IMG/VR virus record: IMGVR_UViG_3300038673_000134
Span: 1-39,908 of that record
Reading direction: 5' to 3' (one strand)
Origin: a virus
Taxonomy: Duplodnaviria; Caudoviricetes
Length of the DNA: 39,908 nucleotides
Notes under the pieces: generated by a model
Told to the model about the DNA's origin: nothing
Databases searched by the model: none
The model's input: only the letters and a program-made list of their open reading frames with translations
Translations under genes and position numbers: made by a program
In this document: piece after piece, positions 1 to 39,908 of the stretch
How positions within the stretch are numbered: position 1 is the stretch's first letter
How the letters are laid out: the number at the start of each line of letters is the position of its first letter

Positions 1-12
1 GAGCAAAAGGAA

Positions 13-300
13 ATGGCCCTCTACGAGGCAGCCGTCAACAAGTTCGGCGTAATCCCCCAGATCGACCAGGCCATTGAGGAAATGGCAGAGCTGACCGTGG
101 CGCTGAACAAGTACAAGCGCCGTATCCGCAGCGAGGATATTATCAGCCAGGAAGCGGACGATGCAATCATGCAGCACGTCGCTGAGGAGCGGGCAGACGT
201 CTCTATTATGCTCTCCCAGCTCGACGTGATCTTCGGTGACAACAGCGATATGGAATGCGAGAAGCTGGATCACCTTGAAAGCCTGGTGCGCGATGTATAA
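13..300 (+). CDS. MazG-like nucleotide pyrophosphohydrolase-fold protein (possibly 5'-partial; frame is open from base 1)
   Basis: IEEMAEL...EERADV acidic ExxE/ExxD pattern of the MazG/all-alpha NTP-PPase fold; paralogue at the right window end. Confidence 0.65.
   Translation: MALYEAAVNKFGVIPQIDQAIEEMAELTVALNKYKRRIRSEDIISQEADDAIMQHVAEERADVSIMLSQLDVIFGDNSDMECEKLDHLESLVRDV
58..120 (+). repeat. 63-bp direct repeat, copy 1 (copy 2 at 39768-39830)
   Basis: cagatcgaccaggccattgaggaaatggcagagctgaccgt(g/a)gc(g/c)ctgaacaagtacaagcgc; 61/63 identical, both differences synonymous. Confidence 0.9.
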
Positions 301-469
301 CGACTGGAACCTGCCGGAGCCGCCGTTAGAGCCGCCCCCGGAACCGCCCCTTCCCCGCTGCCCAATCTGCGGTGAGGAGACAGACACGTTCTACAAGGAC
401 AAAAACGGCGACGTCGTGGGCTGCGACAACTGCGTGACCACGGCGGACGCCTGGGAGGAAACGGCATGA
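293..469 (+). CDS. small zinc-finger phage protein (58 aa)
   Basis: ATG at 293 overlapping the upstream gene; Pro-rich N-terminus, CPICG...GCDNC; ATGA overlap with next gene. Confidence 0.7.
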   Translation: MYNDWNLPEPPLEPPPEPPLPRCPICGEETDTFYKDKNGDVVGCDNCVTTADAWEETA

Positions 470-1410
470 AGAAAACAGAGAGCATTTCCACAAAGGGCAT
501 GAGCCGCGAGGAATGGCTTGCCCAGCGCCGCAAGACAATCGGCGGAAGCGACGCGGCCGCGATCATCGGCCTGAACGCCTACGCAAGCCCCTACACCGTA
601 TGGGCCGACAAGACCGGCCGCCTGCCGGACAAGCCTGACAACGAGGCCATGCGCCAGGGCCGCGACCTGGAGGACTACGTTGCCCGGCGCTGGATGGAGG
701 AAACCGGCAAAAAGGTGAACCGCGCCAACCGCATGATCTACAACCGCAGTTACCCTTACGCCCACGCAGACATTGACCGCGCAGTTCTGGGAGAGTACGC
801 CGGCCTGGAGTGCAAGACCACCGCCACCCTGGACGTTAAGCAATTCGAGGGCGGCGAGTTCCCGGAGAAGTATTACACCCAATGCGTCCACTACCTGGCC
901 GTTACCGGCTGGGAGCGCTGGTATCTGGCCGTCCTTGTATTCGGACGTGGCTTCTTCACATTCACCCTGGAACGCGACCAGGCGGAGATCGACGCTCTGA
1001 TGGCCGCAGAGGCGACGTTCTGGAACAACGTCAAAGAGGACGTGCCGCCGGCGACGGACGGAACAGAGGCCACCGCAGAGGCCTTGCAAGTCATTTACAG
1101 CGAGAGCCGCGACGAGGGCCGCGACCTGTTCGGCCGGGAAAGCCTGCTGGACGAGTATATGCAGCTCAAACGCCAGGGCAAGCCCATTGACGAGCGCCTT
1201 ACGGAGATCGAAAACACCCTGAAAGCAGATCTCCAGGACGCAGAGCGCGGCGCCTGCACCGGCTACAGCATCAGCTGGAAGTCACAGCAGAGACAAACAT
1301 TCCAGGCAAAGGCATTCGCCCAGGCATACCCCGGCATCGACCTCTCCCCGTTTTATCGCGTGAGCAACGTCCGGCCCTTTAAGGTTCTGGAGAAGAAAAA
1401 CGAAAACTGA
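466..1410 (+). CDS. YqaJ-like viral recombinase exonuclease
   Basis: EWLAQRRKTIGGSDAAAIIGLN, G..LE, LECKT, QCVHYLAVTG motifs; adjacent to RecT. Confidence 0.93.
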   Translation: MKKTESISTKGMSREEWLAQRRKTIGGSDAAAIIGLNAYASPYTVWADKTGRLPDKPDNEAMRQGRDLEDYVARRWMEETGKKVNRANRMIYNRSYPYAHADIDRAVLGEYAGLECKTTATLDVKQFEGGEFPEKYYTQCVHYLAVTGWERWYLAVLVFGRGFFTFTLERDQAEIDALMAAEATFWNNVKEDVPPATDGTEATAEALQVIYSESRDEGRDLFGRESLLDEYMQLKRQGKPIDERLTEIENTLKADLQDAERGACTGYSISWKSQQRQTFQAKAFAQAYPGIDLSPFYRVSNVRPFKVLEKKNEN

Positions 1411-1432
1411 ATGAAAGCAGGAGGACAAGATT

Positions 1433-2281
1433 ATGGCAAACAGTACGATCCAAAAGGCGACCACCCAGGCCGCCGCGAGAATGGACACCAGCAAGCCCAC
1501 CATGCAGCAGTACATCAAGCAGATGGAGGGCGAGATCCGCAAGGCGCTGCCCTCCGTTATCACGCCGGAGCGCTTCACCCGCATTGTTCTCTCCGCTCTG
1601 TCTACCAACCCGAAGCTGGCACAGACCACGCCCCAGAGCTTTCTTGGCGCCATGATGACCGCCGCGCAGCTGGGCATGGAACCCAACACCCCGCTGGGGC
1701 AGGCATACCTGATCCCGTTCTGGAACGGAAAGAACCATTGCAGCGAGTGCCAGTTCCAGCTTGGCTATAAGGGCCTCATTGACCTGGCATACCGCAGCGG
1801 CGAAGTCAGCGTGATCCAGGCACAGGTTGTGTACGAGAATGACGACTTCGATTATTCTTTCGGCCTGGAGCCGGAGCTGAAGCACATTCCCGCCAAGACC
1901 GGCAGAGGCGAACCAACCCACGTTTACGCCGTGTTTCGCACCAAGGACGGAGGCTACGGCTTTGAGGTTATGAGCATGGAGGACATTCGCGCCCATGCCC
2001 AGAAGTACAGCAAGGCCTACACCAGCGGCCCCTGGCAGACCAACTTTGAGGAGATGGCGAAGAAAACCGTCCTCAAGCGCGTTCTTAAATATGCACCGCT
2101 CAAGAGCGACTTCGTGCGCGGCATGGCCCAGGACGAGACCATCAAGACGGAGATCAGCGAGGATATGTACTCCGTCCCCGGCGTCGTGATCGAGGCCGAC
2201 GAGGGCCAGGACACGGCCTATGTGCCCGTTGACGAGACCACCGGCGAAGTGATCGCGCAGCCGGCAGCAAGCGAGGAGTAA
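1433..2281 (+). CDS. recT: RecT single-strand annealing protein
   Basis: AQLGMEPN..LGQAYLIPF, QFQLGYKGLIDLAYRSG, W..NFEEMAKKTV; RBS GGAGG. Confidence 0.95.
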   Translation: MANSTIQKATTQAAARMDTSKPTMQQYIKQMEGEIRKALPSVITPERFTRIVLSALSTNPKLAQTTPQSFLGAMMTAAQLGMEPNTPLGQAYLIPFWNGKNHCSECQFQLGYKGLIDLAYRSGEVSVIQAQVVYENDDFDYSFGLEPELKHIPAKTGRGEPTHVYAVFRTKDGGYGFEVMSMEDIRAHAQKYSKAYTSGPWQTNFEEMAKKTVLKRVLKYAPLKSDFVRGMAQDETIKTEISEDMYSVPGVVIEADEGQDTAYVPVDETTGEVIAQPAASEE

Positions 2282-2304
2282 CGCAGAAAGAGTGGTGAAC
2301 CGCC

Positions 2305-3240
2305 GTGATACCGTGGATACAGGTATATTCCAACCTGCCCCAGCATCCGAAAACTTCACGCCTGGCAGATGAATTGAACCTGTCCAGCACAGCGTTCAAT
2401 CCAAACACCCTGGCCGTTGGCCTGCTGGTGTGCCTGTGGACATGGGCCATTCAGAACGCCTGTGACGGCGATCTTTCCGGCTGTTCTCCCCGCTCTATCG
2501 CGGAAGCGTGCCAATGGAAGAAGAAACCTGACGTGCTGATACAGGCCCTTATGAAGTCCGGCTATCTCGACGCGGATATGCGGCTGCATGACTGGGAGGA
2601 ATACGCAAGCCTCCTTATGGAGCAGGAGGAAAACAGAAAGGCAAAAACCCGCGACAGAGTGAAACGTTACCGCGAACGGAAATCGCAAGAGGCCGGTTGT
2701 GACAGTAACGTAGACGGTAACGCTTCATGTAACGTTACAGATACGTTATGTAACGCTCCTACCGTACCTAACCTAACCGTACCAGACCTAACCAGACCAA
2801 ATTATTTCTCTGGTGGTGGTGGTGACGCGGGCGTGCGTGCACAGGCGAGCGACGCCGTGATTGAGTTTTTTCGGGATCGCGGTCTCGACCCCAGCGTGTT
2901 TTTCGGCATGAACGAGGAGACCTACGCAGAATGCGCAGCGCTCACGGACGAGGTATTCAAGGCCTTTACGAGCCGGCGCCCGACCAGGATCGACGTTGCC
3001 AACGTGTTCACGGCTGCATTCCAGAGCCACCACGACGAAGTGACGGACACCTGGGAGGTTAAGCTATCACAGCACAACCGCGACCTGCTCATGTACGCAT
3101 TTGAGGCCGCCGGGAACGCCGGCAAGGCCGGAGACTGGAAGTACATCAACGGCGTGCTTGGAAAGCTGCACCAGCGGAATATCAGGACGCTGGGAGACGC
3201 GGAGAATTACGACTTCGACCGCCTGGACGGCGGACTGTGA
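2305..3240 (+). CDS. phage replication initiator (N-terminal wHTH, C-terminal DnaD-like)
   Basis: WI...HPK, LHDWEEY, RDRVKRYRERK linker, WKYINGVL; internal iteron-like repeats; follows RecT. Confidence 0.75.
   Translation: MIPWIQVYSNLPQHPKTSRLADELNLSSTAFNPNTLAVGLLVCLWTWAIQNACDGDLSGCSPRSIAEACQWKKKPDVLIQALMKSGYLDADMRLHDWEEYASLLMEQEENRKAKTRDRVKRYRERKSQEAGCDSNVDGNASCNVTDTLCNAPTVPNLTVPDLTRPNYFSGGGGDAGVRAQASDAVIEFFRDRGLDPSVFFGMNEETYAECAALTDEVFKAFTSRRPTRIDVANVFTAAFQSHHDEVTDTWEVKLSQHNRDLLMYAFEAAGNAGKAGDWKYINGVLGKLHQRNIRTLGDAENYDFDRLDGGL
2665..2800. repeat. putative replication origin (iterons) inside initiator gene
   Basis: GTAACG at 2705, 2717, 2729, 2750, CGTTAC at 2665, palindrome TGTAACGTTACA 2728-2739, then eight tandem ACCNN 5-mers 2761-2800. 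Confidence 0.6.
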
Positions 3241-3267
3241 GACCAAAGCGAGGGGAGGGCTGCGGTT

Positions 3268-3483
3268 ATGGGCGTCGCAATGAAGCGCAACAAGTTCTGG
3301 GCGTGCCCGTTCTTCAAGTGGGACGGGAAACAGGAGATCAGCTGCGAGGGCGGCCGCGTGACGTTTCCGACGTCGGAGAGCGCCAACGCCTACATGAACG
3401 CCTATTGCGCCGGAGACTGGCAGAAATGCTCTGTGGCCGCAGCCCTGCTGAAATACTACGAGACGGAGGAAAAGAAACCGTGA
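3268..3483 (+). CDS. small Cys-rich hypothetical protein
   Basis: 71 aa, CPFF..ISCEGG..YC..WQKC; RBS GGGGAGGG. Confidence 0.7.
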   Translation: MGVAMKRNKFWACPFFKWDGKQEISCEGGRVTFPTSESANAYMNAYCAGDWQKCSVAAALLKYYETEEKKP

Positions 3484-3809
3484 GAAACGTTGACAAGATC
3501 AGAGTTCTGGAAAATCAGCTGGAGCACGAGCGCAAGCAGACGGCCCAGCTGCGGAAAGATAACACCACCCTTGTGGCCGCCAACCGGCAGATCCGCGAAA
3601 TGACCGACGCCGTTATCACCGAGATCGTGAAGCGCTACGGCGAGAAACGCGAGGAGGACGGCAAGCTGCTGGGCTACCGCCTCGCCACGACCAAGGTTGA
3701 CGTCAAGGCAGCCCTGGAGGCCTGGGAGATCTTCGTGGACGATCAGGGCGACGACCGCATCATCGGGATCGCGCCCAGGGAGGAGGCCGGCGACAGTGGG
3801 AATGAATAG
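3480..3809 (+). CDS. hypothetical coiled-coil protein (109 aa)
   Basis: GTGA overlap with previous stop; MRNVDKIRVLENQLEHERK... Confidence 0.65.
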   Translation: MRNVDKIRVLENQLEHERKQTAQLRKDNTTLVAANRQIREMTDAVITEIVKRYGEKREEDGKLLGYRLATTKVDVKAALEAWEIFVDDQGDDRIIGIAPREEAGDSGNE

Positions 3810-4263
3810 CAAGGATCTCTCCCGCCTGGGGCCGGCAGCCCAGCAGCAGGTGCTTCAGAAGCTGGGAAAGCAGCAGCGTGGCCGTGAGGGCAAGACGCTG
3901 CCCAAGAACAAGTACAACGCCAAGCCAACCGACGTTATCATGCCGGACGGCACCGTGCGACACTTCGACAGCGAGAAAGAGGCCAAGCGTTTCAGGGAGC
4001 TGGACCTGCTCCAGCGTGCCGGGGAGATCACCGGCCTGCGCTGCCAGGTGCCTTTTGAACTGATCCCACATCAGGTGCGCGAGGATGGGAAGAAAGAGCA
4101 GCCCGTGAAGTACATAGCCGACTTCGTTTACAACGACGGCTGCAAGCGCGTGGTAGAGGACGTCAAGGGCTACGCAGATCCCAAGAGCGCGGCATATAAG
4201 CTCTACACCGTGAAGCGGAAGCTCATGCTGCAAAAATTCGGCATCACGATCCGGGAGGTATAG
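3802..4263 (+). CDS. DUF1064-family PD-(D/E)xK nuclease
   Basis: KYNAK, FDSEKEA, QVPFEL, YIADFVY, VVEDVKG. Confidence 0.85.
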   Translation: MNSKDLSRLGPAAQQQVLQKLGKQQRGREGKTLPKNKYNAKPTDVIMPDGTVRHFDSEKEAKRFRELDLLQRAGEITGLRCQVPFELIPHQVREDGKKEQPVKYIADFVYNDGCKRVVEDVKGYADPKSAAYKLYTVKRKLMLQKFGITIREV

Positions 4264-4265
4264 GC

Positions 4266-4418
4266 ATGGACGATAAGAAAAAATGCTGCGGCACCTGTCG
4301 CTGGCACAAGCACGAGGATATTGACGACGGCTGGGTATGCGTGAACAGAGACAGCGAGTATTGCACCGACTGGACGGAGTACTCGGACAGCTGCGCCGAC
4401 TGGGAGGGCAGAGAATGA
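4266..4418 (+). CDS. small Cys-rich hypothetical protein (50 aa)
   Basis: MDDKKKCCGTCRWH...WVCVN...C...C..WE; RBS GGAGG; not in ORF track (short). Confidence 0.65.
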   Translation: MDDKKKCCGTCRWHKHEDIDDGWVCVNRDSEYCTDWTEYSDSCADWEGRE

Positions 4419-4642
4419 ACGCGAAAAACAGAAATTACGGCGGCTATCCTACCGTTGACGGATTTGATCTGGACACCTGTCCGTTTTGCGGAGAGCCTGG
4501 AGAGATTAATTCTGATATTAGCAGCAGCGGAAATTTCCCTACACGGTACCTCGCTTGCTGCTCCAAATGCTGCGGCATGATCGAGGAATGGTGGGACACG
4601 CCGCAGGAAGCAGCCGACGCCTGGAACAGGAGGGCAACATGA
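4415..4642 (+). CDS. Lar-family restriction alleviation-like zinc-finger protein
   Basis: CPFCG...CSKC...EAADAWNRR signature; ATGA overlaps on both sides. Confidence 0.75.
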   Translation: MNAKNRNYGGYPTVDGFDLDTCPFCGEPGEINSDISSSGNFPTRYLACCSKCCGMIEEWWDTPQEAADAWNRRAT

Positions 4643-4806
4643 GCAAGAAGCTCGACCTCTGCGGGAAGTGCGCTGCCGAGCTGCGCGAGGGCTATAAGCT
4701 GGCACGCGTCGCCGGCGGCGTGGACAACAAGATCACCTGCTCCAACTGCGGGAAACGGCGCTTCGGCGCCACATATGAGCTGGAGAAGAAAGGCGGCAAG
4801 AAATGA
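4639..4806 (+). CDS. small zinc-finger hypothetical protein (55 aa)
   Basis: CGKC...CSNCG; RBS GGAGG. Confidence 0.7.
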   Translation: MSKKLDLCGKCAAELREGYKLARVAGGVDNKITCSNCGKRRFGATYELEKKGGKK

Positions 4807-4973
4807 ACGCTTGCGAATGGGAGACCAAATTCGACCCGGAGCTTCCCGGAAATTACCTTGTCACGACCAAAGCGACAGGAACGGTTTGCATGAGGAGATA
4901 CGACGGGAGCAAATGGATATACGGAAAGCCTCTTGCCTAGATGTGGCCACCGGCGCCGTATGAGCCGAACTAA
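4803..4973 (+). pseudogene. DUF551-like small protein interrupted by TAG at 4938-4940
   Basis: MNACEW...PELPGNYLVT...KW..PLA*MWPPAPYEPN; stop lies where the family 'AWM.lP.PY' Trp is expected. Confidence 0.55.
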
Positions 4974-4986
4974 ATAGCAGCTTTAG

Positions 4987-5011
4987 CCCTGGGCGGTTTA
5001 TCCGTCCAGGG
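4987..5011 (+). terminator. GC-rich hairpin ending the early operon (weak U-tract)
   Basis: ccctgggcgg-tttat-ccgtccaggg, 10-bp stem with one G-U. Confidence 0.4.
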
Positions 5012-5042
5012 TATTCCCCTATTCTGGAAAGGAGTTAAGAGC

Positions 5043-5324
5043 ATGGGAAAAACCAGCTATGAAAACGGCGTGTCTTTCAGAAAGCCAAGGAACAGCGCGG
5101 AGGCGGCCTGCTTTGACGCCATGCGTGAAGCTGGCTGGACTGTCACTAAAAGAGGATGGCCGGACTTCTTTTGCGTGAAAGATGGAGAGATATGCGTTGT
5201 AGAAGTGAAACCGCGCGGATCCACGCCGATGAAAAAGAACCAGAACCTTGTCATGGAGAAGCTGAAAGAGCACGGAATTACCTGCTATCGATACGACCCG
5301 GACGACGGACTAACAAAGGTTTAA
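5043..5324 (+). CDS. VRR-NUC domain nuclease
   Basis: GWPDFF...VVEVK...NQ pattern; RBS AAGGAG. Confidence 0.75.
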   Translation: MGKTSYENGVSFRKPRNSAEAACFDAMREAGWTVTKRGWPDFFCVKDGEICVVEVKPRGSTPMKKNQNLVMEKLKEHGITCYRYDPDDGLTKV

Positions 5325-5419
5325 TGGGGAAACCCGTTTCTTTATTCTTTCTTTATTGATTTCTTTCTTGTTTCTTTGGGATGGGGCACCCACCGCGAAG
5401 CGGAATAAATACGTCCCTT

Positions 5420-5451
5420 TGGGCGAAAAACTGTAAAACTATTGCTATGCT
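5420..5451 (+). promoter_or_regulatory. putative late promoter 1 (upstream of terS)
   Basis: TGGGCGA-N16-TGCTATGCT; same motif and spacing at 9977 and 34718. Confidence 0.65.
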
Positions 5452-5484
5452 TAATCTGAAACCACGAGGAAAGGCGGTGACGGC

Positions 5485-6051
5485 ATGGGAGGAAAAGGCG
5501 TATTGACGGACAAGCAGCAGATCTTTGTCGATGAATACCTGAAAGATCTGAACGCTACCCAGGCCGCCATTCGTGCCGGCTATTCACCACGGACGGCAGC
5601 CGAGACCGGCCACAAGCTGTGTCAAAAAAGGTTAGTCGCGGACGCTATCGCGTGTGCGAAAGCGGACAGGAGCAGAAGAACCGGAATATCCCAGGATCGT
5701 GTGCTGGAGGAGCTGGCCCGCGTCGCTTTCTGCAACCCGTCTGACGTTCTCGATCTGAACACGGCAGAAGTGAAGTCAACCGCTGGTGAGGATGACCTAA
5801 AGGTCATTGCCGGAGTGAAGGTCAAATACGTCCCTCACAAGAACGAAAGCGGAGACTACGAGGAAGCCATTGAGCGCGAGGTCAAGCTCTGCGACAAGCT
5901 CAAGGCGCTGGATATGCTCTGCAAGCATCTTGGTATGTACGATAAGGGCGCCAGTTCTGACGACGAGGACGAGAGCACCGGCGTGGTAGAGCTTCCGCCA
6001 GTCATGGAAAGCCCAGGGCCGCCCGGACAAGAAGGTGGTGCTGATGGGTAA
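5485..6051 (+). CDS. terS: terminase small subunit
   Basis: LTDKQQIFVDEYLKDLNATQAAIRAGYS...KLKALDMLCKHLGM. Confidence 0.93.
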   Translation: MGGKGVLTDKQQIFVDEYLKDLNATQAAIRAGYSPRTAAETGHKLCQKRLVADAIACAKADRSRRTGISQDRVLEELARVAFCNPSDVLDLNTAEVKSTAGEDDLKVIAGVKVKYVPHKNESGDYEEAIEREVKLCDKLKALDMLCKHLGMYDKGASSDDEDESTGVVELPPVMESPGPPGQEGGADG

Positions 6052-7501
6052 AGCTGCCACGCGAAACACCGTATGGAGGCCGCAGCCCAGGCAAGCAGCC
6101 CTTATGGCACGATTTGAGGACGAGGCCCTGTATGGAGGCGCTGCCGGCGGCGGAAAGTCAGACTGCGCCCTGGCGGAGGCGCTACGCCAGGTGAAGATCC
6201 CGTATTATCGCGGACTGATCCTGCGAAAGACATTCCCACAGCTGACGGAGCTGATGGATCGCTCCACGGAGATCTACCGGCGGGCATACCCCAGGGCACG
6301 CTTCAACGACAGCAAGCACGTCTGGACATTCCCCAGCGGCGCCAAGATCTTCTTCGGCTCCATGCAGCACACAAAAGACCGCACGAATTACCAGGGCAAA
6401 CGCTATGACTTTATCGACTTCGACGAGCTGACGCAGTTCATGTGGGAGGAGTACAGCTATATGTTCTCCCGCAACCGCCCGAATGGCCCAGGCACCCGCT
6501 GCTATATGCGCGCCCAGGCAAACCCCGGAGGCATCGGCCACGGATGGGTAAAGGAGCGGTTTATCACGGCCGCACAGCCTATGCAAACAGTCTGGGAGCA
6601 GGTGAAGATCAGATACCCAGACGGCCACGAGGAAACGCGTTGGAAAAGCCGCATATTTGTCCCGTCCTCCGTCTTTGACAACAAAATCCTGCTGCAAAAT
6701 GATCCTGAATACATCACCCGCCTTGCCTCCATGCCGGAGCAAGAGCGCAACGCGCTGCTTTACGGAGACTGGGACACTTTCGCCGGCCAGGTGTTTACCG
6801 AATGGAGGAACGACAGCGACCACTACGCCGACCGCATCAACACCCATGTGATCGCGCCGTTCAAGGTACCGTCGGACTGGGCGATCTGGTGCGGCCTGGA
6901 CTGGGGCTATTCCCGCCCGTTCTCCGTCGCCTGGTACGCCGTGGATCACGAGCGGAGAATGTACCGCATCCGCGAATACTACGGCTGCACCGGCACGCCG
7001 AACACCGGCGTGAAGCTGGAGCCGGCGGAAGTGGCGCGGGAGATCCGCAGGATCGAGGCGGAAGATCCCAACCTGAAAGGCCGCCGGATCAGCCGCGTGG
7101 GAGATCCGGCAATCTGGGGCAGCCAAGGCACGGAGAGCATAGGCGCCCTGCTGGAACGTGAGCGCTGCTATTTTGAGAAAGGCGATCACGCCCGCGTAGA
7201 CGGCAAGATGCAGGTACACCATAGGCTGGCTTTCGATGAAAACGGCGTGCCCATGCTCTATGTTTTCAACACCTGCAAGCACTTCATACGCACCGTTCCG
7301 AACCTGGTCTACGACGAAAAGGACGTTGAGGACATTGACACCGACGGTGAGGATCACATTTACGACGAGCTGCGCTATGTGTGCATGAAGAACCCGATTG
7401 CACCGCGTATCAACAAGCCGCCGCCCCTGGTGGTCTACGATCCGCTGGCGACAGAAACAGACTACAACTACGACCGCTATGCTTTTTACAAGAAATACTG
7501 A
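6044..7501 (+). CDS. terL: terminase large subunit
   Basis: Walker A YGGAAGGGKS, Walker B FDELTQF, ANPGG, nuclease GLDWGYS and DHIYDELRY. Confidence 0.95.
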   Translation: MGKAATRNTVWRPQPRQAALMARFEDEALYGGAAGGGKSDCALAEALRQVKIPYYRGLILRKTFPQLTELMDRSTEIYRRAYPRARFNDSKHVWTFPSGAKIFFGSMQHTKDRTNYQGKRYDFIDFDELTQFMWEEYSYMFSRNRPNGPGTRCYMRAQANPGGIGHGWVKERFITAAQPMQTVWEQVKIRYPDGHEETRWKSRIFVPSSVFDNKILLQNDPEYITRLASMPEQERNALLYGDWDTFAGQVFTEWRNDSDHYADRINTHVIAPFKVPSDWAIWCGLDWGYSRPFSVAWYAVDHERRMYRIREYYGCTGTPNTGVKLEPAEVAREIRRIEAEDPNLKGRRISRVGDPAIWGSQGTESIGALLERERCYFEKGDHARVDGKMQVHHRLAFDENGVPMLYVFNTCKHFIRTVPNLVYDEKDVEDIDTDGEDHIYDELRYVCMKNPIAPRINKPPPLVVYDPLATETDYNYDRYAFYKKY

Positions 7502-7520
7502 CGATATGGAGGGTAACACA

Positions 7521-9650
7521 ATGGCTTTCAATTTTCAGAAGCGCCGGCCCGACGAGGCGGCGCCAACCATTCCCCAGCAGGGGCAGGCGCAGCCGCCTAC
7601 CGGGCAGCCTGCCATGCAGCAGATCCCAGGCATGGGCACCGGCGGCCAGGCGTTCATGCCAAAGCAGCCGCCCAGCACCGGCGTGCCCGGCGTGCAGCCG
7701 CCACAGGGCATCGATCCGAAGATGGCAGCCATGCTGCTGACGCGCCAGAACAGCAAGCCGACTATCACCAAAGAGGACGTCGCAAAGGCAGCAACAATCC
7801 TGAAAGAGTACAAGGACGGCAAGGCCAACCTGGAGGATCGCATTGTCAAGGACGAGCTGTGGTGGCAGCTGCGCCATTGGGAGGCGATCAGGGACGGCAG
7901 ACAGGCAAAGGGCGTTAAGCCCGGCGAAATGCCGGAGCCGTCCAGCGCCTGGCTGTTCAACTGCATTCTCAACAAGCACGCGGACGCGATGGACAATTAC
8001 CCGGAACCCGTCGTGCTGCCCAGAGAGCAGAGCGACCAGGACAGCGCCAAGAACCTTTCCAGCGTGCTGCCCGTGATCCTGGAGTACAACGACTACGAGC
8101 AGACCTACAGCGACAACTGGTGGGAGAAGCTCAAACACGGCACAGGCGCATACGGCGTGTTCTGGAATGCCGAAAAGGAGAACGGCCTGGGCGATATTGA
8201 TATTCGGGAAATCGACCTGCTAAAGCTGTTCTGGGAGCCTGGCATTACCGACATTCAGAAGTCCCGCAACCTGTTCATCGTGGAGCTGGTGGACGAGGAT
8301 CTTCTTGACCAGCAGTACCCCGACCACAAGGGCCGCCTGAAAGGAAATGCCGTTGACGTCAAGGAGTATATCTACGACGACACCGTGGACACCCAGGGCA
8401 AGAGCGTCGTTGTAGACTGGTACTACAAAGTCAAGTCCCCGGACGGCCGCACGCTGCTGCACTACGTCAAGTTCGTGGGCGACGAGCTGCTTTATGCCAG
8501 CGAGAACGACCCGGAATACCGGGAGCGCGGTTTCTACGATCACGGGCAGTACCCCGTCGTGCTCGATGTCATGTTCCCGGAAAAGGGCACGCCCGTCGGC
8601 TTCGGCTACGTTGCGATCTGCAAAGATCCGCAGCTCTACATCGACAAGCTCTCCGGCAATATTCTGGAGAACGCCATGATGGCCACAAAGAAGCGTTTCT
8701 TCTGCTCCACTTCCACCAACATCAACAAGCAGCAGTTCATGGACTGGAACGATCCCATTGTGGACGTGGAGGGCGAGATCGACGACCGGCGCCTGAAAGA
8801 GATCGTCACGCAGCCCCTGGACGACATTTACGTTACCGTCGCCCAGCTCAAGATCGACGAGATGAAAGACACGGCCGCCAACCGCGACGTCAACAGCGGC
8901 GGCACCGGCTCCGGCGTGACGGCGGCAGCTGCCATTGCGGCACTCCAGGAGGCCGGCAACAAGGCCAGCCGCGACATGATCTCCGCCTCCTACCGCGCAC
9001 ATTGCCAGATCAACCAGCTCGCCATTGAGCTGATCCGGCAGTTCTACGACGAGGAGCGCAGCTTCCGCATCACGGCCCCCAACGGCATGGGCGGTTATCA
9101 GTTCATCGGCCTTTCCAACCAGGGCCTGCGCGATCAGCCTATCGGCATGGACGCCACCGGCAGCCCGCTCTACCGCCGGCCGATCTTTGACCTGAAGATC
9201 AAGGCCCAGAAGAAAAATCCGTTTTCACGCATGGAGCAGAACGAGACCGCCAAAGAGCTTTACAAGATGGGCTTCTTCAACCCGGAACGCGCCCAGGAAG
9301 CGCTGATGTGTCTGGACATGATGGAGTTTGAGGGCGTAGAGCAGGTACGCGAAAAGGTACAGCAGGGACAAACGCTGCTGAACATCGCCACCCAGCTCAT
9401 GCAGGAAAACGCGATGCTTAAAGCCGCACTCGGCATTGCGGCCCCTGCGGGCGCACAGCCGGCCCAGGGCGCAGCACCAAGCGCAGGTATGCCAGGCACC
9501 GGCGGAGGCGGCCAGGCGCCCGGAGCTGCCCTTGCAAGCTCTGTTATGAAAGCACAGCAGCCCATGACCGGCTACGGGCAGCGCCTGGCAGCACGCAGCA
9601 AGCCGAACATGAACGCCAAAAGCAACGCGGCAAACCCGGCAGCGAAGTGA
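7521..9650 (+). CDS. portal protein (P22/podovirus-like), with P/Q-rich disordered termini
   Basis: 709 aa directly after TerL; RBS GGAGGG; SGVTAAAAIAALQEAG motif. Confidence 0.8.
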   Translation: MAFNFQKRRPDEAAPTIPQQGQAQPPTGQPAMQQIPGMGTGGQAFMPKQPPSTGVPGVQPPQGIDPKMAAMLLTRQNSKPTITKEDVAKAATILKEYKDGKANLEDRIVKDELWWQLRHWEAIRDGRQAKGVKPGEMPEPSSAWLFNCILNKHADAMDNYPEPVVLPREQSDQDSAKNLSSVLPVILEYNDYEQTYSDNWWEKLKHGTGAYGVFWNAEKENGLGDIDIREIDLLKLFWEPGITDIQKSRNLFIVELVDEDLLDQQYPDHKGRLKGNAVDVKEYIYDDTVDTQGKSVVVDWYYKVKSPDGRTLLHYVKFVGDELLYASENDPEYRERGFYDHGQYPVVLDVMFPEKGTPVGFGYVAICKDPQLYIDKLSGNILENAMMATKKRFFCSTSTNINKQQFMDWNDPIVDVEGEIDDRRLKEIVTQPLDDIYVTVAQLKIDEMKDTAANRDVNSGGTGSGVTAAAAIAALQEAGNKASRDMISASYRAHCQINQLAIELIRQFYDEERSFRITAPNGMGGYQFIGLSNQGLRDQPIGMDATGSPLYRRPIFDLKIKAQKKNPFSRMEQNETAKELYKMGFFNPERAQEALMCLDMMEFEGVEQVREKVQQGQTLLNIATQLMQENAMLKAALGIAAPAGAQPAQGAAPSAGMPGTGGGGQAPGAALASSVMKAQQPMTGYGQRLAARSKPNMNAKSNAANPAAK

Positions 9651-9663
9651 GGAGGCGGCAACA

Positions 9664-9963
9664 ATGACCGCGATCTACCTGGAGCAGGACGGAGACCGTT
9701 ATACGGTTTCGGCCCAGGGGCACGCCACCGGCAGCATGGAAGTGTGCGCGGCCGTCTCGACGCTGCTCTACACCCTGGACGCATTTCTTCACAACACCAC
9801 CGCAGACGTCATGCTTGAACGACTGGAGCCGGGAGACGCGCTGATTGTGTTTGCCGGCGGAGCGGAGGCCGCGACCGCTTTTGACTTTGTGACCGTCGGC
9901 TTTATGCAGTTGGCCGCATCAGACCCGGCCACGATCAAGGCGGAAGCAAAAATAATTTCATAA
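9664..9963 (+). CDS. Prp-like (DUF464) cysteine protease
   Basis: GHA...VCAAVS His/Cys dyad motif of ribosomal protein L27-processing protease. Confidence 0.85.
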   Translation: MTAIYLEQDGDRYTVSAQGHATGSMEVCAAVSTLLYTLDAFLHNTTADVMLERLEPGDALIVFAGGAEAATAFDFVTVGFMQLAASDPATIKAEAKIIS

Positions 9964-9976
9964 TTTTCATGTTTTA

Positions 9977-10008
9977 TGGGCGACTTTTGTTTTTTTGCCT
10001 GATACGCT
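9977..10008 (+). promoter_or_regulatory. putative late promoter 2 (upstream of scaffold/capsid)
   Basis: TGGGCGA-N16-TGATACGCT. Confidence 0.6.
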
Positions 10009-10019
10009 GATACTGTCCT

Positions 10020-10088
10020 CCTGCTACACCACGCAAAGGGGCCGGGGAAAGGCCACCTGTAGGCCCTCCCCGCCCTGGTGTAGTCAGG
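10020..10088 (+). promoter_or_regulatory. long structured 5' leader hairpin
   Basis: ctacacc/ggtgtag, aggg/ccct, cgggga/tccccg, ggcc/ggcc nested stems. Confidence 0.5.
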
Positions 10089-10141
10089 TACAAGACACAG
10101 CGACACGGCGCTTACAATACCGCGATAAGGAGGAAATCTCT

Positions 10142-11149
10142 ATGTACATCAAGCATTTGCTTGCTATCAACCTGCACCTGTTCGACGGCGGAGCCGCCGG
10201 CGCAGGCGGAGGCGAGGGGGCGGCAGCTCCCGCTGATGGCGGCACTCCGGGCGATACCAAAGCAGGCTCTGTGAACACCCAGCAGAGCAAAAAAACGGGC
10301 GATCTTTCCAACGTGAAGTACGGGAAGCAGGAAGCCGACACGACCGCTGCCGGCGCCGCGTCTACCGTGCAGGCCCCTGCCGCCGAGGGAGCCAAAACGG
10401 GCGTGACTGTCACGTCCGACACTCTGGAGGCACGTCAGGCAAAGTTTGACGAGCTTATCAACAGCGACGAGTTCAAGGATATTTACACCAGGCGCACCCA
10501 GGAAATGATCGACCGCCGCTTTGCAAAGTCCAAAGCCGCCGAGGCCGAGAACGTCAAGCTGCGCGAGATCGCGGATATGCTGGGCCAGAAGTACGGCATC
10601 AAGGAAGATGGCGACTTCTCCAAGCTGAAAGCCGCCATTGAGGGCGACGACACCACCTGGGCGGACGCAGCAGACGAAGCCGGCATGACCGTGGAGCAGT
10701 ACAAGAAGTTCAATGCTTTGCAAAGACGGAATGCGGCCTTTGAAGCTGCCCGGCAGAATGACCTTGCGCAGCAGCAGATCCGCCAAAAGGCTGAACGCTG
10801 GATGCGAGAAGCGCAGGCCTTAAAGGCCAAGTTCCCCCAGTTCGACTTGAAAACGGAGCTGTCCGACCGCAACTTCATGGCTGCGATCAATGCGGGCGTC
10901 CCGATGGAAATGGTCTATAAGGGTAAGTATTACGATCAGCAGCTGACCGAGGCTACCCAGGCCACCGCAAAGACCACCGAAAAGAACCTGGTAGACAATA
11001 TCCGCGCCAAGGGCAAACGCCCCGCTGAAAATGGAGCAGCCGGCCAGAGTGCAGCGTTCACCATCAAGAACGATCCCAGTAAGTTGACGCTTGCCGACTT
11101 CGACGAGATCGCACGCCGCGTTGCACACGGAGAAAAGATCAGCTTTTAA
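10142..11149 (+). CDS. capsid scaffolding protein
   Basis: RBS AAGGAGG, N-terminal NLHLFDG leader, low-complexity then helical body, immediately before capsid gene. Confidence 0.75.
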   Translation: MYIKHLLAINLHLFDGGAAGAGGGEGAAAPADGGTPGDTKAGSVNTQQSKKTGDLSNVKYGKQEADTTAAGAASTVQAPAAEGAKTGVTVTSDTLEARQAKFDELINSDEFKDIYTRRTQEMIDRRFAKSKAAEAENVKLREIADMLGQKYGIKEDGDFSKLKAAIEGDDTTWADAADEAGMTVEQYKKFNALQRRNAAFEAARQNDLAQQQIRQKAERWMREAQALKAKFPQFDLKTELSDRNFMAAINAGVPMEMVYKGKYYDQQLTEATQATAKTTEKNLVDNIRAKGKRPAENGAAGQSAAFTIKNDPSKLTLADFDEIARRVAHGEKISF

Positions 11150-11201
11150 GCGATCCACTCCCCTTCGTGCAGCGCCAACACTACGAAAGGGAGTTAATAC
11201 C

Positions 11202-12479
11202 ATGAAAAATCTGAAAGACCTTTTCCTGCTGCCGTACATCTGCTTGAGCCTGTTTGACGGCAACACCAACACCACCGGGGACGGCGACCTGTCCGGCGAA
11301 ATGAAAACGTACTACAGCACGTATCTCATTCGCCTTGCGGAACCCCTGCTTGTGCATGACCAGTTTGGCCAGAAGCACCCCATCCCCAAGAACGGCGGCA
11401 AGATCATCGAGTTCCGCAAGTATGACAGCCTGCCCAAGGCCCTCACCCCCCTGACCGAGGGCGTCACCCCCAACGGCCAGAAGCTCAAAATGTCCACCAT
11501 CTCCGCGACCGTCGCCCAGTACGGCGGCTACGTCGAGCTGTCTGACGTTCTGATGCTGACCGCCATCGACAACAACCTGATGGAGGCCACCCGCGTGATC
11601 GCGGAGCAGGGCGCCAAGACCCTGGACACCATCACTCGCGAAGTCCTCAACGGCGGCACCAACGTGCAGTACGGCGAGGGCAGCAAGTCCTACCGTTATC
11701 TGCTGGTTGGCGGCGCTGCCTCCGGCAACGACTACCTCACCATTGACGCCGTGCGTCGCGCTGTCCGCTTCCTGAAAGTCATGAACGCCCGCCGGATCAA
11801 CGGCGACTTCGTTGGCATTATCCACCCGGACGTTGCCTATGACCTCATGAGCGACACCAAGTGGGTGAACGTCAAGACCTACTCCGATCCGTCCGGCATC
11901 TACCAGGGCGAGATCGGCAAGATCGAGGGCTGCCGCTTCGTGGAGACCACCGAGGCAAAGGTGTTCCACGCGGAGAACCTGACCGAGGACGCCCGCAACC
12001 TGACCGTTGCAAGCTGGACTGCCGCGACGAAGGTGCTCGCGGTCGACGAGGCCATCACCGCCGACGAGGCTACCGCGCTTGCCGGACGCAAAATCATCCT
12101 TCACGATGACAGCCACGATGAACTGGCTACCATCGCATCCGCGACCGCTGGTGCGGCTGGCGCTGCGTCTCTGACGCTCTCCGCCGTGCCCACCAACGCC
12201 CCCGCAGACGGCGACAAGGTGTATCCGGGCGAGGCTGGCGCGGCCGGCCGCGACGTGTACTCCACCCTGATCCTTGGCTCCGACGCCTACGGCGTGACCG
12301 AGATCACAGGCGGAGGCCTCCAGCACATCGTCAAGCAGCTGGGCAGCGCCGGCACCGCCGACCCGCTGGATCAGCGTGCGACCTGCGGCTGGAAAGCCAC
12401 AAAGGTTGCCGAGCGCCTGGTTGAGCAGTATATGATCCGCGTGGAGACTGCTTCCACCTTTGCGGCCGGCGCCAACTAA
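11202..12479 (+). CDS. major capsid protein, N4-gp56-like
   Basis: QFGQKHPIPKNGGKIIEFRKY, LTEGVTP, QYGGYVELSD, GEIGKIEGCRFVET, DPLDQRATCGWK. Confidence 0.9.
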   Translation: MKNLKDLFLLPYICLSLFDGNTNTTGDGDLSGEMKTYYSTYLIRLAEPLLVHDQFGQKHPIPKNGGKIIEFRKYDSLPKALTPLTEGVTPNGQKLKMSTISATVAQYGGYVELSDVLMLTAIDNNLMEATRVIAEQGAKTLDTITREVLNGGTNVQYGEGSKSYRYLLVGGAASGNDYLTIDAVRRAVRFLKVMNARRINGDFVGIIHPDVAYDLMSDTKWVNVKTYSDPSGIYQGEIGKIEGCRFVETTEAKVFHAENLTEDARNLTVASWTAATKVLAVDEAITADEATALAGRKIILHDDSHDELATIASATAGAAGAASLTLSAVPTNAPADGDKVYPGEAGAAGRDVYSTLILGSDAYGVTEITGGGLQHIVKQLGSAGTADPLDQRATCGWKATKVAERLVEQYMIRVETASTFAAGAN

Positions 12480-12553
12480 TCTGAAACCCGTTAAGGGGGG
12501 CGGCTCTGCGACGCATCCGCCCCTATCGCCTTAAATGAAGGAGGTAATTACCT

Positions 12554-12979
12554 ATGGCAACCGATACCAAGACCAAAGCAGAGGAGACCAAGGCAGCTGC
12601 TCCCGCAGCGCCCGCCGAAGCCCCCGCTCCTACCATTGACATGGAGGCCATTAAGGCCCAGATCAAGGCAGAGCTTCTGGCAGACATGAAGAAAGAGGCC
12701 GCAAAGGCGCCGGCAGAAGCGCCCGCCCCCGTGCCTGCCATCGACCCGAACAACGACAAGGTTGAATTTCTGGCATTCAAGGACAACGACAAGTACAAGG
12801 ACGATATTACCGTCTGCGTCAACGGCCGCGTATTCAAGATCCAGCGCGGCAAGCGCGTGCTCATTCCTCGCTACGTCGCCGCCGTCCTGGAGAACAGCCA
12901 GGATCAGGACACCCGCACGGCCAACCTCATTGAAAGTGAAGTCGAGGCCTACAACGTCGCCAGCAAGACGATGGGCTGA
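12554..12979 (+). CDS. hypothetical head-associated protein
   Basis: RBS AAGGAGG; APAEAPAP repeated twice; VCVNG..IQRG..V.IP C-terminal domain. Confidence 0.7.
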   Translation: MATDTKTKAEETKAAAPAAPAEAPAPTIDMEAIKAQIKAELLADMKKEAAKAPAEAPAPVPAIDPNNDKVEFLAFKDNDKYKDDITVCVNGRVFKIQRGKRVLIPRYVAAVLENSQDQDTRTANLIESEVEAYNVASKTMG

Positions 12980-13034
12980 TCTCCGGCGGAATTGAATATC
13001 TTACCGCGATACTGAAACCAAACGGCACTACGAC

Positions 13035-13073
13035 ACGGCGTAGAGGGCATTTCTTGACCCTCTGCGCCGTTTT
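13035..13073 (+). terminator. hairpin/terminator between head genes and tail fibre
   Basis: acggcgtagaggg / ccctctgcgccgt 13-bp stem followed by ttt. Confidence 0.55.
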
Positions 13074-13099
13074 CCATTCCACAGAAAGGAGCAAACCAC

Positions 13100-15496
13100 A
13101 TGAGCACAAGAACTGTACCCGTGCAGGTGAACAACGAGTATATCAGGGGCGCCTGTGTGCCGGTTGGCGCCGCCGGCAGCCACAACGATGTTGTGCTGGA
13201 GATCACTTTCTCCGCGCTATGGGACGGCCTTGCAAAGAAAATCACCTGGCTTGACGCCAAAGGCGCGAACCCGACGCTTACCATTATCACGGCAGATATG
13301 CTCAAAGCCGGCGAGACCAGCGTGTACCTGGTAAAGATCCCGGCAGAACCGAAAGCATACGCCGGCGACATGACTATGACCATCAAGGGCGCCACGGTTT
13401 TTGACGGCGTGGAGACGCGGGCCACCTTATCCACAAGCTGCACATTCCGCGTGCTTCCCTCCTCCTACGACAGCAGCGCAGATGAGAGCGGAGACGTGAC
13501 GCCCACCCAGGCAGAGCAGCTCCAGGCGGAGATTGACACCATCATCGGAACGATCTCCGAAGCAGCGGCCAGCGCCACTGCGGCGGCCGGCAGCGCAGCA
13601 GACGCAGCAGAGGACGCCACGCTTTCCGAGAGCTGGGCCGTTGGAGGTACGAATACCCGCGCCGGAGAGGACACCAACAACGCGCATTATTGGAGCATTG
13701 TTGCCCAGGGCGCAGCCGCAGGCGGCGTGAGCACGTTCAATGGGAGATCCGGCGCCGTTGTGCCGGCCAGCGGAGACTATACACCGGCCCAGGTTGGCGC
13801 AGACGCAGCAGGAAGCGCCGCAGCGGCACTTGCAAGCGCCAAGAGCTACGCTGACGGCCTCGCTGGGAATTACGACGCCTCCGGCGCGGCGGCCGCCGTA
13901 CAGAGCGATCTGAACGACCACACGGGCAATACCTCCAATCCGCACGGCGTCACAAAAAGCCAGGTTGGCCTTGGCAGCGTTCCCAACGTGGCGACTAACG
14001 ACCAGACGCCCACCTATTCCCAGGCCGGAACCCTGGCAAACCTCTCCAGCGGAGAAAAACTGTCCGTTTCGCTTGGCAAGATCATGAAAGCCATTGCTGA
14101 CTTCATCACCCACAAGAACAGCACCAGCAACCCACACGGCGTGACGGCGGCCCAGGCCGGCGCAGATCCGAGCGGAACGGCCGCAAGCGCCATATACACG
14201 CACAACGGCGCGACGGACGCGCACAGCAGTCTGTTCAAGTATTTCGGCTTAAAACCGCAGATCGTCGTCACGGCGCCCACCGGATCCAACGTCACCTGTA
14301 CCAAGGGCACCACCACGCTGACGGCCGCCGAGAGCAGCGGCACGTGGACGTTTAACGTGCCGGAATACGGCACATGGACGGTGAACGCAACCCAGAGCGG
14401 CAACAGCGCCAGCAAGAGCGTGGCCGTGGACACCGTGAAGCAGTACAGCGTGGCGCTGGCCTATTACCACATCTACGGCGTGGAATGGGACGGAACCTCC
14501 AGCACGGCCCTTTCCCGCACGGACGACGCGGAGCTGTTCGCGGATCCGTCGCCGGCTGTGAGCAGCGGCAACGGCAGCAGCCCCTTCGACAGCCTTCTGC
14601 CCTGGTCTGGCATGGTGAAAGATACCCGCAATGGCAGCGTAATGGTCAAGATCCCGAAATTCTGGTTTAAGTGGACGAAAACGGGCAGCAAACTCAAATT
14701 ACAGATCGCGGACGCGGCCGTTTCCGGCTTCTCCGTTTCCCCAGCGCACATGGATCGCGGTGACGGCAGCGGCGAACGCGATTATGTGTATGTCGGCCGC
14801 TACCATTGCGGAAGCAGCGCATACAAATCCGTGTCCGGCCAGTCTCCAAAAGCAAATATCACCCGCAGCGCAGCGCGGACGGCCATTCACAATCTGGGCA
14901 CGACCACATGGCAGATGGATTACGCCATGCGCCTGACGATCCAAATGCTGTACCTTGTGGAATACGCCGACTGGAACAGCCAGGCGAAGATCGGCTACGG
15001 CTGCGGCAACAACAGCGCCGCGCAGTCTATGGGCTACACCGACAGCATGACCTATCACACCGGCACGACGCAGAGCGCCAGGACGACCTACGGCCTCGGC
15101 ACGCAGTATCGCTGGATTGAGGGCCTTTGGGATAACGTCTATGACTGGATGGACGGCTGCTATTACAACGGAAGCGGCCTGAATATCATCAAGAACCCCG
15201 CCAATTTCAGCGACAGCGCCAACGGAACGGCCGTTGGCGCACCCAGCAGCGGCTATCCCAAGGTTATGAATATCTCCGCCGTTTCCGGCTTTGAATGGGT
15301 TATGTACCCCACTACTGCCGATGGAGGAGACAGCACCTACATTCCCGATTACTGGTACTTCAACTCGTCCAGCCCGTGCCTGCTCGTGGGCGGTAACTAT
15401 TACCAGGGCCAGAATCACGGGCTTTTCTACGTGTACTGCGACGGCACTTCGAGCGCGAACGCGTACATCGGCTGCCGCCTCCAAGAACTCCCCTGA
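13100..15496 (+). CDS. tail fibre / receptor-binding protein, DGR target
   Basis: BppU-like N-terminus, two H..NTSNPHGVT fibre repeats, Ig-like segment, C-terminal CLec-like domain ending IGCRL carrying the variable repeat. Confidence 0.85.
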   Translation: MSTRTVPVQVNNEYIRGACVPVGAAGSHNDVVLEITFSALWDGLAKKITWLDAKGANPTLTIITADMLKAGETSVYLVKIPAEPKAYAGDMTMTIKGATVFDGVETRATLSTSCTFRVLPSSYDSSADESGDVTPTQAEQLQAEIDTIIGTISEAAASATAAAGSAADAAEDATLSESWAVGGTNTRAGEDTNNAHYWSIVAQGAAAGGVSTFNGRSGAVVPASGDYTPAQVGADAAGSAAAALASAKSYADGLAGNYDASGAAAAVQSDLNDHTGNTSNPHGVTKSQVGLGSVPNVATNDQTPTYSQAGTLANLSSGEKLSVSLGKIMKAIADFITHKNSTSNPHGVTAAQAGADPSGTAASAIYTHNGATDAHSSLFKYFGLKPQIVVTAPTGSNVTCTKGTTTLTAAESSGTWTFNVPEYGTWTVNATQSGNSASKSVAVDTVKQYSVALAYYHIYGVEWDGTSSTALSRTDDAELFADPSPAVSSGNGSSPFDSLLPWSGMVKDTRNGSVMVKIPKFWFKWTKTGSKLKLQIADAAVSGFSVSPAHMDRGDGSGERDYVYVGRYHCGSSAYKSVSGQSPKANITRSAARTAIHNLGTTTWQMDYAMRLTIQMLYLVEYADWNSQAKIGYGCGNNSAAQSMGYTDSMTYHTGTTQSARTTYGLGTQYRWIEGLWDNVYDWMDGCYYNGSGLNIIKNPANFSDSANGTAVGAPSSGYPKVMNISAVSGFEWVMYPTTADGGDSTYIPDYWYFNSSSPCLLVGGNYYQGQNHGLFYVYCDGTSSANAYIGCRLQELP
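15344..15476 (+). repeat. DGR variable repeat (VR)
   Basis: 133 bp matching 15588-15720 with 12 mismatches, all opposite TR adenines. Confidence 0.95.
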
Positions 15497-15529
15497 TAGG
15501 GGAGCGTGAGGGGGCCGCAGCCCCCTCAC
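15488..15529 (+). promoter_or_regulatory. tandem hairpins 3' of VR (DGR target-recognition element)
   Basis: ctcccct-gat-aggggag (7 bp) and gtgagggggc-cgca-gccccctcac (perfect 10 bp). Confidence 0.75.
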
Positions 15530-15587
15530 AAGACCTTTCAACAATACTTGGGATTACCTGTACAAGCAGCCACGTTCTTTGTCTGCA

Positions 15588-15720
15588 CCCGATAACTGGA
15601 ACTTCAACTCGTCCAACCCGTGCCTGCACGTGGGCGGTAACTATAACCAGAACCAGAATCACGGGCTTTTCTACGTGAACTACAACGGCACTTCGAACGC
15701 GAACGCGAACATCGGCTGCC
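15588..15720 (+). ncRNA. DGR template repeat (TR)
   Basis: 12 AAC codons plus one AAT in the VR frame; 36 adenines; lies between VR and RT. Confidence 0.93.
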
Positions 15721-15872
15721 CCACCTTGCCTTTTGTGTGGCTAACACCCCTCCTCACCAATGGTACAGGTTTTCGCACGCCCCAAGGCGAAGATAAGCCG
15801 ACAGGACACGGTTTAGTACCCTCCGAAAGGAGCGAGGGAAAGATCGTGAGGCTACAAGGAGGAAAGACCCCT

Positions 15873-16982
15873 GTGAAACGAAAAGGAAATCTCTACGAAA
15901 AACTGATCTCTGATGAAAACCTGCGCCTGGCGCTGTTCACGGTGAATAAAACCCACCGCTGGCACCCAGGGCACAAGCCAAACAAGACCGTGCAGCGCGT
16001 GGAGGCCAATATTGACGGCTATGTGCGCGACCTGCGAGAGATCATCGACGACGGCTTTGTTCCCCATGCTCCAAACCTGAAAAGGCGCTGGGACAAGAGC
16101 GCCGGCAAATGGCGCGACATATCCGAACCGCGCCTTTGGCCGGATCAGTACGTACACCACGCAATGATCCAGGTGCTGGAGCCTGTTATGATGCGCGGTA
16201 TGGATCGCTTCTGCTGCGGCTCTATCCGGGGCAGAGGTATTCACTACGGCCAAAAGGCGATCAAGAAGTGGATGAAGAACGACGTCAAGGGCACGCGCTA
16301 TTGCCTGGAGCTGGATATTCACCATTTCTATGACAGCTTACAGCCGTCCGTCGTCATGGATCGCATGAAAGAGCTTGTGAAAGACCGGCGCGTGCTGGAT
16401 CTGCTGGAACGCGTAACGAAAGACGGCATTCTGATCGGCGCCTATTACAGCCAATGGTGCGCGAACACTACCCTGCAACCGCTCGACCAGATGATCCGGC
16501 AGCACGACTGCGTGAAGCATTACCTGCGCTACATGGATAATTTCACGATCTTCGGCTCCAACAAGCGAAAGCTGCACCGGCTGCTGCTGGAAATTTCCGC
16601 ATGGCTTGGCAGCAAGGGCCTTTCCGTGAAAGCAAACTGGCAGGTGTACCCCACGGCGAAGCGAATGACAACGGCCCTTGGCTACCGATACGGGCACGGC
16701 TATACCGTGCTGCGGAAGCGGAACGCCCTTCGCCTGAAACGGCGGCTTGCCCTGTGCCGGTATAAGAGGCGGCACCACCAGCGTATCATGCCGCGCTTTG
16801 CGGCCGGCCTGCTGTCACGCCTGGGGCAGCTGCGTCATTGCAGCAGCGTCGCCTTTTATCGCTTCTTCGTGATGCAAGGCTTACAGAGGTTTCTGAAAGA
16901 GATTGTGAGGGCACACGCCAGAAAGGAGCAGACAAAATGGAACGCGATTATATCTTCGGCACCACAGAACGCAACGGCCTGA
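15873..16982 (+). CDS. DGR reverse transcriptase (369 aa)
   Basis: GTG after AAGGAGG; KWRDI..P, DQYVHHA, GSIRGRG, LELDIHHFYDS, IGAYYSQ (DGR-type GxxxSQ), YLRYMDNF, LGY. Confidence 0.93.
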   Translation: MKRKGNLYEKLISDENLRLALFTVNKTHRWHPGHKPNKTVQRVEANIDGYVRDLREIIDDGFVPHAPNLKRRWDKSAGKWRDISEPRLWPDQYVHHAMIQVLEPVMMRGMDRFCCGSIRGRGIHYGQKAIKKWMKNDVKGTRYCLELDIHHFYDSLQPSVVMDRMKELVKDRRVLDLLERVTKDGILIGAYYSQWCANTTLQPLDQMIRQHDCVKHYLRYMDNFTIFGSNKRKLHRLLLEISAWLGSKGLSVKANWQVYPTAKRMTTALGYRYGHGYTVLRKRNALRLKRRLALCRYKRRHHQRIMPRFAAGLLSRLGQLRHCSSVAFYRFFVMQGLQRFLKEIVRAHARKEQTKWNAIISSAPQNATA

Positions 16983-17587
16983 CCGTTGAGAACCTTAAAA
17001 CCGTGGGAGACACCCACACAGCGCTGCCGTGCGGCAGCTTCTCCCAGGTTAGGCGCGAATACCCGGACTGCGTGATAACAGACCTGTTTCGCGTGGACGA
17101 ACAGTACAGCAGCACGGAGGCCGGCGGGATCTGCTACGACTTCTACGCCATTTCAGAGCATTGGCGGAATGTGGATAAGACGCCGGCGCTCAACAGTGCA
17201 AAGGAAGCAAGCGAAATCGCCTTTGTCACCCTGGCGGAATCCGGCAGCATCGACGCCGTGACCGCCGGAGAACACAAAGAGATATTCAGCGCATGGAAAC
17301 CTGACGTCGCCTATGTGATCGGCCAGTACAGAAACCACGGAGACAACCTGTACCGCTGCATTCAGGCGCACACGTCCCAGATAGGCTGGGAACCCGACGT
17401 TGCAGTAAGCCTTTGGACGCTTGCGGCAGACCCTGCGGAGGAATGGCCGGAGTGGAGCCAGCCCGTCGGTGCCCATGACGCATACGCTGCCAACGCCCAG
17501 GTAAGCCACAACGGGACACATTGGATCAGCACCGTTGACGCCAACGTATGGGAACCCGGCGTTTATGGGTGGACGGAGGCTGCGTGA
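16937..17587 (+). CDS. protein with two CBM5/12-like (chitin-binding type) modules
   Basis: RBS AAGGAG; AWKPDVAY..G....HG..LYRCIQAHTS...WEP and AY.....VSHNG..W.S....N.WEPG..GW; overlaps RT 3' end by 46 nt. Confidence 0.75.
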   Translation: MERDYIFGTTERNGLTVENLKTVGDTHTALPCGSFSQVRREYPDCVITDLFRVDEQYSSTEAGGICYDFYAISEHWRNVDKTPALNSAKEASEIAFVTLAESGSIDAVTAGEHKEIFSAWKPDVAYVIGQYRNHGDNLYRCIQAHTSQIGWEPDVAVSLWTLAADPAEEWPEWSQPVGAHDAYAANAQVSHNGTHWISTVDANVWEPGVYGWTEAA

Positions 17588-17793
17588 TGGGAGAATACGA
17601 TCTCGTCAGCGAGCTTTGCGACATTTGCGTTACTCTGTTGCGCGTCGTAGACGCCCAGGAAAACGCCCTGGCGCAGCTTGGAGCCGTGGCCGACGCAGAG
17701 GGCGCGGAGGAAGCGAAAACACGCCTTACGGCCTTGCAAGGACGCCTGCGACCAGGTTTCACACCACCGATGAATGGAGGGAGCGAATTATGA
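17587..17793 (+). CDS. small helical hypothetical protein (68 aa)
   Basis: TGATG and ATGA coupling to both neighbours; RBS GGAGG. Confidence 0.65.
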   Translation: MGEYDLVSELCDICVTLLRVVDAQENALAQLGAVADAEGAEEAKTRLTALQGRLRPGFTPPMNGGSEL

Positions 17794-18137
17794 AAGTAAG
17801 CGAGGCAATTTCCCAGGCAAACGACCTGCGCGACAACACCCTGACCGACGCACAGAAAGCTGCATGGCTTTTCAACCTGGACGGCGAAGTGTCCGAGATC
17901 GTCGGGCAGGACGCACCCGCAAACAGCTGGCCGGAGACCGACGCGGAGCTGCTTATGCCGGCGCCACACGACGACATTTACCCGCTATACCTGGTTGCCA
18001 TGATCGACTATTACAACCAGGAAAGCACCCTGTATGCCAACGATATGCAGGTATTCAACAGCGCCATGAACAACGCACGGGCCTGGTGGAGGCGCCACCA
18101 CCGGCCGGACAATAAAGAGTACTGGAAGGTGATGTAA
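17790..18137 (+). CDS. putative head-tail adaptor protein (115 aa)
   Basis: RBS GGAGG; helical; directly upstream of nozzle gene as in podoviruses. Confidence 0.55.
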   Translation: MKVSEAISQANDLRDNTLTDAQKAAWLFNLDGEVSEIVGQDAPANSWPETDAELLMPAPHDDIYPLYLVAMIDYYNQESTLYANDMQVFNSAMNNARAWWRRHHRPDNKEYWKVM

Positions 18138-18138
18138 G

Positions 18139-19692
18139 ATGCTGACACTTCCACAAATCCCATACGCTATGCAGAAAAACCGCAAAGAGATCGTGGCCAT
18201 GCGCGGCATCAACTACTCCGACCAGATCCAGGACGGGGACATGACGGACAGTCTGAACCTCTCTGCGCGGCGTTACCCCTACATCACCACCCGCAAGGCC
18301 AGGGTTAAGCAGACGTCATACGCCGATGCAACGGCCCTTACGGCGTGGGGCAAGCTGGTTGCCGTGGAGGGAACAAACCTGCTCTATGACGGATCCGTCG
18401 TTGGAACCGTGACCGCAGGCGCGAAACAGTTTGCCGTTGTCAACACAAAGCTGGTGATCTGGCCGGACAAGGTGTATCTCGACCTGAATACGAACACCGT
18501 CAAGGACATGGGCGCCAGCATAACCGGCGTGGGCGCGGTGTTCACTACCACCAAAATGACCATTGCATGGCAGGCAGGCGGCGAGGCCGTAGACCTGACG
18601 GAGATCTTCAAACAGGGCGACGCGATCACGATCACCGGCTGCACGGCCCAGGCCTCAAACAACAAGGACATTGTGATAAAGGGCCTGACCGCGACGGAGA
18701 TCACCGTTGCGGAAAACACATTTACGGCTGCGACCGAGACCAGCAACGAAATCACCCTGGAGCGGAAGATCCCCGACATGGACTTTATCTGCGAGAGCGA
18801 GAACCGGCTTTGGGGCTGCTCCAACGACGCGCAGACGCTGTACGCCTCCTCACTGGGCGATCCCACCAACTTCAATGTGTTTGAGGGACTTTCCACCGAC
18901 AGCTACGCCCTGGCCGTGGGCAGCGAGGGCAGCTTTACCGGCTGCTGTAAGCTCTCCTCCAGCGTGCTGTTCTGGAAAGAAACCAAGCTGCACAAGATCC
19001 TGGGCAGCTACCCGGCAGAGTACAGCCTTTACACCTACGACATTGAGGGCTTGCGCTCCGGCTGCCACAAGAGCTTGCAGGTTATCAACGAAGTGCTTTT
19101 CTACATGGGGCTGCACGGCGTCTATGCCTATTCTGGCGGCACTCCAAGCCTGATGAGCGCCAACTTTGGCAATCACGACTTTGCGGACGCCGTGGCCGGG
19201 AACGACGGAGACAGCTATTACCTGTCCGTCAAAGAGGGCACAAAGAAACACCTGTTCATATACGAGACCCGCGCCGGCATCTGGGTGCACGAGGACACGA
19301 TCTGTTGCGCGGACTTCGCCAGGATCGGGAAAGACCTCTATATGCTCAAAGACGATGGGGACGTATATCTGACCGTCGGCAGCACCGACGATGCGGCCAT
19401 TGAATGGCTGGCACAGTTTACGCCGTTCTATGAGACCGTACAGGGAAGAAAGATCCACAGCAAAATGACCCTGCGCCTGGAGCTTCCCGCCGGCAGCTAC
19501 GTCGCGGCCAGCGTTCGCTTTGACAGCGGCCCCTGGAGGGAGACCGCAAAAATCGTTGGCAAGACCGACGACGCCGTTCCGCTCCGCATTCTTCTTGACC
19601 GATGCGACAAGTTTGAAATGAAGCTGACCGGCAAAGGCCCCTGCACCATTCTCTCCATGATGCGGGAGTTCAGCGTTGGAAGCGAGGTGTAG
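18139..19692 (+). CDS. putative tail nozzle / tubular protein (P22 gp10-like, beta-propeller)
   Basis: 517 aa beta-rich, ENRLWG, YASSLGDPTNF; position in short-tail module. Confidence 0.65.
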   Translation: MLTLPQIPYAMQKNRKEIVAMRGINYSDQIQDGDMTDSLNLSARRYPYITTRKARVKQTSYADATALTAWGKLVAVEGTNLLYDGSVVGTVTAGAKQFAVVNTKLVIWPDKVYLDLNTNTVKDMGASITGVGAVFTTTKMTIAWQAGGEAVDLTEIFKQGDAITITGCTAQASNNKDIVIKGLTATEITVAENTFTAATETSNEITLERKIPDMDFICESENRLWGCSNDAQTLYASSLGDPTNFNVFEGLSTDSYALAVGSEGSFTGCCKLSSSVLFWKETKLHKILGSYPAEYSLYTYDIEGLRSGCHKSLQVINEVLFYMGLHGVYAYSGGTPSLMSANFGNHDFADAVAGNDGDSYYLSVKEGTKKHLFIYETRAGIWVHEDTICCADFARIGKDLYMLKDDGDVYLTVGSTDDAAIEWLAQFTPFYETVQGRKIHSKMTLRLELPAGSYVAASVRFDSGPWRETAKIVGKTDDAVPLRILLDRCDKFEMKLTGKGPCTILSMMREFSVGSEV

Positions 19693-19695
19693 CAG

Positions 19696-20076
19696 ATGGC
19701 CGTCTTACCTGAAAGCATGGACAGACTGGACGTGCAGGACACCGAGGGCAGCCTTTCCAAGGTGCAGGAGTATATCCGCTACATGGGAGAGCGGATCGAA
19801 TTCTCATTTCGGAACATGACAAAGACCGTCAGCGCGGCCGGCGTCTCCAGTGCAGAGCTGTATATCCTGATCCAGGCGCAGGCCCAAACCCTCGCAGCGC
19901 TGCAAAGCGCGGTCAACAGCATGGCCGGAAACATCACGACCCTGCAAAGCAGCGTGGCTGCGCTGCAAACCGCCGCGAGCGGCATCAACGACCGACTGGA
20001 CGGGATCGACGACAGCATAGCAGCTCTGGACGAGCGCGTGACCGCCCTGGAGAACCCCACCACACCAACACCCTGA
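19696..20076 (+). CDS. coiled-coil virion protein (tail needle/plug-like)
   Basis: heptad repeats LQSAVNSM..ITTLQSSVAALQT..LDERVTALE. Confidence 0.5.
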   Translation: MAVLPESMDRLDVQDTEGSLSKVQEYIRYMGERIEFSFRNMTKTVSAAGVSSAELYILIQAQAQTLAALQSAVNSMAGNITTLQSSVAALQTAASGINDRLDGIDDSIAALDERVTALENPTTPTP

Positions 20077-20099
20077 CGAAGAAACGGAGGTAACTTAAA

Positions 20100-21617
20100 A
20101 TGGCAGTATCTCAATACGATAAAGAGCATCTTTCCACAGACCAGCAGAGACAGATCGACGCGATTACCAAGGCTGCGGAGGCCGGCAGCATGGACTGGGG
20201 AACGGCGCACAGCCTTGCAGAGGGCATTCGTTCCCAGGCGGCCGGCGGCGGGTATTCAGGCGGCGCTGCCGGCGACGAATACAATCCGCTCTCCGGCGGA
20301 AACGGCATTGTCGGAGGCAACAGCGGGAACGGAGGCGGCGGAAACCTGAACAATACGGACTGGTACGGGCAGTTCCTCTCCGGCATTCAGAACGGCGCCG
20401 ACTACGACACCCTCAATTCCTACTATCAGAACCGCGTTGCAAAGACCGCGCCCGGAAGCGAGTATGAGCAGTTCGCCGGCGATGATGCTATGGGCTTCAT
20501 GCAGCAGTACCTTTCCAGTATGCAGCAAAACGACGCGATGCAGCAGATCAAGGACGCCATTGCCCAGATCCAGAACCAGAATTATTCCTACGGCGGGAGC
20601 GCATGGGACAGCAAGCTGGACGAGCTGGCGCAGGCCGCCATCGACTTCAACTATAACGACTGGACGAACAGCGATCAGTACAAGGCCCTTGCAGACCGCT
20701 ACGGCTACCAAGGGAACCTGACCATGCAGGACGTGCTGGGGCAGATCGCAAGCCGCACAGGCGGCCTTGCAAGCTCCTACGCGACCACCGCAGCGCAGCA
20801 GCAATACAACGACTACATGGCACAGCTGGAATCCGTAGCGCGTGGCCAGTACGCCGACGAAAAGAACAGTATGCTGGACAACGCCACCCTTGCCCAGAAC
20901 ATGAGCGAGACCGAATACCGGAGGTATCTGAATGAGCTATCTGCAAAGCAGAGCGGCCAGAGCGAGGCCCTGAACGCCTTGTTTAACATGATGGGAATTC
21001 AGACCGACGCTGCAAACAACGCCTATAACCGCCAGCAGAGCGAGGACAAGACGGAGTACAGCCAGGCGCTCCAGAAAGCCAAGACGCTTGCTGCGGCTGG
21101 CGACTTCTCCGGGTATGCGGCCCTGGGATACACGGACGCGGAGATTGCAAACCTCAAAACCGCCTATGACAAGGCGCAGGCGGCCTCTGTTTCGTCCGGT
21201 TCAAGAAGCAGATCCTCCGGCTCCGGCGGTTCGTCCGGCGGAAGCACGTCCGGAATCGTGGACACCATGGTTGGCATGGGGAGCGACACGAAAGCCTATG
21301 AGTATCTTCTGGGGCTTGGTTACACAAACGCCAAGACGGAACAGCTTTGGAGCTTGTATGAATCGGCGAGAGACGACGGCGGCTCCGGGAGCAGCACCCC
21401 GTCGTTCAGCGATTACAGCGAGGCTGTGGCCTACATGAAGCAAAACGGAGTGCCCAGCGGAAACGCGTCCGGGGCCATGACAAAGAGCGAGTGGGCACGC
21501 CGGAAAGCCTCTTATCAGAAATATGGGCAGGGCTGCACGGAGGTTACGTCTTATGACAGCTACTCCGAGTACCTGACGGCTTACGTTCAGTATTGCATCG
21601 AAACCTACGGAGGATAA
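20100..21617 (+). CDS. putative internal virion / DNA ejection protein
   Basis: G/S/Q/A-rich helical 505 aa; RBS GGAGG; lies between nozzle and giant protein. Confidence 0.55.
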   Translation: MAVSQYDKEHLSTDQQRQIDAITKAAEAGSMDWGTAHSLAEGIRSQAAGGGYSGGAAGDEYNPLSGGNGIVGGNSGNGGGGNLNNTDWYGQFLSGIQNGADYDTLNSYYQNRVAKTAPGSEYEQFAGDDAMGFMQQYLSSMQQNDAMQQIKDAIAQIQNQNYSYGGSAWDSKLDELAQAAIDFNYNDWTNSDQYKALADRYGYQGNLTMQDVLGQIASRTGGLASSYATTAAQQQYNDYMAQLESVARGQYADEKNSMLDNATLAQNMSETEYRRYLNELSAKQSGQSEALNALFNMMGIQTDAANNAYNRQQSEDKTEYSQALQKAKTLAAAGDFSGYAALGYTDAEIANLKTAYDKAQAASVSSGSRSRSSGSGGSSGGSTSGIVDTMVGMGSDTKAYEYLLGLGYTNAKTEQLWSLYESARDDGGSGSSTPSFSDYSEAVAYMKQNGVPSGNASGAMTKSEWARRKASYQKYGQGCTEVTSYDSYSEYLTAYVQYCIETYGG

Positions 21618-21629
21618 GGAGGGGCAAGC

Positions 21630-24600
21630 ATGAGTTTTAGTGATTGGACCAAAAAGCGGAAGCAACAGAATGCGTCCGCGAATCAGGACACCACAAAGGA
21701 ACAGAGCGGGACGCAGGCAACTGCGTCCGTTGCCGCTTCCAGCATTGCGCGGGATGACAAGCCCTCCTCTTTCGGTGAGTGGACCAGAAAAAGCCAGGGC
21801 GAGGCCGCGTGGCGCGACGAGGAGGTAGGGTTCAACGATTGGCTGGATAGCCTCTCGAAATTCTTCACCAGAATGAGCGATGACTATTCAAAACGGGATG
21901 GGGTCTACCAGAGCGCCGACACGATGGGGACCTATCTGGACGATACAGGCCGTGGAATCGATGCGCTTTCCCAGAAATCTGATGCCTATAAGCAGTATTT
22001 TACCGCCTACAAGAGCATGTACGACGAGCTTTACGGGGAGGATGCTGTCAACCAGATTCTCTCCTCTCTGGACGTGGGCAGCAAATACCTTTCCAACGTG
22101 CGCGAAAGCCTGAATAAGGAATCCGATTATTGGGCGCAGTTCCAGGATCAGGACGCATACGATCAGTACCAGAAGTACCTGAAATGGCAGGCGGTTCCGC
22201 AGGCGTCTGACTTTGCGGAAAAGAGCCAGTATAAAACCACCTACAACCCGGACAACGAGCATTTCAACGCCTGGACTGGCACCTATACCGACACCGGCTT
22301 TGGAGACGTCTATTACGATTACATCAACGGAGACGAGACCGCACAGAGCCGCACCATGCTGAACGACGTGAACGCAGGCGGCCCCGGAAGCCTATACGCC
22401 ACCACGCACGACTACTGGAAAGACCTGCCCGAAGATGTAGTAAAGACGTTCAACTACATCTATGCTACCGAGGGATCGGAAGCTGCATACGAGTACATCG
22501 GCGCCACGATCCAAAAGACCTACACCGGCATAGAGGCGCTTGGCCTTGGCTTCCTGCAAGGAACCGGCACCGCTTCCCTTTCTGCTGCGCTTGGCAAGGC
22601 CTATGCCGGCATCAGCGGAGACGACGAAGCCGGAGACCGCACGGACGACTGGTACAATCAGCTTCTCCAGGAAACCGCAGCGGCCAGCACAGAGCACCCC
22701 GGAATGGCCACCGCAGGCCAGGCAACCGGCACACTCAGTCTCATGGCCGGCATTGCCACCGGCATCGGCGCCATTGAGGGATTTTCCTCCTTGCCGGCAA
22801 TCGCACAGTCCATCATATCCGGCGGCGCTTCCCTTGGAGGCACGCAGGCGATCCAGGGCATTGGCGGCGCAGCAACCGGCAACCAGAGCTGGGGAGACTA
22901 CGCGCTTGACGTAGGCACCAACACGCTTTCCGGCGCGGCCGGCGGCGCTCTCTCCTCTGGCATCGGGACATGGGGAACAAAGTTCCTCCAGGGCAAGGGC
23001 CTTGCAGGGAACCAGCTTGCAAGAACCGTTGTCGCCGGTCTTTCCGGCACCGGCTTTGTGTCCGGCAGCAACGCAGTCTCACAGCCGGCGGAGTATCTGC
23101 GCGACCCGGAAAATTACGAGTTCGATATGAGCCAGTTTGCGGAGGAAGCCCTTGTCGGTTTTGCATTCTCCGCTTTCGGCTATCTCTCCAGAAACTACAC
23201 AACGGATCCCGGAACGGCCGCCCAAATGGACGCGGACGATGCTCTTGTAAACAAATACTTCAAGGGCATGACGCAGGAAGAAGCGACAGCGGCTTACCGG
23301 CAGTATGCCAAGCAGTACCACCCGGATCTATACGCAAGCGCAGACGCAGCTACCCAGCAAGCCATGAATGCCACTATGGCAGAGGTAAACGCGGCCTATG
23401 CCCGCTTCAATGTCACCCACGGCGCGGCAGCATACCAGGCAGCCCAAGAGGCCAAGGCCAGCGGAAACACAACGGCTTATGAACAGGCTGCATCAGAGTT
23501 CCAGCAGAGCGCCGCAGCACTCCAGGCGGCGGCCACACAGGGCGGCCTTGCGACCGCAGAGACGGCAGAGGCGGCGCAGATCCTGAACGCCGTTGCTTCC
23601 GGCATGGCCGGAGGCATGGCAAGCGAGGCCGTCACCGGCGCTGTTCCGGCAGTTACGGAGCAGCCGACGGCGCCCGCTGTCCAGGAAACCACCACACCGG
23701 CGCCCACGGCGCAGGAGATCACCACGCAGCTTGTGCAGGCGGGCGTGGAGCCGACCGAGGCGGAAAGTCTTGGCAGCAGTATGGCGGCGCTGATGAACGG
23801 AGAGGAGATCAGCGGGAACAAGGCCGGCGCCATTGCCGAAAATGAAGTGGCCGTTTCCATTCTGGAAAACACCACCGGCCAGCAGATCAACACCGACGCA
23901 CCTCTGTCCGAAGTTAAGGCGGCCATTCGCAGCCTTGCAAGCCCCGCAGAGACACAGGAGGCGGCGCCGGCAGGCGTGGACACCGCCCTGGAAGAACGCG
24001 CAGCAGCGGCCGCAGAAACGGCCGTACAGCCCAGCGACATTGACGCCGTGCGGGACTTCGCCTCCACCCTGGAGAAGGCGGGCAGCAAGGCCCTGACCAC
24101 CATGTTCAACGACGGGCAGAACGCCGCTGATTATGTCCAGGAGATGATGCAGGAGTATAACGCCGGCCGCAGCGGAGCGGAGTTCACAGGCGGCAGCACG
24201 CATCTTGTTATCAATCAGACCCAGGCGGAGGCGGCCTATCTCGCAGGGCAGGCAGACGCGCACAACGCCACAGAAACCGTATTGCAGCCGAGCGAAAAAC
24301 AGGGTACAATTAAGGCAGAAAAGAAAACCTTTGTGCCGGCGAAAAAGGCCGACTGGGCCGCGCATGACGTCCAGTATTTTGTACCTGGCAAAAAGACGCC
24401 GATTGCATATAGCACAATCTCCGACCGCGACCTGCTGGGCGTGCTTGCAGATGCACACCCGGATGCTACGATCTCCGATCTGCGCGATTACATCAACTAC
24501 GGCGAGGAAGCAAAGCGCATTGTTGACGCTTATGTTGCCAACGGCTACGGGGACGAGAACGCAAATAAATACTTCACCTATGACGGGAATAAGCTGGCCG

Positions 24601-27600
24601 CAAAGGTTGGCGAAACAGTAAAGGAGGACACCACCAATGGCAGACAGGCAGGAGCTGATCGACAGGGAGTACGACCGAGTGAAGCGGGAAATGATGGAAC
24701 AGGGTCTGCGGAGCGACGAGGCGGCGGACTACGCGATGGAGGCGGCGAACACTCTGGCGGCGAGCCTGGGGCCGGACGAGGCAGAGGCGCTGCCGAGCTT
24801 GGAACGGCAACTGAAGTACCAGTGGGAAATGAGCGAATCGAAGCAAAAGTACGAGAAGTTCAGAGTGGCGCCGAACCAAGTGGAAACAGCTCTGGAAATG
24901 ACAATGATGTTCGAGGGGACGGAGGAACACGAGCGCCAGCAACTGGTGAAAAAGTGGGTGCAGAAGCTGAAGGAGACGCCGGCAGAGTAGAACCGGCGCC
25001 GTTGGAGGCAGTTACCCCGGAGCAGCAGTCACAGCAGAAAGCAGATCTTGCAAATCAGGAGCAGCCCAAGGGCAACAACTTTGTTATCCAGGAAAAGGGC
25101 GGCGTCAAGATCCCGACCACGCCAAAGAGCAGATACACCGCAAATGTGGCGGCCATCAAAACGCTGCGCAATATCATGGCCGGAGACCGGCTTGCCACCC
25201 CGGCAGAGCAGGAAATACTTGCGAAGTACACCGGCTGGGGCGGGATCTCCAATGCCTTTGACGGAAAGAACGGCTTTGAAAAGGAGTTCGCACAGCTGCA
25301 AAAGCTCCTGGACGACGGAGAATATAAGACCGCCAAGGCGTCTATCCTGGACGCCTATTTCACCGAGCCTGAAATTATCCGCGCTATGTATAACGGCCTG
25401 GCTTCTTTGGGCTTCACCGGCGGCCGTCTGCTGGAGCCGAGCGCCGGCGTTGGCCGTTTCATCGGAGCTATGCCGCAGGATATGCTTTCCGGCGTGCGTT
25501 CTTTCACGGCCGTGGAGCTGGATAAGATCACCGGCAGCATTGCAAAGTACCTGTACCCAAACGCCGATGTGCGCGTGCAGGGCTTTGAAGCGGCGAAGAT
25601 CCCGCAGGAGTACATGGACGTGGCCATTGGCAACGTCCCGTTTGGCAACATTGCCGTTGCAGACAAGGCGTACCCGGCGGCCGTCACCAAGTCTATCCAC
25701 AATTATTTCATAGCAAAGAGCCTGGATAAGGTGAGACCCGGCGGCATCGCCACGTTTATAACCAGTACAGGCACTATGGACGCCGAAAACAGCGCGGCCC
25801 GCGACTTCTTCATGAAGCAGGCTGATCTGATCGGCGCTATTCGTCTGCCCAATACCGCGTTCCAGAGCGCCGGCACTCCTGTTGTCACGGATATTCTTGT
25901 TTTCAAAAAGCGCGAGGCCGGCACGCCTTACAAGGGAGAGGCATTCACCGAGGTTGGACACAAGGGCTGGACGGAACCTGGGCATTACGGCAACTATGCC
26001 ATCAACGAGTATTTCATCAAGCACCCCGAAATGCTGCTTGGTAAGGCCGCTTATGGCACGGGCCAGTATGGCCGCACCATCGTGACCTATGACCCCCTGG
26101 ACAGCAGGTACAGCCTCCAGACCCAGATTGAGCGCGCCTTTGCAAAGATCGACGCCAAAATGGAATACCCCGTGCAGAAAAGCGGAGAGGAGATCCGGGC
26201 GGAGATCAAGGCTGACGCTGGAAAGGCGAAGCCCGGAACCATCGTCAAAAAGAACGGGAAGTTCTACAAGGCCGAAAACGGCGCCCTGGTGGAGACCGCA
26301 GACATAGCGGCCAAGGACGCGGAGCGCATGACCTCTGTTCTGGAGATCCGCGACACCGCCCGGAAGCTGCTTGACGCCCAGGTGAACGGCGCCGGCGCCG
26401 GAGAGATCGACATTTATCGCAAGAACCTGAATACCCTCTATGACGCCTTTGTGAAAGAGCATGGTATTCTCCACAAGCAGGGCAACCAGCGGCTTGTCAG
26501 CAAGGACGGAGACAGCGCCTTTATTATGGCCCTGGAGGACTACAACAAGGACACCGGCGTGGGCGCAAAGGCTGCCATTTTCACGAAGAACACCGTCGCC
26601 CCCATTCAGGCCGTCACGCACGCCGACAGCGTAGACCAGGCAATGACCATCACTCTCAATGAGAGCGGAACGGTTGACCTTGCAAGGATCGCGCAGCTGA
26701 CCGGCGGAACCGTGGACAGCGTAAAGTCAGAGCTGCTCAACCGCGAGCTTGCCTATCTGAACCGAAACGGAGACCCGGAGCCGGCGACGCAGTATCTTTC
26801 CGGCAACGTCCGGGCGAAACTGCGGGACGCAGAGGCACTGGCGGAAGCAGACCCCGCGTACAAGCGCAATGTGGATGCTCTGAAAAAGGTGATCCCCGCC
26901 GACATTGCGCCGGAGGACGTGAGCGTGCGCCTGGGCGCCACATGGATCCCGGACAGCGTTTACAGCCAGTTTGCATCTGAAATGCTGGGCGGCGGCACGA
27001 CCTACGACTATAAGCGCGGGCAGGTTCCGTCCGTGGAAGTGACCTACAACCGCCAGGTTGGAAAATACTTCGTCACCATCAACGACAACTGGATGCGCTC
27101 CCGCCCGGAGAATACCACAGAATGGGGCACGTCTGACCGGCCGCTGGTCGGATCCGAAAACGCCTCTATCCTCCCTGCTGCCCTGAACAACAAAACCGTC
27201 TCCGTCTGGCGCACCGTGGGCGATAACCGCGTGCTGGATATTCAGGCGACCCAGGCGGCCCAGGAGAAAATGGCAAAGGTGCTGGCGGAGTTCTCCCGCT
27301 GGCTCTGGAAAGATGCCGGCCGCCGCGCGGAGCTTGGCAAGCAGTATAACGACACGTTCAACAACACTGTCACCCCCAAATATGACGGCAGCAATCTGAC
27401 CGTGAACGGCAGCAACCCGGACATGAAGATGCGGCCGCACCAGCTGGACGCCGTGCAGCGGATCATCAGCAGCGGGGGCAATACCCTGCTTGCACACCGC
27501 GTCGGCGCCGGAAAGACCTATGAAATGGCAGCGGCAGCCATGAAGCTGCGGCAGCTTGGCGTTGTGAAAAAGCCGGTATTCATCGCACCGAACCACCTTG

Positions 27601-30600
27601 TGGCACAATGGGGCAATGAGTTCCTTTCCTACTTCCCGGCAGCAAAGATCAAGGTTGTTGAAAAAGGCAGCCTGACGGCGAAGAACCGCAAGATCTTCGC
27701 AAACCAAATCGCCACCGGCGACTTCGACGCCGTGATTATGAGCTACGAGCAATTTGAAGCCATACCCATGAGCGATACGAGCCTGGAAGCATTCTACCAG
27801 GAGCAGATCGACAGCCTGGAGCAGGCAATCCTGGAGAGCAAGCGGGCAAAGGGCAAGGATCCCAGCGTGCGCGATATGGAACGCTCCAAAAAATCACTTG
27901 AAGCCAAGCTGAAGAACCTGGTCAATGAGGGCAAAAAGGACGTTGACAATATCGACTTTGAGCAGCTTGGCATTGACGCCCTGTTCGTAGACGAGGCCCA
28001 CAACTTCAAAAACCTGTTCTATACCACCAAAATGCAGGGCGTGGCCGACATGGGCGACAAGAGCGGATCCCAGCGTGCGCTTGACCTCTACATGAAAGTG
28101 CGCTATCTGCAAAGGCTGAACGGCGGGCGCGGCATTGTCTTTGCGACCGCGACGCCGGTTATGAACAGCGTTGTTGAGCTTTACACCATGCAGCGCTATT
28201 TGCAGCCGGATCTTCTGGAGGCAAAGGGTCTTACCAACTTCGACGCCTGGGTAAACCAGTTCGGAGAAGTCACCAGCATTCGCCGCATGAAGCCCAGCGG
28301 AACCGGCTACGACATTAAGCAGAGCCTGTCCCGCTATAAGAACATGGCCGAAATGCAGCAGATGTTCCGCGCCTTTTCCGATGTGATCGTTGACGCGGAG
28401 GAGCTTCCGTACCTGGATATTCCCAAGATGAAAGGCGGAAAGCGAATTGTCGTCGAGTGCGAACCCGGCGACTTCCAACAGGCGTTCATGCAGCAGTTGA
28501 GCGAACGGGCAGAAAGCCTGAAAGGCAGCGGCGGCACAAAGGGCGGCGACCATATCTTCAAGATCATGGGCGACGGCAAGATGGTAAGCTATTCCCAGCA
28601 CATGATTAACCCGGCTCTCCCCTACGAGGACGAGGGCAAGATCATGAAGTGCGTGGACAACCTCTACCAGATATGGAAGCGCAGCGCCACCTTTACCGGC
28701 AAGGACGGAAAGGCACAGAAGAACGGCACGCAGCTTGTTTTCTGTGATCGTGGCGTGCCCGGAGGAAAGGACGCCGAACGCGGCGCCTGCATCTATTCCG
28801 ACATGAAGAACCTGCTTGTCGGTATGGGCGTGCCGGAAGAACAGATTGCCTTTATCCATGACGCGGCCAGCGACGCCGCAAAGGAGGAGCTTTTCAAGAA
28901 AGTCAATGACGGAGACGTGCGTATTTTGATCGGATCCTCTGACAAGATGGGCACCGGCATGAACGTGCAAAAGCGCATTGTGGCCCTGCATGAGCTGAAC
29001 GCGCCAGACCGCCCCGGCGACCTTGAACAGAACGAGGGCCGCGCACTCCGCCAGAAGAACCTGAACGCGGAAGTCGAGGTTTATTCCTACGTCACGAAGC
29101 GCACCTTCGACAGCCGGCAATGGGACACGCTGAAACGAAAGGCAATCTTTATCCACCAGGTTATGTCCGGCAACTACACCGGGCGCGAGGCTGCCGGCGA
29201 CGGTGACCTTGCCACCAGCGCAGCGGAGATCTCCGCCATTGCCTCTGACAATCCCCTTATCCTGGAACAGTTCGATATTTCCGAACAGATCAACACCCTG
29301 GAAAACCTGGAACGTGCCCACACCAAGGAGGCCAACGAGGCCAAGCAAAAGATCGTTAAGGCCCGCGCAGAGATTGCCCAGGACGAGGAATACCTTACCC
29401 GCTACAAGAACGACCTTGCAAGCCGCCAGGACACCGCAGGAGACAAGTTTAAGCTAACCCTGGACGGTAAGACCTACGACGAGAGAAAGACCGCAGGCGA
29501 GGCGTTAATCGGAAAGTCAAAGGACGTCCTGAAAATTGGCGACATTGAGAACAACACCGATGTTGGCAGCTTCGCCGGCTTCAAGCTGCTTCTAACCAGC
29601 AAAGGCGATATGCTGCTGCGTGGCGAGGCCCAATACAGAGGCACGGTCAATATGCAGAGCGCAGCCGGCACTATCCAGGCACTTGAGGCGATCCCGAAGC
29701 GCCTGGACGGCATCGTTGCAAACACCCAGGCCCGCCTTTCTGAAAACAAGGCGTCTATCGCCAAGCTGGAGAAAGCGGCGGCCGCTCCCTTTGACCGCGC
29801 AGACGAGCTTGTGAAACTGCGTGCGCGGGAAATGGAGATCATGACCGAGCTGAACCCGGAGAGCAACCGCGACATGGGCGTTGACGATGCGGACGGCGGA
29901 GCGGATCTGCTGGTCGATACCGAGAACACGGCAGACACCGTTTCCCAGGAGATCAGCAGCGCCAAAACCTCCATCAAACAGATCCCGGCCCTTTTCAAGG
30001 ATAAGAACGTGAAGTTCGGAAAAGTGAATATCGACATTGGCGGCGGCAAGTTCGACCTGGCGACGGACTACCTTAAATCCATCGGGACGCTGAACCTGGT
30101 ATTTGATCCCTACAACCGCAGCGAGGCCGTGAATGCCGACACCCTGAATTATCTGCGTGGAGGGTATAAGGCAGACACCGCCACTTGCGCCAACGTCCTC
30201 AACGTGATAAAGGAGCCGGCGGCCAGGGCGAATGTCATTCTTGAAACCGCAAAGGCGATCCTGCCCAATGGCCGTGTTTATTTCATGGTCTACGAGGGCG
30301 ACGGAAGCGGCGTCGGGAAAGAAACCTCCTCCGGCTGGCAGAACAACCGCAAGACCCGCGACTACATGGACGAGATCAGGAAGTATTTCAGAGGCGTGCA
30401 GCGCCAGGGCAAGCTGATTACAGCCACGGAGCCGAAAGGGAACCTGCCCAAGGCCTCCTGGGAAGTCTCACCCGGTAAGGGCGTTCTCTACAGCAAGGAC
30501 GTTACCAACGACGGCATACCGCACCCGGAACGCTGGACGGCAAAGCGCGTAGGCAGCAGCGACACGGCGCCAAAGCCGGTCTCTGATATTATCGCGCAGA

Positions 30601-33600
30601 TCCGGCACGACTTCGGTCTGAATGTTACCTATGGCCACGTGCGCGGCACAGGCGTGCGCGGGCAGTTCAACCCACGCGATAAGGGCATCAGAAGCCGGAT
30701 CGCAAACGACCTGCCCACCGTGTGCCACGAGTTGGGGCACGCCCTGGACGACCGCTTCTCCATTCTGGGCGACGATCTCACCAAGGAAATGCACGCAGAG
30801 CTGGAAAAGGCCCTGGGCGATCTCTCTGCCGGCTATAAAGAGGATCAGTACGACAGCGAGGGCCTTGCGGAGTTTCTGCGGCAGTTCCTGCAAAACAGAG
30901 AGACGGCCGCCATTGACTACCCGGCATTTACTAAATATCTGTTGGGGAAACTGGACGGGAAAACCCTCGCAACCTTGGAACAGCTTGCAGACGACGTAAA
31001 CGCCTATTATTCCCTGGACGCCGACAGCGCAGAGAGCAGCGTTCGCCTGCGCGAGGAGGGCGGCCCGGATCTTCGGACACATGGAGAGAAGATCCGGCAG
31101 ATGGGCAACGAGTTTTACCAGGCGTGGATCGACGCAAACCACGGCATTAAGCTATTCGACGAAGCCAACGGCAGCAGCGTCTATAAGCTGGCGACCAACA
31201 GCGCATACAGCGACGCCATAGCCGGCCGGATCATCACCAGCGATCTGACGGGTACCGACGGCCAGTACATCGGCCCCGGCCTGAAAACTGTCCTGCACGG
31301 CGTAAACACCCGCAGCAAGAAGGAATACAAGGCCTTTGGCGAATACCTCATTATGAGGCACGGCCCGGAATACCTGGCAGAGGGCAAGCGCGTATTTGCT
31401 GACGACCGAAAGAACAGCACCGCCTGGATGCAGCGCCGGCAGATGGAGCTGGAGCAGCAGTACCCGCAGTTTGAAGCAGCAGCAAAGCGCCTGTACCAGT
31501 TCCTTGCAGATCTCAATAAGGCGTGGGGCGTTGAAACACAGGTGATCGGCGCGGATCAGCTGGCCGAATGGCAGCAGCGCTGGCCCAATTATGTGCCGTT
31601 CAACCGCTCTTTGGCAAAGACCGGCCGTGCCGGAGCGAAGCGAGGCTACGCGAACCAGGCAAGCCCGTATAAGCGGGCAAAGGGCAGCGGCCTTGATATT
31701 GTCCACCCCGTTGATAATATCATTGACCAGATCGTTCTGCTGGTAAACGTGGGCGTTCGGAACAACGTCATGTATGAGCTGCGGAACGCTGCCCTGGATA
31801 AGGGCGCCGACGCCTCCCTGATGGAGAAGATCCCCACGCCGATGGTTCCGAAGTCTTTTGACATGACCGGCGTAAAGGTCCAGCTGGGCGAAGCGTTCAA
31901 GGACAGCGACCTGGAAGCCGACGACAAGATCATGGCCGACAAGATTATATCCAACCTGTCCGACGTGATGCTGCAATTCTCCAGGGGCAAGGCCCACGGG
32001 AACGTCGTCACCGTCATGGTGAACGGCAAGCCGGAGTTCTGGAAGATCAACGATAAGCTGCTGCTGGAGAGCATTACTTCTATGACGCCGGCGAAGCTCC
32101 ACGGCTGGCTGGAAGCCTACGCATTCACCACCCGCTTCATGACTGCCAACATCACCGGCAACAACCCCGTCTGGTCTATCTTCTCCAATGCGCCGCGTGA
32201 CCTTGGTACGTTTGCCGTTTTTTCAAAGGATAAGCGCCCATTCAAGGCCCTGGCAGCCATCGGAAGCGGCTACGTCAATGCTTTCAACGAGCGGTTCAGA
32301 GGCGGCCGAGGAATTAACCCGCTGTACGCAGAATACCTGGCAATGGGCGGCGGGCACACCTCCGCTTACTCTGCGGACGCTGACCTGGCACGAAAGGCAA
32401 GGAAGAAGCTGACGACCACCACCGCGCAGCGCGTCCTGGACACCATGAACCCCGTCAACTGGGTAACGTTCATCAGCGACACCATCGAGCAGGGGCCACG
32501 CTTTGCGACCTACAAGCTCATGCGCCAGGCGGGCCTGTCCCCGCAGGAGGCCTTTTACGAGGCAATGGACGTCACCACCAATTTCCGCCGCGCCGGCTAT
32601 ATGTCCCGCGACGTGAACAAGGCAGTTCCGTTTTTCAACGCCAGCGTGCAGGGCATCGACAAATTCAACAGGTACTTCACTGGCGAGGACGCCCCAAAAG
32701 GAGAACGGGCAAAGACTGTGCGGAACCGCTGGATCGCGTTCTTCACAGCAAGTGCCATCCTGGCAGCCATCATGTACGCGCTGAACAGCCACGACGACGA
32801 GAGCGCAAAGGACTATCAGCAGCTTTCCAATTACACAAAGAACAGCTATTGGTGCATCCCCCTGGGCGACGGAAAGTATTTCACAATTCCAAAGCCGCGT
32901 GAGCTGGCCGTTATGACTTCGTTCTTTGAAACCTGCATGGAAAGCTACATCGGTGGAAACGATCACGCTTTTGACGAGTTCTACGACTACGCAACAGACA
33001 ACTTCCTGCCCAGCGTAGTATCCGACCTGGCGCAGCTTCCCAGCAACATTGCCCAAGCAGGCACACAGCAGGGCCTGATCGACACCACTGCGGGCGCCCT
33101 TGGAAGCGCCGGCCTATTTGGTGTAGGCGCCTATATGGTTGCCAACCGTGACTTCCTGGGCAAACCGATAGAGAGTGCGACCATGCAGTACCTGGAGCCG
33201 AAAGACCGCTACAACAGCAGCACCAGTAAAATGGCCTACTGGATGGGGCAGGCGTTCAATTTAAGCCCGGCAATGGTTGACTACTTCGGGAACCAGGTGC
33301 TTGGCTACGTCTGGAAAGTTCCGAGAGCATTGTTCCCCGTGGGGCAAGACCCGGACTACAGCCTTGGCGTGAAGTCCACCTATTTAAAGGACAACGCCTA
33401 CTCCCAGGATCTTATCAACTGGATGTACGACCAGGCAGACGGATCTGCGCAGGCGAAAAAGAGCGACCCGGAGAACATGGACAAGGCCATTACCGCGAAG
33501 CTCGACAGCAGCATGACCGACTTTTACTCCAACTTCAACACCCTCAATAGAGACAAGGCAGACACCAACGAGCGCCGTCACACACGCCAGGTGGTGCTGG

Positions 33601-34163
33601 ATATGGTGAATGAGTATCGGAAAGCCAGCGAGAGTGGCGAGACCACGGCCGCCCAGGACGCCGTTTACGCCGTCGTCAGAGCTACCGGCGAAACCTCGTA
33701 TATGCCGTCGGTTATGAACACCTACGTCAAGGACGGCAACGACGTGAAGTACGCCCTGACTGACGAACAGTATGTGACCTACCAGACCAAGTACCTGGCC
33801 CTTTACTGGGACTATGCGGAGCGGAACCTTTCCACCGGCATAACCACGAAAGAAAAGGCAGCCATTCTCCAAGCGGCAAAGGACGTTGCCAAAGAGAGAG
33901 CCACAAATACTATGCTGACGCGGATCGGCGCAAGCAACACCGCATACGCGACCGATTACGCCGGCGTGGCAGACAGCGACGTGATCCAGTTTAAGGCCCA
34001 GACCGACCTTGCAAACGACGACGGAAGCCTGAAACAAGAGGAGGTAATCGGTATACTTGAGACAATGATCAGCGAGGGCCTTGGCTACGAGGACGCCTAC
34101 ACCCTGTTCCACTCCCGCTATGACAGCGACAAGAACAACCCCTGGAAGAAATACGCACCGTAA
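21630..34163 (+). CDS. giant DarB-like polyvalent virion protein (J-domain, N6-adenine MTase, SNF2 helicase, second MTase-like domain, zincin metallopeptidase, LPD38-like C-terminus)
   Basis: HPD 23319; LLEPSAGVG ~25430 and GNVPF 25632; HRVGAGKT ~27495 and DEAH 27990; NIDIGGG..FDPYN ~30030-30115; HELGH 30726. Confidence 0.85.
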   Translation: MSFSDWTKKRKQQNASANQDTTKEQSGTQATASVAASSIARDDKPSSFGEWTRKSQGEAAWRDEEVGFNDWLDSLSKFFTRMSDDYSKRDGVYQSADTMGTYLDDTGRGIDALSQKSDAYKQYFTAYKSMYDELYGEDAVNQILSSLDVGSKYLSNVRESLNKESDYWAQFQDQDAYDQYQKYLKWQAVPQASDFAEKSQYKTTYNPDNEHFNAWTGTYTDTGFGDVYYDYINGDETAQSRTMLNDVNAGGPGSLYATTHDYWKDLPEDVVKTFNYIYATEGSEAAYEYIGATIQKTYTGIEALGLGFLQGTGTASLSAALGKAYAGISGDDEAGDRTDDWYNQLLQETAAASTEHPGMATAGQATGTLSLMAGIATGIGAIEGFSSLPAIAQSIISGGASLGGTQAIQGIGGAATGNQSWGDYALDVGTNTLSGAAGGALSSGIGTWGTKFLQGKGLAGNQLARTVVAGLSGTGFVSGSNAVSQPAEYLRDPENYEFDMSQFAEEALVGFAFSAFGYLSRNYTTDPGTAAQMDADDALVNKYFKGMTQEEATAAYRQYAKQYHPDLYASADAATQQAMNATMAEVNAAYARFNVTHGAAAYQAAQEAKASGNTTAYEQAASEFQQSAAALQAAATQGGLATAETAEAAQILNAVASGMAGGMASEAVTGAVPAVTEQPTAPAVQETTTPAPTAQEITTQLVQAGVEPTEAESLGSSMAALMNGEEISGNKAGAIAENEVAVSILENTTGQQINTDAPLSEVKAAIRSLASPAETQEAAPAGVDTALEERAAAAAETAVQPSDIDAVRDFASTLEKAGSKALTTMFNDGQNAADYVQEMMQEYNAGRSGAEFTGGSTHLVINQTQAEAAYLAGQADAHNATETVLQPSEKQGTIKAEKKTFVPAKKADWAAHDVQYFVPGKKTPIAYSTISDRDLLGVLADAHPDATISDLRDYINYGEEAKRIVDAYVANGYGDENANKYFTYDGNKLAAKVGETVKEDTTNGRQAGADRQGVRPSEAGNDGTGSAERRGGGLRDGGGEHSGGEPGAGRGRGAAELGTATEVPVGNERIEAKVREVQSGAEPSGNSSGNDNDVRGDGGTRAPATGEKVGAEAEGDAGRVEPAPLEAVTPEQQSQQKADLANQEQPKGNNFVIQEKGGVKIPTTPKSRYTANVAAIKTLRNIMAGDRLATPAEQEILAKYTGWGGISNAFDGKNGFEKEFAQLQKLLDDGEYKTAKASILDAYFTEPEIIRAMYNGLASLGFTGGRLLEPSAGVGRFIGAMPQDMLSGVRSFTAVELDKITGSIAKYLYPNADVRVQGFEAAKIPQEYMDVAIGNVPFGNIAVADKAYPAAVTKSIHNYFIAKSLDKVRPGGIATFITSTGTMDAENSAARDFFMKQADLIGAIRLPNTAFQSAGTPVVTDILVFKKREAGTPYKGEAFTEVGHKGWTEPGHYGNYAINEYFIKHPEMLLGKAAYGTGQYGRTIVTYDPLDSRYSLQTQIERAFAKIDAKMEYPVQKSGEEIRAEIKADAGKAKPGTIVKKNGKFYKAENGALVETADIAAKDAERMTSVLEIRDTARKLLDAQVNGAGAGEIDIYRKNLNTLYDAFVKEHGILHKQGNQRLVSKDGDSAFIMALEDYNKDTGVGAKAAIFTKNTVAPIQAVTHADSVDQAMTITLNESGTVDLARIAQLTGGTVDSVKSELLNRELAYLNRNGDPEPATQYLSGNVRAKLRDAEALAEADPAYKRNVDALKKVIPADIAPEDVSVRLGATWIPDSVYSQFASEMLGGGTTYDYKRGQVPSVEVTYNRQVGKYFVTINDNWMRSRPENTTEWGTSDRPLVGSENASILPAALNNKTVSVWRTVGDNRVLDIQATQAAQEKMAKVLAEFSRWLWKDAGRRAELGKQYNDTFNNTVTPKYDGSNLTVNGSNPDMKMRPHQLDAVQRIISSGGNTLLAHRVGAGKTYEMAAAAMKLRQLGVVKKPVFIAPNHLVAQWGNEFLSYFPAAKIKVVEKGSLTAKNRKIFANQIATGDFDAVIMSYEQFEAIPMSDTSLEAFYQEQIDSLEQAILESKRAKGKDPSVRDMERSKKSLEAKLKNLVNEGKKDVDNIDFEQLGIDALFVDEAHNFKNLFYTTKMQGVADMGDKSGSQRALDLYMKVRYLQRLNGGRGIVFATATPVMNSVVELYTMQRYLQPDLLEAKGLTNFDAWVNQFGEVTSIRRMKPSGTGYDIKQSLSRYKNMAEMQQMFRAFSDVIVDAEELPYLDIPKMKGGKRIVVECEPGDFQQAFMQQLSERAESLKGSGGTKGGDHIFKIMGDGKMVSYSQHMINPALPYEDEGKIMKCVDNLYQIWKRSATFTGKDGKAQKNGTQLVFCDRGVPGGKDAERGACIYSDMKNLLVGMGVPEEQIAFIHDAASDAAKEELFKKVNDGDVRILIGSSDKMGTGMNVQKRIVALHELNAPDRPGDLEQNEGRALRQKNLNAEVEVYSYVTKRTFDSRQWDTLKRKAIFIHQVMSGNYTGREAAGDGDLATSAAEISAIASDNPLILEQFDISEQINTLENLERAHTKEANEAKQKIVKARAEIAQDEEYLTRYKNDLASRQDTAGDKFKLTLDGKTYDERKTAGEALIGKSKDVLKIGDIENNTDVGSFAGFKLLLTSKGDMLLRGEAQYRGTVNMQSAAGTIQALEAIPKRLDGIVANTQARLSENKASIAKLEKAAAAPFDRADELVKLRAREMEIMTELNPESNRDMGVDDADGGADLLVDTENTADTVSQEISSAKTSIKQIPALFKDKNVKFGKVNIDIGGGKFDLATDYLKSIGTLNLVFDPYNRSEAVNADTLNYLRGGYKADTATCANVLNVIKEPAARANVILETAKAILPNGRVYFMVYEGDGSGVGKETSSGWQNNRKTRDYMDEIRKYFRGVQRQGKLITATEPKGNLPKASWEVSPGKGVLYSKDVTNDGIPHPERWTAKRVGSSDTAPKPVSDIIAQIRHDFGLNVTYGHVRGTGVRGQFNPRDKGIRSRIANDLPTVCHELGHALDDRFSILGDDLTKEMHAELEKALGDLSAGYKEDQYDSEGLAEFLRQFLQNRETAAIDYPAFTKYLLGKLDGKTLATLEQLADDVNAYYSLDADSAESSVRLREEGGPDLRTHGEKIRQMGNEFYQAWIDANHGIKLFDEANGSSVYKLATNSAYSDAIAGRIITSDLTGTDGQYIGPGLKTVLHGVNTRSKKEYKAFGEYLIMRHGPEYLAEGKRVFADDRKNSTAWMQRRQMELEQQYPQFEAAAKRLYQFLADLNKAWGVETQVIGADQLAEWQQRWPNYVPFNRSLAKTGRAGAKRGYANQASPYKRAKGSGLDIVHPVDNIIDQIVLLVNVGVRNNVMYELRNAALDKGADASLMEKIPTPMVPKSFDMTGVKVQLGEAFKDSDLEADDKIMADKIISNLSDVMLQFSRGKAHGNVVTVMVNGKPEFWKINDKLLLESITSMTPAKLHGWLEAYAFTTRFMTANITGNNPVWSIFSNAPRDLGTFAVFSKDKRPFKALAAIGSGYVNAFNERFRGGRGINPLYAEYLAMGGGHTSAYSADADLARKARKKLTTTTAQRVLDTMNPVNWVTFISDTIEQGPRFATYKLMRQAGLSPQEAFYEAMDVTTNFRRAGYMSRDVNKAVPFFNASVQGIDKFNRYFTGEDAPKGERAKTVRNRWIAFFTASAILAAIMYALNSHDDESAKDYQQLSNYTKNSYWCIPLGDGKYFTIPKPRELAVMTSFFETCMESYIGGNDHAFDEFYDYATDNFLPSVVSDLAQLPSNIAQAGTQQGLIDTTAGALGSAGLFGVGAYMVANRDFLGKPIESATMQYLEPKDRYNSSTSKMAYWMGQAFNLSPAMVDYFGNQVLGYVWKVPRALFPVGQDPDYSLGVKSTYLKDNAYSQDLINWMYDQADGSAQAKKSDPENMDKAITAKLDSSMTDFYSNFNTLNRDKADTNERRHTRQVVLDMVNEYRKASESGETTAAQDAVYAVVRATGETSYMPSVMNTYVKDGNDVKYALTDEQYVTYQTKYLALYWDYAERNLSTGITTKEKAAILQAAKDVAKERATNTMLTRIGASNTAYATDYAGVADSDVIQFKAQTDLANDDGSLKQEEVIGILETMISEGLGYEDAYTLFHSRYDSDKNNPWKKYAP
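24282..24310 (+). promoter_or_regulatory. candidate internal sigma70-type promoter inside giant gene
   Basis: TTGCAG-17 bp-TACAAT. Confidence 0.4.
24637..24990 (+). CDS. nested alternative-frame gene (117 aa acidic helical protein)
   Basis: AAGGAGG at 24621-24627, 9 nt before ATG; protein-like composition while the host frame here is G/R/E low-complexity. Confidence 0.6.
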   Translation: MADRQELIDREYDRVKREMMEQGLRSDEAADYAMEAANTLAASLGPDEAEALPSLERQLKYQWEMSESKQKYEKFRVAPNQVETALEMTMMFEGTEEHERQQLVKKWVQKLKETPAE

Positions 34164-34164
34164 A

Positions 34165-34200
34165 AAGAGACCGCCTGGCGCTATGCCCGGCGGTTTTCTT
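34165..34200. terminator. bidirectional intrinsic terminator
   Basis: aagagaccgcc...ggcggttttctt between convergent genes, A-tract before and T-tract after. Confidence 0.75.
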
Positions 34201-34687
34201 ACTCAATATCATAATCGTACATACAGGCATTATACCCCTGTTTCCATCCTTCTTCGCGTCCTTCTTCATACCCCTCATTGTGCCACTCTTCATAGTAGTT
34301 TTCTTGCAAGGAACCTATGGCAGAATAGTACCCATCTGAATATCCAGCTTCCTTTGCGGCGCTGGCAATCCCAAATAGCACTAATGCGGCGGCCACGAAA
34401 GCGCAAATGTACTTTACGTCCCTCCATCCGCTTCCGTCTTTGAAATCTTCAATGAACCCCAAAACAAGGGGGACAATGGTGATCCAAATGAACAGCACCG
34501 CAGTTATCCCACACACAATCAGGAAAAGCAGGTCATTATATTCCGTATACAACGCATACAGAGCGGAACCGATCGTTACAACTAACAGAGCTACCCCGAA
34601 TACCGTTCTTCGTATTGACAGCTCCTTTTGATGCTTGTAATACCACTTCACATAAGGATCGCTTAAATCTCTATCTTTGTTCGCCAT
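34199..34687 (-). CDS. membrane protein (about 3 TM), moron-like
   Basis: only clear minus-strand gene, AT-richer than flanks, RBS GGAGGTG, C-terminal GxxxG repeats. Confidence 0.75.
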   Translation of the reverse strand: MANKDRDLSDPYVKWYYKHQKELSIRRTVFGVALLVVTIGSALYALYTEYNDLLFLIVCGITAVLFIWITIVPLVLGFIEDFKDGSGWRDVKYICAFVAAALVLFGIASAAKEAGYSDGYYSAIGSLQENYYEEWHNEGYEEGREEGWKQGYNACMYDYDIE

Positions 34688-34717
34688 AGTTCACACCTCC
34701 AAAAAATATTCCTGTTT

Positions 34718-34749
34718 TGGGCGAAAAGCCCGCGTTCCTTTGCTATGCT
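34718..34749 (+). promoter_or_regulatory. putative late promoter 3 (upstream of lysis cassette)
   Basis: TGGGCGA-N16-TGCTATGCT. Confidence 0.65.
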
Positions 34750-34774
34750 TTGAAAAGAAAGGCTGGTGTTGGCG

Positions 34775-35092
34775 ATGGGACAGTACATAATTCCGGGAGT
34801 ATTCACGCTCCTGGTTGCCATTATAGAGGCGATTGCCGCAAAGGAGCGTAAGGATACGAAAAAGGAAAACGAGAAAACCGAGCAGCGGGCCGCGCTGCGT
34901 GCCGAGGAAAGCCGGCTGTCAATGCAGATGATGAGTGCAACGCTCCAATTATCCGTCGTGACGGCAAATGCCCTTACCGGCGGGCACAACAACGGCAACG
35001 TGGAAGCGGCCAAGGAAGCTGCTGAGGAGGCCATGACGGAGTACACCGCCTTTATCAATAAGATTGCCTCAAAAGAAGTGTCGAAATTATGA
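34775..35092 (+). CDS. membrane-anchored lysis-region protein (holin-associated)
   Basis: N-terminal hydrophobic helix then coiled coil; first gene of the lysis cassette. Confidence 0.55.
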   Translation: MGQYIIPGVFTLLVAIIEAIAAKERKDTKKENEKTEQRAALRAEESRLSMQMMSATLQLSVVTANALTGGHNNGNVEAAKEAAEEAMTEYTAFINKIASKEVSKL

Positions 35093-35367
35093 GAAATTCG
35101 TCGCGCAAGCGGAAAAAGATCAATCACCTGTTCGCAAAGCTGACCGTGGCCTGGTGCGTAGCCTGGGGCACGGCTTGCAGCGTTTACGCGCTGCGTATCC
35201 TCTCACGGACGGGTAACGACGCCACCGGCCTGCTGGGCGTGATCCTGGCATTTCTGGGCGGGGAGCTGCTTTTCATGTGCCTGCGCACCATTCTTGCGGA
35301 GAAGCCGGACGGCAAGAAGAACGAGACCAAGCCCCAGGAGGGGCAGGAAAATAAACGAGACTGTTAG
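35089..35367 (+). CDS. two-TM membrane protein (holin-like)
   Basis: basic N-terminus, two hydrophobic segments, charged tail. Confidence 0.55.
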   Translation: MRNSSRKRKKINHLFAKLTVAWCVAWGTACSVYALRILSRTGNDATGLLGVILAFLGGELLFMCLRTILAEKPDGKKNETKPQEGQENKRDC

Positions 35368-35379
35368 GAGGAAATTATC

Positions 35380-35817
35380 ATGCAAAAGTACATCGGGACA
35401 AAGGTGATCCAGGCAGAGCCGGCCGAAAGGGACGGCAAGGACGGCTACAAGGTGGTCTATGCGGACGGCTACGAAAGCTGGTCTCCCAAAGACGTGTTCG
35501 AGGGGGCATATCTTCCGTTGACCGTCAATGCAGATCTGAAAACGGACAAGCCCAGCATCAGCCAGAGCATGGTTGACGATTTCATTGCGGAAGTGCATAC
35601 CTCAACTCTCGGAGAGAAATGCACGGTTGTCCGCGCCGTCCTCCGCAACGGCTTTGAGATTGTCGAAAGCAGCGCCTGCGTTAGCGCTGAAAACTACGAC
35701 GAGGCGCTGGGCAAGAAAATCTGCCTGGGCAAGATCAAAGACAAGGTGTGGTTCCTGCTGGGCTTCTTACTCCAGACGGGAGTAAGTGGCGTAAACCGTG
35801 AGCGCCTTATCGGCTGA
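35380..35817 (+). CDS. two-domain protein: YIGTK..GY.V.Y.DGY.SWSPK domain + N4 Gp49/Sf6 gp66-like domain
   Basis: C-terminal TVVRAVLRNGF..VESSACVSAENYDE.LG..IC...I..KVW.LLGFLLQ. Confidence 0.75.
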   Translation: MQKYIGTKVIQAEPAERDGKDGYKVVYADGYESWSPKDVFEGAYLPLTVNADLKTDKPSISQSMVDDFIAEVHTSTLGEKCTVVRAVLRNGFEIVESSACVSAENYDEALGKKICLGKIKDKVWFLLGFLLQTGVSGVNRERLIG

Positions 35818-35831
35818 AAGGAGTATTCTCT

Positions 35832-36146
35832 ATGGACATCACCACCATCATCAACGCTGCCATCATGCTGATCGCTGCGCTGGTCTCCGCTTTTGTGATC
35901 CCCTGGATCAAGAAAAAGGCGGCCGCCTGCGACCTGGAGCAGATGGAGAAGTGGACGAGCATCGCCGTTTCCGCTGCCGAGCAGCTTTTCAAAAGCACCC
36001 AGGCAGAGGAAAAGAAGAAGTACGTTCTCAAATACATGGCTTCCAAGGGATATGACATTAACACGGAGGACGTGGAGAACGCCATCGAAGCCGCTGTGCT
36101 TTCGCTGCACAATGAGCTGTACGGAAGTGAGAGGGTAACAGAATGA
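35832..36146 (+). CDS. holin (LL-H family-like)
   Basis: single N-terminal TM, AV.AAEQ, KKKYV, IEAAV. Confidence 0.8.
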   Translation: MDITTIINAAIMLIAALVSAFVIPWIKKKAAACDLEQMEKWTSIAVSAAEQLFKSTQAEEKKKYVLKYMASKGYDINTEDVENAIEAAVLSLHNELYGSERVTE

Positions 36147-36826
36147 CAGAGCAGCAGATCCGCGAAAACGTCGTGGCTATCGCCAGATCATGGCTTGGCT
36201 GCAAGGAAAGCGACGGAACCCACCAGAAGATTATTGATCTTTACAACTCCCACAAGCCCCTGGCGCGTGGGTATGCCGTCAAGTATGACGACGCCTGGTG
36301 TGCCACCTTCGTATCTGCCGTGTTTATCAAGGCGGGCCTTACGGACATCGCACCGACGGAATGCGGCTGCGAGGCCATGATCAAGCTATACAAGAACCAC
36401 ACTGCCAGCAAGTGGGAGGAAAACGAGGCTATCACGCCGGAGATCGGCGATGTAGTTTTCTACGACTGGCAGGACACCGGTACGGGAGACAACACAGGCG
36501 CGGCCGATCACGTCGGCATCGTGGCTGCCGTTCTGGGAACCTCCCTTATTGTCATTGAAGGCAACTACTCCAACTCAGTCAAGGAGCGGACGCTTTCGTG
36601 CAACGGGAAATACCTGCGCGGCTATGGTAAGCCTGCGTACTCCACGAAAGCGGAGGCTGCCGGCACTGGAGACAATCCCACTGAATGGGCCAAGGAAGCA
36701 ACAGAGTGGTGCAAGGCCCAGGGCATCTTCAACGGCGATGGCCAGGGCAACTACGACTGGCAGAAGCCCATCACCCGCGAGGCCGTGGCGCAGATCATGT
36801 ACAACGCCCTGAAAGATAAACTGTAA
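36143..36826 (+). CDS. endolysin, CHAP domain + SLH-like binding domain
   Basis: WCATFVS, GDVVFYDW, HVGIV, IEGN; WAKEATEW...G..ITREAVA. Confidence 0.88.
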   Translation: MTEQQIRENVVAIARSWLGCKESDGTHQKIIDLYNSHKPLARGYAVKYDDAWCATFVSAVFIKAGLTDIAPTECGCEAMIKLYKNHTASKWEENEAITPEIGDVVFYDWQDTGTGDNTGAADHVGIVAAVLGTSLIVIEGNYSNSVKERTLSCNGKYLRGYGKPAYSTKAEAAGTGDNPTEWAKEATEWCKAQGIFNGDGQGNYDWQKPITREAVAQIMYNALKDKL

Positions 36827-36878
36827 TTGTTTTTTTTAGTATATCACGGCTTCGTAATGTTTTCAACCGCATATAAAC

Positions 36879-36912
36879 AAGAAAGAGGCGCCCAGGCGGG
36901 CGCCTCTTTCTT
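36879..36912. terminator. intrinsic terminator after lysis cassette
   Basis: perfect 15-bp stem aagaaagaggcgccc-aggc-gggcgcctctttctt. Confidence 0.85.
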
Positions 36913-36959
36913 CTATATTTTGTGGCTGCTGCTGACCTGGTATCACAAGGTTTACCGTA

Positions 36960-36989
36960 TTGACGAAGCCCGAAACATTATTATAAAAT
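36960..36989 (+). promoter_or_regulatory. sigma70-type promoter for the transposase gene
   Basis: TTGACG then TATAAA/TAAAAT at 16/18 bp spacing. Confidence 0.6.
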
Positions 36990-37014
36990 TAAGGCAACGA
37001 AAGGGGGCCTCGCT

Positions 37015-37413
37015 ATGCCGAGACTTACATGGAACGATAAGCTGACGATAGAGAAAATGCTAAAGCAGGGCTGCAAGGCGCCGGCTATCGCCCGGAAGAT
37101 CGGCGTAAGCGACCAGGCGATCTATGACGAGATCAAGCGCGGCCGCGTGGAGGTTCTCGACAGCGAGCTGCGCCCAGGTGAGACGCGCACCATCGTTTAC
37201 TACTGCCACCCGCGCTATCCTGGCGAGAGGGGAAGCAACGAGAAGCAGAATCAAATGATCCGCTGGTTCTTCCCGAAAGGGACGGACTTCACCCATGTTA
37301 CCAACCGTGCCGTTAAAAAGGTGATCGACTGGATCAACAACTACCCGCGCTTGCTTCTGGACTGGCACACGAGTAACGACCTATTCTCCGTTTTTCTTGC
37401 AAGCGTCGCCTGA
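37015..37413 (+). pseudogene. IS30-family transposase with in-frame internal deletion (132 aa)
   Basis: N-terminal HTH (IARKIGVS..AIYDEIKRG) joined directly to IS30 C-terminus (YYCHP..PGERGSNE..N..IR.FFPKGTDF...INNYPR). Confidence 0.8.
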
Positions 37414-37458
37414 CTTTTCGCAGGTTTCACGGGGAACACAAAAAATATTTTCAAAAAA

Positions 37459-37511
37459 TCCAAGTTTTACTCTTGACATTTGCAGCTGTAAATGCTACCG
37501 TAAAACTTGGA
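37459..37511. mobile_element. IS30-type abutted IR-IR junction (putative attP of phage circle) with junction promoter
   Basis: tccaagttttactcttgacatttgCA-gc-TGtaaatgctaccgtaaaacttgga; 26/25-bp imperfect IRs, 2-bp spacer; TTGACA-17-TACCGT with extended TG. Confidence 0.8.
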
Positions 37512-37564
37512 AACCACGAAGTGGTTCTCCAGGTTTTATTTTTCCCCGAAAGGAGGAGGTACGC

Positions 37565-37810
37565 ATGGCACGGCTGACCCTGAAAGACCGCAAGCAGCTC
37601 AAAAAGATGTACGACGCAGACGAGCGCACGATTGTGATGGCCGTTAAGCTGGGCTGCTCTACCACCGCCATTTATGACGAGCTGAAGCGCGGCTACGCCG
37701 GCACGGATGAGCTTGAACGGCCGGTCTACGACCCCGACCTTGCGCAGCGCAAGGTGAACGCCAATGTGAAGCGCTGCGGCGGCAAGAACCGCCGGAGGAC
37801 GCCGGTATGA
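37565..37810 (+). CDS. stand-alone IS30-type HTH protein (81 aa)
   Basis: RBS AGGAGGAGG; LTLKDR...KLGCS..AIYDELKRG..Y....AQ, paralogous to the N-terminus of 37015. Confidence 0.75.
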   Translation: MARLTLKDRKQLKKMYDADERTIVMAVKLGCSTTAIYDELKRGYAGTDELERPVYDPDLAQRKVNANVKRCGGKNRRRTPV

Positions 37811-38475
37811 GAGACGAGGAACTGCTTCAGCTCTATCACCGGCAGCGAAGCACCAGACTACAGCGCCGGAGGCGGCGCAGCAGAAAGCTATTGATTCTGT
37901 CCTTTGTTCTTCTCCTGGCGGCCCTGATCCTGGCTGTCTACGTCCGCGCAGACGCCGAAAAGCAAATGGCCGACAAGTTAGAAAAGGCAGCAGCGCCAAC
38001 GGTTCCAGTCACACAGGCGCTTGTGCTGCCGGAAGCGGATCAAGTAAACGCCGCCTATGACACCAAGGCGGCGGAGCCGGTTACATACGAGCTTCCCTCC
38101 CCTGTTGAGGTGATCTCCAAGGCCGTCTACGGCGAGGCGCGTGGCTGTTCCATAACGGAGCAGGCAGCCGTCGTCTGGTGCATCTGCAACCGCGTGGACG
38201 CCGGCTACGGCGACCTGGTGGAAGTCACCACCGCGCCGCACCAGTTCCACGGCTACGACGAGGACAACCCCGTGACGCCGGAGATCAAAGCCCTGGTACA
38301 GGACGTTCTAATCCGCTGGCGCATGGAAGAAAGCTGCATCGGCAACGTGGGCCGTGTGCTCCCGAAAGAATACCTGTTCTTTTCCGGCGACGGCCGGCGC
38401 AACTACTTCCGGACCGAATGGAACGGCGGGAGCACCTGGGACTGGTCCCTTGCAAGCCCGTATGAGGAGGGATAG
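37807..38475 (+). CDS. membrane-anchored SleB/Hydrolase_2-like cell wall hydrolase
   Basis: TM helix after Arg-rich start; VYGEARG, VVWCICNRV, QFHGY, YLFFSGDG..NYF. Confidence 0.75.
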   Translation: MRDEELLQLYHRQRSTRLQRRRRRSRKLLILSFVLLLAALILAVYVRADAEKQMADKLEKAAAPTVPVTQALVLPEADQVNAAYDTKAAEPVTYELPSPVEVISKAVYGEARGCSITEQAAVVWCICNRVDAGYGDLVEVTTAPHQFHGYDEDNPVTPEIKALVQDVLIRWRMEESCIGNVGRVLPKEYLFFSGDGRRNYFRTEWNGGSTWDWSLASPYEEG

Positions 38476-38477
38476 GC

Positions 38478-38921
38478 GTGGGATTAAAGGCCGTCCCCCT
38501 TGAGCGTCCGGATGCAAACGCATTTGTTGACCGCCTGCACCGCCACCATAGCAGCCGCATCGGAGACAAGTTTCGCATCGGTTGTGCTTGCGGCGACAAG
38601 CTCGTAGGCGTTGTCCAAGTCGGGCGTCCTGTTGCAAGGGCGCTATGCGACGGGAAAACGCTTGAAGTTCTTAGACTATGCACGGACGGGACGCCTCACG
38701 CCTGTTCCTTCCTCTATGGTGCCGCCGCACGCGTTACGCGGGAGTTGGGCTACCAGAAAATCATCACCTACATTTTGCGTGACGAGCCTGGGACAAGCCT
38801 TGTGGCGTCTGGATGACATAAAGAGGCAGACATCCGAGGGAAATCATGGGATTGCCCCAGTAGGCCAAGAAACACCACTTCCCCCACCTGCGATAAGCAG
38901 CGATGGGCAAAAGACCTGTGA
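38478..38921 (+). pseudogene. XF1762-like (GNAT-like fold) protein interrupted by TGA at 38814-38816
   Basis: HRHH, VGRPVAR, LEVLRLCTDG, CSFLYGA, ITYIL..E.GTSL.ASG* then in-frame SW.CPSRPR...K.RW to TGA 38919. Confidence 0.7.
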
Positions 38922-38933
38922 AGGAGGCAGGGC

Positions 38934-39659
38934 ATGAACCATTTACAGGAAAAGCGGCTGGCGCTGGAACTGACACAGCCGCAGGTTTCGGCAAGGCTCA
39001 AAGAGGTTGAGCCGAGGGCCGACGTGGGCATGGTCTCCCGCTATGAAAAGGGCGTGTGCCTGCCGACCGGCCCGCAGCTCTCCGTTCTGGAGGAGCTTTA
39101 CGGCGCTGCCAGAACGGAGTTGTACGACGCGGAGGACCTGGACCTGTCACAGCCTGACGTCGTAAGGCTGCTGCGGCCCCGCTGCCCTATCATGGACGTT
39201 TCTCTTTACTCAAAGATTGAGAACGGCCATTGTTTACCCAACAAAGAGACCATGAAAGCCCTGGAGGCCGCCTTGCAAGCCCCTGTGTCGGTTTTGTTTG
39301 AGCCGGACGAGCTGGCGGCCCTCCCGGACGACGAGGGCCAGGAAAAGGCACTATGCGTCAATCCCTACTATGCCATGCTGGCAACCGCGATCCCCTACGG
39401 CCGGCGGAACGCCATCACCCGGCAGGCGCTGGCCGCAAAGCTGGGCATGAATGACCGCGCAGCACGCAAAGCAATCGAGGAGGCCAGAGCGGCCGGCCTG
39501 CTGATTATGTGCGAACAGAACGGCAGGGGCTACTACCAGAGCGACGACCCCGTTGAAATGCGCTGCCAGTACCAGCAGGACACCAACCGGGCAATGAGTA
39601 TTCTGAAACGACGCAAGCCGCTGCGAGACGCCTTAAAGGCCGCCGGGCAGCGCGTATAA
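38934..39659 (+). CDS. multi-HTH regulator (two XRE-like HTH + winged HTH)
   Basis: LTQPQVS..VSRYEKG.CLP; LSQPDVV..YSKIENG.CLP; AITRQALAAKLGMNDR..R..IE...GYY. Confidence 0.7.
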   Translation: MNHLQEKRLALELTQPQVSARLKEVEPRADVGMVSRYEKGVCLPTGPQLSVLEELYGAARTELYDAEDLDLSQPDVVRLLRPRCPIMDVSLYSKIENGHCLPNKETMKALEAALQAPVSVLFEPDELAALPDDEGQEKALCVNPYYAMLATAIPYGRRNAITRQALAAKLGMNDRAARKAIEEARAAGLLIMCEQNGRGYYQSDDPVEMRCQYQQDTNRAMSILKRRKPLRDALKAAGQRV

Positions 39660-39683
39660 ATCAATTTTAGGAGGACAAGCATC

Positions 39684-39908
39684 ATGGACGAGAAACAGGA
39701 AATGACCCCGCAGCAGCACGAAATGGCCCTTTATGAGGGCGCTGTTCAGCGCTTCGGCAGTATGGCGCAGATCGACCAGGCCATTGAGGAAATGGCAGAG
39801 CTGACCGTAGCCCTGAACAAGTACAAGCGCTTTATCCGCTTCCGCCAGGGTGACGAGGAAACCGTTCGGCAGCGCGTGGCAGAGGAGCGGGCCGACGTCA
39901 GTATCATG
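39684..39908 (+). CDS. MazG-like protein, 3'-truncated by window end
   Basis: RBS AGGAGG; MDEKQ..MALYE..QIDQAIEEMAELTVALNKYKR..EERADVSIM. Confidence 0.65.
   Translation, partial: MDEKQEMTPQQHEMALYEGAVQRFGSMAQIDQAIEEMAELTVALNKYKRFIRFRQGDEETVRQRVAEERADVSIM
39768..39830 (+). repeat. 63-bp direct repeat, copy 2 (copy 1 at 58-120)
   Basis: 61/63 identity with 58-120. Confidence 0.9.

What the first reader, a model, noticed from the sequence alone, without database searches (positions are those of the whole stretch)
37459..37511. Phage appears to be an IS30-bounded circle: abutted IS30-type ends form the attP
Seen: 45 bp after an IS30-family transposase gene lie two imperfect inverted repeats head-to-head (...CA-gc-TG...), 26 and 25 bp, sharing TGyAAATG and GTAAAACTTGGA, with a 2-bp spacer; no tyrosine/serine integrase is visible in the window. 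Known: IS30-family elements have ~20-30 bp IRs starting TG, make 2-bp target duplications and form IR-IR junctions with 2-bp spacers as transposition intermediates; as I recall, gut phages mobilised by IS30 transposases have been reported recently ('IScream' phages). Inference: this is the excised form, the whole ~40 kb genome behaves as the transposon, and GC is the host target remnant.
Basis: partly seen in the sequence, partly recalled or inferred. Interest (0 to 1): 0.88.

Follow-up and report, generated by a model that had tools for sequence, protein, structure and literature searches.

The report
IS30-mobilised phage with dead transposase
These 53 bases are the joined ends of a bacterial virus of a published kind that inserts itself with an IS30-type transposase; its relatives insert with a 15-base (not 2-base) duplication just upstream of host promoters, the joined ends form a predicted promoter that integration would split, and this copy has lost the catalytic core of its transposase, so it likely cannot integrate unaided.

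Summary
The junction is real: 26- and 25-bp inverted ends around GC, 45 bp after an IS30-type gene, with no integrase in 136 ORFs scanned. It is the attP-like joined form of a Lagaffe/IScream-type phage. Close relatives break exactly at 37484 and 37487, and 35 of 36 related junctions have a 2-bp spacer of variable sequence. Two corrections. (1) The target duplication is 15 bp, not 2 (24 of 28 elements; 14-16 bp in all; single copy at two empty sites), and insertion lies 25-27 bp upstream of a host sigmaA -35 box (28 of 33 flanks; shuffles at most 6). (2) This genome's transposase has an in-frame 636-bp deletion removing two of three catalytic residues. It is reproduced in read-derived contigs of one sample, so the phage likely cannot integrate alone. 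The joined ends assemble a -35/17-bp/-10 promoter facing a conserved, selected 81-aa HTH gene and the early genes, a candidate excision-coupled switch (untested). The class is published (2018, 2025). I did not find promoter targeting or the split promoter in print, but this scan noted both earlier on other DNA. About 2 kb of the genome may be missing.

The parts
37459..37484 (.). Right end (IRR) of the phage element, 26 bp; carries a perfect -35 box (TTGACA) at 37473-37478
   Evidence: identical end followed by host DNA in integrated relative L055; contigs break at 37484 in runs X5 and X6
37485..37486 (.). 2-bp spacer (GC), inferred remnant of the host flank of the last insertion
   Evidence: 35 of 36 related metagenome junctions have 2 bp, 9 dinucleotides; TC and CC in close relatives; in the tandem dimer of G056 the spacer equals the last 2 bases of the left duplication
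37487..37511 (.). Left end (IRL), 25 bp; carries the -10 box TACCGT at 37496-37501, with TG just upstream, 17 bp from the -35 box
   Evidence: contigs with foreign left flanks start at 37487 in X2, X5, X6
37502..37543 (+). Terminator-like hairpin (37502-37537) and T run overlapping the predicted transcription start; its 5' arm is the inner part of IRL
   Evidence: a hairpin followed by a T-rich run in all 28 distinct left ends folded, no shuffle control; not listed by the simple terminator scan
37565..37810 (+). 81-aa stand-alone HTH_38 protein, paralogue of the transposase N-terminus; ribosome-binding site at 37550-37559
   Evidence: HTH_38 and phrog_11420; 34% identical to residues 1-84 of P0001; homologues 79-96 aa, dN/dS 0.12-0.26 in 17 homologue pairs
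37015..37413 (+). IS30-family transposase remnant (132 aa): N-terminal HTH fused in frame to the C-terminal 77 aa by a 636-bp deletion near 37169-37175
   Evidence: X3 relative has 667 letters where the window has 31; joint spanned with 0 differences by X1 record 1 and X2 record 10
36960..36989 (+). Predicted sigmaA promoter of the transposase gene; no inner IS end lies upstream of the gene
   Evidence: only 3 near-copies of the IR core near the junction and 1 weak distant match in the window
36873..36918 (.). Bidirectional terminator hairpin closing the lysis genes, upstream of the transposase unit
37807..39908 (+). Early genes downstream of the junction promoter, continuing in relatives' gene order into window 1-5324 (MazG-like, RecE, RecT, replication initiator)
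   Evidence: same order across the window's break in L005, L009 and G001
1..39908 (+). Near-complete podovirus-like genome (terminase, P22-like portal, capsid, DGR, lysis); all recognised genes on the + strand; circularly permuted

Best explanation
The 53 bases are the joined (attP-like) ends of a Lagaffe/IScream-type phage whose lineage inserts as one IS30-type element with a 15-bp target duplication about 26 bp upstream of host promoter-like sites, whose joined ends form a predicted early promoter, and whose transposase in this genome has lost its catalytic core, so that it likely no longer integrates unaided. Shown: the ends, the 2-bp variable spacer, the exact break points, the 15-bp duplication, the fixed distance to a host -35/-10 pair, the absence of any consensus in the duplicated bases, and the 636-bp deletion. 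Inferred from IS30 biology: one end attacks 2 nt outside the other, and replication copies out a circle. Inferred here: the junction's -35 (right end) and -10 (left end) drive the small HTH gene and the early operon only in the joined form. The hairpin behind the left end would stop read-through from the host in the prophage. The HTH protein, a copy of the transposase's DNA-binding head, likely binds the ends and damps both the promoter and re-integration. The transposase likely finds its target through promoter-bound RNA polymerase. The deleted genome would propagate lytically or episomally, or borrow a relative's transposase.
For: Break points and spacers. Duplication: 19 of 22 elements with both ends on one contig have an exact 14-17-nt repeat at the tips, and 9 more pairs on different contigs were linked by such a repeat. 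Called lengths were 15 bp in 24, 14 in 2 and 16 in 2. Two empty sites hold one copy. 11 of the 19 same-contig elements hold a large terminase. Targeting: best promoter has its -35 at 25-27 nt in 28 of 33 left flanks (300 shuffles: mean 1.26, max 6), and 3 of the 5 misses have it on the right flank. No information content in the duplicated bases. Junction promoter: A and T at the two key -10 positions at 17-bp spacing in 25 of 29 ends, against 0-8 at other spacings. Five elements shift one base from the right end to the left and keep 17. The promoter score is higher joined than integrated in 27 of 27 (means 12.1 and 3.0). The same layout is in the published Lagaffe genome, with 16-bp spacing. 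HTH under purifying selection. Deletion spanned with 0 differences in two runs, at the depth of the flanking phage DNA.
Against: No integrated copy of this exact genome was found, so duplication and targeting are read from relatives; the nearest, L055, shows only the right end. 3 of 22 both-end elements have no repeat (G007, G200, G393). The window's -10 matches only 3 of 6 consensus bases, and the built-in scan listed neither the junction promoter nor the hairpin. 10 of 27 left ends have a TG-extended -10 that might work without a -35. Left tips were chosen partly by -10 match and six were set by hand, so the 17-bp test is partly circular. The HTH_3/HTH_11 gene at 38934-39659 could be a conventional repressor. 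No transcript data. X1 and X2 are one sample and may be the window's source. About 2.1 kb may be missing.
Confidence: 0.8

Rival explanations
1. The deletion is a library or assembly artefact, and the real phage has an intact transposase and cycles normally between prophage and circle.
For: X1 and X2 are one sample, possibly the source. The joint sits on a 7-bp near-repeat, 6 of 7 identical in the nearest intact relative, which template switching could use. Other core deletions are on ~1-kb contigs only.
Against: Two runs span the joint with 0 differences at depth 7.5-7.9, like the neighbouring phage contigs (6.8-9.6). The only full-length continuation laid in X1 is 12 letters different in 102 and at depth 2.2. 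The same 132-aa protein is on a 42,043-bp contig. The deletion keeps the frame.
Confidence: 0.12
2. The junction is the inner joint of a tandem prophage dimer in a chromosome, not a free circle.
For: Such a dimer exists in G056:C4, two 43-kb copies with a junction and one outer 15-bp duplication. The window has no closure.
Against: In X1 and X2 the contigs identical to the window run unbroken across the junction, and the X1 right-end contig that stops at the tip differs from the window (7 letters in 100); an X2 left end with a foreign flank is inferred to be a relative's because the identical contig is unbroken there. Contigs drop rare forms, so this is weak.
Confidence: 0.1
3. A conventional integrase lies in the ~2.1 kb missing between 39908 and 1, and the IS30 ends are now a relic.
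For: A longer contig encodes the same remnant protein, and the transposase here is dead.
Against: The gap falls inside MazG-like genes in the early operon. Relatives L005, L009 and G001 leave no room for an integrase between the double-HTH gene and RecE. The ends, hairpin and HTH gene are intact.
Confidence: 0.04
4. Canonical IS30 model of the first reader: active transposase, 2-bp duplication, GC as the whole target remnant.
For: 2-bp spacer and TG-starting ends as in E. coli IS30 (PMC9333248).
Against: 14-16-bp duplications in 28 elements, including G014, whose tips match the window's; catalytic core missing.
Confidence: 0.02

Closest known systems
IScream phages (Wirbel et al., Nature 2025, PMC12823448; seen: abstract, sections 9, 10, 29, term searches, 11 of 17 supplement files searched)
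   Same: No ordinary integrase; one outward IS30 transposase and a truncated copy at the other end; circular virion form; gut Clostridia hosts.
   Different: Here the outward transposase lacks its catalytic core. The paper treats the truncated copy as deprecated, whereas its homologues here are under purifying selection. The main text has 0 hits for 'inverted repeat', 'attP', 'target site', 'promoter' and 'direct repeat'.
Faecalibacterium phage Lagaffe (Cornuault et al. 2018, PMC5883640; seen: passages; genome MG711461 read)
   Same: IS30 transposase as integrase, then joined ends with -35, 2-bp spacer and -10, hairpin and small HTH gene; flanked by direct repeats; carries a DGR.
   Different: Myovirus of 48 kb with an intact transposase, 42% identical to P0001. 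The repeat length is in a figure that I could not see. The window is podovirus-like (P22-like portal).
E. coli IS30 minicircle and dimer junction with Pjunc (PMC9333248; seen: introduction part 1 and passages)
   Same: IR-IR junction with 2-bp spacing, copy-out-paste-in model, junction promoter.
   Different: IS30 duplicates 2 bp and its Pjunc drives the transposase. Here the duplication is 15 bp and the promoter faces an HTH gene and phage early genes.
IS1630 of Mycoplasma fermentans (via PMC3317919, passages only)
   Same: IS30 family with long duplications (16-26 bp).
   Different: Variable length and, by the title of the cited paper, targeted to inverted repeats; here nearly fixed at 15 bp and tied to promoters.
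TnGBS / ISLre2 / ISKra4 elements (PMC3942029; seen: section 12 and passages)
   Same: [quoted passage not shown]
   Different: Mutator-like transposases, 8-9-bp duplications, 15-17 bp upstream of -35, 6-10-bp spacers; ICEs and ISs, not phages.
Integration-dependent immunity switches of mycobacteriophages (PMC3694055; abstract only)
   Same: Integration itself rewires phage gene control.
   Different: Those switches use an integrase, repressor and cro. Here a promoter would be split by a DDE transposase, and this is untested.

Membership tests
IScream/Lagaffe-type phages | Tailed phage genome without tyrosine or serine integrase | tested here: met
   136 of 205 ORFs scanned, none found; about 2.1 kb may be missing
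IScream/Lagaffe-type phages | IS30-derived genes at both ends, one outward transposase and one truncated copy | tested here: met
   37015-37413 and 37565-37810 flank the junction
IScream/Lagaffe-type phages | Outward transposase with an intact DDE domain | tested here: not met
   in-frame 636-bp deletion removes both Asp motifs; close relatives are intact
IScream/Lagaffe-type phages | Transposase in the phage sub-clade of IS30 | tested here: inconclusive
   full-length proxies (P0001, G003) group with Lagaffe, Saumur and nd12 apart from plain ISs, but SH-aLRT 92 on a quick tree with long branches; the paper's own sequences were not included
IScream/Lagaffe-type phages | Integrated form, induction and virions | not testable with these tools
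   no integrated copy of this genome seen; shown only for relatives
Canonical IS30 (E. coli type) | About 26-bp imperfect IRs joined across a 2-bp spacer | tested here: met
Canonical IS30 (E. coli type) | 2-bp target duplication | tested here: not met
   14-16 bp in 28 related elements
Canonical IS30 (E. coli type) | Junction promoter | tested here: inconclusive
   sequence pattern conserved; activity not measured
TnGBS/ISLre2 promoter-targeting elements | Mutator-like transposase, 8-9-bp duplication | tested here: not met
   IS30-family protein; 15-bp duplication
TnGBS/ISLre2 promoter-targeting elements | [quoted passage not shown] | tested here: met
   28 of 33 left flanks of relatives at 25-27 nt

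The most novel reading that the evidence does not exclude
These phages use transposition itself as the lysis-lysogeny switch. Integration splits the main early promoter between the two ends and copy-out rebuilds it. A selected mini-copy of the transposase head sets the threshold. The transposase docks on promoter-bound RNA polymerase, so any Bacillota chromosome offers safe targets, which would explain the broad lysogenic host range. In-frame deletions of the catalytic core, seen with four different break points, would recurrently yield integration-dead, lytic-locked or helper-dependent offshoots such as this one.
Probability: 0.35. Interest if true: 0.8.

Novelty: new variant of a known kind. 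Interest (0 to 1): 0.55.

Why it matters
IScream phages are abundant in the gut and include a broad-host-range cluster, yet the papers that I searched do not define their ends, target rule or switch. A universal target (upstream of sigmaA promoters, with the 15 bases nearest the promoter restored by the duplication) gives a testable explanation of integration across host families without a conserved attB, and a possible integration tool for gut Clostridia. A promoter assembled by excision would be a simple kind of phage switch. This genome adds a natural transposase-null derivative that keeps the ends, hairpin and HTH gene, which suggests that they matter for gene expression as well as integration.

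Tried and rejected
Exact left-end pattern in metagenome contigs: 0 matches. No left end for the nearest relative G003 or for five viral records. No terminal repeat closes the window, and the end of the window has no match in GenBank phages. Complex prediction of transposase with sigmaA region 4 and alpha-CTD was not run because the queue was full, so RNA-polymerase contact is untested. Pseudo-IR targeting of the host -35 box was considered and rejected on geometry: the element's own tip lies 6 nt downstream of its -35, while target cuts lie about 11 and 26 nt upstream of the host's. Whether -35 or -10 fixes the distance could not be told (SD 0.64 and 0.68). The idea that the long elements lacking a Pfam terminase hit are conjugative was rejected: no PF02534 hit lies inside them, and all 5 fetched are phages. 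Empty-site search around G001 found no conserved flank. Ten left-end pattern hits (L102, L103, L111, L116, L119, L120, L123, L126, L133, L134) and two right-end hits (L140, L169) looked like chance matches and were dropped, as was L322. L414, L415, L418 and L439 looked short but are full length. The solved-structure search gave only generic HTH hits. The careful tree did not finish.

Full report
Observation. Scoring every window position for two 26-nt arms around a 2-nt spacer, only this site and the terminator at 36894 reach the observed score (2 of 39,848). The window is a 39.9-kb podovirus-like genome with all recognised genes on the + strand. Pfam on 136 of the 205 listed ORFs (PHROGs on 38) finds no tyrosine or serine integrase and no family on any minus-strand ORF tested. 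The record is linear and 95% complete and starts and ends in MazG-like copies 73% identical to each other. Relatives continue in the same order across this break (L005, L009, G001). The same remnant protein lies on a 42,043-bp contig, so about 2.1 kb may be missing.

The transposase is broken. ORF 37015-37413 is 132 aa. It matches only the two ends of the IS30 transposase profile, and alignment to 343-344-aa relatives shows about 212 residues gone, with both Asp motifs of DDE; the HTH and the Glu remain. A close relative in run X3 has 667 letters where the window has 31, i.e. 636 more. The joint lies on a 7-bp near-repeat. Contigs of runs X1 and X2 span the joint with no difference, at the depth of the neighbouring phage DNA. 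They are one sample and may be the window's source. X1 also holds, at lower depth, a related full-length transposase start. In-frame core deletions with three other break points exist in the protein collection (P0122/P0242, P0135, P0136); they come from short contigs and were not checked in reads.

The junction is the joined form of the ends. The nearest relative, L055 (83% transposase identity, a Papillibacter MAG), has the identical right end followed by host DNA exactly after 37484. Contigs in X2, X5 and X6 break at 37484 or 37487 with foreign flanks (one at 37486), and X3, X4 and X7 show TC or CC spacers. A metagenome scan allowing 0-6 bp returned 106 loci. My filter kept 37, and I dropped L322 (no transposase or HTH). 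Of 36, 35 have a 2-bp spacer in 9 dinucleotides and one has 3 bp, while the 69 unrelated hits spread over 0-6 bp. Many of these contigs are the same few phages. In a tandem dimer (G056) the spacer equals the last two bases of the left duplication, as a copy-out model predicts (PMC9333248); this is one case.

The duplication is 15 bp. A search of 401 genomes of G001's family found the transposase in 51, and an HTH profile located left ends. Of 22 elements with both ends on one contig, 19 have an exact 14-17-nt repeat starting at the right tip; G007, G200 and G393 have none. Nine further pairs on separate contigs were linked by such a repeat, so they inform on length only. Called lengths are 15 bp in 24, 14 in 2 and 16 in 2; six tips were set by hand. 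G014 has tips like the window's and a 15-bp repeat. Two relatives of G203 show the empty site with one copy. Eleven of the 19 hold a large terminase. Three long ones had no hit with three Pfam models and were not fetched, and five of 2.5-19 kb had none. Plain multi-copy ISs of 1251 and 1278 bp in G277 and G221 also make 15- and 13-14-bp repeats (4 of 5 copies read in each), so the trait is older than the phages. Long repeats are known for IS1630 (16-26 bp; PMC3317919 passages), and Lagaffe was noted as 'surprisingly' flanked by direct repeats (PMC5883640 passages).

Insertion targets promoters. Reading away from the left tip, the best sigmaA-like promoter (approximate matrix recalled from memory) has its -35 at 25-27 nt in 28 of 33 flanks; 300 shuffles give mean 1.26 and max 6. 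Three of the five misses have it at the same distance on the right side (3 of 27 right flanks). The duplicated bases carry no consensus; the signal is the -35, the -10 and an A-tract. Loose ends of close relatives in X2 and X6 show the same placement, and the G277 IS copies show it by eye on their right side. The known parallel is TnGBS/ISLre2, an unrelated Mutator-like family proposed to contact RNA polymerase (PMC3942029). That contact is an inference here; the complex prediction could not be run because the queue was full.

The junction builds a promoter. TTGACA (37473) lies 17 bp from TACCGT with TG upstream. It is the third-best + strand site in the window (score 10.5), while the best site inside the early region alone scores 7.8. 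Across 29 ends, the key A and T of the -10 are in place at 17-bp spacing in 25, against 0-8 at other spacings, and five elements move one base between ends and keep 17. The test is partly circular because left tips were chosen with the -10 in view, though in 18 of the 27 pairs the exact repeat left no choice. Joined scores exceed integrated scores in 27 of 27. Against this: the window's -10 is only 3 of 6, the built-in scan lists neither promoter nor hairpin, and 10 of 27 ends have an extended -10. Behind the -10, all 28 distinct ends fold into a hairpin followed by a T-rich run, which loses 3-13 kcal/mol if the transcript starts at the junction promoter (no shuffle control). The next gene is an 81-aa HTH_38 paralogue of the transposase head. 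Homologues are 79-96 aa with dN/dS 0.12-0.26 in the 17 pairs close enough to score; the window's own copy is not among them. The Lagaffe genome has the same layout with 16-bp spacing. A junction promoter is known for IS30 itself.

Mechanism. Most likely the lineage lives as a 40-kb IS30-type element: copy-out gives a circle with a 2-bp bridge, the bridge completes the early promoter, and paste-in with a 15-bp stagger upstream of a host promoter splits it again. The steps of chemistry, promoter activity, HTH binding and RNA-polymerase docking are inferred. This genome has lost the catalytic core and so likely persists without integrating, or with a helper.

Known and new. The class is in print: Lagaffe (2018) and IScream (PMC12823448). 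A quick tree places full-length proxies with Lagaffe, with modest support. I file the window as a defective variant because the intact-DDE feature is not met. I did not find promoter targeting, a stated 15-bp length, the split promoter or a function for the small HTH in searches, or in term searches of PMC12823448, PMC12247996, PMC12934698 and PMC5883640. After my own tests I found that this scan had noted the duplication, targeting, split promoter and selected HTH on other genomes; that is not independent support.

Noticed in passing
window 13100-16982: Diversity-generating retroelement: variable region 15344-15476 at the end of a tail gene, template 15588-15720, reverse transcriptase 15579-16982; all 12 differences fall at template adenines.
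   Followed up: yes
window 21630-34163: 4177-aa DarB-like polyvalent protein with methylase, SNF2 helicase and LPD38 domains.
   Followed up: no
window 36866-36838 (minus strand): The strongest sigmaA-like promoter of the window points antisense into the endolysin and holin genes; possibly silences lysis genes.
   Followed up: no
window 39684-39908 and 1-300: Two MazG-like copies, 73% identical, at the contig ends; relatives have one or none. Tandem duplication or strain variants that blocked closure.
   Followed up: partly
window 38478-38816: Mom-like DNA modification gene matches only positions 21-142 of a 245-position profile and ends at a TGA, so it may be truncated.
   Followed up: no
G056:C4 46.5-132.6 kb (L189, L218, L244): Tandem double prophage with an inner end-to-end junction and one outer 15-bp duplication, like an IS30 dimer.
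   Followed up: partly
G043:C3, G213:C16, G161:C10, G281:C5, G240:C19: Elements of 2.5-19 kb with the same ends, HTH gene and 15-bp duplication but no terminase hit: satellites, episomes or remnants.
   Followed up: no
P0122, P0242, P0135, P0136, P0132: Other in-frame core deletions of this transposase, and one 99-aa fusion of the small HTH start to the transposase C-terminus.
   Followed up: partly
L004, L005, L009, L011, L058, L062 downstream of the left-end hairpin: A 150-210-nt leader with shared motifs lies before the HTH gene in the window's closest relatives but not in the window; possibly a structured RNA.
   Followed up: no
G277:C1 and G221:C1 (L259-L266): Plain multi-copy IS30-family elements with 13-15-bp duplications; the G277 copies have a promoter-like -35 26 nt from the right end.
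   Followed up: partly

Follow-up and report, generated by a model that had tools for sequence, protein, structure and literature searches.

A candidate early-operon promoter assembled at the joined ends of an IS30-transposase phage genome

Gene content, transposase and ends of the phage genome

The stretch of DNA analysed here (the window) is an entire 39.9-kb contig of 39,908 nucleotides, on which every recognised gene lies on the + strand. It encodes YqaJ, RecT, a DnaB_2-type initiator, terminase, portal and capsid proteins, a reverse transcriptase, a polyvalent protein, a holin and a CHAP lysin; a scan of 38 ORFs found neither a tyrosine nor a serine recombinase. The junction that is the subject of this work is bordered by two HTH_38 genes, a transposase gene (37015-37413) and a gene for a small HTH protein (37565-37810). 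The reverse transcriptase (15579-16982) accompanies a diversity-generating retroelement whose variable and template repeats, each of 133 nt (15344-15476 and 15588-15720), show 12 differences, every one of them at a template adenine, and whose target is the C-terminus of a 798-aa ORF (13100-15496). The polyvalent protein (4,177 aa, 21630-34163) contains methylase-like, SNF2 helicase and LPD38 domains.

The gene layout is that of the IScream phages (PMC12823448) and of the Faecalibacterium phage Lagaffe (PMC5883640), as these are described in the parts of the papers compared here. Terminase, portal, capsid, holin and CHAP lysin are all present, IS30-type genes stand at both prophage ends with no other integrase among the 38 ORFs, and the inward truncated IS30-like gene is represented by the 81-aa HTH protein. 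IScream phages possess a full transposase, whereas the outward IS30 transposase of the window has lost 212 residues and is no longer a full-length enzyme with its catalytic domain. For this reason, the genome is classed as a defective derivative of the IScream phages and not as a full member. Given that the close relatives are assigned to Oscillospiraceae, Oscillibacter and Faecousia, we infer a host of the family Oscillospiraceae. The contig is not a clean circle, because its ends (1-210 and 39712-39908) overlap in a MazG-like gene with 81% and 71% identity. They are two alleles of this gene, probably left by an assembly break at a strain bubble, and circularity was therefore deduced from the gene order in the relative L005, where HTH, hydrolase, multi-HTH, Zn-finger and YqaJ genes follow one another in unbroken order.

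The outward IS30-family transposase (37015..37413, + strand) has 132 aa and carries an in-frame loss of 212 residues with the break near 37172-37180, while its relatives have 343-344 aa. The deletion corresponds to 636 bp between 8-bp direct repeats in the intact relative L001, and over the shared part the transposases of intact relatives reach up to 86-91% identity. The relatives' enzymes contain PF00665 and PF13936 and are named as IS30 family, not Mutator family. Since the lost part includes the first two DDE aspartates, the window phage probably cannot integrate without help. The possibility that the deletion arose in assembly was rejected, since contigs of two runs (X1 and X2) of one sample, possibly the source of the window, bridge it with 0 differences. 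Among the pieces listed, contigs identical to the window pass through the junction, and variants with an intact gene or with integrated ends coexist.

The transposase gene has a separate predicted sigma-A-type promoter, TTGACG-18-TAAAAT (36960..36989, + strand), which ranks second in the matrix scan. An IR-like box over this promoter (36946-36959, 12/14) was considered as an autoregulatory site and rejected, given that 20 of 100 shuffles match as well and that 115 relatives show no enrichment over a control stretch. The top sigma-A-like site of the window, TTGAAA-17-TATACT on the minus strand (36866-36838), runs antisense into the lysin gene; a leftward site of such quality before the transposase occurs in 3 of 39 close relatives, the window included. 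The earlier note had seen no divergent cI/cro pair. This holds for the window, where no cI or XRE gene was found anywhere, but most of its relatives do have a gene of this type: of 150 distinct upstream regions, 105 hold a co-oriented XRE-type gene directly before the transposase gene, and these proteins match PHROG repressor families. The remaining 45 regions gave no match to the 5-seed profile used, which may miss further XRE genes. From lysin to transposase, an XRE gene is also absent from near-identical relatives with an intact transposase (X4 record 17, X6 record 25).

The junction between the two HTH_38 genes consists of the right inverted repeat of the prophage (IRR, 37459..37484, + strand), a 2-bp GC spacer (37485..37486) and the left inverted repeat (IRL, 37487..37511, + strand). 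IRR was assigned from the alignment of the repeats, from loose contig ends and from the integrated right ends of relatives, and IRL from a loose end and 35 distinct integrated left ends in relatives. The prophage ends were placed at 37484 and 37487 because contigs of related strains in other runs leave the window exactly there (X4 and X6 at 37484, X2 at 37487, among the loose ends listed). An inner box of 12 bp and a terminal part of 8 bp are common to the two repeats, whose sequences diverge between these shared parts. Among 41 distinct junctions in relatives the spacer is 2 bp long in 38, with 17 different spacer strings overall. Judged by its sequence, 37459-37511 is the right end, the 2-bp spacer and the left end of an IS30-transposase phage of the IScream/Lagaffe type. 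An exact search with 24 nt of IRL gave 0 matches in viral contigs. A degenerate IRL pattern in genome contigs returned mostly chance matches; 134 of 247 matches over all loci were dropped, having no HTH gene, hairpin or junction, and several of the rows shown are also chance.

In one genome contig (G044:C4, 46480-132580), a 43-kb prophage is duplicated in tandem between 15-bp duplications; the two copies meet at an internal 2-bp junction, and the two spacer bases are the same as those that end the left duplication. The contig may represent a genuine tandem lysogen, which would mean that a lysogen tolerates an assembled junction, or else the assembler may have merged a circle with a prophage.

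The split promoter, the hairpin and the early genes

The earlier note had proposed that a promoter arises where the ends are joined, and its elements were found where it had placed them. The -35 hexamer TTGACA (37473-37478) lies inside IRR and the extended -10 TG-C-TACCGT (37493..37501; TG 37493-94, TACCGT 37496-37501) inside IRL, both on the + strand. Their separation of 17 nt is present in the joined state only, via the 2-bp GC spacer, and the two repeats differ from each other exactly where these hexamers sit. From the spacing to the -10 only, transcription is predicted to start at 37508-37510. The -10 is weak, agreeing with TATAAT at three of six positions (T1, A2, T6), and because of this the site is absent from the list of a consensus scan. 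Scored by a matrix whose training set was 28 host promoters from relatives, the site reaches 12.2 and comes 7th among 79,754 sites, the weakest training promoter scoring 12.4, and it is the sole + strand site scoring at least 8 from the junction round to the terminase small subunit, that is, over about 7.9 kb of early genes.

The same arrangement is found in relatives. In the 41 distinct junctions, some of which were collected by means of patterns with a fixed -10, the median matrix score is 14.4 and the minimum 9.2, as against a median of -3.8 and a maximum of 7.0 for the 35 integrated left ends, and the spacing is 17 in 38 junctions, 16 in 1 and 18 in 2. Given that the patterns fix the -10, a second set of loci was chosen without a promoter motif: 294 transposase C-terminus loci were collapsed to 202, of which 72 have an HTH gene within 600 nt. 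These 72 loci represent 34 left-end types, and their transposases share 41-85% identity with the query. A promoter was called in the forward direction in 29 of the 34 types and in the reverse direction in 2, the shuffles giving a mean of 6.7 and a maximum of 15; the strict rule at the single best site is satisfied in 24 of 34, and L141, L321 and L352, which are mis-picked or atypical, are kept in the denominator. The joined-ends promoter is thus kept across lineages, and Lagaffe and phages nd4 and nd12 are among the types that have it. In the 29 types with 17-bp spacing, where the site was itself picked as the best promoter, TTG is invariant (29/29) and the -12 T, -11 A and -7 T have frequencies of 0.79, 0.97 and 0.90, while conservation in columns 11-22 between the boxes is mostly 0.31-0.69. 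One clade has TACTAA or TATCAA at the -10, without the -7 T. Some of the conservation of the promoter boxes is to be expected from transposase binding.

The promoter points to the early operon, from the HTH gene onward, and not to the transposase, which lies upstream of the junction. As the earlier note had described for most of these genes, it faces the small HTH gene and then, at 37807..39908 (+ strand), hydrolase-like, Mom-like, multi-HTH and MazG-like genes, continuing at the contig start with YqaJ, RecT and the DnaB_2-type initiator; the order as far as YqaJ is continuous in L005. The HTH, hydrolase and later genes overlap or abut, and no + strand terminator-like site is listed between 37545 and 39908. 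The joined ends assemble a predicted sigma-A-type promoter that likely drives the early operon. Of four metatranscriptomes, two had no contig and two gave short pieces within 37694-38470, none reaching the junction; such contigs show neither starts nor strand.

The predicted start is straddled by the 5' arm of a hairpin followed by a U-tract (37500..37543, + strand), a predicted intrinsic terminator for read-through RNA. The hairpin (37500-37540) has a folding energy of -20.6 kcal/mol and a z of -4.2, with 0 of 200 shuffles as good, and the T-tract occupies 37534-37543. This geometry fits the suggestion in the earlier note that host read-through in the prophage would be terminated there. Of the 34 types, 30 have behind the -10 a stem that reaches -12 kcal/mol or better, together with a T-rich window. 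Since hairpin and U-tract straddle the predicted start, read-through RNA would contain the full terminator and junction RNA a shortened one. Indeed, when folded up to the U-tract, read-through RNA has a median of -13.5 kcal/mol and a gap of 0, and junction RNA starting 7, 8 or 9 nt after the -10 has medians of -9.5, -8.0 and -6.0 kcal/mol with gaps of 2, 3 and 4; in the window itself the values are -13.4 kcal/mol for read-through versus -10.5, -9.8 and -5.6 kcal/mol for the three candidate starts. Junction RNA is still terminator-like in 18, 2 and 0 of 38 types for these starts, in an analysis where six loci are not anchored, L141 is mis-anchored, and the 38/38 obtained for read-through is in part a consequence of how the analysis was built. 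A terminator that the junction promoter bypasses would fit this design, with an outcome that hangs on the exact start: with the first candidate, a terminator-like hairpin no more than 2 nt from the U-tract is kept in 18 of 38 types, the window included, and junction RNA may then be attenuated as well. The hairpin may also act as a DNA operator, given that its 3' arm (37528-37538) repeats the inner IR box and that the excess of G-U over A-C pairs (31 versus 20, p 0.08, with six rows mis-anchored) is not significant.

The first gene behind the junction promoter encodes the small HTH protein (81 aa, 37565..37810, + strand; phrog_11420), which matches Pfam HTH_38 with an E of 5e-4, under the curated cut-off. 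It is paralogous to the transposase N-terminus and forms its own clade apart from transposase N-termini with a support of 100/100 (78 rows, 77 columns). Its complete copies are mostly of about 80 aa (64-96) with a C-terminal signature of their own, and dN/dS is 0.03-0.36 over 38 non-independent pairs. By its own clade and these ratios, it is a maintained gene under purifying selection and not a decaying IS copy. As sole query it returned no relatives in viral contigs, its predicted structure (pLDDT 85) gave no fold match at E <= 0.001, and its sequence matches are generic HTH proteins. According to Nagy et al. 2004, the first HTH of the E. coli IS30 transposase reportedly serves target choice and a second motif binds the inverted repeats. 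As a lead, if the IS30 parallel holds, an action of the small HTH on -35 boxes or in target capture would be more plausible than one on the inverted repeats.

The first gene after the junction is not always the small HTH (L046, L058), and in L046, L058, L335 and L426 an extra gene stands between the two. The gene table of phage FP01 in PMC13432834 gives the same order as these lineages. In the window, a small hairpin with a GAAA loop (37540-37558) is predicted over the ribosome-binding site of the small HTH gene. Longer 5' leaders between terminator and HTH gene, with conserved blocks, occur in L001 (3360-3530), L003 (3350-3490) and L005 (3340-3470), the coordinates being approximate; they look like structured RNA, and no match to them was found in Rfam.

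Integrated state and insertion sites in related phages

In the 35 distinct integrated left ends of relatives, the host bases that occupy the place of the -35 agree with TTGACA at three or fewer of six positions in 33 ends and at four in 2, which is background-like, and a good host-supplied -35 was found in 0 of 35. Where the left flank is at least 60 nt long, 28 of 32 cases show an outward-facing host sigma-A promoter whose -35 lies 25 or 26 bp away from the phage end; other pairs of offsets give 0-2, shuffles have a mean of 0.34 and a maximum of 3, and 25 right flanks show no peak of promoter offset. The X2 loose end, of 30 nt, holds five letters of a -35-like box at 25 bp.

Six pairs of left and right flanks are matched by 14-15-nt repeats, one pair on the same contig, and 15-bp duplications flank the prophages of G001:C3 and G044:C4. 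Among 17 whole elements gathered from 401 genomes without the use of patterns, 13 have direct repeats (nine of 15, two of 16 and two of 17 nt) and no direct repeat was found in the other 4; 11 of the 13 have an outward promoter at an offset of 24-29 bp. The repeats of 14-17 nt, mostly 15, differ from the 2-bp target duplication of E. coli IS30. The flanks indicate that the related phages choose sites 25-26 bp upstream of host sigma-A promoters that point away from them, and such an outward-facing landing site would help to keep the integrated phage silent.

By eye, the targeted promoters in four left flanks (L241, L246, L250 and L254) lead into tRNA-like sequence, from which strong stable-RNA promoters may be favoured. 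In L321/L034, two different IS30 phages are stacked, with about 15-16 nt between the right end of the first and the left end of the second, as expected if a single promoter-upstream target had served both phages. Small elements, 7-11 kb in size, that carry the same HTH and transposase ends were also seen (G149:C10 9198-18877, G201:C16 79692-86534 and G339:C49 16-10871), the first two also with a long duplication and an outward promoter; they are possibly satellites or episomes.

Proposed circuit and comparison with known systems

The ends, the 2-bp spacer, the split -35 and -10 and their conservation in the window and its relatives, together with the 15-bp duplications and the targeting in relatives, are read directly from sequence. 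The reading that we favour, with a probability of about 0.68, is that the joined ends assemble a sigma-A-type promoter for the early operon (HTH, recombination and replication genes) and not for the transposase, so that integration would switch it off and circle formation would switch it on. An infecting genome would bring an intact junction, and early transcription would be on by default, in competition with transposase-mediated integration. Integration would part the -35 from the -10, with a host flank that gives no -35 and a neighbouring host promoter that faces away, and stray read-through in the prophage would meet the full hairpin and U-tract. Induction would begin when the transposase is expressed from its separate promoter, a step probably controlled by XRE in most relatives, after which copy-out would lead through a figure-eight to the circle, the junction promoter would come on and replication would be committed. 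RNA started at the junction would lack the outer hairpin arm and so escape most termination, and the small HTH would be a dedicated regulator, most likely in feedback on the junction or on re-integration. Without help in trans, the window genome itself would likely remain joined, with its promoter on.

Two parts of the proposal in the earlier note did not find support in the form given there. The junction had been called excision-created, and the parts of PMC9333248 compared here describe the circles of E. coli IS30 as arising by copy-out with the donor left intact, from which the order of transposase, circle and promoter in our scheme is taken. The note had further held that DNA rearrangement would itself be the genetic switch. 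In this strong sense the claim is not supported, because the junction needs prior transposase expression, an XRE gene is present in 105/150 relatives and G044:C4 carries a junction in a tandem prophage. Repurposing of the junction promoter for early genes is supported by its direction, its conservation and its restriction to the joined state. Neither the transposase deletion nor the targeted integration had been remarked on in the earlier note. We regard the junction promoter less as a sensor than as a commitment lock that acts after the induction signal.

A bolder version of the favoured reading, which we regard as rather unlikely, would have no classical repressor in a widespread class of gut phages. 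At strong promoters, the transposase would recognise either the RNA polymerase of the host or the -35 box, and it would insert 25-26 bp behind these promoters, facing away, thereby cutting the only early promoter, which copy-out would rebuild. The small HTH, a domesticated first HTH of the transposase, would be the first product and would block re-integration in a one-way decision, and transposase-deletion variants would be natural virulent mutants.

It is also unlikely that rearrangement is the whole lysis/lysogeny switch, with no repressor, silence due to the split promoter only and lysogens that are not immune to superinfection. Such a view would agree with the absence of an XRE or cI gene from the window and its near-identical relatives with intact transposases, with the 45/150 upstream regions that gave no profile match, and with the stacked elements in L321/L034 and the 4 transposase and 5 HTH matches in G089. 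Against this, 105/150 relatives carry an XRE gene, a count that may rise further, as the 5-seed profile may miss genes, the conserved small HTH could itself be a repressor, and the G044:C4 tandem holds a junction within a prophage.

Quite improbable is a junction promoter that serves mainly re-integration, with the small HTH as a transposition cofactor, the lytic genes read from another, activator-dependent promoter and most junction RNA ended by the hairpin. The junction promoter (Pjunc) is an ancestral IS30 feature in the parts of PMC9333248 compared here, the shortened hairpin stays terminator-like in 18/38 types if the first candidate start is used, and the promoter scans detect sigma-A-type sites only, all of which would suit this idea. 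However, the early genes overlap or abut with no + strand terminator-like site listed behind the hairpin, no other + strand site scores 8 or more over their roughly 7.9 kb, and the transposase has its own promoter. The hexamers could lastly be a by-product of the sequence that the transposase binds in the repeats, and the hairpin a DNA operator formed with a third inner-IR box, with no regulated promoter at all. The repetition of the inner box at 37528-37538, the extended -10 TG belonging to the symmetric IR core and the non-significant G-U excess are compatible with it. We consider it very improbable, because the repeats differ exactly at the -35 and -10, the -10 positions are kept while flanking IR letters change, the signal is strand-specific (29 versus 2) and a U-tract follows the stem.

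The favoured reading, a junction promoter turned to the early operon, bears on phages that are common in the gut (1,780 candidates in MGV, according to the parts of PMC12823448 compared), and whose regulation and integration sites those parts do not address. The sequence evidence leads to a compact circuit of a split promoter, a start-straddling terminator, an outward-facing landing site and a conserved HTH. Since sigma-A promoters are conserved across Clostridia, the target rule, for which no report on IS30 enzymes was found, could account for reports that some of these phages lysogenise hosts of more than one family. Culturable models are available in Lagaffe, the B. hansenii phage and FP01. 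Virions are reported for the first two in the passages of PMC12823448 and PMC5883640 compared, and the FP01 gene table (PMC13432834) lists an IS30 transposase followed by an 84-aa HTH, though that phage is described as lytic.

What is already known comprises the phage class, IS junction promoters and the state-dependent switches of BPs and ICEKp1. Apparently new, in the sense of not found in print, are the redirection of a junction promoter to phage genes, the start-straddling terminator, the 15-bp duplications and the promoter targeting. The literature searched, mostly outside subscription papers, gave no junction promoter, 15-bp duplication or promoter targeting for IS30 phages. None of the four features (redirected junction promoter, start-straddling terminator, 15-bp duplications, targeting) was found in the IScream main text and the supplements searched; the word "promoter" is absent from the main texts of PMC12823448 and PMC5883640, and promoters go unmentioned in the parts compared of the megaplasmid preprint 10.64898/2026.02.21.707213 and the FP01 paper PMC13432834.

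The closest systems are the IScream phages and Lagaffe, described in the parts of PMC12823448 and PMC5883640 compared as tailed temperate phages that have neither a tyrosine nor a serine integrase, and in which an outward IS30 transposase and a short inward IS30-like gene occupy opposite ends. Lagaffe's own record (L475) shows the same junction, promoter pattern, hairpin and HTH. The text passages of the Lagaffe paper (Cornuault et al. 2018, PMC5883640) note direct repeats without a length or target rule, and its supplements and Fig. 3b may show the duplication length. The IScream paper (Wirbel et al. 2025, PMC12823448) calls the inward genes deprecated in the part compared, whereas here they form a conserved clade under purifying selection.

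The junction resembles IS30 Pjunc in that IRR and IRL abut over a 2-bp spacer that sets the spacing of a -35 and -10 shared out between them. It differs in facing phage early genes, in the 15-bp rather than 2-bp duplication (2 bp for E. coli IS30 in the parts of PMC9333248 compared) and in the terminator-like hairpin over the predicted start. Fusion promoters at joined ends are established for copy-out elements and normally raise transposase output, according to the section of PMC7780238 compared. In the present phage, the transposase gene has moved to the opposite end, behind a promoter-like site of its own. Promoter targeting at a fixed distance is shared with TnGBS, ISLre2 and ISKra4 (Guerillot et al. 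2014, PMC3942029); in the part compared, these have Mutator-family enzymes and a distance of 15-17 bp, whereas here an IS30-family enzyme of a phage uses 25-26 bp. Mycobacteriophage BPs (PMC3694055) and ICEKp1 (PMC13023037) are alike in that the integration state sets gene expression, as far as the parts of these papers compared describe it. In BPs, with its integrase, repressor and cro, attP lies within the repressor gene according to the corresponding part of PMC4557955, whereas the present junction is intergenic and the recombinase of the IS30 type. ICEKp1, in the part of PMC13023037 compared, switches the promoter of its integrase gene, whereas here a DDE transposase would split the promoter of an early operon.
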